From positions 81,524 to 145,523 of the forward strand of contig NW_003314421.1 of assembly GCF_000143415.4 (NCBI RefSeq): a stretch of DNA of 64,000 bases, given 5' to 3'. This stretch comes from Selaginella moellendorffii (Eukaryota; Plantae; Lycopodiophyta). Made by a program: the position numbers and the translations under genes. The notes below the pieces were generated by a model that was not told where the DNA came from, did not search any database, and was given only the letters and a program-made list of their open reading frames with translations. Of this stretch, positions 1 through 64,000 are shown in pieces (position 1 is the first letter of the stretch; every line of letters begins with the position of its first letter).

Positions 1-66
1 ATCACGATTTTGGTCATAGTGGCTTCTTCCCTCAAATGGCACATTCTTGCATAACTTTTCGCATCA

Positions 67-90
67 AAGCTCTATTTCGTTAAAGTGGGA
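67..90. repeat. Terminal inverted repeat (left, copy 1)
   Basis: AAGCTCTATTTCGTTAAAGTGGGA; an inverted TCCCACTT copy follows at 101-108. Confidence 0.9.
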
Positions 91-508
91 ATTGTCATTA
101 TCCCACTTGTAAAATAAGGTTTCCAAACCTTTATATAGTATATAAATATAACAAAATTCAACTGCATTGAGGCACATGCCATTTTATTTTAAACAAGGAA
201 ATGTCTACTCAATCACTTCTCCTCCCCCTGCCACTGCTTCACCTCTCTCTTCTCGTTGTCATCGTCGTCCAATTTCTTTCCATCCTTTTAATATTGGCTC
301 AGTTGCTCCGAGTCTAGGTGGAGCCCAAGTCCCCATTCAATCTTTACTTTCCCCTTATTAATAAAACAACTTCGTAGACTTCCAATAACATGCTGTAACA
401 CTTCTAGTATAATGCAAATCCTCTCAAAGAATTGTCTTTTAATATTAATACAATGGCATGGAACCCCATGCCATAATAAGTTACATTTTTAAATAAATAC
501 ATGCCATC

Positions 509-2214
509 TCAGACTGTTATTTTTTGCCTCCAACGCCTATACAATAATCTTGGAATTTCATCACTCTCCACACTATCAGGATTTAAACCCAATAGAAATG
601 CCATCTCTTCTCTAATACGTCCACGCTCACGTTCAGTGGTCGAAGAACCCATCCGGTTGAGCAGATTATGGAGATGCGGATAGTGCTTGGCTAGACAATA
701 TACATGCCATAAATGATGACTGGTGTCTGTCCGATCAAATGGCTTCTGATATACCGTTCCATCTGCCATTTGGTTGATTTCTGCAGCCACCTCCTGGACT
801 GGCCGGTTCTCTATCACCATCGCTTCAAGCCGTTTTGCAAGGTCCCCCAGAACATACGGTTTCTTCTCCCTAGTTTCCATACTGCAAGAGATGGGGTGCA
901 CTGCATATGTGTGCGTGTTCGCTACAGTTTTAATCGGCGAGTCATCGATGATGAGGATTTCACTTGACCTAGCAGTCCGGTTCATCACTACAGCCTCTGC
1001 CTTGACGAAGATGGGCTTGCTACCCCTCACATGGACCATAGTCAAGCAATCCTCCTGCGTTAGGAGAAAGTCAAATGGTAATATTACTCGCGTCTGATCG
1101 TGCATCATCTGTAGCAACGTTAATGCATTGTGGCGCATCATGGATGTCCAAACTCCCAATTGCAAATTGAACCCGGCCCTCTGTTTTAAGTGTCGCATGG
1201 TCATTATTAGATCCCGCAGTTTCTCCCGTGTGATTAATGTGAATCTGTCTCTTTTGACCAACTTGCGACCGCAGGCTTTGGAGGGTGCAGTGACATTCGA
1301 GGACGAGCCACGCTCATGGGAGAAAAGGACACCGTTCAGATCAAAAACGATACAGTACTTTCGCCGTGACTCTGAAATGAAATGCGTCAGCATAAAAAAT
1401 GGTACAAGTCAATTTTACCATCTACAATATTAGTGAATGGTGCTCCTGATGGTCGTTCAGAGGGTTTTGGTCGAGGAAACGTGAAGGGCGGAAATACTCT
1501 CCTCTGCAATATGGGGTCAATCGCATCCGATGGCGTGTGGGCACATGCCATTTCAGCTGTAGACTCTGGTACAACTGGCTCAACAGTGGCATGGGGTGGT
1601 TCCGATGGCGTGTGATCACACGCCATTTCAGCTGGTGCCTCCGTTGGCAAAGTGGACATGACCGAACAGGCAGCAGGGGCAGTGTAGGGTGGTTCCAACG
1701 GCGCGTAGTCAGACGATTGGGCACACGTTGAGTCCGTTGGAAATAAGGATACGACCGGCTCGGCGGCTGGGGCAGCCTCATGCGGGTCCAATGGCGCCTG
1801 GTCACCGTCAGTTGGATACGTGGACAAGATTGACTCAGTGGTATGGGCAGCATCAAGTGGAGCGTGGTCAGCTTGCTTGGCGTTGATATGGATAGTAGCC
1901 TCCACCAGCTCTGATGACTCTTGCAGGCAAGTAGAGTCCACTGGCGGATCCATATGCATGTCCAAATATCTCCCTTCGATTGAGATGGTATCCTCCCTAC
2001 TGGCTACTAAAAACAAACTCATTAGCACATTGAATCAACTATACTGTATTTACCATCAACTGCTATTGAGGAACTAGGACCGATATCACTTGAGCGCACT
2101 GCTGATTCTGAAGGATTGGACATACGTTTCGACCCCTTGCTTGGCACTATCCTTCCTCGACACTAAAGGCTAGAGTTTGTATCTTAATTCAACTGAATAA
2201 TCTCTACTTACCAT
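509..2214 (-). CDS. FCP1/NIF-like HAD-superfamily phosphatase-domain protein (multi-exon; catalytic exon within 509-1393), transposon cargo
   Basis: CIVFDLNGVLF (HAD motif I, DLNG variant), LGVWTS, ILIIDDSPIK motifs. The upstream Pro/Ala-rich ORF 1387-2028 splices in frame via a ~47-nt GT-AG intron. The 5' end is uncertain. Confidence 0.75.
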
Positions 2215-2275
2215 TTCTTCTGCGACCTACATGGACAATGTTAGAAATGGTAAAAGGTTAGGAATGGATGTACTA

Positions 2276-5200
2276 TTATTTACCTGATGGTTTGTCTTGT
2301 ATGACCTTCCTCCGCTGCTCTTTGGCCACCTCAGGCTGGCCATCATCGTCATCATCGTCATCGTCGTTATTGTGATCGTCACCATTGTGAGGACCATCCA
2401 AGTCCTCTTCGTCCTCCTCTTCTTCGTCCTCCTCTTCTTCGTCCTCCTCTTCTTCGTCCTCCTCTTCGTCCTTCTGCTCTTCCTGCTCATTATCTTTCTC
2501 TGGCTCCTCATCCCCCTCTTGCATTTCTTCCATAGGCTGCTCAGGCTGGATTGCTTGTTTTTCCAGGACCATCTTGGAAAAATCATCTGGCCGAGTCTCC
2601 ATCTCAAAATACAAGACATCCATAGCCTGTTTTAGTGCGTGACCTAGGACCGTATCCTCACCCGACTGTCTTAACATGGTTTCTGCACGTTCTTGCACCC
2701 TTCGAAGACGACGAGATGAGAAAAACGTGGCCCTGACTTGAAAAGCATCCCTCATCCATTGTACCTCTCCATTGAGATTGGGGAAGGGGAGTCCGCCATA
2801 GGAATCTGAGTCAGAAGGTGGTGACTGGCTCCTTTCACTCAGCCCTTGATCTGCAATGAATGGCATGAGCACACACGCCATAACCGCGAGGCATTACCTA
2901 TCATCTTTTCGTTGCCCTTCTTCCTTTTCGAATCAAATGCCTCTGATCCCGACGACTGTCCAACGTGCTTTCGCTTTTTATGACCACTGTCAGTTTGAGC
3001 TTGGCTGGTGCTTGCCTGTTTTGCCTTTGAAGAAGTGTCTCCTGCAAGGAATGGCATGAGACCACACGCCATTGCAAATATAATTTGTACCTCCTTTTTT
3101 CCTATTGCTTGTCTGTTTGTCCTTCTTCGACGCGCCACCAGTGCGCTTTTCAGTCCTCGTGTCTGAATATTCACAACGATCTATAATCAAAATGGCGTGA
3201 GGCCTCACGTGACCTTACCTTGTGCAGGTTGTGACCTCGGCCTAACATCAGTAGCTGTTAACGCCGTTTCAGCATCTGGGGGTGGCCACGCTCCTGCATA
3301 CAGAGCTTGTGAGATAACATTTAAACTTAAAGTGCGTACTCACCAGGTTCGTAGAGAAGATACTGTTTTTCTTTGGAAACTGTAATTATATGCTCCATTG
3401 AAGTCACCTCTTCAATGGAGTTTGTCACCGCAACACACGGGACACCCTTGAGTAGTGCGGCTCGAAAGAATAGTCCGCCGCAGTTGTACTCGACAACGCA
3501 TTTGCCCTTGGAGTCACCCGCTATTGCGTTGAAGACCCAGCTGAGCATTTCCCATGCTGCACCTGGAGCTTTCTTTGGATTCAAAAGCTCCATAGCCGTC
3601 TTCAGTTCCTCAGGCACGGGTAAATTGACCTCCCTCAGATCAATTCGATTGGCCTTGTCGAACGAAGCTGGGAAGTCACTCCAGTCCCACTCTGCTGCAG
3701 GACCAATAACAAGGGCGAGTGTGAAGATGCGGACATTCGTCGGTATCTTCTTCTTAGCCATTATACCATGGATCTCCTGCATCTCCTTGCCTTTCAACCG
3801 AGCCTTCACCTCGTTCAAGGCCTTCCAGAACTTGTGATAGGATTCGGAGTCGTAGATCATATAGTGGACTGAAGATTCCACCTCCGCAAGTCCCACCATT
3901 AAGTCAATGATGGAGCTGACTTCGTCTACATGAGTGATCTCCTCGTTTGTGAAGTCCATCACACAAAAGATGTTCTTGACCTGCTCATCTCCGCGGGAAA
4001 CGATGCTCCTCCACCTTTGATCCTCATCCGAATTCACGTATACCCGGTAAGGTTCTTGATAGGCCTCTGCTGCGGGGTCGAGCTGTTTCTGAAGCCGGCG
4101 GTCGACATCCCTCTTAATGAAATTTGGATACTGATCCAACTTCTCAGCTTTACTTTTCGTGGCATCCCGCAGCAGATCGATGAACTTGGGGGCCCCCTTC
4201 ACGTAGTCGTCGATGTCTTCATTTGACAAGTCCAGCTCTTCACCACGTAGAAGAGCATTAGCCACTGTCAGAAGGTCGTCGTCGTCTAGAGACCGCGAGA
4301 AACGCAAGGCGTTGAGCTTCAAATCATTGGGCTTCCGGCCGTCCTCCACACCCATTGAGTTTAGCAACTCCCCGTCATGGTACTTCCTCAGCACATCTAC
4401 CCATTTGTCAAAAACAACTTTTGTCGCGAGTAGAATGTTATGGATGCTGAGTGTGTCATTGACCCCCAGTGTTTTCGAGAGAAGACTCGAGAATTCCTGC
4501 AATGGAAATGGCGTGAGGCCACATGCTATGCCACATGCAAGGAGGCTTACCTGCCAGGCGCTAGTTGCTAGTGCACGTCCTTGTCCTGGTTTTTGTGGCT
4601 TCTTCAGTTGAACCCAGAGCTTCCGTGTTCGTGCCAATGTCTCGTGCAGACCCGATTTGTAGCACGTTTTTTGCTTGACATTCTGCGCGTGGGAGATGTA
4701 TATGATAGATCGGAGGGGCGAGTTGCCTTTTATCAGGCGGACAACTCTTGTCTTGAAGACTTTCTTCACCTCCTCGCCCACCATAATATCCACAACTATC
4801 TGTTGCATCGCCAAGCTAGAATGCTGCCCGGAGACGGCATAGAACCGGATGTTCTGATCGTCCAACACCTTCCTATTGATCAAGTCTGGAAACCTCGTCT
4901 CGCCCTTCATTGTTCGGTAGTAGGGGATCACGTCTGCGATGTCGGGTGTTACTGGACTTGCCAGCATCTTCTGCTTCAGTTTCTCCACCCACTCATCAGA
5001 TACTAGCCTGTGGTTGTATTTGCTTTGGATGTCGATACGGCNNNNNNNNNNNNNNNNNNNNNNNNNNNNNNNNNNNNNNNNNNNNNNNNNNNNNNNNNNN
5101 NNNNNNNNNNNNNNNNNNNNNNNNNNNNNNNNNNNNNNNNNCAACTACTATTATCTGCGACGATTTTTGCTGCCTCTTCTTGCTCTTTCTGCTCTTTGCG

Positions 5201-6033
5201 GCTCTTCTTTTTGGTGGGTGTAGTGTTCGAACCCGAGGCAATGGCATCACCGAGTAGCTTCTTTTTTGGAGCAGCAGAGTCGGACGTCGGCTTGAGCTTG
5301 ACCACCCTTTTCTGCTTCGGGGTAGTTTCCAGATCGACCCCCTTCCCCTTCGCTTCGCAAACTGGAGGCACTCTCAACGGCTCAATGTTGGAATATAGTT
5401 TTTGAACATCGCCGTAGGTGAGGTCCGTGGATTCCATGTGATCTTCATAGACCCGTAGCGTCTTTGAAATTGTGGGCCTCCTGGACAACCTCTCCCTAGC
5501 TCCCTCTAGGAATTCCTGATAGCCGCTGTCCCCCTCCGGGAAGCCGCTAGGATGTGCAAGGTGGATCTTGAAGGCGGACGCTGTCTCTACCACAAGTGCC
5601 AGTCCATATTCTTGCATGGAACTGCATGGAGTGTCTGTCACTTGGATGAGGATCCCCATGCATTCTTTTCTCCCACCATCTGTGTTGTACAGCATCAGAT
5701 CCTCACCTTCCATCCCGAAAGTCTAACTGGTGAGCTCCTCCCCCTTCTCTGCATCCACATTGACAGTGGCTGGAAGAAGAACGCAATTCCTCGCCTGTTC
5801 AGAAATGCACAACAATTAGAGCTGACAGATGAAAAGCTAGCAACTAGAAATAACGTGAGGCCACACGCCATTCACCACTGCATCAGATGTCTTGAGGCTG
5901 CATCCTAAGATAGCGTGAGGCTACACGCCATCTGTAACCGGATTGCACTCGAGAGCCCAATCGGTGCATGCCAATGTTGCTACTGAATGGCATGTGGCCT
6001 CATGCCATTTTCTACTTGGCCTAAAAGACTTAC
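2276..6033 (-). CDS. Multi-exon ParB-like/methyltransferase-like protein with acidic C-terminal region, copy 1 (internal deletions, assembly gap, one stop)
   Basis: ORFs 5003-5713, 3327-5144, 2276-2881. ParB/Srx-like segment RIDIQSKYNHRLVSDEWVEKLKQKM…FYAVSGQHSSLAM. C-terminal NPKK…LSWVF…GKCVVEYNCGGLFFRAALLKGVPCVAV resembles a degenerate SAM-binding end of an amino-MTase. ~50-nt introns join the exons in frame. Confidence 0.6.
5042..5141. other. Assembly gap (100 N)
   Basis: Run of N. Confidence 0.99.
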
Positions 6034-6246
6034 CATTTGAAGCCGAATGGAGGCCGTGACAATCGAGGCCGGACTCGCTGGCGAATGTGCACTGTGTGTG
6101 CAGCGGATCGTAGCAGCAAGGCTACTCTGCCACTTACAGTTGGAGAGTGGCGCTGAAATCTCCCGGGACGCCAAGTGGGCTGCGTGTGGGTGGCGGAGTG
6201 GGCGGCGGAGTTGGCGGCGAAGTTACAAACTGGGTGTGTCTTGAAG

Positions 6247-6425
6247 TGGACGCCGATGCACACGAGCGCGATGCGAGCGCGAGTGTGATGCAAGCGCGAG
6301 TGGACGCCGATGCACACGAGAAACCTGTAGAGAAGGCGCGAATGTGAGCGTGATCGCGAGTGGGAGCGCGATGCGAGCGCGAGTGTGATGCGAGCGCGAG
6401 CGCGAGTGTGATGCAAGCGCGAGTA
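6247..6425. repeat. CpG-rich short tandem repeats (GCGCGAGTGTGATGC-like) upstream of the ParB-like gene
   Basis: Imperfect repeats of gagcgcgatgcgagcgcgagtgtgatgc; counterpart at 26465-26620. Confidence 0.7.
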
Positions 6426-8953
6426 CGAAGCAAAATGCAAAACCTAACCTCACACGCGCGAAATGTCACAAAGGTTGGTAATCCCGCCACGTCATCATTC
6501 CTCGGACTTGGGCGCCACCATTAATTTCTGGATTTCCGCGCGCATGCAAGCACGCAAAATCCAAAAGAAATCCACAACGTCATCATTCCTCGGACTGCAT
6601 GCACGCGAAATCCAAAAGAAAGATCATGATTGGGATATCATTTAATACCCTCGCTATATTTATACCATGCATGATTGGATATTCCAAAGCATCTTGTATT
6701 TCCAAAAATGGCAGATGTTCAGCTAAATAAAGAAATTCTATCTGTTTCTATTTTTCTCTCAAATCAATATTATAGCGTGTGGGCTCATGCAATTTTGAAC
6801 CAAAGAAACCCAAAAAACGTTGGACCCAAAATAATTTGAAAAAACCCAAAAAACCCTAAACATTTTAAACCCAAAAATCCAGGCGTCCTGTGGCGTTATT
6901 CCTTGAATGGCGTGTGGGCGCATGCCATTTTCAGGGCCAAATGCTGAATGGAGAAAAATTCCCTTTCAGTGCAAATGCTGCAAGAGGCAGATGCCGAGCA
7001 CAAAGGACTGTAACTACCTCACATGACACAGATAAACTTTTCTCTATTTGGCAAAGATAAACTTTATAGCGTGTGGGCTCATGCAATTTTGAACCCAAAA
7101 AATGCACCAAAAAATTCTCGGCGTCATCTGGCGTTATCTCTTGAATGGCGTGGGGCCGCATGCCATTTTCAGGGGCACATAGGAGTATATTCCTAGAATA
7201 TTCTGACACGCGTGAGATTTTTTTGAGTTTTCTGGAGATCCAACCGTTAGATCGCAACTATATTTTACAGAATGGTATACAATGTCTTTCTTGATGACTC
7301 TGCAAAGAAGCATCTCGATCGGACACCACATGAGACCACACGAGCCTTACAATGTTTCAGGGGCATTTGCCATAGATCCGACCGTTATTTTTCTCCAAGA
7401 TTTTACAGTTTGGTGTGCATTGACCTTTCCATCGACACTGCAAAGGGACATCACAATCAGATGCGGGATCACAAGAAACTAACTTCACTAACTCTGGTTT
7501 CACCAAGATCTACGTAATGAGTTATGAAATGAAAGGACCCTCTCTATTAAAATGTGTTTATGGTCCTAGGGGCATTGTGACATATCAAAGGATTTTGCAT
7601 CAAGTTCTGTATTTGCATGTTTATCAAGCTACTGAATTGCTAAACCCTAAACCCTAAACATGTGGCAAATGCTGCGTGAAGAAAGATGCCCTTTCTGGGC
7701 AAATGCTGTAAGAGGCAGATGCCGAGCAGATGTATCTCAGGCTAGCGAAGGGGACAAACGAAAGCTAGCTATAAACATGACGGGATGCAAATAGATTACT
7801 AGGCTGGTCCTACGAAAATCAAAAACCATAATTGAAAACATTGAAAATGCAAAAAGAAAGGTTTATAATATTTTTGAATTTTAAGCAACCAAAGGAATGT
7901 AAGTAGGGCATGTGTTTGTAAGTTTAAAAATGCCTCAACCACTTAAATTCCCAAGTAAATAAAGCTGTTTCTATTTTTGGTACAGGTAAACTTTATAGCG
8001 TGTGGGCTCATGCAATTTTGAACCCAGAAATGCACCAAAAAATGCTCGACTAGCATTATTCTTTGAATGGCGTGTGGCCTTATATTGCCATAAATGGACG
8101 TACACACACAGCATAATTATTCCTTTACACGGCGAATAATCTTGGCGCGGATCGCTGACATGGCATGGCAAAGTTCGAATCACTGACATGGCACAGCTGG
8201 ATCGAGGCAAGGACATGATGTGACAAAGTTCAACCTCCGACAGCAAAGTCTAGAAGCTACTCAGTTTGAAATTTGTCAGAGGAATCATAAAATCTGGTTT
8301 GTCAGAGGATTTGATGTGACGTTCAAGCGTGTGTTATTTTTGAATTCTCGAACTCATTCCTAGGTCTATCATTTTTGTGCGCCGTGTTCTTGGTTCCGCT
8401 GAGCGCAGTGAGCGCTGCTTGTGTAAGCGGCGTTGTGGGCTGTGGTTTATGCGTCTACGAGCGGTTGCGGCATTGCGAGCGCCATTGCGAGCGGCAGTTT
8501 ATGCGAGTGGCAGTTTGTGCGAGCGGCGCTACGAGCAGTTGCGGTGTTGCGAGCGGCGCTACGAGTAGTTGCGGTGTTGCGAGCGGCACTGTCTTTGGTG
8601 TGGCTACCGCTTCCTCTTGATATTCGGCACTTGTGCTTCCTGTTATGTTCACCATGGAATGGCTTAGGACCACATTTAGAAATGGCATGAGGCCACATGC
8701 CATCTTGGGCCCTTGCAATTTCATGGCTAGCGTATTGTCATGTATGTTTTTACTTGCCTGCAGCTGTGTGTATATCAAGATGGCATGAGGCCTCATGCCA
8801 ATTTTGTGAATGCGAAATTTCACGTGGGTGTCAATAGCATGTTTGAATAATGGCATGTGGCCTCATGCTATTGAGGTTGTTTGGTATGTTATGATTTAGG
8901 CCATTCTCCAATCATTTTTTATATGGTCTTAACTTCTTTTCTGCACTTTCAGA

Positions 8954-11900
8954 ATGGCCTTCAGGGTTGGGGAAAAGGTTTACATTTTGAATGGTGGGAA
9001 GAGAGTTGCAAAAGGGACCCTTGTGTCTATGGATCGGAACTTTGTTATACACTGTCAAAGGCTTGGGGAAGGCAATGCTGCTGTATCAGTAGAGACTGTC
9101 TTCGATGGGAATGTGGTCGCTATTGAACGAGGAGAGATGGTCGTCGGGGTAAATGTTGTTGTTGCCTTGAAAAATCTTCAGAAGAAAGCAGATGTTGGGG
9201 ACAGCGCAAGTGCGACGCATGTTCCCTCCGTGGATCTTAAGAACCGTGCTACATGGATTCAGGCAAAGGTGTTTCTAAACAACCCCGAGGGGTAGGTGGT
9301 AGCTGAGGGCTTAGCCACAGTTGTCGATCCAAGAGATGCGGTTGCTAATCAAGAATTGGGCTGGGATGATATTGGAGTTGTGATTTTAGAGGTTGTTGAC
9401 ACAGAAGAAAACAGTCTGACTATTGGAAGCATTGTGCGGTGGAAATTGAGGCACTTAGTGTTTGAGAATGTGAAGGATTCACAATCAAACACCACTACAA
9501 CTGATGACAGAACATCTCTTCATGGGAAAAGAAAGTACACCTTCCTAAAGCGCAGCCAAAGGGATCTGAGCAACGAACCGAAAAGGCAGAAAATGGCGAT
9601 GGAGGTTCGAATGGTCTTAACAGTTGCTTGTTGCAAGAGGAGGTGCTGTCAACATGCTGATTGGGATGCTATTGAAGAGGAGAGAGCAAGATACAAGACA
9701 TTGTCCTGGAAGGCAGCTCGCAATTTTGTGTATGAGGCATTACGGTCATTTGTTGATGCTTCAGAACATCAGGTGGGGGGCATGGTCTTCCAGAGGGGTT
9801 TGGTCTGCATGAAGGCATGGAGAATCATTTATGGAGTCCCTCGAAGCACATTCTACAGAATCAAAACTGAGTTCGAGGAACAAAGGGTTCAACAGGCAGT
9901 CCATGGGAACGACAGTACGCACAAAACCAGGGGTCATTTTGTATATGGAGAGGCAATCTTCAAGAGGTTTGTCGAGACATGTAGCGAGCAGCAACCACAT
10001 AAAACCTGCCTCTTGGAAGATGGAACACGAGACACCCAACGAGTTCTCCCTTCCATGTATACCAAGGGGGCCATATTGGAAGATGTGAATCGGGAACTCC
10101 AGAGTAATGGCTACAGGAAGCTGAGCCAATCTAGATTTAGTAGATTGTGGAGCAACAGGTTCAGGGATGTGAGTATAGGAAAGTACTCCAGCTTTTCAAA
10201 GTGTGACGAGTGCACTGCTATCAAAATGGCTTTGTCGAAGAATTCTTGCAGCGCTCAAGAGCGAGAGACGTTGGTTAGAAGGCGGCTCGACCACAACATC
10301 GAGCAGAGAAGCTGCAGGACTGCATATTATCATAACAGGATTCTCTCCATGGAGAGACCTGACTCTTACCTCTGCATCATCCACGACAAAATGGACCAGA
10401 AAAAGACGTGCTTACCTCGACTCAATCCTGCCCCCAAGGCAATCTCTTCATCCATGCAGCTGCCTGTGTCTCTGTTTGGCATAATCGCTCATGGGCATGG
10501 TGCCCAGAACTATGGGAACTTCTTTGTACCTCTATGGGGTGGCGGGGGTGCAAACATGATGATTGCGTCCCTAGCAAAACACTTAAGGTCTCTGCAAAGT
10601 GTGCAGACTGAGCTGAATGGCCAACCCTTGCATAAGGCCCTTGTCGATCGAACCCCATACAGGGTTCAGCTGGAGGAGGAGCAAAGGCTTGCAGTATCGC
10701 GTGGGGCCCCATGCCATCCCAGTGAATATGTTGGCCATCAGATTGTAGGGTTATCACGTGAGGCCTCATGCCATTCCGACGAGGCTGGTCGCCCGGTGAA
10801 TGCACAGCCTCATCCAAACGAAGCAGAATCTCAAGGAAGTTCTTGCGGCCGATGTGGCCTTCCACCCCATCTTCTGCTCCAAACAGACAATGCTGGCAGT
10901 GAGAACAAAAACATGTACGTCTTCGCGTACTTGGCGATGCTTGTTGCCAAAGGCATATTTGAAACGGTTACACTTGGCTTTCTCATGGTTGGGCACACTC
11001 ATGAAGACGTGGATGCCATGTTCAGTCACCTGGCAGAGTCCCTCCGGCGATCCAATGTCCTCACCCTCCCACAACTCTACGATGAATTCCAAAATTGCAT
11101 CAAAGGCACTGTTGAAGCTGCACTTCTGACAGAGGTTCCAGACTTTAAGGGGTTTGTAAGAGGCTACATCAGGGACGGATCCGAAATGCTGATTGGCCAC
11201 TCCAAGCCTCTTCAGTTTCATTTCAGCATGCGTGACGGTGCTCTAGTGATGAGGTACAAGATGAGAGAATGGGACACAGTGTGGCTGCCAGTGGACGGCA
11301 TTGAACTCTTCAAGAGAGATCCCATAATTGGGGAACCTATAATTCCTCAAGGTTCCCCACGGCCGATGCACCCGGATGGACTCAAAGACCAGGAAAGTAT
11401 AGTGGCCGGGATTAGACAGCATATTGCCTTTTGGAAGAGGGGGTTGGTGTTTGGTGGAGAATCCTATTTTCAGAGGTGCAAGCCTTTGCTCGAATACTGG
11501 GAGAAGATTATATCTGCTATCCAAAATGGGCCGGTTGTATATGAAGAATTGGAAGAGTCCTTTTGGCCAGAACCCAGAGCACCAGATAGTAGCGGAACAA
11601 TTTCCTTTGGAAATGCAGTGACAGATAACGATGTTGAGGATCACTATTGTGGGCCGAGGAACAAGAAGCCGGATTCAGCATTCAATCCAGTACAGGTCTG
11701 CAAAGGAATGGTCGTGCTTGTCAGACCCAGTAATAAAAAACAAATGATATGGGTGGGGCGCTGCATCACTGATGCAGAGGAGGATGCGGAAACTAACTCC
11801 TTCAATGTAACTGTGGAGTGGTTCAAGCCAAGTTCCGAATATACGAAGGATTGCCTAGAAAAGAGATGGGTGTTGAATCCAAGGGATCCCAGCATGAGCA

Positions 11901-12095
11901 TATCGGTGGATAATGTTGTGCATGGTTGGATGCGGAAGCAGAGTGCCACCATCACCTTGCCAGACCATGCAAAAGATGCAGCAAGAGCATTCATAACCCG
12001 GGTTCAAGGTGAGATTCATTAATATTCCTTTACTAAGTTTCTAATGTATTTTATTTCAAGGTGAACAATCCGAATCTGAATCAGAGGAGGCGTGA
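8954..12095 (+). CDS. Sola-like DDE transposase, copy 1 (premature TAG at 9293-9295; short terminal exon 12061-12095)
   Basis: ORFs 8954-9295 and 9296-12022. Motifs FSKCDEC, HDKMDQKK, LQTDNAGSENKN, FLMVGHTHEDVDAMF, typical of Sola-related transposases. Copy 2 has GAG where copy 1 has TAG. Putative intron 12009-12060 gives the end …RVQGEQSESESEEA*. Confidence 0.82.
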
Positions 12096-13601
12096 TGGCA
12101 TGTGGCCTTACGCCATTCCTAGGTGAGATGATACAAATAACAAGTATAAATTCTTAGTTGTTCTAGCAAATCTTACTTAAAGTTCAAGGTGAACAAGCCG
12201 AATATGAATTCATCGGATTGTTATAACAAATTGCGAGGTGATGGCATGAGGCGATATGCCATTTGAGAGTGGTAGCCATTCCTATATGAGGTGAGTGAAA
12301 TATTTATTAGAAATACCTCATTCAATTGTGCACTTCTAAGTCTTGGTCCACTCAGTACTGTTTGCATGTTTTTATTTTAATTCTTTCTCTAAAATGTTAT
12401 TTAGCATGTGGCTTCATGCCATTGCTCTCCACAATCATGCATTGAATTTTTCTATCCTTGCATAATACTTCTCCATATATATAGCATGTGCGCACATGTG
12501 ATATGGTTCATTAGGCCTGATATAGTGTGTGAGGTAAAACAAAGATGATGTGACATATGCATTTACCAATCACACGTGCATAAATCTAATAATATGGCGT
12601 GTGGCCCATATTATTAGATTTATTGTACCATCATTCCCTTGCAGCGTGTGTGTTGGTTTCCTTTTATAACACAACGAACTCCATATTTTAGGGTGAAGAG
12701 CGTTCTCATGGCAAGCACAAAATCTGTAAGTGAGGCAGAAAAGGAGACGGAGAAGGAGATAGGTGAAGATGTAAAATATATAAGTCTTCCAAACTCCCCG
12801 TACTATACTCCAGGTGATCATTTTTCTGAACAAACGGCAACATTAACAACTATCGAGAACGCCCCAGTAACGTCAGAGACAACAATCCAAAGCAAAACAA
12901 CTGACCCGGAGAAGGATGATAGTACCGCTGAGAGTACCAAAAAGGAGGTGTCCACTAGCGCTTAGGCTTATAATGGCGTGTGCCCTCATGCCATTTACTT
13001 GATCACCAAATACTTTTTTCCCTTTGCACTAGTATATCTTAATACCGGTCTGAGAAATAGAATGGCATGTGCCCTCAGGCCTTTTACTAAATCACCTTTG
13101 AAAGAAATGCAAGCCTCTATGTCGTAAAAAAAAGGTACTAGAGAAATTCCTTAATAATATGAATGTTATTTAGTTTCATGAAAATACACTAAGGGTCAAA
13201 TGAGTTAAACGACTTCTCCAGACTAGCAATGCCTCTTGCTACACCTTCACAATTAGATTCGTTAGAAAAAGATAACATTGAATAATATCTAAATGTTCTC
13301 ACCATTAAGTTATATGTCTAGCTAATAGGAATGACGTTCATCTTGGAAAGCTCACCACACGCTCAATGAACAAACAAATAATGTGTGCGTGCATGCCATC
13401 GCTCTTCTTTAGCTTCAGATTCGGCTTGTTCACCTTGACAATGAGATTTATTATACAACCAGATGGACTCAGTCTGGACACAAAGTCACCGCGCTAGTCA
13501 CCATGCCCCAGATATGTCTAGCCCCTGGACAAAAAACATATAATTTCACGTCATTTTCAAATACTTGAAAATTTGTACCTAGTCCCATTTTACTGAATAA
13601 A

Positions 13602-13625
13602 TCCCACTTTAACGAAATAGAGCTT
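13602..13625. repeat. Terminal inverted repeat (right, copy 1)
   Basis: TCCCACTTTAACGAAATAGAGCTT, exact reverse complement of 67-90. Confidence 0.9.
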
Positions 13626-16350
13626 ATCAAAGGAATAGCCACCTCTACAAACTTATGCTGGAAACATTGGTAGTAACTAGCCATACCAAGAAAACTGTGC
13701 AACTCAGCCACTATATTCGGTGTAGGCCAATTTTCCACCACAGCCACCTTCCTTGGATCCCTCTTGACACCCTTAGATGTCACAATATGGCCTAGATATT
13801 CCACTTCCAACTTTGCAAACTCACATTTTCTCTTTTTCACATAAAGTTTGCTGTCTCGAAGTAACAAAAGAACCTTGTGCATATGCACCTTATACTCCTC
13901 CATATTCTTGCTGAAAACAAGAATATCGTTCAAGAAAATCTCCACAAACTCATGAAGATAACGCCTAAATACCTCTATCATCAACCGAGTAAATGTGGCT
14001 GGTGCATTTGTCAAACCAAATGGCATAATTGTAAACTCAAAATGTTCGAAGCTTGTGTTGAATGCCATCTTGGAGATAGATACATCATCCATTGCAATAT
14101 GATGATATCCACTCCTTAGATCAATCATGGTAAACACTTAAGCTTCACCAAGTTTGTCTAGGATATCATCCACATGTGGCATCGGCATCTTATCCTTCAC
14201 TATCTTCTTGTTCAAAGCATGGTAGTCAATACATATCCACATTGAACCGTCTTTCTTCTTCACAAGCAAGACTGGAGCACCAAATGGAGACTTACTTGGC
14301 TGAATAAATTCAAACTCAAGTAACTCCTTGACTTGTTGTTGAACTTCTTGCTCCTCTACATAACTTAACCGAAATGGATGTCAGTAAATTGGCCGCATCC
14401 CCGGCTCCAATATAATCCCATGCTCCACACCTCATAATGGAGGCAACCCATGAGGAAGTTCAGATGGAAAAACATTAAAAAACTCGTCAAATACATCCCG
14501 TATTGCTGTTTTGCCTTCACACATGCCTTGGTCCCCCAAGTCACGAACAAACAGCAAGTAACTCGAAAATGCTTTTTCAGTACGACAAGCCCGCTTCAAA
14601 GATGTAGTAGAGAGCATAACAGCTGGTGGTTGAACTCTCTATCCAAACCACACATCTTTAATGCCACTGTACTTTAGCAAGACACACTTAATACTCCACT
14701 TTATCCCTGGATCCACTTTCACCAACCATGGCATCCCAAGAATGAGATCCACATGATATATATCCGCGAGATAAAAAGTCTCTACAAGTGTGGTTTTGCC
14801 AACCAACACTTCTAGCCCCTCGACACAAGCATCAAAATGTTGAGCAGAGGTAGTTGCACCTTCCACCGTATATGGAAGAACTCCTCGGGTGACCAGGCTA
14901 TGCTCCACAACAAACTTTGCTGAAACAAAGTTATCATCACTCCCACTATCCAGTAAAATCCACACTAGATTGCCATGGAACACGCCCTCCAGCATTAAAG
15001 CTGATTCACGAGTATCCTCAAGCTCCATCTTGTTCCACACACAGTTGAGATGACAAGCAACGATCGAAAGTCTCTTCCTCAGACCGGAATGATTGTTCTT
15101 GTCATCCTCACGCATTCTTCTTGTCCTACTGCTTGTTCTTCAACTGTGGACAATCAACCTTGTAATGTCCAAGTTTGCCACAATGATGATAACCTTGTCT
15201 ATAATTCTTCACAAAGAATTTTTGCTTCTTGGACCCCTTTGCATCTGAAGTAGTCACCACTGACTTTAACTTGTGATGCTTGTTCCCATCTTTGTGTCCA
15301 CGGCAATCATCATGACAATTCTCAATAGAAGGACTCCACGAATGCTTGTGAGACTTGTGCTTGTCATTGTCAAGTCGACAAGCCGCATCAAAGAGCTCCT
15401 CCAAACTCTTTGTAAACTGAGAATGATGCAAGTGTTGCCGCATGCTCTCACTATTAAGGCCATCAATGAAGTAGGACTTGTTCTGGTCTGGATCCTCATT
15501 GGAACACGACTAATCAAGTGAGTAAGCTTCTCAATATAGTCCCTGAGAGTCATTTTCCCTTGCTGGAAATGTCAAAGTTCTATACGAGCACTCTCCACGT
15601 CATAATGAGGGGCAAAACATAAACGGAAAGCAGCCTCAAACTCATCCATGGTAGATACTGGTGGTTTCTTATCCACAACACAAGACTCCTCAAGCCAATT
15701 CCACCATCGAAGACCTACATCATGCAAAACCATTGGAATAGACACTAAAGCCTCTACATTTGAAATTCTCCTAGTAGCTAAGAACTTCACATTGGCTAGC
15801 CAAGAGAGATACTCATCCATACTACCATCACTGGAAAAGGTTGGAATCTTGAGTCAATTTACCAAAGAAGGCTTACTTGGAGCGCTACCACATCCAGCCT
15901 CGAGTGCCTCAACATGCCCACGCATGGTATCCATCATGCCATGCATCTCATTTTTCATCTCTTGCTAATTTTGATTAAGGGCTCACAGCTCATGAACCAC
16001 ATCTTGAATGGTCCAAATCTCTACAGCTCGATTGGCACTATCGTCGGCACCACCATCGATAATAGGATTCCAGCATTCAGCTTGGTCAGCCATCCCAACC
16101 AACTCCTTTGATACCAATGTTAAGATCCAATGCAAAAAGATAGAGATTTAGCTGCCCTAGATTATGCTACGCCACCTCTTGAGGTTCTTCACCACCCAAC
16201 CACCCCCAAACTACCTCAAAAGCTCCATTGCGCTGCTGCTCCACTATGAGCCCTAGGGTAAGTTCAGTCCCTTACCCTAACATGCCTTAATATACCCTTG
16301 AGCCTCCCTTTGACCAATGTTGACCATGTGGTCAAAGCTGGTGCCTAACA
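13626..16350 (-). mobile_element. Ty3/gypsy LTR retrotransposon A (degenerate; 5' LTR 16118-16350, gag-PR-RT), interrupted by Sola-like copy 1 and resuming at ~22-66
   Basis: LTR TGTTA…AACA homologous to 41089-41305. PBS TGGTATCA (rc 16109-16116). Gag, protease [10 protein letters not shown] and RT MPFGLTNAPATF fragments with stops and frameshifts. Confidence 0.9.
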
Positions 16351-16875
16351 ATCATACTCCCAGGTTTAAACTGCACTCCATCCCTAGAGTGTCTAAATTG
16401 TTTGCTTGTTGCACTGCTTGTGCCGACTTGTTACCATTTTGTAATTTATATTCATATTTCGCTAAGACCTACTCTGCGACAGTGAAAGCCTAAATAAATC
16501 ATGAATGTCTTGGATTTATTCCAGAAAATATACCAGGAATATTTGGCAATCTCGTACGACTGTTGCAAATGATACATGTTTGTATGAAGCGATACTATAG
16601 TGTATATAGTGCTATATTTTATACATGAAACTGGGGTATCATCTTTTTCTGTTTTTTGCGTAAGAATCCTGTACTTTTAGATTGCAGATCTGGTCGCTGC
16701 ACCGCTTGAATGCAACTTGAGTATTGAGTAAACCAAAGCCCGTGAAGTTGTTCTTTGAGCAGCTTGCAAAGGCACTGAAAATCAATAGCAAATCTGATAT
16801 GCTTAAATCAAACAACACACAACAGACGTTCGTTCAAGAATCAAGTACTTACTTTCAGTCGACGCAGTTTGTCGC

Positions 16876-19030
16876 TCACTCCCACATGCTGTACCAAGAT
16901 AGGAGAGACCAATGCTGATCTTGAAGGCCATCTCTCATCCACTTCCCCTCCACAAACTCATAAGTGACACTTGCATCTTCATCCACCAACTTGTTCCTGC
17001 TGCAGATCTCAAACACTTTGATCCCCAGCTTCGTCGTGTACCAGTTAAGCAGAGGGTAGAAAGTGTCAGCGATATACTTGAACTCTGGAATAGTGTGAGC
17101 ATGACCGTGAATATCGAACAAGACACGAATCTTCTGCTGGAGCTCTGACATCTCCATCTTCTTCAACTGTATGTCCGACCTATCCACTAAGAAGGTTGCA
17201 GTAGTCGAGGAAGAGGAAGCTCATTGAAGAGTGTCCAGGATCCCCATTGTGTGCACTCTAGTGTTCCGCCTCGGCTTGATGCACGACAAGTAAAACCCCA
17301 TACATTTCCTGATGTCGCACTGCTGCTGGCAGGAATCCATGTCTTTGTCCAGCTCCTCCTTAGCGGCTTGGATAACCCGTTTACAGATGACATGCATACC
17401 TTCTTTGCATGCTGAACTTCGCTTCCGATCCCAATCAGGGGGAAGTACCTGTCCCTGAATCTCAAAATCATGCTATACCTCACTTAGAGATTTCTCGCTC
17501 GCCTCCTTGTTGAAAACGAACCACCACAGGCTCCTGTAAGTTATGGCAGCTTTGTCATAGGAGCTGTATGGCTTCAACTTCCTAGGCCCTATAGGCCTGC
17601 AGTCCACCAGCTCGTCAAGAACTCCCTGCTTCTGTATGGCTTCCCTTGTAAAGTAAGAAAGGAAGCTTGCCGCAACATCCAAAATCTCAGTAGCTGCAGT
17701 GAACCAATTGGTCCCCAGTATCTCGTAGAGTTCAGGCTTCAAATATCTTGTCCAATCCTCTAGCACTTGGAGACGAGGTTGAATCTCATTCACCCGTTTT
17801 TGCAGTGAATCCAGGCGAACAATGAGGCTTGGGAACTCTCCTCCGGCCTTCTGCTGTGCTATGAAGTGACCTGGTGGCTGTTGCTTGGTAAGACCCCACA
17901 TATACTGCTTCGCATCCATCAGCTGCATCGCAGATGCTTTCTTATCCACTATCCCACCTGATAGATCCAAAGAGCTGTCTGAAAGCACCAACACCTGCTC
18001 GTCAAGAGTCTTGCTTGCCAATGCTGGTGCCTCGACACTCTTTTCTACTGGCGCCTTGATTCTTGGAGCCTTGCTTGCCTCTGGCGCCTCGCTTCTTAGC
18101 CTCTTTCCACCAGTATAAAGACGAGGATGCCATGATTTGATACCTGACTCGAAACCTTCCAAACCGCTGTCGTGATTTATGACCGCCGGAATCACAGGAC
18201 TTGCACATCAAGGAGAGATCTTCGTCATACACACATACATTGCCGTCTCCATCTTGTTGTAACCCTAGGTCATGTTTATTTCGGATGGCAATTTATTATA
18301 CGCTGGGAGCCGTCAGATCCAATCAGGAACATCCGCAGCCGTCAGATCTTCATTACTAACTTCGGTTGATGGGTAATGCGAAGTGTTTCTCCAGCGCGAG
18401 GGATTGGATCCAGTCGTGGCGCACGGCACATCGTCCGATGCCCTGCGCCGCAATGGTTGAGTTCCAACAAAATTAGGGTTCTTCCAGACTCGCTGTTTCC
18501 CCAAACATTCTCTCGATCCAGCTCCAGATATGGGATCTCGATCTGGCAAAAAATGCTCCACCCCTGTGCGACATTGCCAATTGCCGTGCAAGCGCCGATT
18601 GCAGTGCTGAAGCTACGGCCTCACTCCCATCTGATGCATCCTCCAGGCCCCTTCTTCCGTCCCCATTCCAAGAAAACACAGCCATGAGCGAATTCCACAC
18701 ATCGCTGTTGAGCTCCTGTTCTTGGCACAAGAGTGATCGCGCCTTGTCGATCATGGCCCCAGATGCCATTTCCTGGACAATGCTCGTCATGGTGCTGGAA
18801 GGATCGCGAGGGGGAAGCGTTCCAGGTCTGATCTGGAAGGTGTGAAGCCAGACAGGGCCACATTATCCACGGGCTTCTAAACCTTCTTGGAAATCAGGAA
18901 GGCTTTGCCTGCGAAGTAGTTCTCCAGGAGGTCAGCCTCCTGATCACTCTTCTTGAACCCAGGATCACACTTGCAGCACCGATTTCTTCGAGAGGAGCTC
19001 AAAGGAATGAATGCCACATCATTTGCATTG
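16876..19030 (-). pseudogene. Degraded coding region of unknown function
   Basis: Run of same-strand ORF fragments (18473-18790, 17473-18195, 16876-17187) with protein-like composition; no family recognised; may continue at 38759-39301 beyond the MULE insertion. Confidence 0.35.
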
Positions 19031-19334
19031 TTTTTTCCTTCCTTTTCTTTTGCAGCCTTGAACGGACAAAAGGTAAGTTGTGTACACGTTCAGCAATGAG
19101 TTTCTAGAAAACGCATGCCTGGCAATGCTCAAGACATGCTGCAAAATGAGCCCGGGTAGGTTTTGAGCTCATGAGCTCACGAGCTGAGCTCATGAGTTCT
19201 CAAACACAAGGAAAACATTGGTTTTTCCGGAACCAACATCTTTCCATTTTTCAAATTTTGATTTAATCTATATTTCCGAGTAAATTCGATCAATAAAATA
19301 CAAATATAAATATAGATCCGAACACCAAAAGTGA

Positions 19335-20164
19335 TCTAGAAACACTTCTCAAGCTCTGCAATTGTAAGGCTTGCCTGATAGATGTGATGGTCGACCTTAG
19401 GATCTTGGTTTAGTTCCTGCATAAAAATGTAATAGATGTGCTTGCAGGCTAAATATACCTTTCTCCTGTTCTCCCTCTATGTAAAATCTGGACAGGTACA
19501 GGATGGATTTTCGCAGATTTTGATAGTGTAGCTCATACCCTTTGACGACTCAGTCACAACAACAAACTCCTTAGCCACGGCACTAATGTAGTTTATCCTT
19601 GTGATTGTGCATTTCAATGCCTTTGCCAGCTTGATCTTCTCTTGTGCACCTTTTGAAATGGAAGACCTATATTGTATAGCCTTCCCATTTCTAGCTGGTC
19701 ATGTATGCCGATCTAGTGTTGACATTGGTGGCATAGCAATATCAATAGCAACATTTGAGGAAGTCTTCAGCTTGAAACCAGCTCTCTCTAGACTTTCAAT
19801 CTCTTCTTTTAAAAGATTGTAGCTTCGCTCAAATGGCCACTCCTTTGGCACAGAATCTGGCTTCGAGATAATTTCTAGCTGGTATCCAACATGCACTGCT
19901 GCTCTGCTCTGCCTAAACATCCATCCCGTGGAAGAAAATAATACATTTTTGCATCGCAACATGCTTGACAAATAGGTGTTGCCCCGCATTTGCGACATCT
20001 AAACCCTGTAACAACCTTATCACGCCTAGGGGGATTGATTGCTGAGCCTTCAAAGAAACACATATTCTTGCCATGATAAAAAATGCATTTCTTAGTGACA
20101 CATTGAAGCTGTCCACCACAATGGACTATGGACACAGATCCGTCAAAATGGGAGAAGTGGGTTG
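19335..20164 (-). pseudogene. MULE transposase remnant: GCM-like Cys region plus C-terminal SWIM zinc finger (DDE core deleted)
   Basis: CGGQLQCVTKKC…CRKC…CQACC, then YTIKICENPSCTCPDF…CKHIYYIF; homologous to 51576-52110. Confidence 0.75.
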
Positions 20165-20188
20165 AAGCTCTATTTCGTTAAAGTGGGA
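20165..20188. repeat. Terminal inverted repeat (copy 2)
   Basis: AAGCTCTATTTCGTTAAAGTGGGA. Confidence 0.9.
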
Positions 20189-21767
20189 TTTATTAAGTAA
20201 AATGGGACTAGGTACAAATTTTCAAGTATTTGAAAATGACGTGAAATTATATGTTTTTTGTCTAGGGGCTAGACATATCTGGGGCATGGTGACTAGCGCG
20301 GTGACTTTGTGTCCAGACTGAGTCCATCTGGTTGTATAATAAATCTCATTGTCAAGGTGAACAAGCCGAATCTGAAGCTAAAGAAGAGCGATGGCATGCG
20401 CACACACATTATTTGTTTGTTCATTGAGCGTGTGGTGAGCTTTCCAAGATGAACGTCATTCCTATTAGCTAGACATATAACTTAATGGTGAGAACATTTA
20501 GATATTATTCAATGTTATCTTTTTCTAACGAATTTAATTGTGAAGGTGTAGCAAGAGGCATTGCTAGTCTGGAGAAGTCGTTTAACTCATTTGACCCTTA
20601 GTGTATTTTCATGAAACTAAATAACATTCATATTATTAAGGAATTTCTCTAGTACCTTTTTTTTACGACATAGAGGCTTGCATTTCTTTCAAAGGTGATT
20701 TAGTAAAAGGCCTGAGGGCACATGCCATTCTATTTCTCAGACCGGTATTAAGATATACTAGTGCAAAGGGAAAAAGGTATTTGGTGATCAAGTAAATGGC
20801 ATGAGGGCACACGCCATTATAAGCCTAAGTGCTAGTGGACACCTCCTTTTTGGTACTCTCAGCGGTACTATCATCCTTCTCCGGGTCAGTTGTTTTGCTT
20901 TGGATTGTTGTCTCTGACGTTACTGGGGCGTTCTCGATAGTTGTTAATGTTGCCGTTTGTTCAGAAAAATGATCACCTGGAGTATAGTACGGGGAGTTTG
21001 GAAGACTTATATATTTTACATCTTCACCTATCTCCTTCTCCGTCTCCTTTTCTGCCTCACTTACAGATTTTGTGCTTGCCATGAGAACGCTCTTCACCCT
21101 AAAATATGGAGTTCGTTGTGTTATAAAAGGAAACCAACACACACGCTGCAAGGGAATGATGGTACAATAAATCTAATAATATGGCGTGTGGCCCATATTA
21201 TTAGATTTATGCACGTGTGATTGGTAAATGCATATGTCACATCATCTTTGTTTTACCTCACACACTATATCAGGCCTAATGAACCATATCACATGTGCGC
21301 ACATGCTATATATATGGAGAAGTATTATGCAAGGATAGAAAAATTCAATGCATGATTGTGGAGAGCAATGGCATGAAGCCACATGCTAAATAACATTTTA
21401 GAGAAAGAATTAAAATAAAAACATGCAAACAGTACTGAGTGGACCAAGACTTAGAAGTGCACAATTGAATGAGGTATTTCTAATAAATATTTCACTCACC
21501 TCATATAGGAATGGCTACCACTCTCAAATGGCGTATCGCCTCATGCCATCACCTCGCAATTTGTTATAACAATCCGATGAATTCATATTCGGCTTGTTCA
21601 CCTTGAACTTTAAGTAAGATTTGCTAGAACAACTAAGAATTTATACTTGTTATTTGTATCATCTCACCTAGGAATGGTGTAAGGCCACATGCCATCACGC
21701 CTCCTCTGATTCAGATTCGGATTGTTCACCTTGAAATAAAATACATTAGAAACTTAGTAAAGGAATA

Positions 21768-24593
21768 TTAATGAATCTCACCTTGAACCCGGGTTATGAA
21801 TGCTCTTGCTGCATCTTTTGCATGGTCTGGCAAGGTGATGGTGGCACTCTGCTTCCGCATCCAACCATGCACAACATTATCCACCGATATGCTCATGTTG
21901 GGATCCCTTGGATTCAGCACCCATCTCTTTTCTAGGCAATCCTTCATATATCCGGAACTTGGCTTGAACCACTCCACAGTTACATTGAAGGAGTTAGTTT
22001 CCGCGTCCTCCTCTGCATCAGTGATGCAGCGCCCCACCCATATCATTTGTTTTTTTTTACTAGGTCTGACAAGCACGACCATTCCTTTGCAGACCTGTAC
22101 TGGATTGAATGCTGAATCCCGCTTCTTGTTCCTCGGCCCACAATAGTGATCCTCAACATCGTTATCTGTCACTGCATTTCCAAAGGACATTGTTCCGCTA
22201 CTATCTGGTGCTCTGGGTTCTGGCCAAAAGGACTCTTCCAATTCTTCATATACAACCGGCCCATTTTGGATAGCAGATATAATCTTCTCCCAGTATTCGA
22301 GAAAAGGCTTGCACCTCTGAAAATAGGATTCTCCACCAAACACCAACCCCCTCTTCCAGAAGGCAATATGCTGTCTAATCCCGGCCACTATACTTTCCTG
22401 GTCTTTGAGTCCATCCGGGTGCATCGGCCGTGGGGAACCCTGAGGAATCATAGGTTCCCCAGTTATGGGATTTCTCTTGAAGAGTTCAATGCCGTCCACT
22501 GGCAGCCACACTATGTCCCATTCTCTCATCTTGTACCTCATCACTGGAGCACCGTCACGCATGCTGAAATGAAACTGAAGAGGCTTGGAGTGGCCAATCA
22601 GCGTTTCGGATCCGTCCCTGATGTAGCCTCTTACAAACCCCTTAAAGTCTGGAACCTCTGTCACAAGTGCAGCTTCAACAATGCCTTTGATGCAATTTTG
22701 GAATTCATCGTAGAGTTGTGGGAGGGTGAGAACATTGGATCGCCGGAGGGACTCTGCCAGGTGACTGAACATGGCATCAATGTCTTCATGAGTGTGCCCA
22801 ACCATGAGAAAGACAAGTATAACCGTTTCAAATATGCCTTTGGCAACAAGCATCGCCAAGTACGCGAAGACGTACATGTTTTTGTTCTCACTGCCAGCAT
22901 TGTCTGTTTGGAGCAGAAGATGGGGTGGAAGGCCACATCGGCCGCAAGAACTTCTTTGAGATTCTGCTTCGTTTGGATGAGGCTGTGCATTCACCGGGTG
23001 ACCAGCCTCGTCGGAATGGCATGAGGCCTCATGTGATAACCCTACAATCTGACGGCCAACATATTCATTGGGATGGCATGGGGCCCCACGCGATACTACA
23101 AGCCTTTGCTCCTCCTCCAGCTGAACCCTGTATGGGGTTCGATCGACAAGGGCCTTATGCAAGGGTTGGCCGTTCAGCTCAGTCTACGCACTTTGCAGAG
23201 ACCTTAAGTGTTTTGCTAGGGACGCAATCATCATGTTTGCACCCCCGCCACCCCATAGAGGTTCAAAGAAGTTCCCATAGTTCTGGGCACCATGCCCATG
23301 AGCGATTATGCCAAACAGAGACACAGGCAGTTGCATGGATGAAGAGATTGCCTTGGGGGCAGGATTGAGTCGAGGTAAGCACGTCTTTTTCTGGTCCATT
23401 TTGTCGTGGATGATGCAGAGGTAAGAGTCAGGTCTCTCCATGGAGAGAATCCTATTATGATAATATGCAGTCCTGCAGCTTCTCTGCTCGATGTTGTGGT
23501 CGAGCCGCCTTTTAACCAACGTCTCTCGCTCTTGAGCGATGCAAGAATTCTTCGACAAAGCCATTTTGATAGCAGTGCACTCGTCACACTTTGAAAAGCT
23601 GGAGTACTTTCCTATACTCACATCCCTGAACCTGTTGCTCCACAATCTACTAAATCTAGATTGGCTCATCTTCCTGTAGCCATTACTCTGGAGTTCCCGA
23701 TTCACATCTTCCAATATGGCCCCCTTGGTATACATGGAAGGGAGAACTCGTTGGGTGTCTCGTGTTCCATCTTCCAAGAGGCGGGTTTTATGTGGTTGCT
23801 GCTCGCTACATGTCTCGACAAACCTCTTGAAGATTGCCTCTCCATATACAACATGACCCCTGGTTTTGTGAGTACCGTCGTTCCCATGGACTGCCTGTTG
23901 AACCCTTTGTTCCTCGAACTCAGTTTTGATTCTGTAGAATGTGGTTTGAGGGACTCCATAAATGATTCTCCATGCCTTCATGCAGACCAAACCCCTCTGG
24001 AAGACCATGCCCCCCACCTGATGTTCTGAAGCATCAACAGATGACCGTAATGCCTCATACACAAAATTGCGAGCTGCCTTCCAGGACAATGTCTTGTATC
24101 TTGCTCTCTCCTCTTCAATAGCATCCCAATCAGCATGTTGACAGCACCTCCTCTTGCAACAAGCAACTCTCGAGACCATTCGAACCTCCATCGCCATTTT
24201 CTGCCTTTTCAGTTCGTTGCTCAGATCCCTTTGGCTGCGCTTTAGGAAGGTGTACTTTCTTTTCCCATGAAGAGATGTTCTGTCATCAGTTGTAGTGGTG
24301 TTTGATTGTGAATCCTTCACATTCTCAAACACTAAGTGCCTCAATTTCCACCGCACAATGCTTCCAATAGTCAGACTGTTTTCTTCTGTGTCAACAACCT
24401 TTAAAATTGCAACTCCAATATCATCCCAGCCCAATTCTTGATTAGCAACCGCATCTCTTGGATCGACAATTGTGGCTAAGCCCTCAGCTACCACCTCCCC
24501 CTCGGGGTTGTTTAGAAACACCTTTGCCTGAATCCATGTAGCACGGTTCTTAAGATCCACGGAGGGAACATGCGTCGCACTTGCGGAGGCCAT
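21768..24593 (-). pseudogene. Sola-like transposase, copy 2 (N-terminal deletion, stop at 23184-23186)
   Basis: ORFs 23184-24593 and 21768-23162 are near-identical to 9296-12022; about 250 bp of the N-terminus present in copy 1 is missing. Confidence 0.85.
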
Positions 24594-26833
24594 TCTGAAA
24601 GTGCAGAAAAGAAGTTAAGACCATACAAAAAATGATTGGAGAATGGCCTAAATCATAACATACCAAACAACCTCAATAGCATGAGGCCACATGCCATTAT
24701 TCAAACATGCTATTGACACCCACGTGAAATTTCGCATTCACAAAATTGGCATGAGCCCTCATGCCATCTTGATAAACACACAGCTACAGGCAGGTAAAGA
24801 AACTATTGGCAATATGCTAGTGATGAACTTGCAAGCCCCAAGATGGCATGAGCCCTCATACCATTAGTGGTACCGTAGTGCCGCTCGCACCACCGCAACT
24901 GCTCGTAGTGCCGCTCGCACAAACTGCCACTTGCATAAACTGCCGCTCGCAATGGCGCTCCCAATGCCGCAACCGCTCGTAGACGCATAAACCACAGCTC
25001 ACAACGCCGCTTACACAAGCAGCGCTCACTGCGCTCAGCGGAACCAAGAACACGGCGCACAAAAATGATAGACCTAGGAATGAGTTCGAGAATTCAAAAA
25101 TAACACACGCTTGAACGTCACATCAAATCCTTTGACAAACAAGATCTTATGATTCCTTTGACAAATTTCAAACTGAGTAGCTTCTAGACTTTGCTGTCAG
25201 ACGTTGAACTTTGTCACATCATGTCCTTGCCTCGATCCAGCTGTGCCATGTCAGTGATTCGAACTTTGCCATGCCATGTCAGCGATCCGCGCCAAGATTA
25301 TTCGCCGTGTAAATGAATAATTATGCTGTGTGTGTACGTCCATTTATGGCAATATAAGGCCACACGCCATTCAAAGAATAATGCTAGTCGAGCATTTTTT
25401 GGTGCATTTTTGGGTTCAAAATTGCATGAGCCCACACGCTATAAAGTTTATCTGTACCAAAAATAAAAATAGCTTTATTTACTTGGGAATTTAAGTGGTT
25501 GAGGCATTTTTAAACTTACAAACACCCTACTTACATTCCTTTGGTTGCTTAAAATTCAAAAATATTATAAACCTTTCTTTTTGCATTTTCAATGTTTTCA
25601 ATTATGGTTTTTGATTTTCGCAGGACCAGCCTAGTAATCTATTTGCATCCCGTCATGTTTATAGCTAGCTTTCGTTTGTCCCCTTCGCTAGCTTGAGATA
25701 CATCTGCTCGGCATCTGCCTCTTACAGCATTTGCCCAGAAAGGGCATCTTTCTTCACGCAGCATTTGCCACATATTTAGGGAGGGTTTAATTCAGTAGCT
25801 TGATAAACATGCAAATACAGAACTTGATGCAAAATCCTTTGATATGTCACAATGCCCCTAGGACCATAAACACATTTCAATAGAGAGGGTCCTTTCATTT
25901 CATAACTCCTTACGTAGATCTTGGTGAAACCAGAGTTAATGAAGTTGGTTTCTTGTGATCCCGCATTTGATTGTGATGTCCCTTTGCAGTGTCGATGGAA
26001 AGGTCAATGCACACCAAACTGTAGAATCTTGGAGGAAAATAACGGTCGGATCTATGGCAAATGCCCCTGAAACATTGTAAGGCTCGTGTGGTCTCATGTG
26101 GTGTCCAATCGAGATGCTTCTTTGCAGGGTCATCAAGAAGGACATTGTATACCATTCTTTATTTAGCTGAACATTTGGCATTTTTGGAAATACAAGATGC
26201 TTTGGAATATCCAATCATGCATGGTATAAATATAGCGAGGGTATGAAATGATATCCCAATCATGATCTTTCTTTTGGATTTCGCGTGCATGCAGTCCGAG
26301 GAATGATGACGTTGCGGATTTCTTTCGGATTTCACATGCATGCATGCGCGCGGCGATCCAGAAATTAATGGTGGCGCCCAAGTCCGAGGAATGATGACGT
26401 TGCGGGATTACCAACCGTCGTAACATTTCACGCGTGTGAGGTTAGGTTTTGCATTTTGCTTCGTACTCGCACTCGCACACTCGCGCTCGCATCGCGCTCC
26501 CACTCGCGATCACGCTCACATTCGCGCTCATCTACCTTCTCTACAGGTTTCTCATGTGCATCGGCGTGTACTCGCGCTTGCATCACACTTGCGCTTGCAT
26601 CGCGCTCGTGTGCATCGGCGTCCACTTCAAAACACACCCAGTTTGTAACTTCGCCGCCAACTCCGCCGCCCACTCCGCCACCCACACGCAGCCCACTTGG
26701 CGTCCCGGGAGATTTCAGCGCCACTCTCCAACTGTAAGTGGCAGAGTAGCCTTGCTGCTACGATCCGCTGCACACACAGTGCACATTCGCCAGCGAGTCT
26801 GGCCTCGATTGTCACGCCTCCATTCGGCTTCAA

Positions 26834-29800
26834 ATGGTAAGTCTTTTAGGCCAAGTAGAAAATGGCATGAGGCCACATGCCATTCAGTAGCAACATTGGC
26901 ATGCACCGATTGGGCTCTCGAGTGCAGTCCGGTTACAGATGGCGTGTAGCCTCACGCCATCTTAGGATGCAGCCTCAAGACATCTGATGCAGTGGTGAAT
27001 GGCGTGTGGCCTCATGTTATTTCCAGCTGCTAGCTTTTCATCTGTCAGCTCTAATTGTTGTGCATTTCTGAACAGGCGAGGAATTGCGTTCTTCTTCCAG
27101 CCACTGTCAATGTGGATGCAGAGAAGGGGGAGGAGCTCACCAGTTGGACTTTCGGGATGGAAGGCGAGGATCTGAGGCTGTACAACACAGATGGTGGGAG
27201 AAAAGAATGCATGGGGATCCTCATCCAAGTGACAGACACTCCATGCAGTTCCATGCAAGAATATGGACTGGCACTTGTGGTAGAGACAACGTCCGCCTTC
27301 AAGATCCACCTTGCACATCCTAGCGGCTTCCCGGAGGGGGGCAGCGGCTATGAGGAATTCCTAGAGGGAGCTAGGAAGAGGTTGTCCAGGAGGCCCACAA
27401 TTTCAAAGATGCTGCGAGTCTATGAAGATCACATGGAATCCACGGACCTCACCTACGACGATGTTCAAAAACTATATTCCAACATTGAGCCGTTGAGAGT
27501 GACTCCAGTTCGCGAAGCGAAGGGGAAGGGGGTCGATCTGGAAACTACCCCGAAGCAGAAAAGGGTGGTCAAGCTCAAGCCGACGTCTGACTCTCCTGCT
27601 CCAAAAAAGAAGCTACTCGGTGATGCCATTGCCTCAGGTTCGAACACTACACCCACCAAAAAGAAGAGCCGCAAAGAGCAGAAAGAGCAAGAAGAGGTAG
27701 CAGAAATCGTCGCAGATAATAGTACTTATTACTATTCCAACAAAGTATATACAATCGACATGAGCCACATCGACATCCAAAGCAAATACAACCACAAGCT
27801 AGTATCTGATGAGTGGGTGGAGAAACTGAAGCAGAAGATGCTGGCAAGTCCAGTAACACCCGACATCGCAGACGTGATCCCCTACTACCGAACAATGAAG
27901 GGCAAGACGAGGTTTCCAGACTTGATCAATAGGAAGGTGTTGGACGATCAGAACATCCGGTTCTATGCCGTCTCCGGGCAGCATTCTAGCTTGGCGATGC
28001 AAGAGATAGTTGTGGATATTATGGTGGGCGAGGAGGTGAAGAAAGTCTTCAAGACAAGAGTTGTCCGCATGATAAAAGGCAACTCGCCCCTCCGATCTAT
28101 CATATCCATCTCCCACGCGCAGAATGTCAAGCAAGAAACGTGCTACAAATCGGGTCTGCACGAGACATTGGCACAAACACGGAAGCTCTGGGTTCAACTG
28201 AAGAAGCCACAAAAACCAGGACAAGGACGTGCACTAGCAACTAGCGCCTGGCAGGTAAGCCTCGTTGCATGTGGCATAGCATGTGGCCTCACGCCATTTC
28301 CATTGCAGGAATTCTCGAGTCTTCTCTCGAAAACACTGGGGGTCAATGACACACTCAGCATCCATAACATTCTACTCGCGACAAAAGTTGTTTTTGACAA
28401 ATGGGTAGATGTGCTGAGGAGGTACCATGACGGGGAGTTGCTAAACTCAATGGGTGTGGAGGACGGCCGGAAGCCCAATGATTTGAAGCTCAACGCCTTG
28501 CGTTTCTCGCGGTCTCTAGACGACGACGACCTTCTGACAGTGGCTAATGCTCTTCTACGTGGTGAGGTAGTCTTCAACAAGACCAAAATGACTTCCGGCC
28601 ATATTGTGACATACGAGGACTTGTGCACGACTCTGAGAGCTTGTGCGCTATTGAAGGATTGGATCTTCGAGCAAGTGGCCGTGGAGAGGGTGAGCATCGA
28701 CACCACGCAAGAGATGATGGAAGAGCTGGAGTTGTCAAATGAAGACATCGACGAGTACGTGAAGGGGGCCCCCAAGTTCATCGATCTGCTGCGGGATGCC
28801 ACGAAAAGTAAAGCTGAGAAGTTGGATCATCATCCAAATTTCATTAAGAGGGATGTCGACCGCCGGCTTCAGAAACAGCTCGACCCCGCAGCAGAGGCCT
28901 ATTGAGAACCTTACCGGGTATACGTGAATTCGGATGAGGATCAAAGGTGGAGGAGCTTCCGACTCCAAGGGCAAATGCGTTGTCGAGTACAACTGCGGCG
29001 GACTATTCTTTCGAGCCGCACTACTCAAGGGTGTCCCGTGTGTTGCGGTGACAAACTCCATTGAAGAGGTGACTTCAATGGAGCATATAATTACAGTTGC
29101 CAAAGAAAAACAGTATCTTCTCTGCGAACCTGGTGAGTACGCACTTTAAGTTTAAATGTTATCTCACAAGCTTTGTATGCAGGAGCGTGGCCACCCCCAG
29201 ATGTTGAAACGGCGTTAACAGCTACTGTTGAAGATACCCATGTTGGGCCGAGCTCACAACCTGCACAAGGTAAGGTCACGTGAGGCCTCACGCCATTTTG
29301 ATTATAGATCGTTGTGAATATTCAGACACGAGGACTGAAAAGCGCACTGGTGGTGCGTCGAAGAAGGACAAATAGACAAGCAATAGGAAAAAAGGAGGTA
29401 CAAATTATATTTGCAATGGCGTGTGGTCTCATGCCATTCCTTGCAGGAGACACTTCTTCAAAGGCAAAACAGGCAAGCACCAGCCAAGTACAACGGACGA
29501 GAGGTACCAATCATTTTTGTTATACGTGAATTCTCATGCCATTGCTTCTTGCAGCTCAAATTCCAAAGAGACTAGGGCAAGCAGCACAGACCTCACGACA
29601 AGAACCTGAAGGTTTGATGGCGTGTGGCCCCACGCAATTAACTAATGTTCTTTCAAATCGCGTCGAGGAAATCAAACGGAACAACGTGCCTCCAGTGGAG
29701 GAGGGGGAGGCCTCGGAGAGTGATAAGGAGAGTTCCGAAATAGGTACGATCATGACATATGGCCCCATGCACTTATCTAAGTTTGTATTTCAGGGGAACG

Positions 29801-30876
29801 AGTTGAACCAATGGAAAACTTTATGAAAGGTAACTTAAAAATATTATGGGATGTTGCATGTGTTGATGCAATAATATACAGTTCAAGTGCCAAGGAGACG
29901 TCGTGAATCTCGAATTAGGCTACCTGCAAAACAGCTTTCAGACGCTGTAGACAAAGAGATGGACAACCGACCAGGGCAGAGGAGGAAGGGTAAAAGCATT
30001 TGTGTGCTTATCGCGTATGTCCTCATGCTATTTCTGTAGAACGGGCGCATAAGAAACGAAAGCGAAAGGGAATTGAGGAGCAGGCACCTGAGGATGCGGA
30101 AGGCACGACAGAGCCTCCAAGGACGGGAAGTAAAGCGTCATGGTTATTGCGTGGGTCCTCATGCCATTTCTTGCAGATCAAGCTCAAACTGACAGTGGTT
30201 ATAAAAAGCAAAAGCACGTTGGACAGTCGTCGGGATTAGAGGTGTTTGATTCGAAAAGGAAGAAGGGCAACGAAAAGATGATAGGTAATGCCTCGCGGTT
30301 ATGACGTGTGTGCTCATGCCATTCATTGCAGATCAAGGGCTGAGTGAAAGCAGCCAGTCACCACCTCCTGACTCAGATTCCTATGGCGGACTCCCCTTCC
30401 CCAATCTCAATGGAGAGGTACAATGGATGAGGGATGCTTTTCAAGTCAGGGCCATGTTTTTTTCATCTCGTCGTCTTTGAAGGGTGCAAGAACGTGCAGA
30501 AACCATGTTAAGACAGTCGGGTGAGGATACGGTCCTATGTCACGCACTAAAACAGGCTATGGATGTCTTGTATTTTGAGATGGAGACTCGGCCAGATGAT
30601 TTTCCCAAGATGGTCCTGGAAGAACAAGCCATCCAGCCTGAGCAGCCTATGGAAGAAATGCAGGAGGGGGATGAGGAGCCAGAGAAAGATAATGAGCAGG
30701 AAGAGCAGAAGGACGAAGAGGAGGACGAAGAAGAGGAGGACGAAGAGGACTTGGATGGCCCTCACAATGGTGACGATCGCAATAACGACGACGACGATGA
30801 TGACGAAGATGGCCAGCCTGAGGTGGCCAAAGAGCAGCGGAGGAAGGTCATACAAGACAAACCATCAGGTAAATAA
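26834..30876 (+). pseudogene. Multi-exon ParB-like/methyltransferase-like gene, copy 2
   Basis: ORF 27055-28905, then ~500 bp deleted from the MTase-like part, then a run of short exons joined by 47-56 nt introns, then acidic ORF 30484-30876; in-frame stops present. Confidence 0.65.
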
Positions 30877-30937
30877 TAGTACATCCATTCCTAACCTTTT
30901 ACCATTTCTAACATTGTCCATGTAGGTTGCAGAGCAA

Positions 30938-32641
30938 ATGGTAAGTAGAGATTATTCAGTTGAATTAAGATACAAACTCTAGCCTTTAGTGTCGAGGAAG
31001 GATAGTGCCAAGCAAGGGTCGAAACGTATGTCCAATCCTTCAGAGTCAGCAGTGCGCCCAAGTGATATTGGTCCTAGTTCCTCAATAGCAGTTGATGGTA
31101 AATACAGTATAGTCGATTCAATGTGCTAATGAGTTTGTTTTTAGTAGCACGGGAGGATACCATCTCAATCGAAGGGAGATATTTGGACATGCATATGGAT
31201 CCACCAGTGGACTCTACTTGCCTGCAAGAGTCATCAGAGCTGGTGGAGGCTACTATCCATATCAACGCCAAGCAAGCTGACCACACTCCACTTGATGCTG
31301 CCCATACCACTGAGTCAATCTTGTCCACGTATCCAACTGACGGTGACTAGGCGCCATTGGACCCGCATGAGGCCGCCCCAGCCGCCGAGCCGGTCGTATC
31401 CTCATTTCCAACGGACTCAACGTGTGCCCAATCGTCTGACTACGCGCCGTTGGAACCTCCCTACACCGCCCCTGCTGCCTGTTCGGTCATGTCCACTTTG
31501 CCAACGGAGGCACCAGCTGAAATGGCGTGTGATCACACGCCATCGGAACCACCCCATGCCACTGTTGAGCCAGTTGTACCAAAGTCTACAGCTGAAATGG
31601 CATGTGCCCACACGCCATCGGATGCGATTGACCCCATATTGCAGAGGAGAGTATTTCCGCCCTTCACGTTTCCTCGACCAAAACCCTCTGAACGACCATC
31701 GGGAGCACCATTCGCTAATATTGTAGATGGTAAAATTGACTTGTACCATTTTTTATGCTGACGCATTTCATTTCAGAGTCACGGCGAAGGTACTGTATCG
31801 TTTTTGATCTGAACGGTGTCCTTTTCTCCCATGAGCGTGGCTCGTCCTCGAATGTCACTACACCCTCCAAAGCCTGCGGTCGCAAGTTGGTCAAAAGAGA
31901 CAGATTCACATTAATCACACGGGAGAAACTGCGGGATCTAATAATGACCATGCGACACTTAAAACAGAGGGCCGGGTTCAATTTGCAATTGGGAGTTTGG
32001 ACATCCATGATGTGCCACAATGCATTAACGTTGCTACAGATGATGCACGATCAGACGTGAGTAATATTACCATTTGACTTTCTCCTAACGCAGGAGGATT
32101 GCTTGACTATGGTCCATGTGAGGGGTAGCAAGCCCATCTTCGTCAAGCCAGAGGCTGTAGTGATGAACCGGACTGCTAGGTCAAGTGAAATCCTCATCAT
32201 CAATGACTCGCCGATTAAAACTGCAGCGAACACGCACACATATGCAGTGCACCCCATCTTTTGCAGTATGGAAACTAGGGAGAAGAAACCGTATGTGTTC
32301 TGGGGCACCTTGCAAAACGGCTTGGAGCGATGGTGATAGAGAACCAGCCAGTCCAGGAGGTGGCTGTAGAAATCAACCAAATGGCAGATGGAATGGTATA
32401 TCAGAAGCCATTTGATCGGACAGACACCAGTCATCATTTATGGCATGTATATTGTCTAGCCAAGCACTATCCGCATCTCCATAATTTGTTCAACCGGATG
32501 GGTTCTTCGACCACTGAACATGAGCATGGACGTATTAGAGAAGAGATGGCATTACTATTGGGTTTAAATCCTGATAGTGTGGAGAGTGATGAAATTCCAA
32601 GATTATTGTATAGGCGTTGGAAGCAAAAAATAACAGTCTGA
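30938..32641 (+). pseudogene. FCP1/NIF-like HAD phosphatase gene, copy 2 (stops and frameshift)
   Basis: ORF fragments 31123-31350, 31357-31761, 31755-32060, 32103-32336, 32330-32641 match 509-2028. Confidence 0.75.
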
Positions 32642-33059
32642 GATGGCATGTATTTATTTAAAAATGTAACTTATTATGGCATGGGGTTCCATGCCATTGT
32701 ATTAATATTAAAAGACAATTCTTTGAGAGGATTTGCATTATACTAGAAGTGTTACAGCATGTTATTGGAAGTCTACGAAGTTGTTTTATTAATAAGGGGA
32801 AAGTAAAGATTGAATGGGGACTTGGGCTCCACCTAAACTCGGAGCAACTGAGCCAATATTAAAAGGATGGAAAGAAATTGGACGACGATGACAAGGAGAA
32901 GAGAGAGGTGAAGCAGTGGCAGGGGGAGGAGAAGTGATTGAGTAGACATTTCCTTGTTTAAAATAAAATGGCATGTGCCTCAATGCAGTTGAATTTTGTT
33001 ATATTTATATACTATATAAAGGTTTGGAAACCTTATTTTACAAGTGGGATAATGACAAT

Positions 33060-33083
33060 TCCCACTTTAACGAAATAGAGCTT
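33060..33083. repeat. Terminal inverted repeat (copy 2)
   Basis: TCCCACTTTAACGAAATAGAGCTT. Confidence 0.9.
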
Positions 33084-33470
33084 GTTGTCTTTACTCTGCA
33101 CCAATTATGTGGATCAAGACGCGTCTCCATGCCCCTCTTCCTGCTTGACAAATTGGCCGGTGGAAATTCAAAGAATATATTCCCATTATAGGAAGACGGA
33201 AGCTCCTCACCTCTCATGTACTGGAACTCCTTCAATTCCAATCGTAATGATCGAGATTGCCAAAATGCCTTATCCACCGCTTCAAAAACTGGTCCAAAAG
33301 GAACGGACCTACTTGTATGGGAAGCTATGTCGGGAAGCTCATCTTCTTCACTTTCGTCACTAGAGAGAATAACAACTTCATCCTTCATTCCTTGCACAGT
33401 TGGCTGTGAAACTGATGCACTCTCCTCTGCTCGTTTTGGAGATCCTGTAACTAGAATCTCCTGACCTGTA
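33084..33470 (-). pseudogene. N-terminal part of the MULE A transposase
   Basis: ORF 33038-33397 (…LPSSYNGNIFFEFPP…LDPHNWCRVKTT) continues across the Sola TSD into 20164. Confidence 0.7.
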
Positions 33471-34140
33471 CATTTATCAAGATCCCACTAAATCCCATTC
33501 TCTCCCACACCACTGTCCAGAAGAATAGATTTTTCTATCTAATTACTCTTATCCCGACATACATTCTCCAAACTAACTGATCCCGGCTTCAACTTGAATT
33601 TTCTGCAAAGGAAGCTCTCTCTTATAACATTCTTAGAGAAAACAATTGGAGGCTCTTGATCGAACTTCAAGTAGAATTCTCTTATGTCTTCTCCTTCCTC
33701 GAACACTTAGAAAAAAAATTGGGGAGAAACTGACAAGAAAGAACAAAGATATTCTTTTGTATTGTGAGCATTAATTAGCTATGTCCTTGCAAAAGACAAG
33801 TTAATTATTTTAACAAAATATACAACCGTTTAGAATCTAGAGAGATATGAGAATCTTAAAGAGCCACCCATATTAATTATATAATTGATTGTGAGAGGAA
33901 TAATACTGTTGAAATGAATAGGGTTATGAGCGAGAGGCACTGATTAATTGCGAGAGTTGTAGCATTAATTGCTTGTTCTCCCTCTCATCTCCATGCTCTT
34001 TTCCCTTCAAAAGAGTTTCATTCTTTTGTGATATGTGAGAGAGACTTAAGCTTGAAAAGGTTGGTTCGTACACGGTTTTTTCGCACGCAAGTAACTTGTG
34101 CCTCACGGCTACTTCGCACAGGAATGATTAATTCAGCAGC

Positions 34141-34756
34141 GAACCGATCTTCCCAGCACATCAAGTTTTGGGTTTCTTTTTGTTTCTTGTCGTTCCATTG
34201 GTGCTGAGAAGATCGGTTCGGGGACGAACCGATCTTCCCAGCGCCAAGGGAACTTCTTCTTTTCTTCTTTTTTTTTTCCCTTGGTGCTTGGAAGATCGGT
34301 TTGGCGACGAACCAATCTTCCCAACGCTAAGGGAACTTCTTCTTTTCTTTTTCTTTTTTCCCTTGGTGCTGGGAAGATCGATTTGGCGACGAACTGATCT
34401 TCCCAGCACCAAGGGAACTTCTTCTTTTCTTTTTTCTTTTTTTTTCCCTTGGTGCTGGGAAGATCAGTTCGGCGATGAACTGATCTTCCCAGTGCCAAGG
34501 GAACTTCTTCTTTTCTTCTTTTTTTTTTTTTCCCTTGGTGCTGGGAAGATCGGTTTGGCGACGAACTGATTTTCCCAGTGCCAAGGGAACTTCTTCTTTT
34601 CTTCTTCTTTTTTTTCCTTGGTGCTGGGAAGATTGGTTCGGTGATGAACCGATCTTCCCAGCGCCAAGGGAACTTCTTCTTTTCTTCTTTACTTTTGTTC
34701 TCTTGGTGCTGCGAAGATCGGTTCAGTGATGAACCGATCTTCCAGCACCAAGGGAA
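34141..34756. repeat. Tandem array of ~7.5 palindromic units (~80-87 bp period)
   Basis: Unit CCCTTGGTGCTGGGAAGATCGGTT-N-AACCGATCTTCCCAGCACCAAGGG separated by T/C-only tracts. Confidence 0.92.
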
Positions 34757-34821
34757 CTTCTTTGCGGTTTTTTTAATGTTTACTCAAGTTTATTTGTCAT
34801 TTTCATGCAGATATATAAATC

Positions 34822-37800
34822 ATGCCACAACAGAAGAAGTGTCCCGGTCAACTTCAATGGACCCGTTCTCCAGGAAAACGACTAGATCGTTGTGCTAGAT
34901 TCACTAGGGACACCTCACAAGTTCAAAGTGTTCCTTCGGAGGAAGACCATGGTGGGAGTAGTGGTGTCCAGATCCAAGTAATGGTTGATCCTGATCCAGG
35001 TGTTAGCATGCAGGAGCCAGATGGTTCTAGAGAGCGTGGAAATGCAGAAGCTAGCTATAGCACAGGAGAAGCTGCTGGTGGTAGTGCCATAGGTGGTGGT
35101 GCGGAACTTGGTGGCAGAAATGAAGCACCTAATGCTATAGGTGGTGGGGCAGATCTTGGTGGTGGAAATGGCGGACATGCTGCTGCTCTTGAAGGTCACA
35201 GAAATGAGGTGGTAACTATGCTAGAGGCTGACACAATCTTGAATGAGCGAGTACAAGAGACTATTGTCCAGGCTCAAGAACGAACTATCAGCAGGGTGTT
35301 AGGTGAAATGGCTTGGAAAGGATCCCAACATCTTGAGATTCCACTTTGCCGTCTTAAGCAGAGTCACTGGGTGCGCTCAGCCTATGACCTCAACATGGCT
35401 ATTTATACCTCTTTCACAGAGGTTGGATTCGGGCACATAGCTGGATCGTTTATTGTGTCGTCATCATTTCCCGGAACAAATTGCATAGACATGGTTACTC
35501 ACGAGATTGAGCAGACTTGGGATCAAATATGGCAGAGGAAATCTCAGGAGTTTGATACTTTGATGGCGTGCCACAAGGAGACACAAGCCTTTGTAGGCCG
35601 GATGTTCTTCATTATTGATGAAAACCACCGATGGCTTGCGTTTTGGAGGTGTATCCAAAAGAAGTTCCAAGACGATGACGAGTGACATATTTGTGTTCCA
35701 GTGACACTTGTGGAGCCACAAGATCGAAACCAAGCTGTGAGGCTCAACTTAGCATGTCACAAGATCAACATGTAAGAATCTTTTACTTGTAACCTTTGTT
35801 CTCACTAACTATGTTATATGCTTAATCAATTGACTTTCCAAGCACATACCTTGGTCCATGATATTGAGCACCTTCGATATGTTGGCATGCTTTCTCTCGA
35901 CGAAATCTAGATGCTGTATAGTCGTGAAGTTATGGAAGCGGTTGAGGCAAAGCTTGTAGCACGTAAAGGCCAAGAGTTGCTTACTTGGTATCAAGTGCCT
36001 ATGGATTTTTTGGTTGCAGTCTGGGCAAAGGTATCCTTTTCTTGCATGAACTTGTGTTTTCTACTCACAATTTTTTCTTTTAGCCAATTGTCAAGGCGGA
36101 GCAAAACTCATATTTGAAGATTACGCAAGTGACGGAAGAGGTGCAAAAGAACCTTGAACTACGAAAAATTGAGCAGCGCATTTTGAACTCAAAGAAATCA
36201 AAGGTGAAGAAGCTACTTGCGATTGCAGACATTCGCCGCGATAAAGATTGGTTGGATTGCATTGCAGAGATATGCTCTTGTGGCAGTAAGTTAGTCCCTT
36301 TTATCTTTCTCATTCCACTTTGAAATCCTTGTCCTTGCAGGAAATGGTAAAGCACATGAAGAATTGATCTATAACATCGCAAAAAGCAAACTCTCCTTCA
36401 ACGAACAAACCTCTTGCTTGGAAATCCTCAACACTTGGCATCGTAACAATGATAAGAGGTTGGAGAGGAAACTTGAGAATGTGATGAAAGAGAAGCTCTA
36501 TATCACTCAGAGTATTGCGGCTGCTGAGGAGCTACTTCAACTATGGGATACGAAGTTCCTTACTAGTGCCCGCACCGACATAACACTTCCAGAATATGTC
36601 CGAGCTTCCCTTCAAGAGCTTGGGGATGGATGGCTTCCTGATGGCAGCTCAAGCTCTATGGATTTCAAGAACCAGCCGGGCCAACCATTTTTCTCATGTC
36701 ACATGGCATATAGGTACATTGAAAAAATTGACTTGTTTATTTAATCATGACTCTTTTATAGGTATTTAAATCATTGCCCAGGTGCTCCAGTGTACACCGC
36801 AAGTGTTTTTCTCAAACTCTTAACTGGTGGGAAGAAACTTGGCATGTATGAGCCAGAGTTTCAGTGTTCCACTGCACGGGAGTGAGAACTTTGTGCATGG
36901 TACTTGGAGTTGTGGAGGCAAATGCCATCGTCACCTTTTGAGCTTGATCTTTACCTCGAGTGTCATCCAGGTTTGATGAGTAAAATTTCCTAATAGTAAC
37001 TTATGTTTCTACTTTATTGTAGAGGCACTTTTGGAGGGAGTGGAGATGCCTCAAGATAGGGACGAGATTCATATTGAGCAGACCGAAGACAAACGAGTGG
37101 AGAACCCGGCTGAAAACTCTCTTGCCCCATCTCATCCTACAGCAGTTGCTCATTCCCCAGATCCTACTGCCGCTGCTCGTCCAGCCCCGGCTGCTTGAAA
37201 TATACGAAGGCAACTCCATAGTGAGGACGTCCAAGAGAGTAAGAACTTGATTTCCAATGACCTTGCTTATTGTAATTTGGTTGTAGATGTCGGAGAAACC
37301 AGCCAGCACTCTATACGTCGATGTACAAATGCATTCTTTCCATCCCTCCCCACTGCTACATAGGATGACCTCCAAGAGTTATCTTCATCGGCTTCACATA
37401 AACAGGTATGAAAAAAAACATGTATTAACTTTAATATTTCCTGGTTTTGAACACTATTTAGGTTCGCCCTCTTTCTCCTACGGGAAGTGTTGGCAACGTG
37501 GAAATAGTTATTGGGGACTACTTTCAGCTTTCCAACAATATGAGCCGAGAGTCTTCTATGTTCCATCGATGGATGCGAGGATTGGGAATGAACAATACTT
37601 TCAGCATCGACCTCGCATTCTTCGATCTGCCTGATGGGTTACCACCTTTACAAGGTGACACTCCATCTTGGAACATCCTTCGACTGGACCAAATTTCTCA
37701 AGCGATGGATGTGGCATCCAAGGTGTTGCAATACCAGGGCATTATGCTAGTCATTCTTCCCCGTTCTTTATTTTGGGGAGGTCTTCTTGCAACGATGGTG

Positions 37801-38497
37801 GAGAATGATGACTCTAGATTGGTTGAGTTTGCATCAGGCTGCCTACTCTCAAACATCGCGGTCGAAACAAAAGGAGCAGATGGCTGAATCCAAAAGGTTT
37901 ACATTTCCTTATTTTTCATATCTTAAATTGATTGCCTTTTTTCCTTGTAGGTTTTAGCATGGAACTACCATGCTCTCTGCCACTACTCTTGCCGTCACAG
38001 TATTACACGAGCTGATGAGCGTGCAGGTTTGGCATTGCCAGGATATGATAGCTCAACAGATATCATCCCGAATGTCATCGACAAGGACCATCATATAGAG
38101 TTCCCTGGTTATCGACACCATTCACCAAAGGCCATGCAAATCCTCCTAGAGTTGTTTTGTCCTCCTAAGGGGATTGTGCTTGATGCTACAGCAGGTTTTG
38201 GTTCGATGGTGCTAGCGGCTAAAGAGACTAGGCGTGCAGTTTTTGCACTAGAGAAGGAGAGTGCATTTGAAAGTGTTCTTGGGACATTCCATAACAGGTG
38301 ATAATAAAGTATAAATTTCTCCTTATAGTAATTCCATCATGGTTGTGTATATTAGGTGGATCAATGATGTGGGCTATAATTTGCCATGTTATGCAGAAGC
38401 AATGGCACAAGCTCATATAGAACAAGAGCCCACAGTTAGAGAGCATAATACTATACGAACTCCTCCTTTTGTGGATGTGGATGCTGAGGAAGACTAA
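34822..38497 (+). pseudogene. MULE cargo gene: ParB-like N-terminal domain plus beta-class N4C/N6A methyltransferase-like C-terminal domain (multi-exon, several stops)
   Basis: HLEIPLCRLKQSHWVR…FFIID(E/G)NHRWLAF (ParB/Srx-like). SIDLAFFDLPDG (DPPY-position variant) precedes ILLELFCPPKGIVLDATAGFGSMVLAAKETRRAVFALEKE (motif I/II). GT-AG introns. Confidence 0.78.
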
Positions 38498-39689
38498 GTT
38501 TAGTTTTCTTTTTAGTCGAATTTTTTAGTGGTAATATAGAGTTTCTTCTTTGACTTATGATATTTATTTTCATATTAGATTTATATTATTTAGCTTTTTC
38601 TTGAACTGAAAATATGTCTTAAGTTTTGAATAGAATTGTTGGTTAGTCCTGAACCAATCATTTAAACATCAACTTTTGTATTTGGTGGACTATATTGACT
38701 TTCATTGACTTTCATTGACTTGAGCTCAGCTCAAAAACTACCCAGCCCCCTGCAAAATCCATCAAACGATCGACATCGGGTAAGAGCTTGTTTTGATCGA
38801 TGCTTGCTTGCTTGCTTTGAGATTATTCTCAGGATGGTCTCTGATAAGCTTCACATGAATTACGACGACGTGGTGTGCTGGATTGCCAGCCTCACCAACT
38901 TTTCCAGGCTGCTTTTGCCCATCCAACTCGGCACTCCAAGATCAATTCGAAGAATGGAACGGAACAGCGTGCAGCACATTAATGTGTAAGTGGAACAATT
39001 GCAGTTTTGCTGCTGTAACAATTGACAAGCCCCAGGAGGGTGGCTTTTCCATCTCTGCTCCCAGAAGCTCAAACACCTGGCTGAAGAGTTTGGCCGTGAG
39101 TTAGAACTCACAGCCCATCAGCTGGATGGACTTCCGGCGAGCGTCCATGGCAAGGATCATCTGCGTGTAGAATAGGTGCTGCTCTGCTGGTGGTGCATCT
39201 TCAAGAACTACAAAATTACCTTTGAGCTGTTGAGCGTTTGAGCTATTGAGCGTTGAACCATTGGTAGTCACCAATCCCTTCTGGAATTTGATGATCAACA
39301 CAGATTCCTAAACTCTAAATCCTAAACCTAAACCCTAAATAGGCAAGCAAGGTATCACACGTCTGGAAGGAACCACACCACCCTTGCTAAACCCACAAGA
39401 CTTCAATTCTTCTAGTGTAACATTGAGATAAATTGAATCATATGTGCAAAAAAGCACAAGATCACCTTCATTGAGAGTAAACACCACATATGAATCACAT
39501 ATAGCAACAGGTTTGTGATGTCTTGAATGTCAGCTATCTACCGTGCTCAACACACTTTAGATGATCTAGGAACAAAAGTTCCTAGATCAGCATCACACAT
39601 GTTAGTGGATGCCGTCACCCATACTTGCTACTCACCACCAAAGAGGTCTAGGAGCACAACCAAGGAACGATAGGACAGGGACAGTGTGC

Positions 39690-40535
39690 ACCTAAAAGGC
39701 ATGCAGGCACATACATGCTCTGCATCGGTCACCTCAGAACCCAACTCCCACACTAAGCCCCCATACGACTGAGCTCACCCAAGTTCAAGAATTACCTGCC
39801 TGGATCCAGACTTAGTGGTTACACTAGGAACATCAATTCATTCAGCATCACAAGTAAATGGAGCCATCACCCATCAGTCACACACAAGGAGAAAACTTTG
39901 CCATGCTATTCAATGACTGATCCTTTCGCTAGGTGGAAATGTATCCCCTATCTAAGATTCCAAAAGGCCATTGAATAGCATGGAGCATATGTCCTCCACC
40001 ACATGCTTACTTAGTGCACACGCAAAGGGCATGCAGGCACGTACGTGTTTTTCGTTAGTCACCTCAGAACCCAGCTCCCTGCCAAGCTCCCATGCAATTG
40101 AGCTCACCCAAGTTCAAGACAAGGGAATTGCCCGCCCGGATCTAGACTTGGTGGTCACACTAGGAACATCAGTTCATTTAGCATCACAAGTAAGTAGAGC
40201 CATCACCCATCAGGGACAACACAAGAGGAGAAAACCTTTGTTAAGAATGCATGTGATGGAGGGAGCAAGAAGTTACATGCTCTTGTGCTATGGAAGTACT
40301 GATCATTTCGCTAGGTAGAAATACATTCCCTGCCCGAGATTCCAAAAAATCGCTCAATAGCACAGAGCATGTGACTTCTTGCTCACCCGTCACATGCATT
40401 TTTAACAAAAGGGTATGTCTAGAGCATCACTTCCCCGGCTGTGAAGCACCACTTAAGCCCCCATACGACTAAGCTCATCCACACGTTCAAATATGAGGGA
40501 ATTTTGCTTGCCCAGATCCGGACTCAACGGTTACA
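39690..40535. repeat. Degenerate ~330-400 bp direct repeats (2-3 copies)
   Basis: Repeated blocks gtcacctcagaaccca…gagctcacccaagttcaaga…gttacactaggaacatca…gagccatcacccatcag at ~39728, ~40058 and partially ~40450; possibly the 3' internal region of an LTR element. Confidence 0.65.
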
Positions 40536-41088
40536 GTGCAGCAAGGGGTGTGTGCTTGGGAGGGGGTGTGAACACCCCACTGCCCCAAAACACACACAAA
40601 AGTGAGAGGCTAGCCTAAGCTATGGTGCACCACATATATTGGTCGTCTAAGTCTCCTGGTTCTACCAAAGCATTGGCTAGGACCCATCACAAGCACATGT
40701 GTTGCACCACAGCAATGGGTGTGTAGTCCTCTACCAAAGGCACACACCACCACATTAAGAGGATTAACTGTCAGCCAGCCCACCACCACCGCACGCAAAG
40801 ATCTCAACCTCAGGTCTGACCAAGTCTCCTAGCATTCACCAGAACCTGTCCCAATGTGCATTGTGGTGGTGAGTAGGGAATGTGATGTTGTAGGTAGCAA
40901 AAACAGAGCCACAAGCCAAAACCAAAAGCCAAAGCCCACTTTGAGCTCACCCCATAGTATACCACGTGAAGAGCACTCGCTCACTTGGATTCGGACCCGA
41001 ACTCAGACTCCACCTTGGCTACCCAACTCCTCCAACACCCACACTATCCCTACTATACTTTTGGAACCCCCCCACAATCCCCCCCACC

Positions 41089-44000
41089 TGTTAGGCGCCA
41101 GCTTTGACTACGTGGTCAACGTCAGTCAAAGGGAGGCTCAAGGGTATATTAAGGCATGTTAGGGTAAGGGACTTAACCTACCCTAGGGCTCACAGTGGAG
41201 CTTTTGAGGTAGCTCGGGGGTGGTTGGGTGGTGAGGAACCTCAAGAGGTGGCGTAGCATAGTCTAGGGCGACTAGATCTCTGTCTTTTTGTGCCGGATCA
41301 TAACATTGGTATCAGAGGAGTTGGTTGCGATGGCCGACCAAGCTGAACGTTGGAATCCTATTGTCGATGGTGGTGCCGACGATGGTGCCAACGAAGCTGC
41401 GGAGATTTGGACCATTCAAGATGTGGTTCATGAACTGCAAGCCCTTAATAAAAATCAGCAAGAGATGCAAGACGAGATGCATGGCATGATGGATACCATG
41501 CGTGGCGTGTTGAGGCACTTGAGGCTGGACGGGGTAGCGCTTCAAGTAAGCCTTCTTTGGTAGATCGACTCAAGATTCCAACTTTTTCCGGTGATGGTGG
41601 TGTGGACGAGTGTCTCGCTTGGCTAGCCAATGTGAAGAAGTTCTTGGCTGCTAGAGGAACTCCAGATGCAGAGGCTTTAGTGGCTATTCTGATGGTTTTG
41701 TGTGATGCGGGTCTTCGATGGTGGAATTGGCTTGAGGAGTCCCGTGTTGCGGATAAGAAACCACCAGTGTCTACTATGGATGAATTTGAGGCTGCTTTCC
41801 GTTTATGTTTTGCCCCTCATTACGATGTGGAGAATGCTCGTACAGAACTTCGACATTTCCAGCAAGGGAAAATGACGCTCGGGGACTATATTGAGAAGCT
41901 TACTCGCTTGATTAGTCGTGTTCCAACGAAGGATCCGGATCAGAACAAGTCCTACTTCATTGATGGCCTACATAGTGAGAGCATGCGGCAACACTTGCAT
42001 CATTCTCAGCCTACAAAGAGTTTGGAGGAGCTCTTTGATGCAGCTCGTCGACTTGACAATGACAAACACAAGTCTCGCAAGCGTTCACGGAGTCCTTCTG
42101 TCGAGAATCATCGTGATGATCGCCGTGGACACAAGGATGGGAACAAGCATCACAAGTTGAAGTCGGTGGTGATTACTTCAGATGCAAAGGGGTCCAAGAA
42201 GCAGAAGTTCTTTGTGAAGAATTATCGACAGGGTTGTCATAATTGCGGCGAACTTGGACACTGTCCGCAGTTGAAGAACAAGCAGCAGGACAAGAAGAAT
42301 GGCCAATATTCTTCTCACGGTAAGTCAGATACTCAAAGTTACAAACTTTGCAGCATGAGGATGAGGAGAACGACCATTCCAGTCGAAGGAAGCGACTTTC
42401 GATCGTTGCTCGTCAGGTCAACTGTGTGTGGAACAAGATGGAGCTCGAGGATACGCGTGAATCAGCTTTAATGCTGGAGGGCGTGTTCCGTAGCGATCCA
42501 ATGTGGATTTTACTGGATAGTGGGAGCGATGACAACTTTGTTTCGGCAAAGTTTGTTGCGGAGCATGGCCTGGTCACATGCGGTGTTCTTCCATACACAG
42601 TGGAAGGTGCAGCTACCTCTACTCAGCATTTTGATGCTTGTGTCGAGGGGCTGGAAGTGTTGGTTGGCAAAACCACACTTGTGGAGACTTTTTATCTCGC
42701 GGATATCCATCGTGTGGATCTCATTCTTGGGATGCCATGGTTGGTGAAGGTGGATCCAGAGATAAAGTGGAGTATTAAGCGTATCTCGCTGGAGTATGGT
42801 GGCGTTAAAGATGTGTGGTTTGACGAGGGCGTTCAACCCCCAGTTGTTATGCTCTCTGCTACATCTTTGAAGCGGGCTTGTCGTAATGGAAAAGCACTTT
42901 CGAGTTACTTGCTGTTTGTTCGTGACTTGGGGGACCAAGGCACGTGTGGGGGAGAAGCAGCAGTACGGGATGTACTGGATGAGTTTTCTGATGTTTTTCC
43001 ATCTGAACTTCCTCATGGATTGCCTCCGTTACGAGGTGTGGAGCATGGGATTACATTGGAGCTGGGGACGCGACCAATTTACCGGCATCCATTTCGGTTA
43101 AGTTATGTGAAGGAGCAAGAAGTTCAACGACAAGTCAAGGAGTTACTTGAGTTTGGATTTATTCAGCCAAGTAAGTCTCCATTTGGTGCTCCAGTCTTGC
43201 TTGTGAAGAAGAAGGACAGTTCAGTGCGAATGTGTATTGACTACCGCGCTTTGAACAAGAAGACAGTGAAGGATAAGATGCCGATGCCACGTGTGGATGA
43301 TATCCTAAACAAGCTTGGTGAAGCACGAGTGTTTACCAAGTTGATCTGAGGAGTGGATATCATCAGATTGCAATGGATGATGCATCTATCTCCAAGATGG
43401 CATTCAACACAAGCTTCGGACATTTTGAGTTTACAGTTATGCCGTTTGGTTTGACGAATGCACCGGCCACATTTACTCGGTTGATGACGGAGGTATTTGG
43501 GCATTATCTTCATGAGTTTGTGGAGATTTTCTTGGACGATATTCTTGTTTTTAGCAAGAATATGGAGGAGCATAGGGTGCATTTGCGCAAGGTTCTTTTG
43601 TTACTTCGAGACAGCAAACTTTATGCGAAGAAGAGCAAATGTGAATTTGCAAAGTCGGAGGTGGAATATCTAGGCCATATTGTGACATCTCAGGGTGTCA
43701 AGACGGATCCAAGGAAGGTGGTTATGGTGGAAAACTGGCCTACACTGACTACAGTGGCCGAGTTGCGCAGTTTTCTTGGTATGGCTAGTTACTACTGACG
43801 TTTCCAGCATAAGTTTGCAGAGGTGGCTATTCCTTTGACGCGGTTGTTACGCAAGAATGTGCCATTCGAGTGGAAGAAGCCACAAGAGGAGAGTTTTGTG
43901 GCGCTGAAGCGATTGTTGAGCGAGACTCTAGTGCTTCGCATTGCTGATCCATCGAAACCTTACGAGGTGACATGCGATGCGAGTGGTTATGCATTGGGAG

Positions 44001-46010
44001 GAGTTCTCATGCAAGAGGGACAGCCTATTGCATATGAGAGTCGAACTTTGAATTCTGCAGAGCAACGCTATTCCACATATGAGCAAGAGTTACTCTCTAT
44101 TGTTCATGCTTTGCAGACGTGGCGGCACTATCTTTATGGTGCAGTGTTCGTGGTGTTGACAGATCACAAACCACTTGTGTATCTTTTCACACAGAAGGAG
44201 TTGAACACTAGGCAAGCTCGTTGGATGGTCAAACTCATGGAGTTTGGGGAGCTTCCTATTAAGCATCATCCGGGAAAATCAAATGTGGTGGCAGATGCTT
44301 TATCTCGTGTTCGTCATGTGACGACGTTACGAACAGGATTTTGTCATCATTTGAGTAAGGTGGTCAGCGAGTTTGGGCAGTTGGTTGAGCATGCTCAGGC
44401 TTAGGATGCTGAGGTGGCCTCTTTGCGAGACCAGATGGAAGCCCCCTTCTCATTGGTGGATGGGATTCTTTACTACAATGGCCGTGTATATTTGCCATGG
44501 GTGGATGCGTTAATTACTCAAGTTTTATTCCACTATCATGATCATCTAGAGGCCGGTCATTTTGGGGGGAAGAAGACGTATGAGTTGATTAAGCGCAACT
44601 TTTATTGGAGGAATATGACGCTACGTCCTCAAGTATTGTAATCACTCAACTTGGGATCTCTAGATGACCTCAGCATCAAATCATGCGAGCTTTGTCAGTG
44701 GGTTAAGGTGCCATGGGAGAAGCTGGGGGGACTTTTGCAACCTTTACCTATTCCTCAGAGCCGTTGGTGTAGTATCTCTATGGACTTCATCACTTGTTTG
44801 CCACGAACACAGAGGCAAAAGGAGCAGGTATGAATCATAGTGGATCGGTTGACGAAGTATGTGCGGTTGTTGGCTCTTCGGAAGACTGTCACTGCCTCAA
44901 ACTTGGCTGCGGTTTACTTGGAGAAGGTTTTTCCTGATTTTGGTTTGCCAGAGGACATCATTAGTGATCGAGATTCAAAGTTCACTAGTGGATTTTGGAA
45001 AAGCTTTGCAAAAGCTATGCAAGTGACTTTGAAACTCTCGAGTGGAGATCATCCTCAGACAGATGGGCAAACCCAACGGGTGAATCAGGTGGTTGAGGAT
45101 ATGCTACGTTGTAGCATTGGTCAAAGGCAAGGACAGTGGGATCTATATCTTCCGTTGGTGCAATTTGCTTACAACAATAGCCAACACAGTAGAACCAAGC
45201 TAAGTCCTTACTTTGCCATGTTTGGAAGGCATCCTCGAACAGCGGTGGAGTTGGGTTTGCATTTGAGTAAGGACGTTTAAGATAAGCTTGATTCCGAGGC
45301 GACTGATTTGGCCACAGAACTTGATGAGATTTTGGTGGTGTGCAAATGGAATTTGCAAGCAGCTCAGGATAGAGCGGAGAAGTTTGCCAATGAGCATCGC
45401 CAATTCCGGGAATATAAGGTGGGTGATCTCGTCTTTGTGTGAGTGATCTTTCCGTCAAATGAGCGGCGGAACACCTTGGTGCCTTTATGGACAGGGAAGA
45501 GTGATAAACTTTCCCATCGATATGCTGGTTCATATGAAGTGCTGGAGCACATTGGTAAAGCGGCTTATCGGGTGCAGCTGCCAGCTGGGGTGAAAATTCA
45601 TTCGGTATTTTATGTCAGCCAGTTGAAAGGTGTACTATCTCAGAGTGACGGGCCCAATGCCTCCTTGATGTATACGGCTGTGGAAGATGGACCAGGAGCT
45701 TGAGCAGGGTTCCCCAGAAAGGGTGATCATTGGTACAACTCGTCCTTGGGACAAGGACTTTGTTGGGGGGGAAGAATTGTTAGGCGCCAGCTTTGACTAC
45801 GTGGTCAACATCAGTCAAAGGGAGGCTCAAGGGTATATTAAGGCATGTTAGGGTAAGGGACTTAACCTACCCTAGGGCTCACAGTGGAGCGGCGGCACAG
45901 TGGAACTTTTGAGGTAGCTCGAGGGTGGTTGGGTGGTGAGGAACCTCAAGAGGTGGCGTAGCATAGTCTAGGGCGACTAAATCTCTGTCTTTTTGCGCCA
46001 GATCATAACA
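41089..46010 (+). mobile_element. Ty3/gypsy LTR retrotransposon B, full structure but degenerate
   Basis: LTRs 41089-41305 and 45778-46010 (TGTTA…TAACA). PBS TGGTATCAGAG from 41307. PPT 45765-45776. Domain order gag, PR (LLDSGS), RT (FLDD), RNase H (CDASGYALG), integrase (ISMDFIT, ISDRDSKF, HPQTDGQT). Imperfect TSD CCACC/CCCCC. Confidence 0.95.
41330..45703 (+). pseudogene. gag-pol polyprotein of gypsy B (frameshifts and stops)
   Basis: ORF pieces 41557-42471, 42348-43349, 43373-43798, 43823-44404, 44840-45280, 45443-45703. Confidence 0.9.
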
Positions 46011-46859
46011 CCCCCCCCCCCTCCCCCCTCCCCCCTCCCCCCTCCCCTCCCCTGGGAGACACGCTTTAGGCTTTCACCCCACAACATATATTAGTGTTCA
46101 GGCTTAGAATCTAGAAGTGGTGCGACTCCTGCAACATCAACAATGAAAAAGTGGTGATTTTTTCTTACTTTTTTTCTTGAGTGTCACAAGACAACTTCTA
46201 GGAGCGGATGACATGTGGCACACTATTCATGCCATGTAACATATATTGTTTTTACTGGTTTTTCAAGGTAAGAGTCACATGACATATTTCGAGCTTGGTG
46301 TTATGGTAGTAAATGTAATGTTGCCAACTCATATTTTGGCTAAAGTTGGATGTTTTTGAGTTGTTTTTATTTGTATTAACTTATATCGCCACATAATATT
46401 CCACATGCACTGAAGATGGCACACTAGCTCAATGTATCACTATGCCGTGTGCAAGCATAGGGTTTAGAGTAGGGTAGGGTAGGGTTTGCCTGTGGCATAT
46501 ATTTTGAGCAATTTATATGCTGTGAGCTGTACCTTTTAGAAGGTGGCATTCAGACAGATGGTTTGGATGAGGTGGTATGCCACGTGACATACATTTTCTA
46601 CAATATGCAGCCCATGTGGCACACTTTATATACTCATAGCATGCCATGTGGCAAACCATTGGAGAGGTGGTACCAATGATGCCACGTAGCAAACCCTTGG
46701 AAAGGTGGCATCTTGGAGGTTGCATGCCACATGGCAAACCCTTGGAGGTACCTTTGGACGCCGCATGGCAAACCCTTGGAAATGTGGCATTTTTTAGGTT
46801 CCATGCCATGTGACATAACATTGGAAGATATCTTTTCTGTATATGCCACATGGCATACC

Positions 46860-47165
46860 TCAGGCCCTAGATATGTCCTAGCCCAATATGTTAAGCACCT
46901 GAGATGTCAGGCCCCGGATATGTCGGGCCCCAATATGTTTGGCACCTGATATGTTCGGCCCAGGACATGTCAGGCACCTGATATGCCAGGCCCCGAACAT
47001 GTCAGGCCCTGGATATGTCTAGGCCCCAGACATGTCAGGCCCAGGATATGTCCGGGCCCCGATATGTCCAGCCTTGGACATGTCGGGCACCCGATATGTC
47101 CAGGCCTTGATATATCTAGCCCCGGATATGTTGGGCCCCAGATATGTCGGGCCTTGGATATATCT
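46860..47165. repeat. Minisatellite, ~19-21 bp unit GATATGTCGGGCCCC-like, ~15 copies
   Basis: Repeated (g)atatgtc(a/g)ggc(c/a)cc units. Confidence 0.85.
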
Positions 47166-47591
47166 GAATTTTATTTTGATATGTGGCATGCCCTTTGGTT
47201 TGTTTTCATAGAGTTTTATGGTTTTCAATGTGTGTTACATTGACACGTGGGAGTTTTATGGTTTTCAATGTGTGCCACATTGACACGTGGCATGCCCTTT
47301 GGTTTGTTCTCATAGTTAGAGTTTAGTGTCCTTGACCCTATATGCCACGTGACATATATATGTTTGGACTTGCTTGCCATGCCACGTGGTGACAATCACA
47401 ACACATTATTTCTGACTTATATCCTAGTTAATAACTAACTAACAACAAAATTTGGCAAATACACCTTACATTCACAATTGTAAGTAGTATTTAAAGACCA
47501 TACACTTATATGATATGGAAAAATACTCAAAGTTTATATAATAAAACAGTGATCTTACAAAAATAAATGACTTGTAAGGAAAAATAAAAGA

Positions 47592-47708
47592 GGGGGTCAC
47601 TTGGACTTCTCGGGTGGTCACCCAACCCAATACTATTCAAGCCCAAGGATGTTTAACTTTCGAGGTTTGATGGGATCCAGTGCCATAGTCACAGTTTGAA
47701 CCCACTCT
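47592..47708 (-). rRNA. Divergent 5S rRNA gene or pseudogene
   Basis: Reverse complement reads …GCACTGGATCCCATCAAACCTCGAAAGTTAAACATCCTTGGGCTTGAATAGTATTGGGTTGGGTGACCACCCGAGAAGTCCAAGTG…, colinear with plant 5S rRNA and followed by a T-rich Pol III terminator-like tract. Confidence 0.75.
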
Positions 47709-49429
47709 AAAATATTTCACACTCCCCTACCCTTATAGTGTGGGGCAGCTGATCCAAAGCTGCGGTGTACCTCCACAATCCTGTGTACTTTTGGGCATTA
47801 GAAAACATGCCTGCGGGACCGGTTTGGTACCTCCCCAACAATTCATGAAGACTACACATTTTGGGCCCCAAAACGTGCGAAATGTGGGGTACCTCCCCAA
47901 CTTTTCGTGAAAAATCGTGCATTTTGGGCTCCAAAAAAAGCCCGTGGAACACATGGTACCTTTCCAACTTTTCACGAAAAATCACACATTTTGGGCCCCT
48001 AGCTTTCCCCTCCCTTTTTTTTTCCCCTCCCCCCCTTCCATACCAAGTTGCAGGCAGGTAGGGCCTTCCCCCCCTCCCTCGTGCACATGCAGGCTGAGGC
48101 CTCAGCCTGCACCTTCTCCACGTGCTTTGGGCCCAGGAGAGTCCTCCCCCCTTCCTCCCTCTGTCGCACAGCAGGTGGGGGCCCCTCCCCTTTCCCACCG
48201 CGTGATGCTGGCCCTTGCCAAGCAATCGTGCCGCCCCCAAGGCTTGCCTCCCTTGGAAGCTCAAAGGACCACACTACTACCTCCCTCCCACTCGCCTGAC
48301 AGGTGTGCGGATGTGGTCCCAAGGCCATGGACCGCACATGACAACTCTGCTGAACGTTGGAGTGGGTGCTGGGGAAGCCACATCGAGGCTCTCTCTGCAG
48401 CCGAGAACCCTTGCACAACCCACCCCCCATCAATACTGGGGAGGCCCCCCCCCTGCCCTATGTCACCGGCCAAATGCCACGTGCACTCACACATGTGACA
48501 CTGCCCATGCATTCCACGTCGAGAGTTCCGCATCTGGATCGCAAATTGGGTAACACCTGGCCAGATGCTGCATGTGCTTGCCACCAAAGTAGCTGAGCAC
48601 CATTTCCTTCGTCTGGTGGGCACAGGAAGCCCACAAGGTGAGGAACACAACGGGAGCCATCGAAGTGCCTCGATGTGAGCCAACTCTCGAGCCAACTCTT
48701 GTTTGTATGGGAAGCAGAGCTGGGCAGCTGCAGTTCAACCCCAGCTGCCCAAGAGCCTCCACTCTCCACCCATTATCCTACAGGTATGAAAGTCCCTCCT
48801 CTTTCTGGGTCACGTCCAAGGAAGTACTTGGCGGTGTGACGTGGCTCGCATATAGGGTACGCTCTCCCCTCTTTCCATATGGTGTAGAAGTCGACAAATG
48901 CACCATAGTGGGCAACAACATGGACCTGTATGCAGCCTTCCTCACCAAAAGCAGCATCATGGAGGGAGAGATCGCGAATTCTCGTGGGTGGAACGCGGTC
49001 GAATCTCTATCAACAACGATAATGACTGATCTACAAACATTGTCATGGAACAAGGAGGCAATAGTAGAGAGGGTGTGATATGGAGAGACAAGAAGGAAAA
49101 ACTGAGACAGCACATTGGCCAAATAGGAGTGTTTGGTTCTTGTGATTTCCTTTGCTTCCAGGAACATAGAATAGAAGATTGCCACTTGGTGTCCAAACTA
49201 TCCCTGGGAGAACATTTATAGAACCCAGCAAGGAAAGGAAAACAAGGAACATTGATCATTGCCAAAGGACCCTTACAGTCCCTCTACAACTCCCATTAGA
49301 TCCTGGTCCCAGGACGTGCACACATGGTCACCTTCAAGATGCACACATGAACCATAGGCTTGTTGAACATATACGCACCAGCCTTGAACTCAACCAGCCA
49401 TGCACACTTTCTCCGAATCCTCACGCACA

Positions 49430-51396
49430 GACTTCCATCAAGAATTGACGACTGGGTACTCACAGGCGATTTCAATTTTGTCAATCATAAAGCAGACAAA
49501 TAGGGGGTAATTCTCACTGATTGCTGTACCCGAGCAGAGCAGCTTGCATGGAACTCCCTCCTGCTACAACTCGGAACATGTGACGCATATGAAATCAATG
49601 GCTTTGTCGTTCATGAACCTCGGTTCACCTGGCAAGAGCGACAGCACAGAGGCATCCAAAGGCAATTGGACCAGTTCTACCTCACCATGGAACTGTGCAT
49701 GCAAGGTGGAAAACTTGACATAGATATCACTTACCTAGAATTCTCGGACCATCGTCCCATTCAGCTCACACTCCCACTTCAGAGGTTGCTAGGACCCAAG
49801 AAACCAAGTGCCATACCCAAGAAGTTCTTCATGGACCCAGCCAACAACCTCCAACTACAAGAACAATGGAAAAAGTACAATGGGGACCTGCACTCTTTCA
49901 CGCTGCAACAGGTTGAGGAAATCTGAGCCAAGATCCAGAAGGACAGATGAGGAGTCTTCAACACAATAAAACCCGTCTGGATAGTCCTGAACTCAATCAA
50001 CACTGGCCTCCAAGACAACCCCGACGACCCTTGGCTGCAAGCCCAGAAGATCCAAGTCAAGCACCAACTTGACAAGATTGAAGCTGATAAAATGGAAGCG
50101 TTCTTACAAGCTGGACACATCCGTTGGCACGCTAGCGAATTCGCACTTAACAAAGAGTTCTACTAGACCATCAAACCCAAGATAATCTCACCCCCAATGT
50201 TTGGACTCAAGGATGAACACGGTCGCCTTTTCACTAACCTCAATGACATGCACACATGGCTGAACAGTACTACACCCAGCTCTTCACGGCAGAACCCTAA
50301 AGTGAGGACCAACAGAGCAAATTGAACCAGGTATTGGACCACATCCCAAGGAAGTACACCTTGACAATGTGCTCCAAACTCACAAAACCCTTCACAATGA
50401 GTGAACTGTGGGACACCCTTCATGATCTCAAAGACGACAAGATGCCAGGAGAAGACGGAATGCCACCGGCATTCTACAAAACCAACTAGGACTGGCTTGG
50501 TCCAGCAGTCCTCAAGACGTGGGAAGAGGTCATGATCACTGGACAATGGCCAACCGGTGCCACAGACGGCCTTATAGAGCTCATCCCCAAAAAGGGAGGA
50601 GACATGTCCCTCCTTAAGAACTGGCACCCCATCTCAATGCTGAACACAATGTACAAGATAGTAGCCAAGGCACTGGCCTTTCGGATCAAACCACTGCTCC
50701 CGGAGACAATTAAAGAGACATAGGTAGGCAGATCATGGACAACCTCCTCACGATCCTACTGGTGCAGGAATACACAAAAGACATGGCAAGCCAAATTGCT
50801 ATCATACTGCTGGGCTTCAAAAAGGCCTACAACTAAGTTGACAGGACAGTCCTCCAAGCCATAATGAGCAAGATAGGGATCCCACAGGCATACATCAGTA
50901 AGACAGCATCCCTGTACCACTCCGCGTCCAGCCGAGTCACCATCAATGGCACTCTAGGCCAATCGTTTAAGCTTCAGAGATCTATGTGCCAAGGCTGCCC
51001 CCTTGCCCTGTACCTCTTCCTGTTCGTTGCAGACACCCTGGCATATTACCTTGCCCAACCTGGAGGCCCGAAAGGGATCTCCCTTCCCAACTGCCAAAAA
51101 TCACTATAGGACATGACACAGCAACCAACAAAGACCTTCTCTCCTCAGCCTTCGCGGACGACACAGGGATCATAGCAGAAGGCTCACCAGCAAATCTATT
51201 GCGTCTCAAGTAGGACCTCGACCTATTCAATGAAGCAATGGGATCAAAAGTGAACTGGTCCAAATCAATGGGCCTATAGCTACCACAGGACCAACCGCCC
51301 ACATGGGGAACCAAATTAGGCTTCAAGTGGGTACACCTAGACAAAACTACCCATCACTATGATCCGGAACCCCAGAACTGTAAGGCTGTCATGAAA
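49430..51396 (+). mobile_element. Degraded L1/Tx1-type LINE ORF2 (APE endonuclease plus RT), interrupted by MULE B
   Basis: WVLTGDFN, RFTW, LDQFYL, FSDHRPI (APE). PGEDG, LIPKKG…KNWHPISMLNTMYKIVAKALA, QGCPL, AFADDT (RT). Confidence 0.88.
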
Positions 51397-51575
51397 GAGC
51401 TAAGGTTGGTTTTGAGCTCATGAGCTAGCTCATGATTTCTCAAACACAAGGAAAACATTGGTTCATCCTGAACCAACATCTTTTCATTTTTCAAGTTTTG
51501 ATTTAATCTATATTTCCAAGTAAATTTGATCAATAAAATACAAATATAAATATAGATCCAAACACTAAAAGCAAT

Positions 51576-52650
51576 CTAGACACACTTCTCAAGCTCTGTA
51601 ATTGTAAGGTTTGTCTGATAAATGTGATGGTCAACCTTAGGATCTTGGTTTAGTTCCTGCATAAAAATGTAATAGATGTGCTTGCAAGCTAAATATACCT
51701 TTTCCTTGTTCTCCTGTGTAAAATCTGGACAGGTACAGACAAGATTTTCACAGATTCTAATAGTGTAGCTCATACCCTTTGACGACTCAGTCACAACAAC
51801 AAACTCTTTAGCCATGGCACTGATGTAATTTATCCTTATGATTGTGCATTTCAACGCCTTTGCCAGCTTGATCTTCTCTTGTGCACCTTTTGAAATGGAA
51901 GATCTATATTGTATAGCCTTCCCATTTCTAGCTGGTCTTGTATGCCGGTCTAGTGTTGACATTGGTGGCATAGCAATATCAATAGCAACATTTGAGGAAG
52001 TTTTCAACTTGAAACCAGCCCTCTCCAGACTTTCAATCTCTTCTTTCAAAAGATTGTAGCTTTGCTCAACTGGCCACTCCTCTGGCATAGAATCTAGCTT
52101 CAAGATAATTGAGCTGTGGATCCGGTTTGTATGAGTAACATCAGTCCCATAACAGTAAATCCAACTTGACTGGCAGCCCTTTACCCCTAGATCTCGACAG
52201 CCCCAGAAACATGGTACTGCTGAAGAACTTGAACCTGAGCGCACAAATGCAAGACACTGATCTGGACTCCCAATCATTCTAGAGCACCGCACATTACTCT
52301 TGACTCTTCGAATTGCCTAGTTGATACGAGAAACTAGCTCACAAGCAATAACCTTCTCAACCTCTGGCACTGGATTTACTTGTGTAACAATTGGCACCTC
52401 CTCCACTCCACGTTCCTTATTTCTTCTCCGGTGTCATGGAACATAATGGTAGTCAAACTCTAGATGGTGAGAGTTAAAAAAAGTGATGTTGGGCCCATCA
52501 AATGTCTGTCAACGCTTCAAATGGGCTGTCCTCATGTCCCCAAGTGGTTCATAACTTTGATTCTATAGGAGTTCCTGTAACAACTTCCCCTACCATCTTA
52601 GATATTGACCCTGCTGCTAGTGTTGTCCCTCTACCAACCCACTCTCGAAG
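51576..52650 (-). pseudogene. MULE transposase C-terminal remnant with SWIM zinc finger
   Basis: ORF 51576-52292: YTIRICENLVCTCPDF…LACKHIYYIF (CxCxnCxH). Confidence 0.8.
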
Positions 52651-55600
52651 CTTAGGTGCCATAGATGGTGGTGTGGAACTTGGTGGTAGAAATGAAGCAC
52701 CTAGTGCTATAGGTGGTGGGGCAGATCTTGGTGGTGGAAATGGCGGACATGTTGTTGCTTCTGAAGGTCACAGAAATGAGGTGGTAACTATGCTAGAGGC
52801 CGACATGATCTTGAATGAGCGAGTACGTGAAACTATTGTCTAGGCTCAAGAATGAACTATTAGCAGGGTGTTAGGTGAAATGGCTTGGAAAGGATCCCAA
52901 CATCTTGAGATTCCACTTTGCCGTCTTAAGTAGAGTCACTGGGTGCGCTCAACCTATGACCTCAACATGGCTATTTATACCTCTTTCACAGAGGTTGGAT
53001 TTAGGCACATTACTAGATTATTTATTGTGTTGTCATCATTCCCCGGAACAAATCGCATAGACATGGTTACTCACGAGATTGAGCAGACTTGGGATCAAAT
53101 ATGGCAGAGGAAATCTCAGGAGTTTGATATTTTGATGGCATGCCACAAGGAGACACAAGCCTTTGTAGGCCGGATGTTCTTCATTATTGATGGAAACCAC
53201 TAGTAGCTTGTGTTTTTGAGATGTATCCAAAAGAAGTTCCAGAATGATGACAAGTGACATATTTGTGTTCTAATGACATTTGTGGAGCCATAGGATCAAA
53301 ACCAAGCTGTGAGGCTCAACTTAGCATGTCACAAGATCAACATGTAAGAATCTTTTACTAGTAACCTTTGTCCTCACCAACTATGTTACAGGCTTAATTA
53401 GTTTGCTTTCCAAGCACATTCCTTGGTCCATGATATCGAGCACCTTCGATATGTTGGCATGCTTTCTCTCGACGAAATCCAGATGCTGTATAGTCGTGAA
53501 GTTATGGAAGCGGTTGAGGCAAAGCTTGTAGCACGTAAAGGCCAAGAGTTGCTTACTTGGTATCAAGTGCCTATGGATTTTTTGGTTGCAGTCTGGGCAA
53601 AGGTATCCTTTTCTTGGATGAACTTATGTTTTCTAGTACTCACAAGTTTTCCTTTTAGCCAATTGTCAAGGCAAAGAAAAACTCATATTTGAAGATTACA
53701 CAAGTGACAGATGAGGTGCAAAAGAACCTTGAACTGCAACAAATTGAGTAGTGCATTTTGAACTCGAAGAAATCAAAGGTGAAGAAGCTACTTGCGATTG
53801 CAGACATTTGCTGCAATAAAGATTGGTTGGATTGCATTGCAGTGATATGTTCTCGTGACAATAAGTTAGTCACTTTTATCTTTCTCATTCCACTTTGAAA
53901 TTCTTGTCCTTGTAGGAAATGGTAAAACACTTGAAGAATTGATCTATAACATTGCAAAAAGCAAGCTCTCCTTCAACGAACAAACCTCTTGCTTGGAGCT
54001 CCTCAACACTTGGCATCGTAACAATGATAAAAGGTTGGAGAGCAAACTTGAGAATGTGATGAAGGAGAAGCTCTATATCACTCAGAGTATTGCGGCTGTT
54101 GAGGAGCTACTTCAAGCTCCTGGGATACGAAGTTCCTTACTAGTGCCTGCATTGGCATAACACTTCCAGAATATGTTCAAGGTTCCCTTCAAGAGCTTGG
54201 GGATGGATGGCTTCCTGATGGTAGCTCAAGCTTTATGGATTTCAGGAACCAGTTGGGCCAACCATTTTTCTCGCGGCACATGGCATATAAGTATATTGCA
54301 AGAAATTGACTTATTTATTTAATCATGGCTCTTTTGTAGGTATTTAAATCATTGCCCAGGTGCTCTAGTGTACACTGCAAGTGTTTTTCTCAAACTCTTA
54401 ACTGGTGGGAAGAAACTTGGCATGTATAAGCTAGAGTTCCATTGTCCCATTGCGCGGGAGTGAGAACTTTGTGCATGGTACTTGGAGTTGTGGAGGCAAA
54501 TGCTATCGTCACCTTTTGAGCTTGATCTCTACCTTGAGTGTCATCTAGGTTTGATGAGTAAAATTTCCTAGTAGTAACTTATGTTTCTACTTTATTGTAG
54601 AGGCACTTTTGGAGGGAGTGGAGATGCCTTAGGATAAGGACGAGATTCATATTGAGCAAACCGAAGACGAATAAGTGGAGAACCCGGCTGAAAACTCTCT
54701 TGCCCCATCTCATCCCATAGCAGTTGCTCATTCCCCAGATCCTACTGCCACTGCTTGTCCAGCCCCGACTGCTCAAAATGTACGAAGGCAGCTCCATAGT
54801 GAGGATGTCCAAAAGTGTAAGAACTTGATTTCCAATGACCTTGCTTATTGTAATTTTGTTGTAGATGTCAGAGAAACCAGCTAGCACTCTATACATCGAC
54901 GTACAAATGCATTCTTTCCATCCCTCCCCACTGCTACAGAGGATGACCTCCAAGAGTTATCTTCATCGGCTTCACATAAACAGGTATGAAAAAAAAACTG
55001 TATTAACTTTAATATTTCCTGGTTTTGAACACTATTCAGGTTTGCCCTCTTTCTCCTATAGGAAGTGGTGGCAATGTGGAAATAGTTATGAGGGACTACT
55101 TTCAGCTTTCCAACAACGTGAGCCGAGAGTCTTCTATGTTGCATCGATGGATGCAAAGATTGGGAATGAACAATACTTTTGGCATCGACCTCGCATTCTT
55201 CGACCTGCCTAATGGGTTACCACCTTTACAAGGTGACACTCCATCCTGGAACATCCTTTGACTGGACCATATTTCTCAAGCAGTGGATGTGGCATCCAAG
55301 GTGTTGTGATATGAGGGCATTATGCTAGTCATTCTTCCCCGTTCTTTATTTTGAGGAGGTTTTCTTGCAACGACAGCGGAGAATGATGACTCTAGACTGG
55401 TTGAGTTTGTATCAGGCTGCCTACTCTCAAACATCCCAGTCGAAACAAAAGGAGCAGGTGGCCAAATCCAAAAGGTTTGCATTTCCTTATTTTTCATATC
55501 TTAAATTGATTGCCTCTTTTCATTATAGGTTTTAGCATGGAACTACCATGCTCTCTACTGCTACTCTTGCCATCACAGTATTATATGAGCTGATGAGTGT

Positions 55601-56642
55601 GCAGGTTTGGCATTTCCAAGATATGATAGCTCAACAGATATCTGTAAGCGACTAAATTTTCCATTCTACTTTAGTCACTTAACCACACCTCTGACCACTT
55701 GGAGGAGTCTCATTCACAACCTCCATAAGTCCAATCCAGGACTTGGGACTTGCTAGCCCCGAGAATGGCATCCATGCCACTCAACATTTGCACTTGGTTC
55801 AAGTGCTCCACGTGTCCGATCCCATGACCGACACTCAAAGGTACCACCGACATAGCAGCCCGTTACGCTAAGGCCATGCCCAATCACCTTTGCCACACTG
55901 GTAGTCCAATACCACTTGCATCACCATCTTGGCTCTCCAAGACTAGGCAAACCATCCGTGAGTGGTCATCTCAGATCCACTCCTTAGCATCCTCAGGATG
56001 CCCACCGACAAGGGGAATAGCCTTCCCCAATATCCCTCTGTTAGTCCCCACTAAGTCCCTTTCTGCCCCTGGCCGTGTTTGCCAACACTGCCACTAGATC
56101 GAGACCCACAGGCCCGACCACTAAGTCCCACGGTCCTCTGGGACTTCCTCACCACACGACTGTGTCCTTGGTCACTACCCCAGAGGACTGCTCCTCTTCC
56201 TTTCCACAGTCTGGGCCTTTGGGACAACATTTCGGAACACCGTGGCCTTACGCGAGCCACCTGGGTACTCTCCTCGTCTTCTGCCCTTGGGTGCTCTAGC
56301 CATGGGCTTAGAGCGGGTTCCGTTGAGCCACACCAGGTATCCAAGTAGGTAGTGCCACCCACACTTGGACTGGGAGCATCAGCCAGTCGATCTCCCGGGG
56401 GAACTAGAGCCGGCTCTTGAACACTTCACCAAGCTACCCCGCTTGTCGGTCTGTGTTCACTCTAGTCTTGGACTTCCCAGTGGGCAGCTCATCACCCAAC
56501 ACTGGGTCCGGCCTTCCTGGGCCAAACTGGCCTTTCCTGGCCAAACTGGCTCCACTGCAGTCCTCCCCCTACTATACTTTTGGAGCTCACCAAACCCCCC
56601 AGGGTCTGGGAGACGAACGCTTTGGGCTTTCACCCTCTCAGG

Positions 56643-56750
56643 CTCCGGACTCGGACTTGGACTCGGACTCGGACTCGGACTCGGATTCGGACTCGGACTC
56701 GGGCTCGGGCTCGGTCTCGGCCTCGGCCTCGGTCTTGGTCTCGGTCCCGA

Positions 56751-56781
<31 letters not shown>

Positions 56782-57225
56782 TCCGGTCTCGGTCCCGGTC
56801 TCAGTCTCGACTTCGGACTCCATCTCGGACTCCATCTCGGACTCCATCTCGGACTCCATCTCGGGTCCATCTCGGGTCCATCTCGGACTCCATCTCGGGT
56901 CCATCTCGGACTCCATCTCGGACTCCATTTCGGGTCCATCTCGGGTCCACCTCGGACTCCATCTCGGACTCCATCTCGGGTCCATCTTGGACTCCACTTC
57001 GGACTCCAACTCGGGTCCATCTCGGGTCCACCTCGGACTCCACTTCGGACTCCATCCCGGACTCCATCTCGGGTCCATCTCGGACTCCACTTCGGACTCC
57101 AACTCGGGTCCATCTCGGACTCCACTTCGGACTCCAACTCGGGTCCATCTCGGACTCCACTTCAGACTCCAACTCGGGTCCATCTCGGACTCCACTTCGG
57201 ACTCCAACTCGAGTCCATCTCGGAC
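56643..57225. repeat. 6/12-bp tandem repeat tract within LTR
   Basis: (CTCGGA)n, (CTCGGT)n, (CTCGGACTCCAT)n. Confidence 0.9.
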
Positions 57226-60200
57226 ACTCCCACGTGTCATGTGTTGGTCCTTTTGGGTCCCTTTTTGGAGCCTCGCCTTTTGCTCGCTTCGTGCTCGTTC
57301 CTCGAGCACTTCGTTGGGAGTTCCACTCCCTCTCTTGACTTTTCAAGTCGGAGCTTTTGGTCCAAACGTGTTACGCTCGTTTGGCTCTCACTTCGGCCAC
57401 TACCATGTGGCGCCCTTCCAGCTCCCCTTTGGGGCCTAGGGATTTTGTGTCTCACAACTCCACCACCCATAGACGAAGTTCGATGTCCTCATCGAACGGT
57501 AAACCATTTTGTAAAGTAACACTCGCATGTGTTACCATTTCCATCCTTGGCACCTAGCCAATATTTGTCAATGGTTTGACATTGAAGGCTCACCATGCCT
57601 TCTCCATATTCGTCAATGGTTTGACATTGAAGGCTCACCATGCCTTTTGCATAGGCCTCCATGGTTTGACACCAAAGGCTCACCATGCCTTGCCTATCCT
57701 CTAAGGAGGGTAGTCTCTCCAACTTAGAGATTGATTGGACCACATGTAGTGGTTCTCTCCTTTTATTGGTTTAGTCCTCGCTAAACCTCTTAGAGACCCT
57801 TCTCTAAGTCAATCCCACTACTCCTTCTCGAGTAGTCTCGATTTCCATCGATATAACCTTTGCACTTTGGAACTTTGAATTTTGACTTCTTGGAGTCAAT
57901 TTCCTAGGTGTCTCCGACACCTTGCCTTGCACCTTTTTGTGCAACTCCACTTCCCATCCTAGGAAGTTCTCTACTCGAGGGCACCATCATCCTCTCTTCT
58001 ATTTCGTGCCAAAGTTCCAGTTATCATACTTTGTGCTAGGGCTGTTCATGGCCCTATCATTTGGCTACCTTACCGCTCCCTCCCTTGGAGCTTCCACTTT
58101 CGCCAAATCGGAGCATTTCGGAATCCCTCCTTGGAAACACACTTCCTTTCCCGCAACTTGTTAGCGTCCAACACATTAGTGTTCCTCGCCTAACTTTGTC
58201 ACTTGGATTCCTTCCAAGGGATTCCACGGCCCTATCTTGGCCACTCATCTTTTGCTCCTATCCGTTGATTGTTGCACCAAGCAACATCGAATCTCTACCT
58301 CCCTTCTTGAGGTATTGTTTCGGTTCCATAGCAAAGACTCTTCTTTGCCAAGTCCGGAGGATGTTCACCCCTAGTACGTCTCTTTAGCATCTTCTGCTAT
58401 GGGCTCTATCCACGGCCCAACTTCGTGACCCTCCCATGGGCCTTTTATAGAGACTACTTTCCTCGGACTCACTATGCCATCGCCCGGACATAGTTTATTT
58501 CCCTTAGGTGCTCTTCCCACTTGGTCATCACGACCAAGCCACACCACCTTAAACAGTTCAATTTCAACATTTTGAACCAGGAACTTCATTCCTTAGCCAA
58601 CCAAGGACCTTGTCCTTATCTGGCCATAAGATCACCTAGTGATCTCACCTTGGCACCTTAACAGAGTTGCCAAGAGGTACTAGGTCTTCTAGACCTCCAA
58701 GTTGTTGACTATAACCCCGGGGGCATCCCCCACACTTGGCGGTGCACCCAAGCCAGCCCTTACGGCCAAGGGTTCATAGCAACTGAGATTAGGTGTCCCC
58801 ATCTCACTCACCACGACCTTGGTGCCACTTGCACCAAAGCGTTCAAGTTAGATATGCTGAGCTTTCACACTAAGCAATCTAACCGTGCATCACGACTCCG
58901 AGGCATCCCTCGCTTGGCGGTGTGCCCAAACCAGTCTCCCCACTGAGAGTCCATGACCACCGAAATATGAGTGTCCTCATATTCCAAACCATCACCACGC
59001 CCTAGTGATTTGGGACTCGAACCCAAGCACTAGAGGGTCGGGACTCGAACCCAACCTCCGTATATGCATCTACGGACGGCATCACACAAGATGCCTGGCG
59101 TGACTCCCCACGCCGGTGCACCAACTTATTATTTTTAAAGCGCGCTATAGATCACAGCTTAGGAACCTAGTTCCTCCACACTGCCAAGTCCTCTCACTTG
59201 ACATGTCTATGATCATGCATGAACTCCTCCATGCTCGGCCCCATGGCCCACCCTTTTTGAAGTTATCACCTTCAACTAGGGTCTTTGTTCCCCCGACGTG
59301 CCAATCTCACTTGGCAAGTCCTCCGACCATTGTAACATGGTTCCTGCATAAGCGTGAAAGTCCTTGACCATCGACTTTCGTTCAAAGCCCTCTCTTTGAA
59401 CACTCGGGAACTACTTCCCTAACCTTGATAACCTTGCCTCGTGGCAAGCTTCAAGACCACGCTTCTGCTGCGCCACTCTGATTTCGCGCGTTCCATGAAC
59501 CATTTACACTTGGCCTTTCTAGGTACTACGCTACCTAGAATCCTCTTTGGGAACTTTGAAGGAACTCTGTCCCTTAGCTTGCTAAGGCCTCCCTTTTTGC
59601 AAGCCTTCCAAATGCCACATAGTCTAACATGGACAATTCCATATTTTAGACTCTCCATGGCATCATGGTTGCTAGCGGCAACACCCTCGAGCCCCCACTT
59701 GATTCTCCACTCCCAGCTGGCATAACCAACCTTGGTTATGCCCTTTGATTCCTACGGTTCGGTTCTATCCCCTTACTTCTTGCTTTTTGGCTTCACACCT
59801 TTCCTTTGGTCATTCTCCTCCAGACCAGGAGGATAGCTTTGCACTTTCTATCATGCTTTAGCAAGTATTCTTAGGGATGAACCTACCCAATAGCCTAGGG
59901 AGTGGTTCCTCAATCCGGGTATGCTCACCTTATAATCCCACACACTGGGATTACATTGTTGCTTATGGGCCTTTACATGCCCATCACTAGCCTTGCCAAA
60001 ATTCCATTTTTGGCTTTGTCCAACTTGGGTAGACAGTCCTCTCCTGTCTCTGCAACTTTGGACATTTGGATAGCACCTTCTATCCATCATTCGCTAGGGA
60101 CTTAGTCCCTTGGGCTTTATCCATTGCCCTCGCGACATCAAACACCACCTTCTGGTGTTCTAGAGTGTTTAGGTGTCCCAATGATGGCTTTCTTGACAAT

Positions 60201-62603
60201 GAGTATTTCCTTTTATGACATTGACTTACTATATCGCAACACAAGCAACTTATCCCTCGTAAGGGTATATCCGACTTCCCTATGCTATTAAGAAGTCTTG
60301 GGTAGCTACCTTCTACCCGTTTAACCAGTTATTTTGCACCTCTTGCTTAGTTGCCCCATAGTTGTCAAGTCCTACAACTCATTGCTTGGTGCTTTCACAC
60401 CTCCATCATTATCTGGGTCACCACACTCCAACTGCATGCTCTGCAGCTTAGGCTATGCCATTCCCATTTCTATTGGGATTCCTTTGGCAAGGGGTTCTCA
60501 TGAACCCACCAACATAGCCTCAAGGTATCACACCTTGGCACATTTGGTGTCTCCACACCATCGGCTCCACGAGCCTACCTCTATGACATTTCCCCTTCGT
60601 GTCTAAGTCTTTGCCAAGACCAACACTACTCTTTCTCATGCCAACCATCCGTTAGCACTGCACCATAGAGGTCACACACAACTTTATGTCAAAGTTGTTT
60701 TCTTCTGGGAACACCTTTCCCATAACTTTAGCATGGCACATTTTGCCATCGATGAGATACCCTTTGTTCTCATCCTTGGATCCTATGATCCCCCCCCATC
60801 CTTTGTGGGGTACAACACACCTCAGTCCAAATGCTTCCATCAGTCCTTTTAGGACCATCCGTTGACTCTACTTGAGTCGTCCAGCAGTTTTGGACTTGGT
60901 TAATCCACAGACCCGTAAGGTCCTACTTGTGAGGCATTAGCTCACTGGAATACACTTCTTGCATTCCTGTCCTACTCAAAAGGACTATTTTCACAAGTGT
61001 TACTCCGACACTTGATTTTGTTCTCTGGGGGCAACCTTTGCCCCTTAGGACTACTTGTCCATGTGATGAGAACACCAACTCACCCACTTAATACACCCCC
61101 AACTCCTTGGGTTGTTCCAGCATTTATTAGAGGTAGCCCCGGCTACCTTTTCAAGGACTTGAGTCCTCTTCCGTATTTGACCTCCCACGGTCATTACTTC
61201 TGGTCTCACATTCATGAGCACAAACCTCAACTATATGAGGAAAATCTTGTGACTCCTTTATTGCTTTGGAGTCTTTATCTTTCCCGTGATCCCAACTGTA
61301 GTTGTTTACCACAACTACATTAGCTAGTTTGCTAAGTCAAACGCTCATCTGGATCACATCCTCAACTCTTTGAGGAAAACCATATACTGTTCCCAAGATC
61401 CCAAAGTCGTTCCATTATTGGCCCTTTTCTATCCACCACCTCGTCTACAAGTTCACACATGAACTGTAATGGAGAGCCATGTCTTCCCGACTTGCTACTC
61501 CTCAAGGATAGGCCCACTCCTCGGACCTTGCGATGCCAACACTAGTGGTGATATACTTGAGCACCAATAAAAGTCGGACTAAGGAACAGCTCCGATACCA
61601 AATTGTAAGCGACTAAATTTTCCATTCTACTTTAGTCACTTAACCACACCTCTGACCACTTGGAGGAGTCTCATTCACAACCTCCATAAGTCCAATCCAG
61701 GACTTGGGACTTGCTAGCCTCGAGAATGGCATCCATGCCACTCAACATTTGCACTTGGTTCAAGTGCTCCACGTGTCCGATCCCATGACCGACACTCAAA
61801 GGTACCACCGACATAGCAGCCCGTTACGCTAAGGCCATGCCCAATCACCTTTGCCACACTGGTAGTCCAATACCACTTGCATCACCATCTTGGCTCTCCA
61901 AGACTAGGCAAACCATCCGTGAGTGGTCATCTCAGATCCACTCCTTAGCATCCTCAGGATGCCCACCGACAAGGGGAATAGCCTTCCCCAATATCCCTCT
62001 GTTAGTCCCCACTAAGTCCCTTTCTGCCCCTGGCCGTGTTTGCCAACACTGCCACTAGATCGAGACCCACAGGCCCGACCACTAAGTCCCACGGTCCTCT
62101 GGGACTTCCTCACCACACGACTGTGTCCTTGGTCACTACCCCAGAGGACTGCTCCTCTTCCTTTCCACAGTCTGGGCCTTTGGGACAACATTTCGGAACA
62201 CCGTGGCCTTACGCGAGCCACCTGGGTACTCTCCTCGTCTTCTGCCCTTGGGTGCTCTAGCCATGGGCTTAGAGCGGGTTCCGTTGAGCCACACCAGGTA
62301 TCCAAGTAGGTAGTGCCACCCACACTTGGACTGGGAGCATCAGCCAGTCGATCTCCCGGGGGAACTAGAGCCGGCTCTTGAACACTTCACCAAGCTACCC
62401 CGCTTGTCGGTCTGTGTTCACTCTAGTCTTGGACTTCCCAGTGGGCAGCTCATCACCCAACACTGGGTCCGGCCTTCCTGGGCCAAACTGGCCTTTCCTG
62501 GCCAAACTGGCTCCACTGCAGTCCTCCCCCTACTATACTTTTGGAGCTCACCAAACCCCCCAGGGTCTGGGAGACGAACGCTTTGGGCTTTCACCCTCTC
62601 AGG

Positions 62604-62711
62604 CTCCGGACTCGGACTTGGACTCGGACTCGGACTCGGACTCGGATTCGGACTCGGACTCGGGCTCGGGCTCGGTCTCGGCCTCGGCCTCGGTCTTGGT
62701 CTCGGTCCCGA

Positions 62712-62742
<31 letters not shown>

Positions 62743-63186
62743 TCCGGTCTCGGTCCCGGTCTCAGTCTCGACTTCGGACTCCATCTCGGACTCCATCTCG
62801 GACTCCATCTCGGACTCCATCTCGGGTCCATCTCGGGTCCATCTCGGACTCCATCTCGGGTCCATCTCGGACTCCATCTCGGACTCCATTTCGGGTCCAT
62901 CTCGGGTCCACCTCGGACTCCATCTCGGACTCCATCTCGGGTCCATCTTGGACTCCACTTCGGACTCCAACTCGGGTCCATCTCGGGTCCACCTCGGACT
63001 CCACTTCGGACTCCATCCCGGACTCCATCTCGGGTCCATCTCGGACTCCACTTCGGACTCCAACTCGGGTCCATCTCGGACTCCACTTCGGACTCCAACT
63101 CGGGTCCATCTCGGACTCCACTTCAGACTCCAACTCGGGTCCATCTCGGACTCCACTTCGGACTCCAACTCGAGTCCATCTCGGAC
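62604..63186. repeat. 6/12-bp tandem repeat tract within second LTR
   Basis: Same tract as 56643-57225. Confidence 0.9.
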
Positions 63187-64000
63187 ACTCCCACGTGTCA
63201 TGTGTTGGTCCTTTTGGGTCCCTTTTTGGAGCCTCGCCTTTTGCTCGCTTCGTGCTCGTTCCTCGAGCACTTCGTTGGGAGTTCCACTCCCTCTCTTGAC
63301 TTTTCAAGTCGGAGCTTTTGGTCCAAACGTGTTACGCTCGTTTGGCTCTCACTTCGGCCACTACCATGTGGCGCCCTTCCAGCTCCCCTTTGGGGCCTAG
63401 GGATTTTGTGTCTCACAATATCATCCTAAATGTCATCGACGAGGACCATCATATAGAGTTCTCTGGCTATCGACACCGTTCACCAAAGGCCATACAAATC
63501 CTCCTAGAGTTGTTTTGTCCTCCTAAGGGGATTATGCTTGATGCTACAGCAAGTTTTGGTTTGATGGTGTTAGCGGCTAAAGAGACTGGGCATGCAGTTT
63601 TTGCACTAGAGAAGGAGAGTGCATTTGAAGGTGTTCTTGGGACATTTCATAATAGGTGATAATAAAGTATAAATTTCTCCTTATAGTAATTCCATCATGG
63701 TTGTGTATATTAGGTGAATCAATGATGTGGGCTATAATTTGCCATGTTATGTAGAAACAATGGCACAAGCTCATATAGAACAAGAGCCCATAGTTAGAGA
63801 GCATAATACTATATAAACTCCTCCTTTTGTGGATGTGGATGCCGAGGAAGACTAAGTTTAGTTGTTTCTTTAGTCAAATTTTTTAGTGGTAATATAGAGT
63901 TTCTTCTTTGACTTATGATATTTATTTTCTTATTAGACTTATATTATTTAGCTTTTTCTTGGACTGAAAATATGTTTTAAGTTTTGAATAGAATTGTTGG

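What the first reader, a model, noticed from the sequence alone, without database searches (positions are those of the whole stretch)
28255..30331. One palindrome per mini-intron: binding sites hidden in ~50-nt introns of the cargo gene
Seen (copy 2, + strand): GT-AG segments 28255-28308, 29270-29325, 29398-29446, 29504-29554, 29612-~29667, 29744-29793, 29990-30039, 30130-30176, 30285-30331, and also 26837-26887. Each is 47-56 nt and contains one copy of the 22-bp palindrome. From 29133 on, removing them as phase-1 introns joins the short exons into one frame, apart from a copy-2-specific stop and one uncertain acceptor. The introns are otherwise dissimilar. Inference: introns serve as carriers that keep motif density high across a coding region, or they arose from a motif-containing intron-generating unit. 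The RNA hairpin next to the 3' splice site could also allow autoregulated splicing.
Basis: partly seen in the sequence, partly recalled or inferred. Interest (0 to 1): 0.88.

Follow-up and report, generated by a model that had tools for sequence, protein, structure and literature searches.

The report
Transposon hides docking palindromes in introns
A decayed 13-kb jumping gene, probably from a non-seed plant, carries 29 copies of one 22-letter mirror-image DNA word, many of them inside the predicted tiny introns of its second gene, and these are likely landing sites for that gene's own protein, which is predicted to have a bacterial ParB-type fold, a design recently proposed for seaweed transposons but untested.

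Summary
The observation mostly holds. All ten GT-AG segments exist and hold the palindrome ATGGCRTG-N6-CAYGCCAT. Eight are well-supported predicted introns; 26837-26887 is better read as the start of a 239-nt intron with three copies, and 29612-29667 is probably exon. Six more ~50-nt introns of the gene lack the motif, so it is not one per intron. The motif covers the whole element (29 copies in each of two copies), a 12.9-kb Sola-like transposon (24-bp TIR, 4-bp TSD, DUF7869 transposase). The cargo protein has a predicted ParB/Srx fold (Z 8.2) without the GxxR arginine, a possibly degenerate methyltransferase-like domain and a NIF phosphatase-like end. Nine metagenome loci fetched by transposase alone carry a divergent ParB-like gene with their own, different palindromes, in three cases readable as inside intron 1. 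Best reading (0.6): self-recognition sites for the accessory protein, tolerated mainly in non-coding DNA; near 3' splice sites the motif likely doubles as branch point. Introner origin and RNA-hairpin control are poorly supported. No spliced read was found. Published kin: Ectocarpus Sola1-1_Ec32, red-algal Plavaka PAG3, Arabidopsis VANC. New variant of a known kind.

The parts
20165..33083 (.). Element copy 2: 12.9-kb TIR DNA transposon, 24-bp TIRs at both ends, 4-bp target-site duplication GTTG
67..13625 (.). Element copy 1, inverted relative to copy 2, same TIRs, TSD ATCA, inserted in a Ty3/gypsy-like pol region; assembly gap 5042-5141
9296..12022 (+). Transposase-like open stretch of copy 1 (908 aa), Pfam DUF7869 E 1e-42; conserved D364, D531, D571/D573 as candidate DDD triad
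21768..24614 (-). Transposase gene of copy 2, split by one stop; holds 2 palindromes in frame (23016, 23073)
26834..32640 (+). Accessory (cargo) gene, divergent from the transposase; about 1,780 aa predicted from the union of both copies; copy 2 has stops, a deletion at 28956-28961 and a frameshift near 32294
26837..27075 (+). Predicted intron 1 (239 nt) with three palindromes (26862, 26939, 26999)
27770..28150 (+). ParB/Srx-fold domain (approximate limits), motif SGQHS in place of GxxR
28255..28308 (+). Predicted phase-0 intron (54 nt, no stop) with palindrome at 28276; two homologues lack 18-19 residues here
3345..4022 (-). Third domain, whole only in copy 1: SAM-methyltransferase-like by language-model features only
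   Evidence: for; inconclusive
29270..29325 (+). Predicted phase-1 intron, palindrome near the 5' end (29275)
29398..29446 (+). Predicted phase-1 intron, palindrome 9 nt before the 3' end (29416)
29504..29554 (+). Predicted phase-1 intron, degenerate palindrome (29521, 4 mismatches)
29612..29667 (+). Doubtful intron; palindrome at 29617 probably in coding sequence
29744..29793 (+). Predicted phase-1 intron, degenerate palindrome near the 5' end (29752)
29990..30039 (+). Predicted phase-1 intron, palindrome at 30010
30130..30176 (+). Predicted phase-1 intron, palindrome at 30146
30285..30331 (+). Predicted phase-1 intron, palindrome at 30301
29133..31776 (+). Span also holding six predicted short phase-1 introns without the motif (29133-29182, 29830-29881, 30869-30925, 30941-30989, 31098-31144/7, 31730-31776)
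29484..30179 (+). Segment absent, in frame, from copy 1 and from a contig of run X2; holds four motif introns, the doubtful one and one motif-less intron
31777..32640 (+). Last exon: NIF/HAD phosphatase-like domain (Pfam NIF E 7.5e-6 on the copy-1 equivalent 509-1408)
20391..32989 (.). All 29 palindromes of copy 2 (ATGGCRTG-N6-CAYGCCAT, <=4 mismatches), spacing 57-1603 nt

Best explanation
The 22-bp palindrome occurs 29 times along a Sola-like DNA transposon and is likely the double-stranded DNA landing site of the element's own accessory protein, which is predicted to have a ParB-type fold; the ~50-nt segments are predicted ordinary spliceosomal introns that hold many copies because they are most of the non-coding room inside that gene. 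Shown: element ends, motif counts and positions, the open frame under the splicing model, and the same pairing of divergent ParB-like gene and family-specific palindrome in relatives. Inferred: splicing; binding by a dimer of the accessory protein; that one copy is all that fits in 50 nt beside the splice signals; that copies near the 3' splice site also supply the branch point (CTCAY); that the bound protein acts on the element's own chromatin (anti-silencing or self-marking, as for VANC). Canonical CTP clamping and methyl transfer are doubtful in this family, since the GxxR arginine is absent and no catalytic methyltransferase motif is recognisable.
For: Motif confined to the element (58 of 60 hits); 4.7 per kb in non-coding against 0.5 per kb in coding DNA. 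A scorer blind to frame and motif ranks the 13 model introns first among 292 candidates, scores 5.7-11.0 then 1.9; the 12 exons between them are all multiples of 3. BLASTP gaps of 18 and 19 residues at intron 28255 in two homologues, one an annotated Riccia protein. Contigs of run X2 have C at stop positions 28903, 29373 and 30478. Predicted fold: the top 8 VIA matches are ParB/Srx-fold proteins, best PadC Z 8.2, rmsd 2.8, 89 aligned. Of 80 loci fetched by transposase only, 9 (7 families at 85% identity) carry a divergent ParB-like ORF, one with Pfam N6_N4_Mtase above cut-off; all 9 hold 1-15 copies of a different palindrome, all between the two genes; in L049, L050 and L058 these read as inside intron 1. 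Six of 6 copies near a 3' splice site have CT before CAY against 17 of 46 other strand views (p 0.005, post hoc). Same design proposed in print for Sola1-1_Ec32 (PMC12477816) and Plavaka PAG3 (10.1101/2025.02.11.637652).
Against: No binding data, and no helix-turn-helix or other DNA-reading domain identified (model pLDDT 53; weak matches beyond residue 125). GxxR reads GQHS. No spliced joint in the runs laid; contigs of X1 (RNA is a guess) cross intron 1 and intron 31730 unspliced. Motif positions are no better kept than other non-coding DNA between the two copies, 7 of 384 against 88 of 4648. A form lacking 29484-30179 is open in frame and has depth 93 against 6.6 in one run, so those sites look dispensable. 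The closest relatives (L001, L010, L012) have palindromes but contigs too short to show an accessory gene. The splice scorer's weights were hand-set from recalled plant consensus after I had seen the sequence.
Confidence: 0.6

Rival explanations
1. The palindromes are transposase binding sites, like subterminal repeats of other TIR elements, spread along the element.
For: Seven copies lie within 1.6 kb of the left end and two near the right end; the asymmetric form of the motif points in opposite directions on the two halves of the element (p 0.006, post hoc); all palindrome-bearing loci have a transposase.
Against: The motif does not resemble the TIR; in 9 of 9 relatives with the ParB-like gene the copies lie between the genes, not at ends, though ends are mostly off-contig; a second, apparently unrelated element in this window pairs a ParB-like (by eye) and methylase-like gene with its own 40-bp palindrome array. 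The orientation flip also matches transcription direction.
Confidence: 0.15
2. The copies are sites for a host transcription factor, or neutral products of local duplication of exon-intron units, with no partner encoded by the element.
For: All introns from 29133 on are phase 1 with short 3n exons coding a low-complexity linker, which permits in-frame duplication; introns 30130 and 30285 share end sequence and the next exon start; the block 29484-30179 is dispensable.
Against: Flanks of most copies are unrelated (9 of 105 pairs at p<=0.05) while the 16 core positions are kept; copies also sit in both coding frames; each related family has a different palindrome, which a shared host factor would not predict.
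Confidence: 0.13
3. The introns arose from a motif-bearing intron-generating element (introner).
For: Uniform length 47-56 nt and a shared internal motif at a near-constant place (8-12 nt from the 3' end in 6 introns).
Against: Introners are defined by similarity reaching both splice boundaries (PMC9860276, passages); here it is limited to the interior motif. Junction repeats are 0-5 nt with no constant length. 18 of 29 copies are outside these introns. Predicted introns of the other element in this window are 48-56 nt without the motif, so the length is the local norm. Homologues end or have a gap at the 28255 position, so that intron position looks older than the motif.
Confidence: 0.05
4. 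The main role is an RNA hairpin next to the 3' splice site that lets the protein control its own splicing.
For: Six copies overlap the likely branch point; a hairpin there would hide it; 2 of 9 introns fold well.
Against: 7 of 9 introns fold no better than shuffles; most copies are outside introns; mismatches break the stem in many copies.
Confidence: 0.07

Closest known systems
Sola1-1_Ec32 of the brown alga Ectocarpus (PMC12477816; passages of the main text; table rows of supplements)
   Same: Large Sola1 element with 4-bp TSD and a gene on the strand opposite the transposase coding a ParB-like plus N4C/N6A methyltransferase protein, proposed to bind and modify its own element.
   Different: 21.5 kb with 282-bp TIR there, 12.9 kb with 24-bp TIR here; no palindromes named for it in what I read; here the methyltransferase-like domain is unrecognisable by sequence, a NIF-like domain follows, and sites are dispersed through introns. 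Sequences were not compared.
Plavaka (EnSpm) elements of red algae with PAG3 (10.1101/2025.02.11.637652; passages; supplements closed)
   Same: ParB-like accessory protein and inverted repeats in the same element, read as a self-binding pair.
   Different: Tandem arrays next to PAG3, not single copies in introns; PAG3 is fused to a 2OG oxygenase and the methylase is a separate gene; other transposase superfamily.
VANC/VANDAL anti-silencing in Arabidopsis (PMC5735166, PMC10398659; passages)
   Same: Element-encoded accessory protein with family-specific motifs in introns, intergenic and terminal non-coding regions; binding shown there.
   Different: 8-9-base non-palindromic motifs in tandem repeats, Mutator-like element; no relation of VANC to this protein was tested.
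Bacterial ParB/parS, KorB and phage ParB-N6_N4 methylase fusions (10.1101/2025.10.10.680097; passages)
   Same: Predicted fold of the N-terminal domain; many palindromic sites; fusion to N6_N4 methylase in relatives.
   Different: GxxR arginine needed for NTP binding is absent here; no HTH or C-terminal dimer domain identified; no ParA.
DUF3723 cargo of fungal Starships (10.1101/2021.12.13.472469; passages)
   Same: Nearest named clusters by language-model features, scores 0.96-0.97; also a conserved accessory gene of large transposons.
   Different: No Pfam DUF3723 hit; recognition 2230 is under the tool's threshold; Starships use tyrosine recombinases.
Introners (PMC9860276; passages)
   Same: Short introns of similar length sharing sequence.
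   Different: Similarity here does not reach the splice boundaries, no TSD or TIR pattern, one gene only.

Membership tests
Sola (Sola1) DNA transposons | 4-bp TSD and TIRs | tested here: met
   TSD GTTG and ATCA, 24-bp TIR; criterion from PMC10741241 passage
Sola (Sola1) DNA transposons | DDD transposase | tested here: inconclusive
   Conserved D364, D531, D571/D573 in 13 aligned homologues; catalytic role not shown; no solved relative
Sola (Sola1) DNA transposons | Transposase similarity to Repbase Sola1 entries | not testable with these tools
   No Repbase library; Pfam gives DUF7869, which no held paper names; link of DUF7869 to Sola is my recall
ParB CTPase clamp | ParB/Srx fold | tested here: met
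   VIA top 8 all of this fold, Z 8.2 to 4.9, on a predicted model; Foldseek gave only weak sulfiredoxin rows
ParB CTPase clamp | GxxR P-motif arginine | tested here: not met
   G-Q-H invariant, next residue S in 13 and T in 1 of 14 aligned sequences
ParB CTPase clamp | HTH domain reading a palindromic site | tested here: inconclusive
   Helical region has low confidence and only generic matches
ParB CTPase clamp | CTP binding, loading and sliding | not testable with these tools
   needs biochemistry
N6_N4 amino-methyltransferase (PF01555) | Pfam match and DPPY-type and FxGxG motifs in the window's protein | tested here: not met
   No Pfam hit; profile and shuffle tests against relatives' methylase exons negative
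N6_N4 amino-methyltransferase (PF01555) | Methyltransferase fold | tested here: inconclusive
   Atlas features 0.88-0.95 to methyltransferase-like clusters; single-sequence fold failed, pLDDT 39.5
Introner | Intron similarity reaching both splice boundaries | tested here: not met
Introner | Copies in many host genes | not testable with these tools
   No genome held
VANC-type anti-silencing system | Family-specific motif enriched in non-coding parts of the cognate element | tested here: met
VANC-type anti-silencing system | Accessory protein binds the motif and causes loss of methylation | not testable with these tools
   needs ChIP, EMSA and methylomes
Spliceosomal introns | Spliced junctions in transcripts | tested here: inconclusive
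   No joints in 7 RNA or guessed-RNA runs with little cover of the element

The most novel reading that the evidence does not exclude
A land-plant transposon has turned a phage-type ParB-methylase into a self-recognition protein that has lost both the nucleotide switch and methyl transfer and gained a CTD-phosphatase-like domain, and it has written its docking palindrome into its own minimal introns so that the same bases serve as protein site in DNA and branch point in RNA, tying occupancy of the element to output of the gene.
Probability: 0.2. Interest if true: 0.8.

Novelty: new variant of a known kind. Interest (0 to 1): 0.5.

Why it matters
[quoted passage not shown] ParB-like accessory proteins of algal transposons are proposed to do so but untested. 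This element gives a defined 22-bp candidate site, a gene model and related families with different palindromes, so swap experiments can test family-specific self-recognition. It extends the design to what is probably a land plant and shows how sites can be packed into 50-nt introns, possibly overlapping the branch point.

Tried and rejected
No whole genome held, so host introns could not be surveyed; the other element's predicted introns served as a small local control. No RNA holder listed. 8 of 23 listed runs were laid: X8 and X9 (about 12% of each read) gave reads almost only on a 40-nt piece at 26731-26770; X14 gave none; X1, X11, X12, X20 gave unspliced contigs or no cover; no splice joint. 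Word-based homologue searches for the cargo protein found nothing; the first metagenome scan, with the ParB-like alignment, found nothing; PDB sequence searches nothing; NCBIfam nothing relevant; Rfam nothing credible. Window motif in the 80 loci: 2 single hits. The long-flank loci of families 11-18, 20, 22 and 24 had neither ParB-like hits nor clusters above 4, but they look decayed, so they are a weak negative. Methyltransferase homology of the third domain was not detected by hhalign, hmmsearch or shuffles; the failed fold was not searched. No complex prediction was run. Paper searches: DUF7869 0 papers; ParB + methyltransferase + Selaginella + transposon 0; searches listed nothing that, in the passages read, describes palindromes dispersed in introns of a ParB-like transposon gene. 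The original Sola paper was not held. Iyer 2016 (PMC4738411) and the Marchantia 4mC preprint (10.1101/2021.02.12.428880), passages only, did not describe this element type. bioRxiv supplements (Bostrychia) were closed and may show such sites.
Full report
Setting. The window is repeat-rich eukaryotic DNA; no genome is held. Two inverted copies of one element lie at 67-13625 and 20165-33083, 92-99% identical in aligned blocks. Both end in the same 24-bp TIR and are flanked by 4-bp duplications, ATCA and GTTG. One gene codes a transposase-like protein (Pfam DUF7869, E 1e-42) with conserved aspartates at 364, 531 and 571/573. A 4-bp TSD and DDD transposase match the description of Sola (PMC10741241, passage); I could not compare with Repbase. 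Both copies carry stops or frameshifts. The host is probably a non-seed land plant: this is inferred from a Riccia homologue and ~50-nt introns.

The motif. ATGGCRTG-N6-CAYGCCAT has 56 matches at <=3 mismatches (0.9 expected) and 60 at <=4 (8.2 expected); 58 lie in the two copies, 29 each. In copy 2: 9 near the ends, 4 between the genes, 2 in the transposase frame, 3 in intron 1, 8 in short introns and 3 in accessory exons if 29617 is counted as exon. Density is 4.7 per kb in non-coding and 0.5 per kb in coding DNA (with 29617 as intron).

The introns. A scorer using generic splice signals only (weights hand-set from recalled consensus, after seeing the sequence) ranks 13 introns first among 292 candidates in 28962-32293, at 5.7-11.0 with the next at 1.9. 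The 12 exons between them are all multiples of three (chance 2e-6 if independent), so all are phase 1. The frame has four stops in copy 2 that copy 1 lacks; contigs of run X2 show C at 28903, 29373 and 30478. For the phase-0 intron 28255-28308, BLASTP to P0023 (annotated Riccia protein) and P0022 opens gaps of 18 and 19 residues at that place, and several genomic ORF calls end there. Six short introns lack the motif. So 8 of 14 short introns carry one copy; 11 of 14 copies in the gene are intronic, p 7e-9. Predicted introns of another element in the window are 48-56 nt and motif-free, so the length is local norm and the motif is not generic. RNA did not settle splicing: no joint in seven RNA or guessed-RNA runs, most with little cover; some contigs cross introns unspliced and may be DNA.

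Position in the intron. Six copies end 8-12 nt before the intron's 3' end. A YTNAY branch-like A at -15 to -19 is present in 13 of 15 short segments; in those six it is the CTCAY of the motif's right arm. All six have CT there against 17 of 46 other strand views (p 0.005, post hoc). Hairpins are weak: 2 of 9 with z<-2. Outside the motif 9 of 105 intron pairs reach p<=0.05 and junction repeats are 0-5 nt, which does not fit introners as defined in PMC9860276 (passages). The block 29484-30179 is missing in frame from copy 1 and from an X2 contig of depth 93 against 6.6 for the full form (one run, depth is not copy number). Between the two copies the motif is no better kept than other non-coding DNA.

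The accessory protein. About 1,780 aa are predicted. HMMER found 13 distant homologues of exon 2 sharing [SD]GQH. An AlphaFold model (mean pLDDT 53, higher over the first 115 residues) matches ParB/Srx-fold proteins in the top 8 VIA rows: PadC Z 8.2, KorB 6.7; the tool warns that Z near 8 can be common, but the rows agree in fold. The GxxR arginine needed for NTP binding (10.1101/2025.10.10.680097, passage) is absent. The atlas places this region near fungal DUF3723, a conserved Starship cargo. The third domain resembles methyltransferases by atlas features only; sequence tests were negative and its fold failed. The last exon matches Pfam NIF. No DNA-reading domain was identified.

Relatives. 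The best 80 of 261 metagenome loci were fetched by transposase alone. Eight hit the ParB-like profile on the opposite strand upstream, nine with a profile from those loci; L050 has N6_N4_Mtase above cut-off. All nine hold 1-15 copies of another palindrome (pattern drawn from these loci), and all copies lie between the two genes. In L049, L050 and L058 a short ATG exon and an acceptor bracket them, i.e. intron 1; the other six were not delimited. Closer relatives L001, L010 and L012 have 7, 6 and 10 copies of their own palindromes on short contigs. Long-flank loci of another group show neither feature but are decayed. A second element in the window repeats the pairing with a 40-bp palindrome.

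Mechanism. Most likely (0.6) the palindrome is the DNA site of the accessory protein, spread through whatever non-coding space the element has, one per 50-nt intron because no more fits, with the right arm serving as branch point where it lies near the 3' end. By analogy with VANC (PMC5735166, passages) the bound protein would act on the element's own chromatin. Binding, splicing and effect are inferred. Rivals: transposase sites 0.15, host factor or neutral duplication 0.13, RNA feedback 0.07, introner 0.05.

Known context. Sola1-1_Ec32 carries a divergent ParB-like plus methyltransferase gene proposed to modify its own element (PMC12477816, passages); Plavaka PAG3 lies beside tandem inverted repeats. 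Earlier AI notes of this scan report the same pairing in other genomes; they are unchecked and not counted as support, though one pointed to the Plavaka paper. What is new here is the probable land-plant host, dispersal through minimal introns, likely overlap with the branch point, apparent loss of catalytic motifs and the NIF-like tail. Verdict: new variant of a known kind, interest 0.5.

Noticed in passing
window 34118-38300 (+), partial second copy 52656-55642: A second, apparently unrelated element: 7 full and one half copy of a 40-bp palindrome at 82-89-nt spacing, probably in a 5' intron (strong acceptor at 34810, weak donor at 34091), upstream of a multi-exon gene with an IIDENHR/IIDGNH motif (ParB-like by eye) and a weak N6_N4_Mtase end (E 0.0016, under cut-off).
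   Followed up: partly
window 26731-26770: 40 nt shared with abundant RNA reads that continue into other sequence I recognise from recall as large-subunit rRNA; lies upstream of the accessory ATG in both copies; Rfam did not report it.
   Followed up: partly
window 31777-32640 and 509-1408: NIF/HAD phosphatase-like domain with DLNG at the first motif, in frame as last exon of the accessory gene.
   Followed up: partly
window 20391-32989: The asymmetric form of the palindrome tends to follow transcription direction of the two divergent genes (p 0.006, post hoc).
   Followed up: partly
window 29617, 31522, 31597: Exonic copies of the motif all read in the same frame (M-A-C-x-x-T), which may mark former introns or tolerated sites in a linker.
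   Followed up: no
window 29830-29881: Motif-less intron with a 6-mismatch remnant at the usual distance from the 3' end; may be a decayed copy.
   Followed up: no
L049:2523-3285, L061:1664-2391: 15-copy palindrome arrays at about 51-nt spacing between transposase and ParB-like gene.
   Followed up: partly
L010, L012, L001: Closest transposase relatives carry their own dispersed palindromes (6, 10 and 7 copies), on both sides of the transposase in L010 and L012.
   Followed up: partly
window 46878-47180: 16-nt period tandem array.
   Followed up: no
window 55643-57457 and 61604-63418: Two 99.9% identical 1.8-kb repeats 5,961 nt apart with internal 12- and 35-nt arrays, possibly LTRs of a young insertion.
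   Followed up: no
window 51579-52316 (-): ORF with a C-x-C-x9-C-x-H pattern like a SWIM finger by eye, no Pfam hit, next to the second copy of the other element.
   Followed up: no
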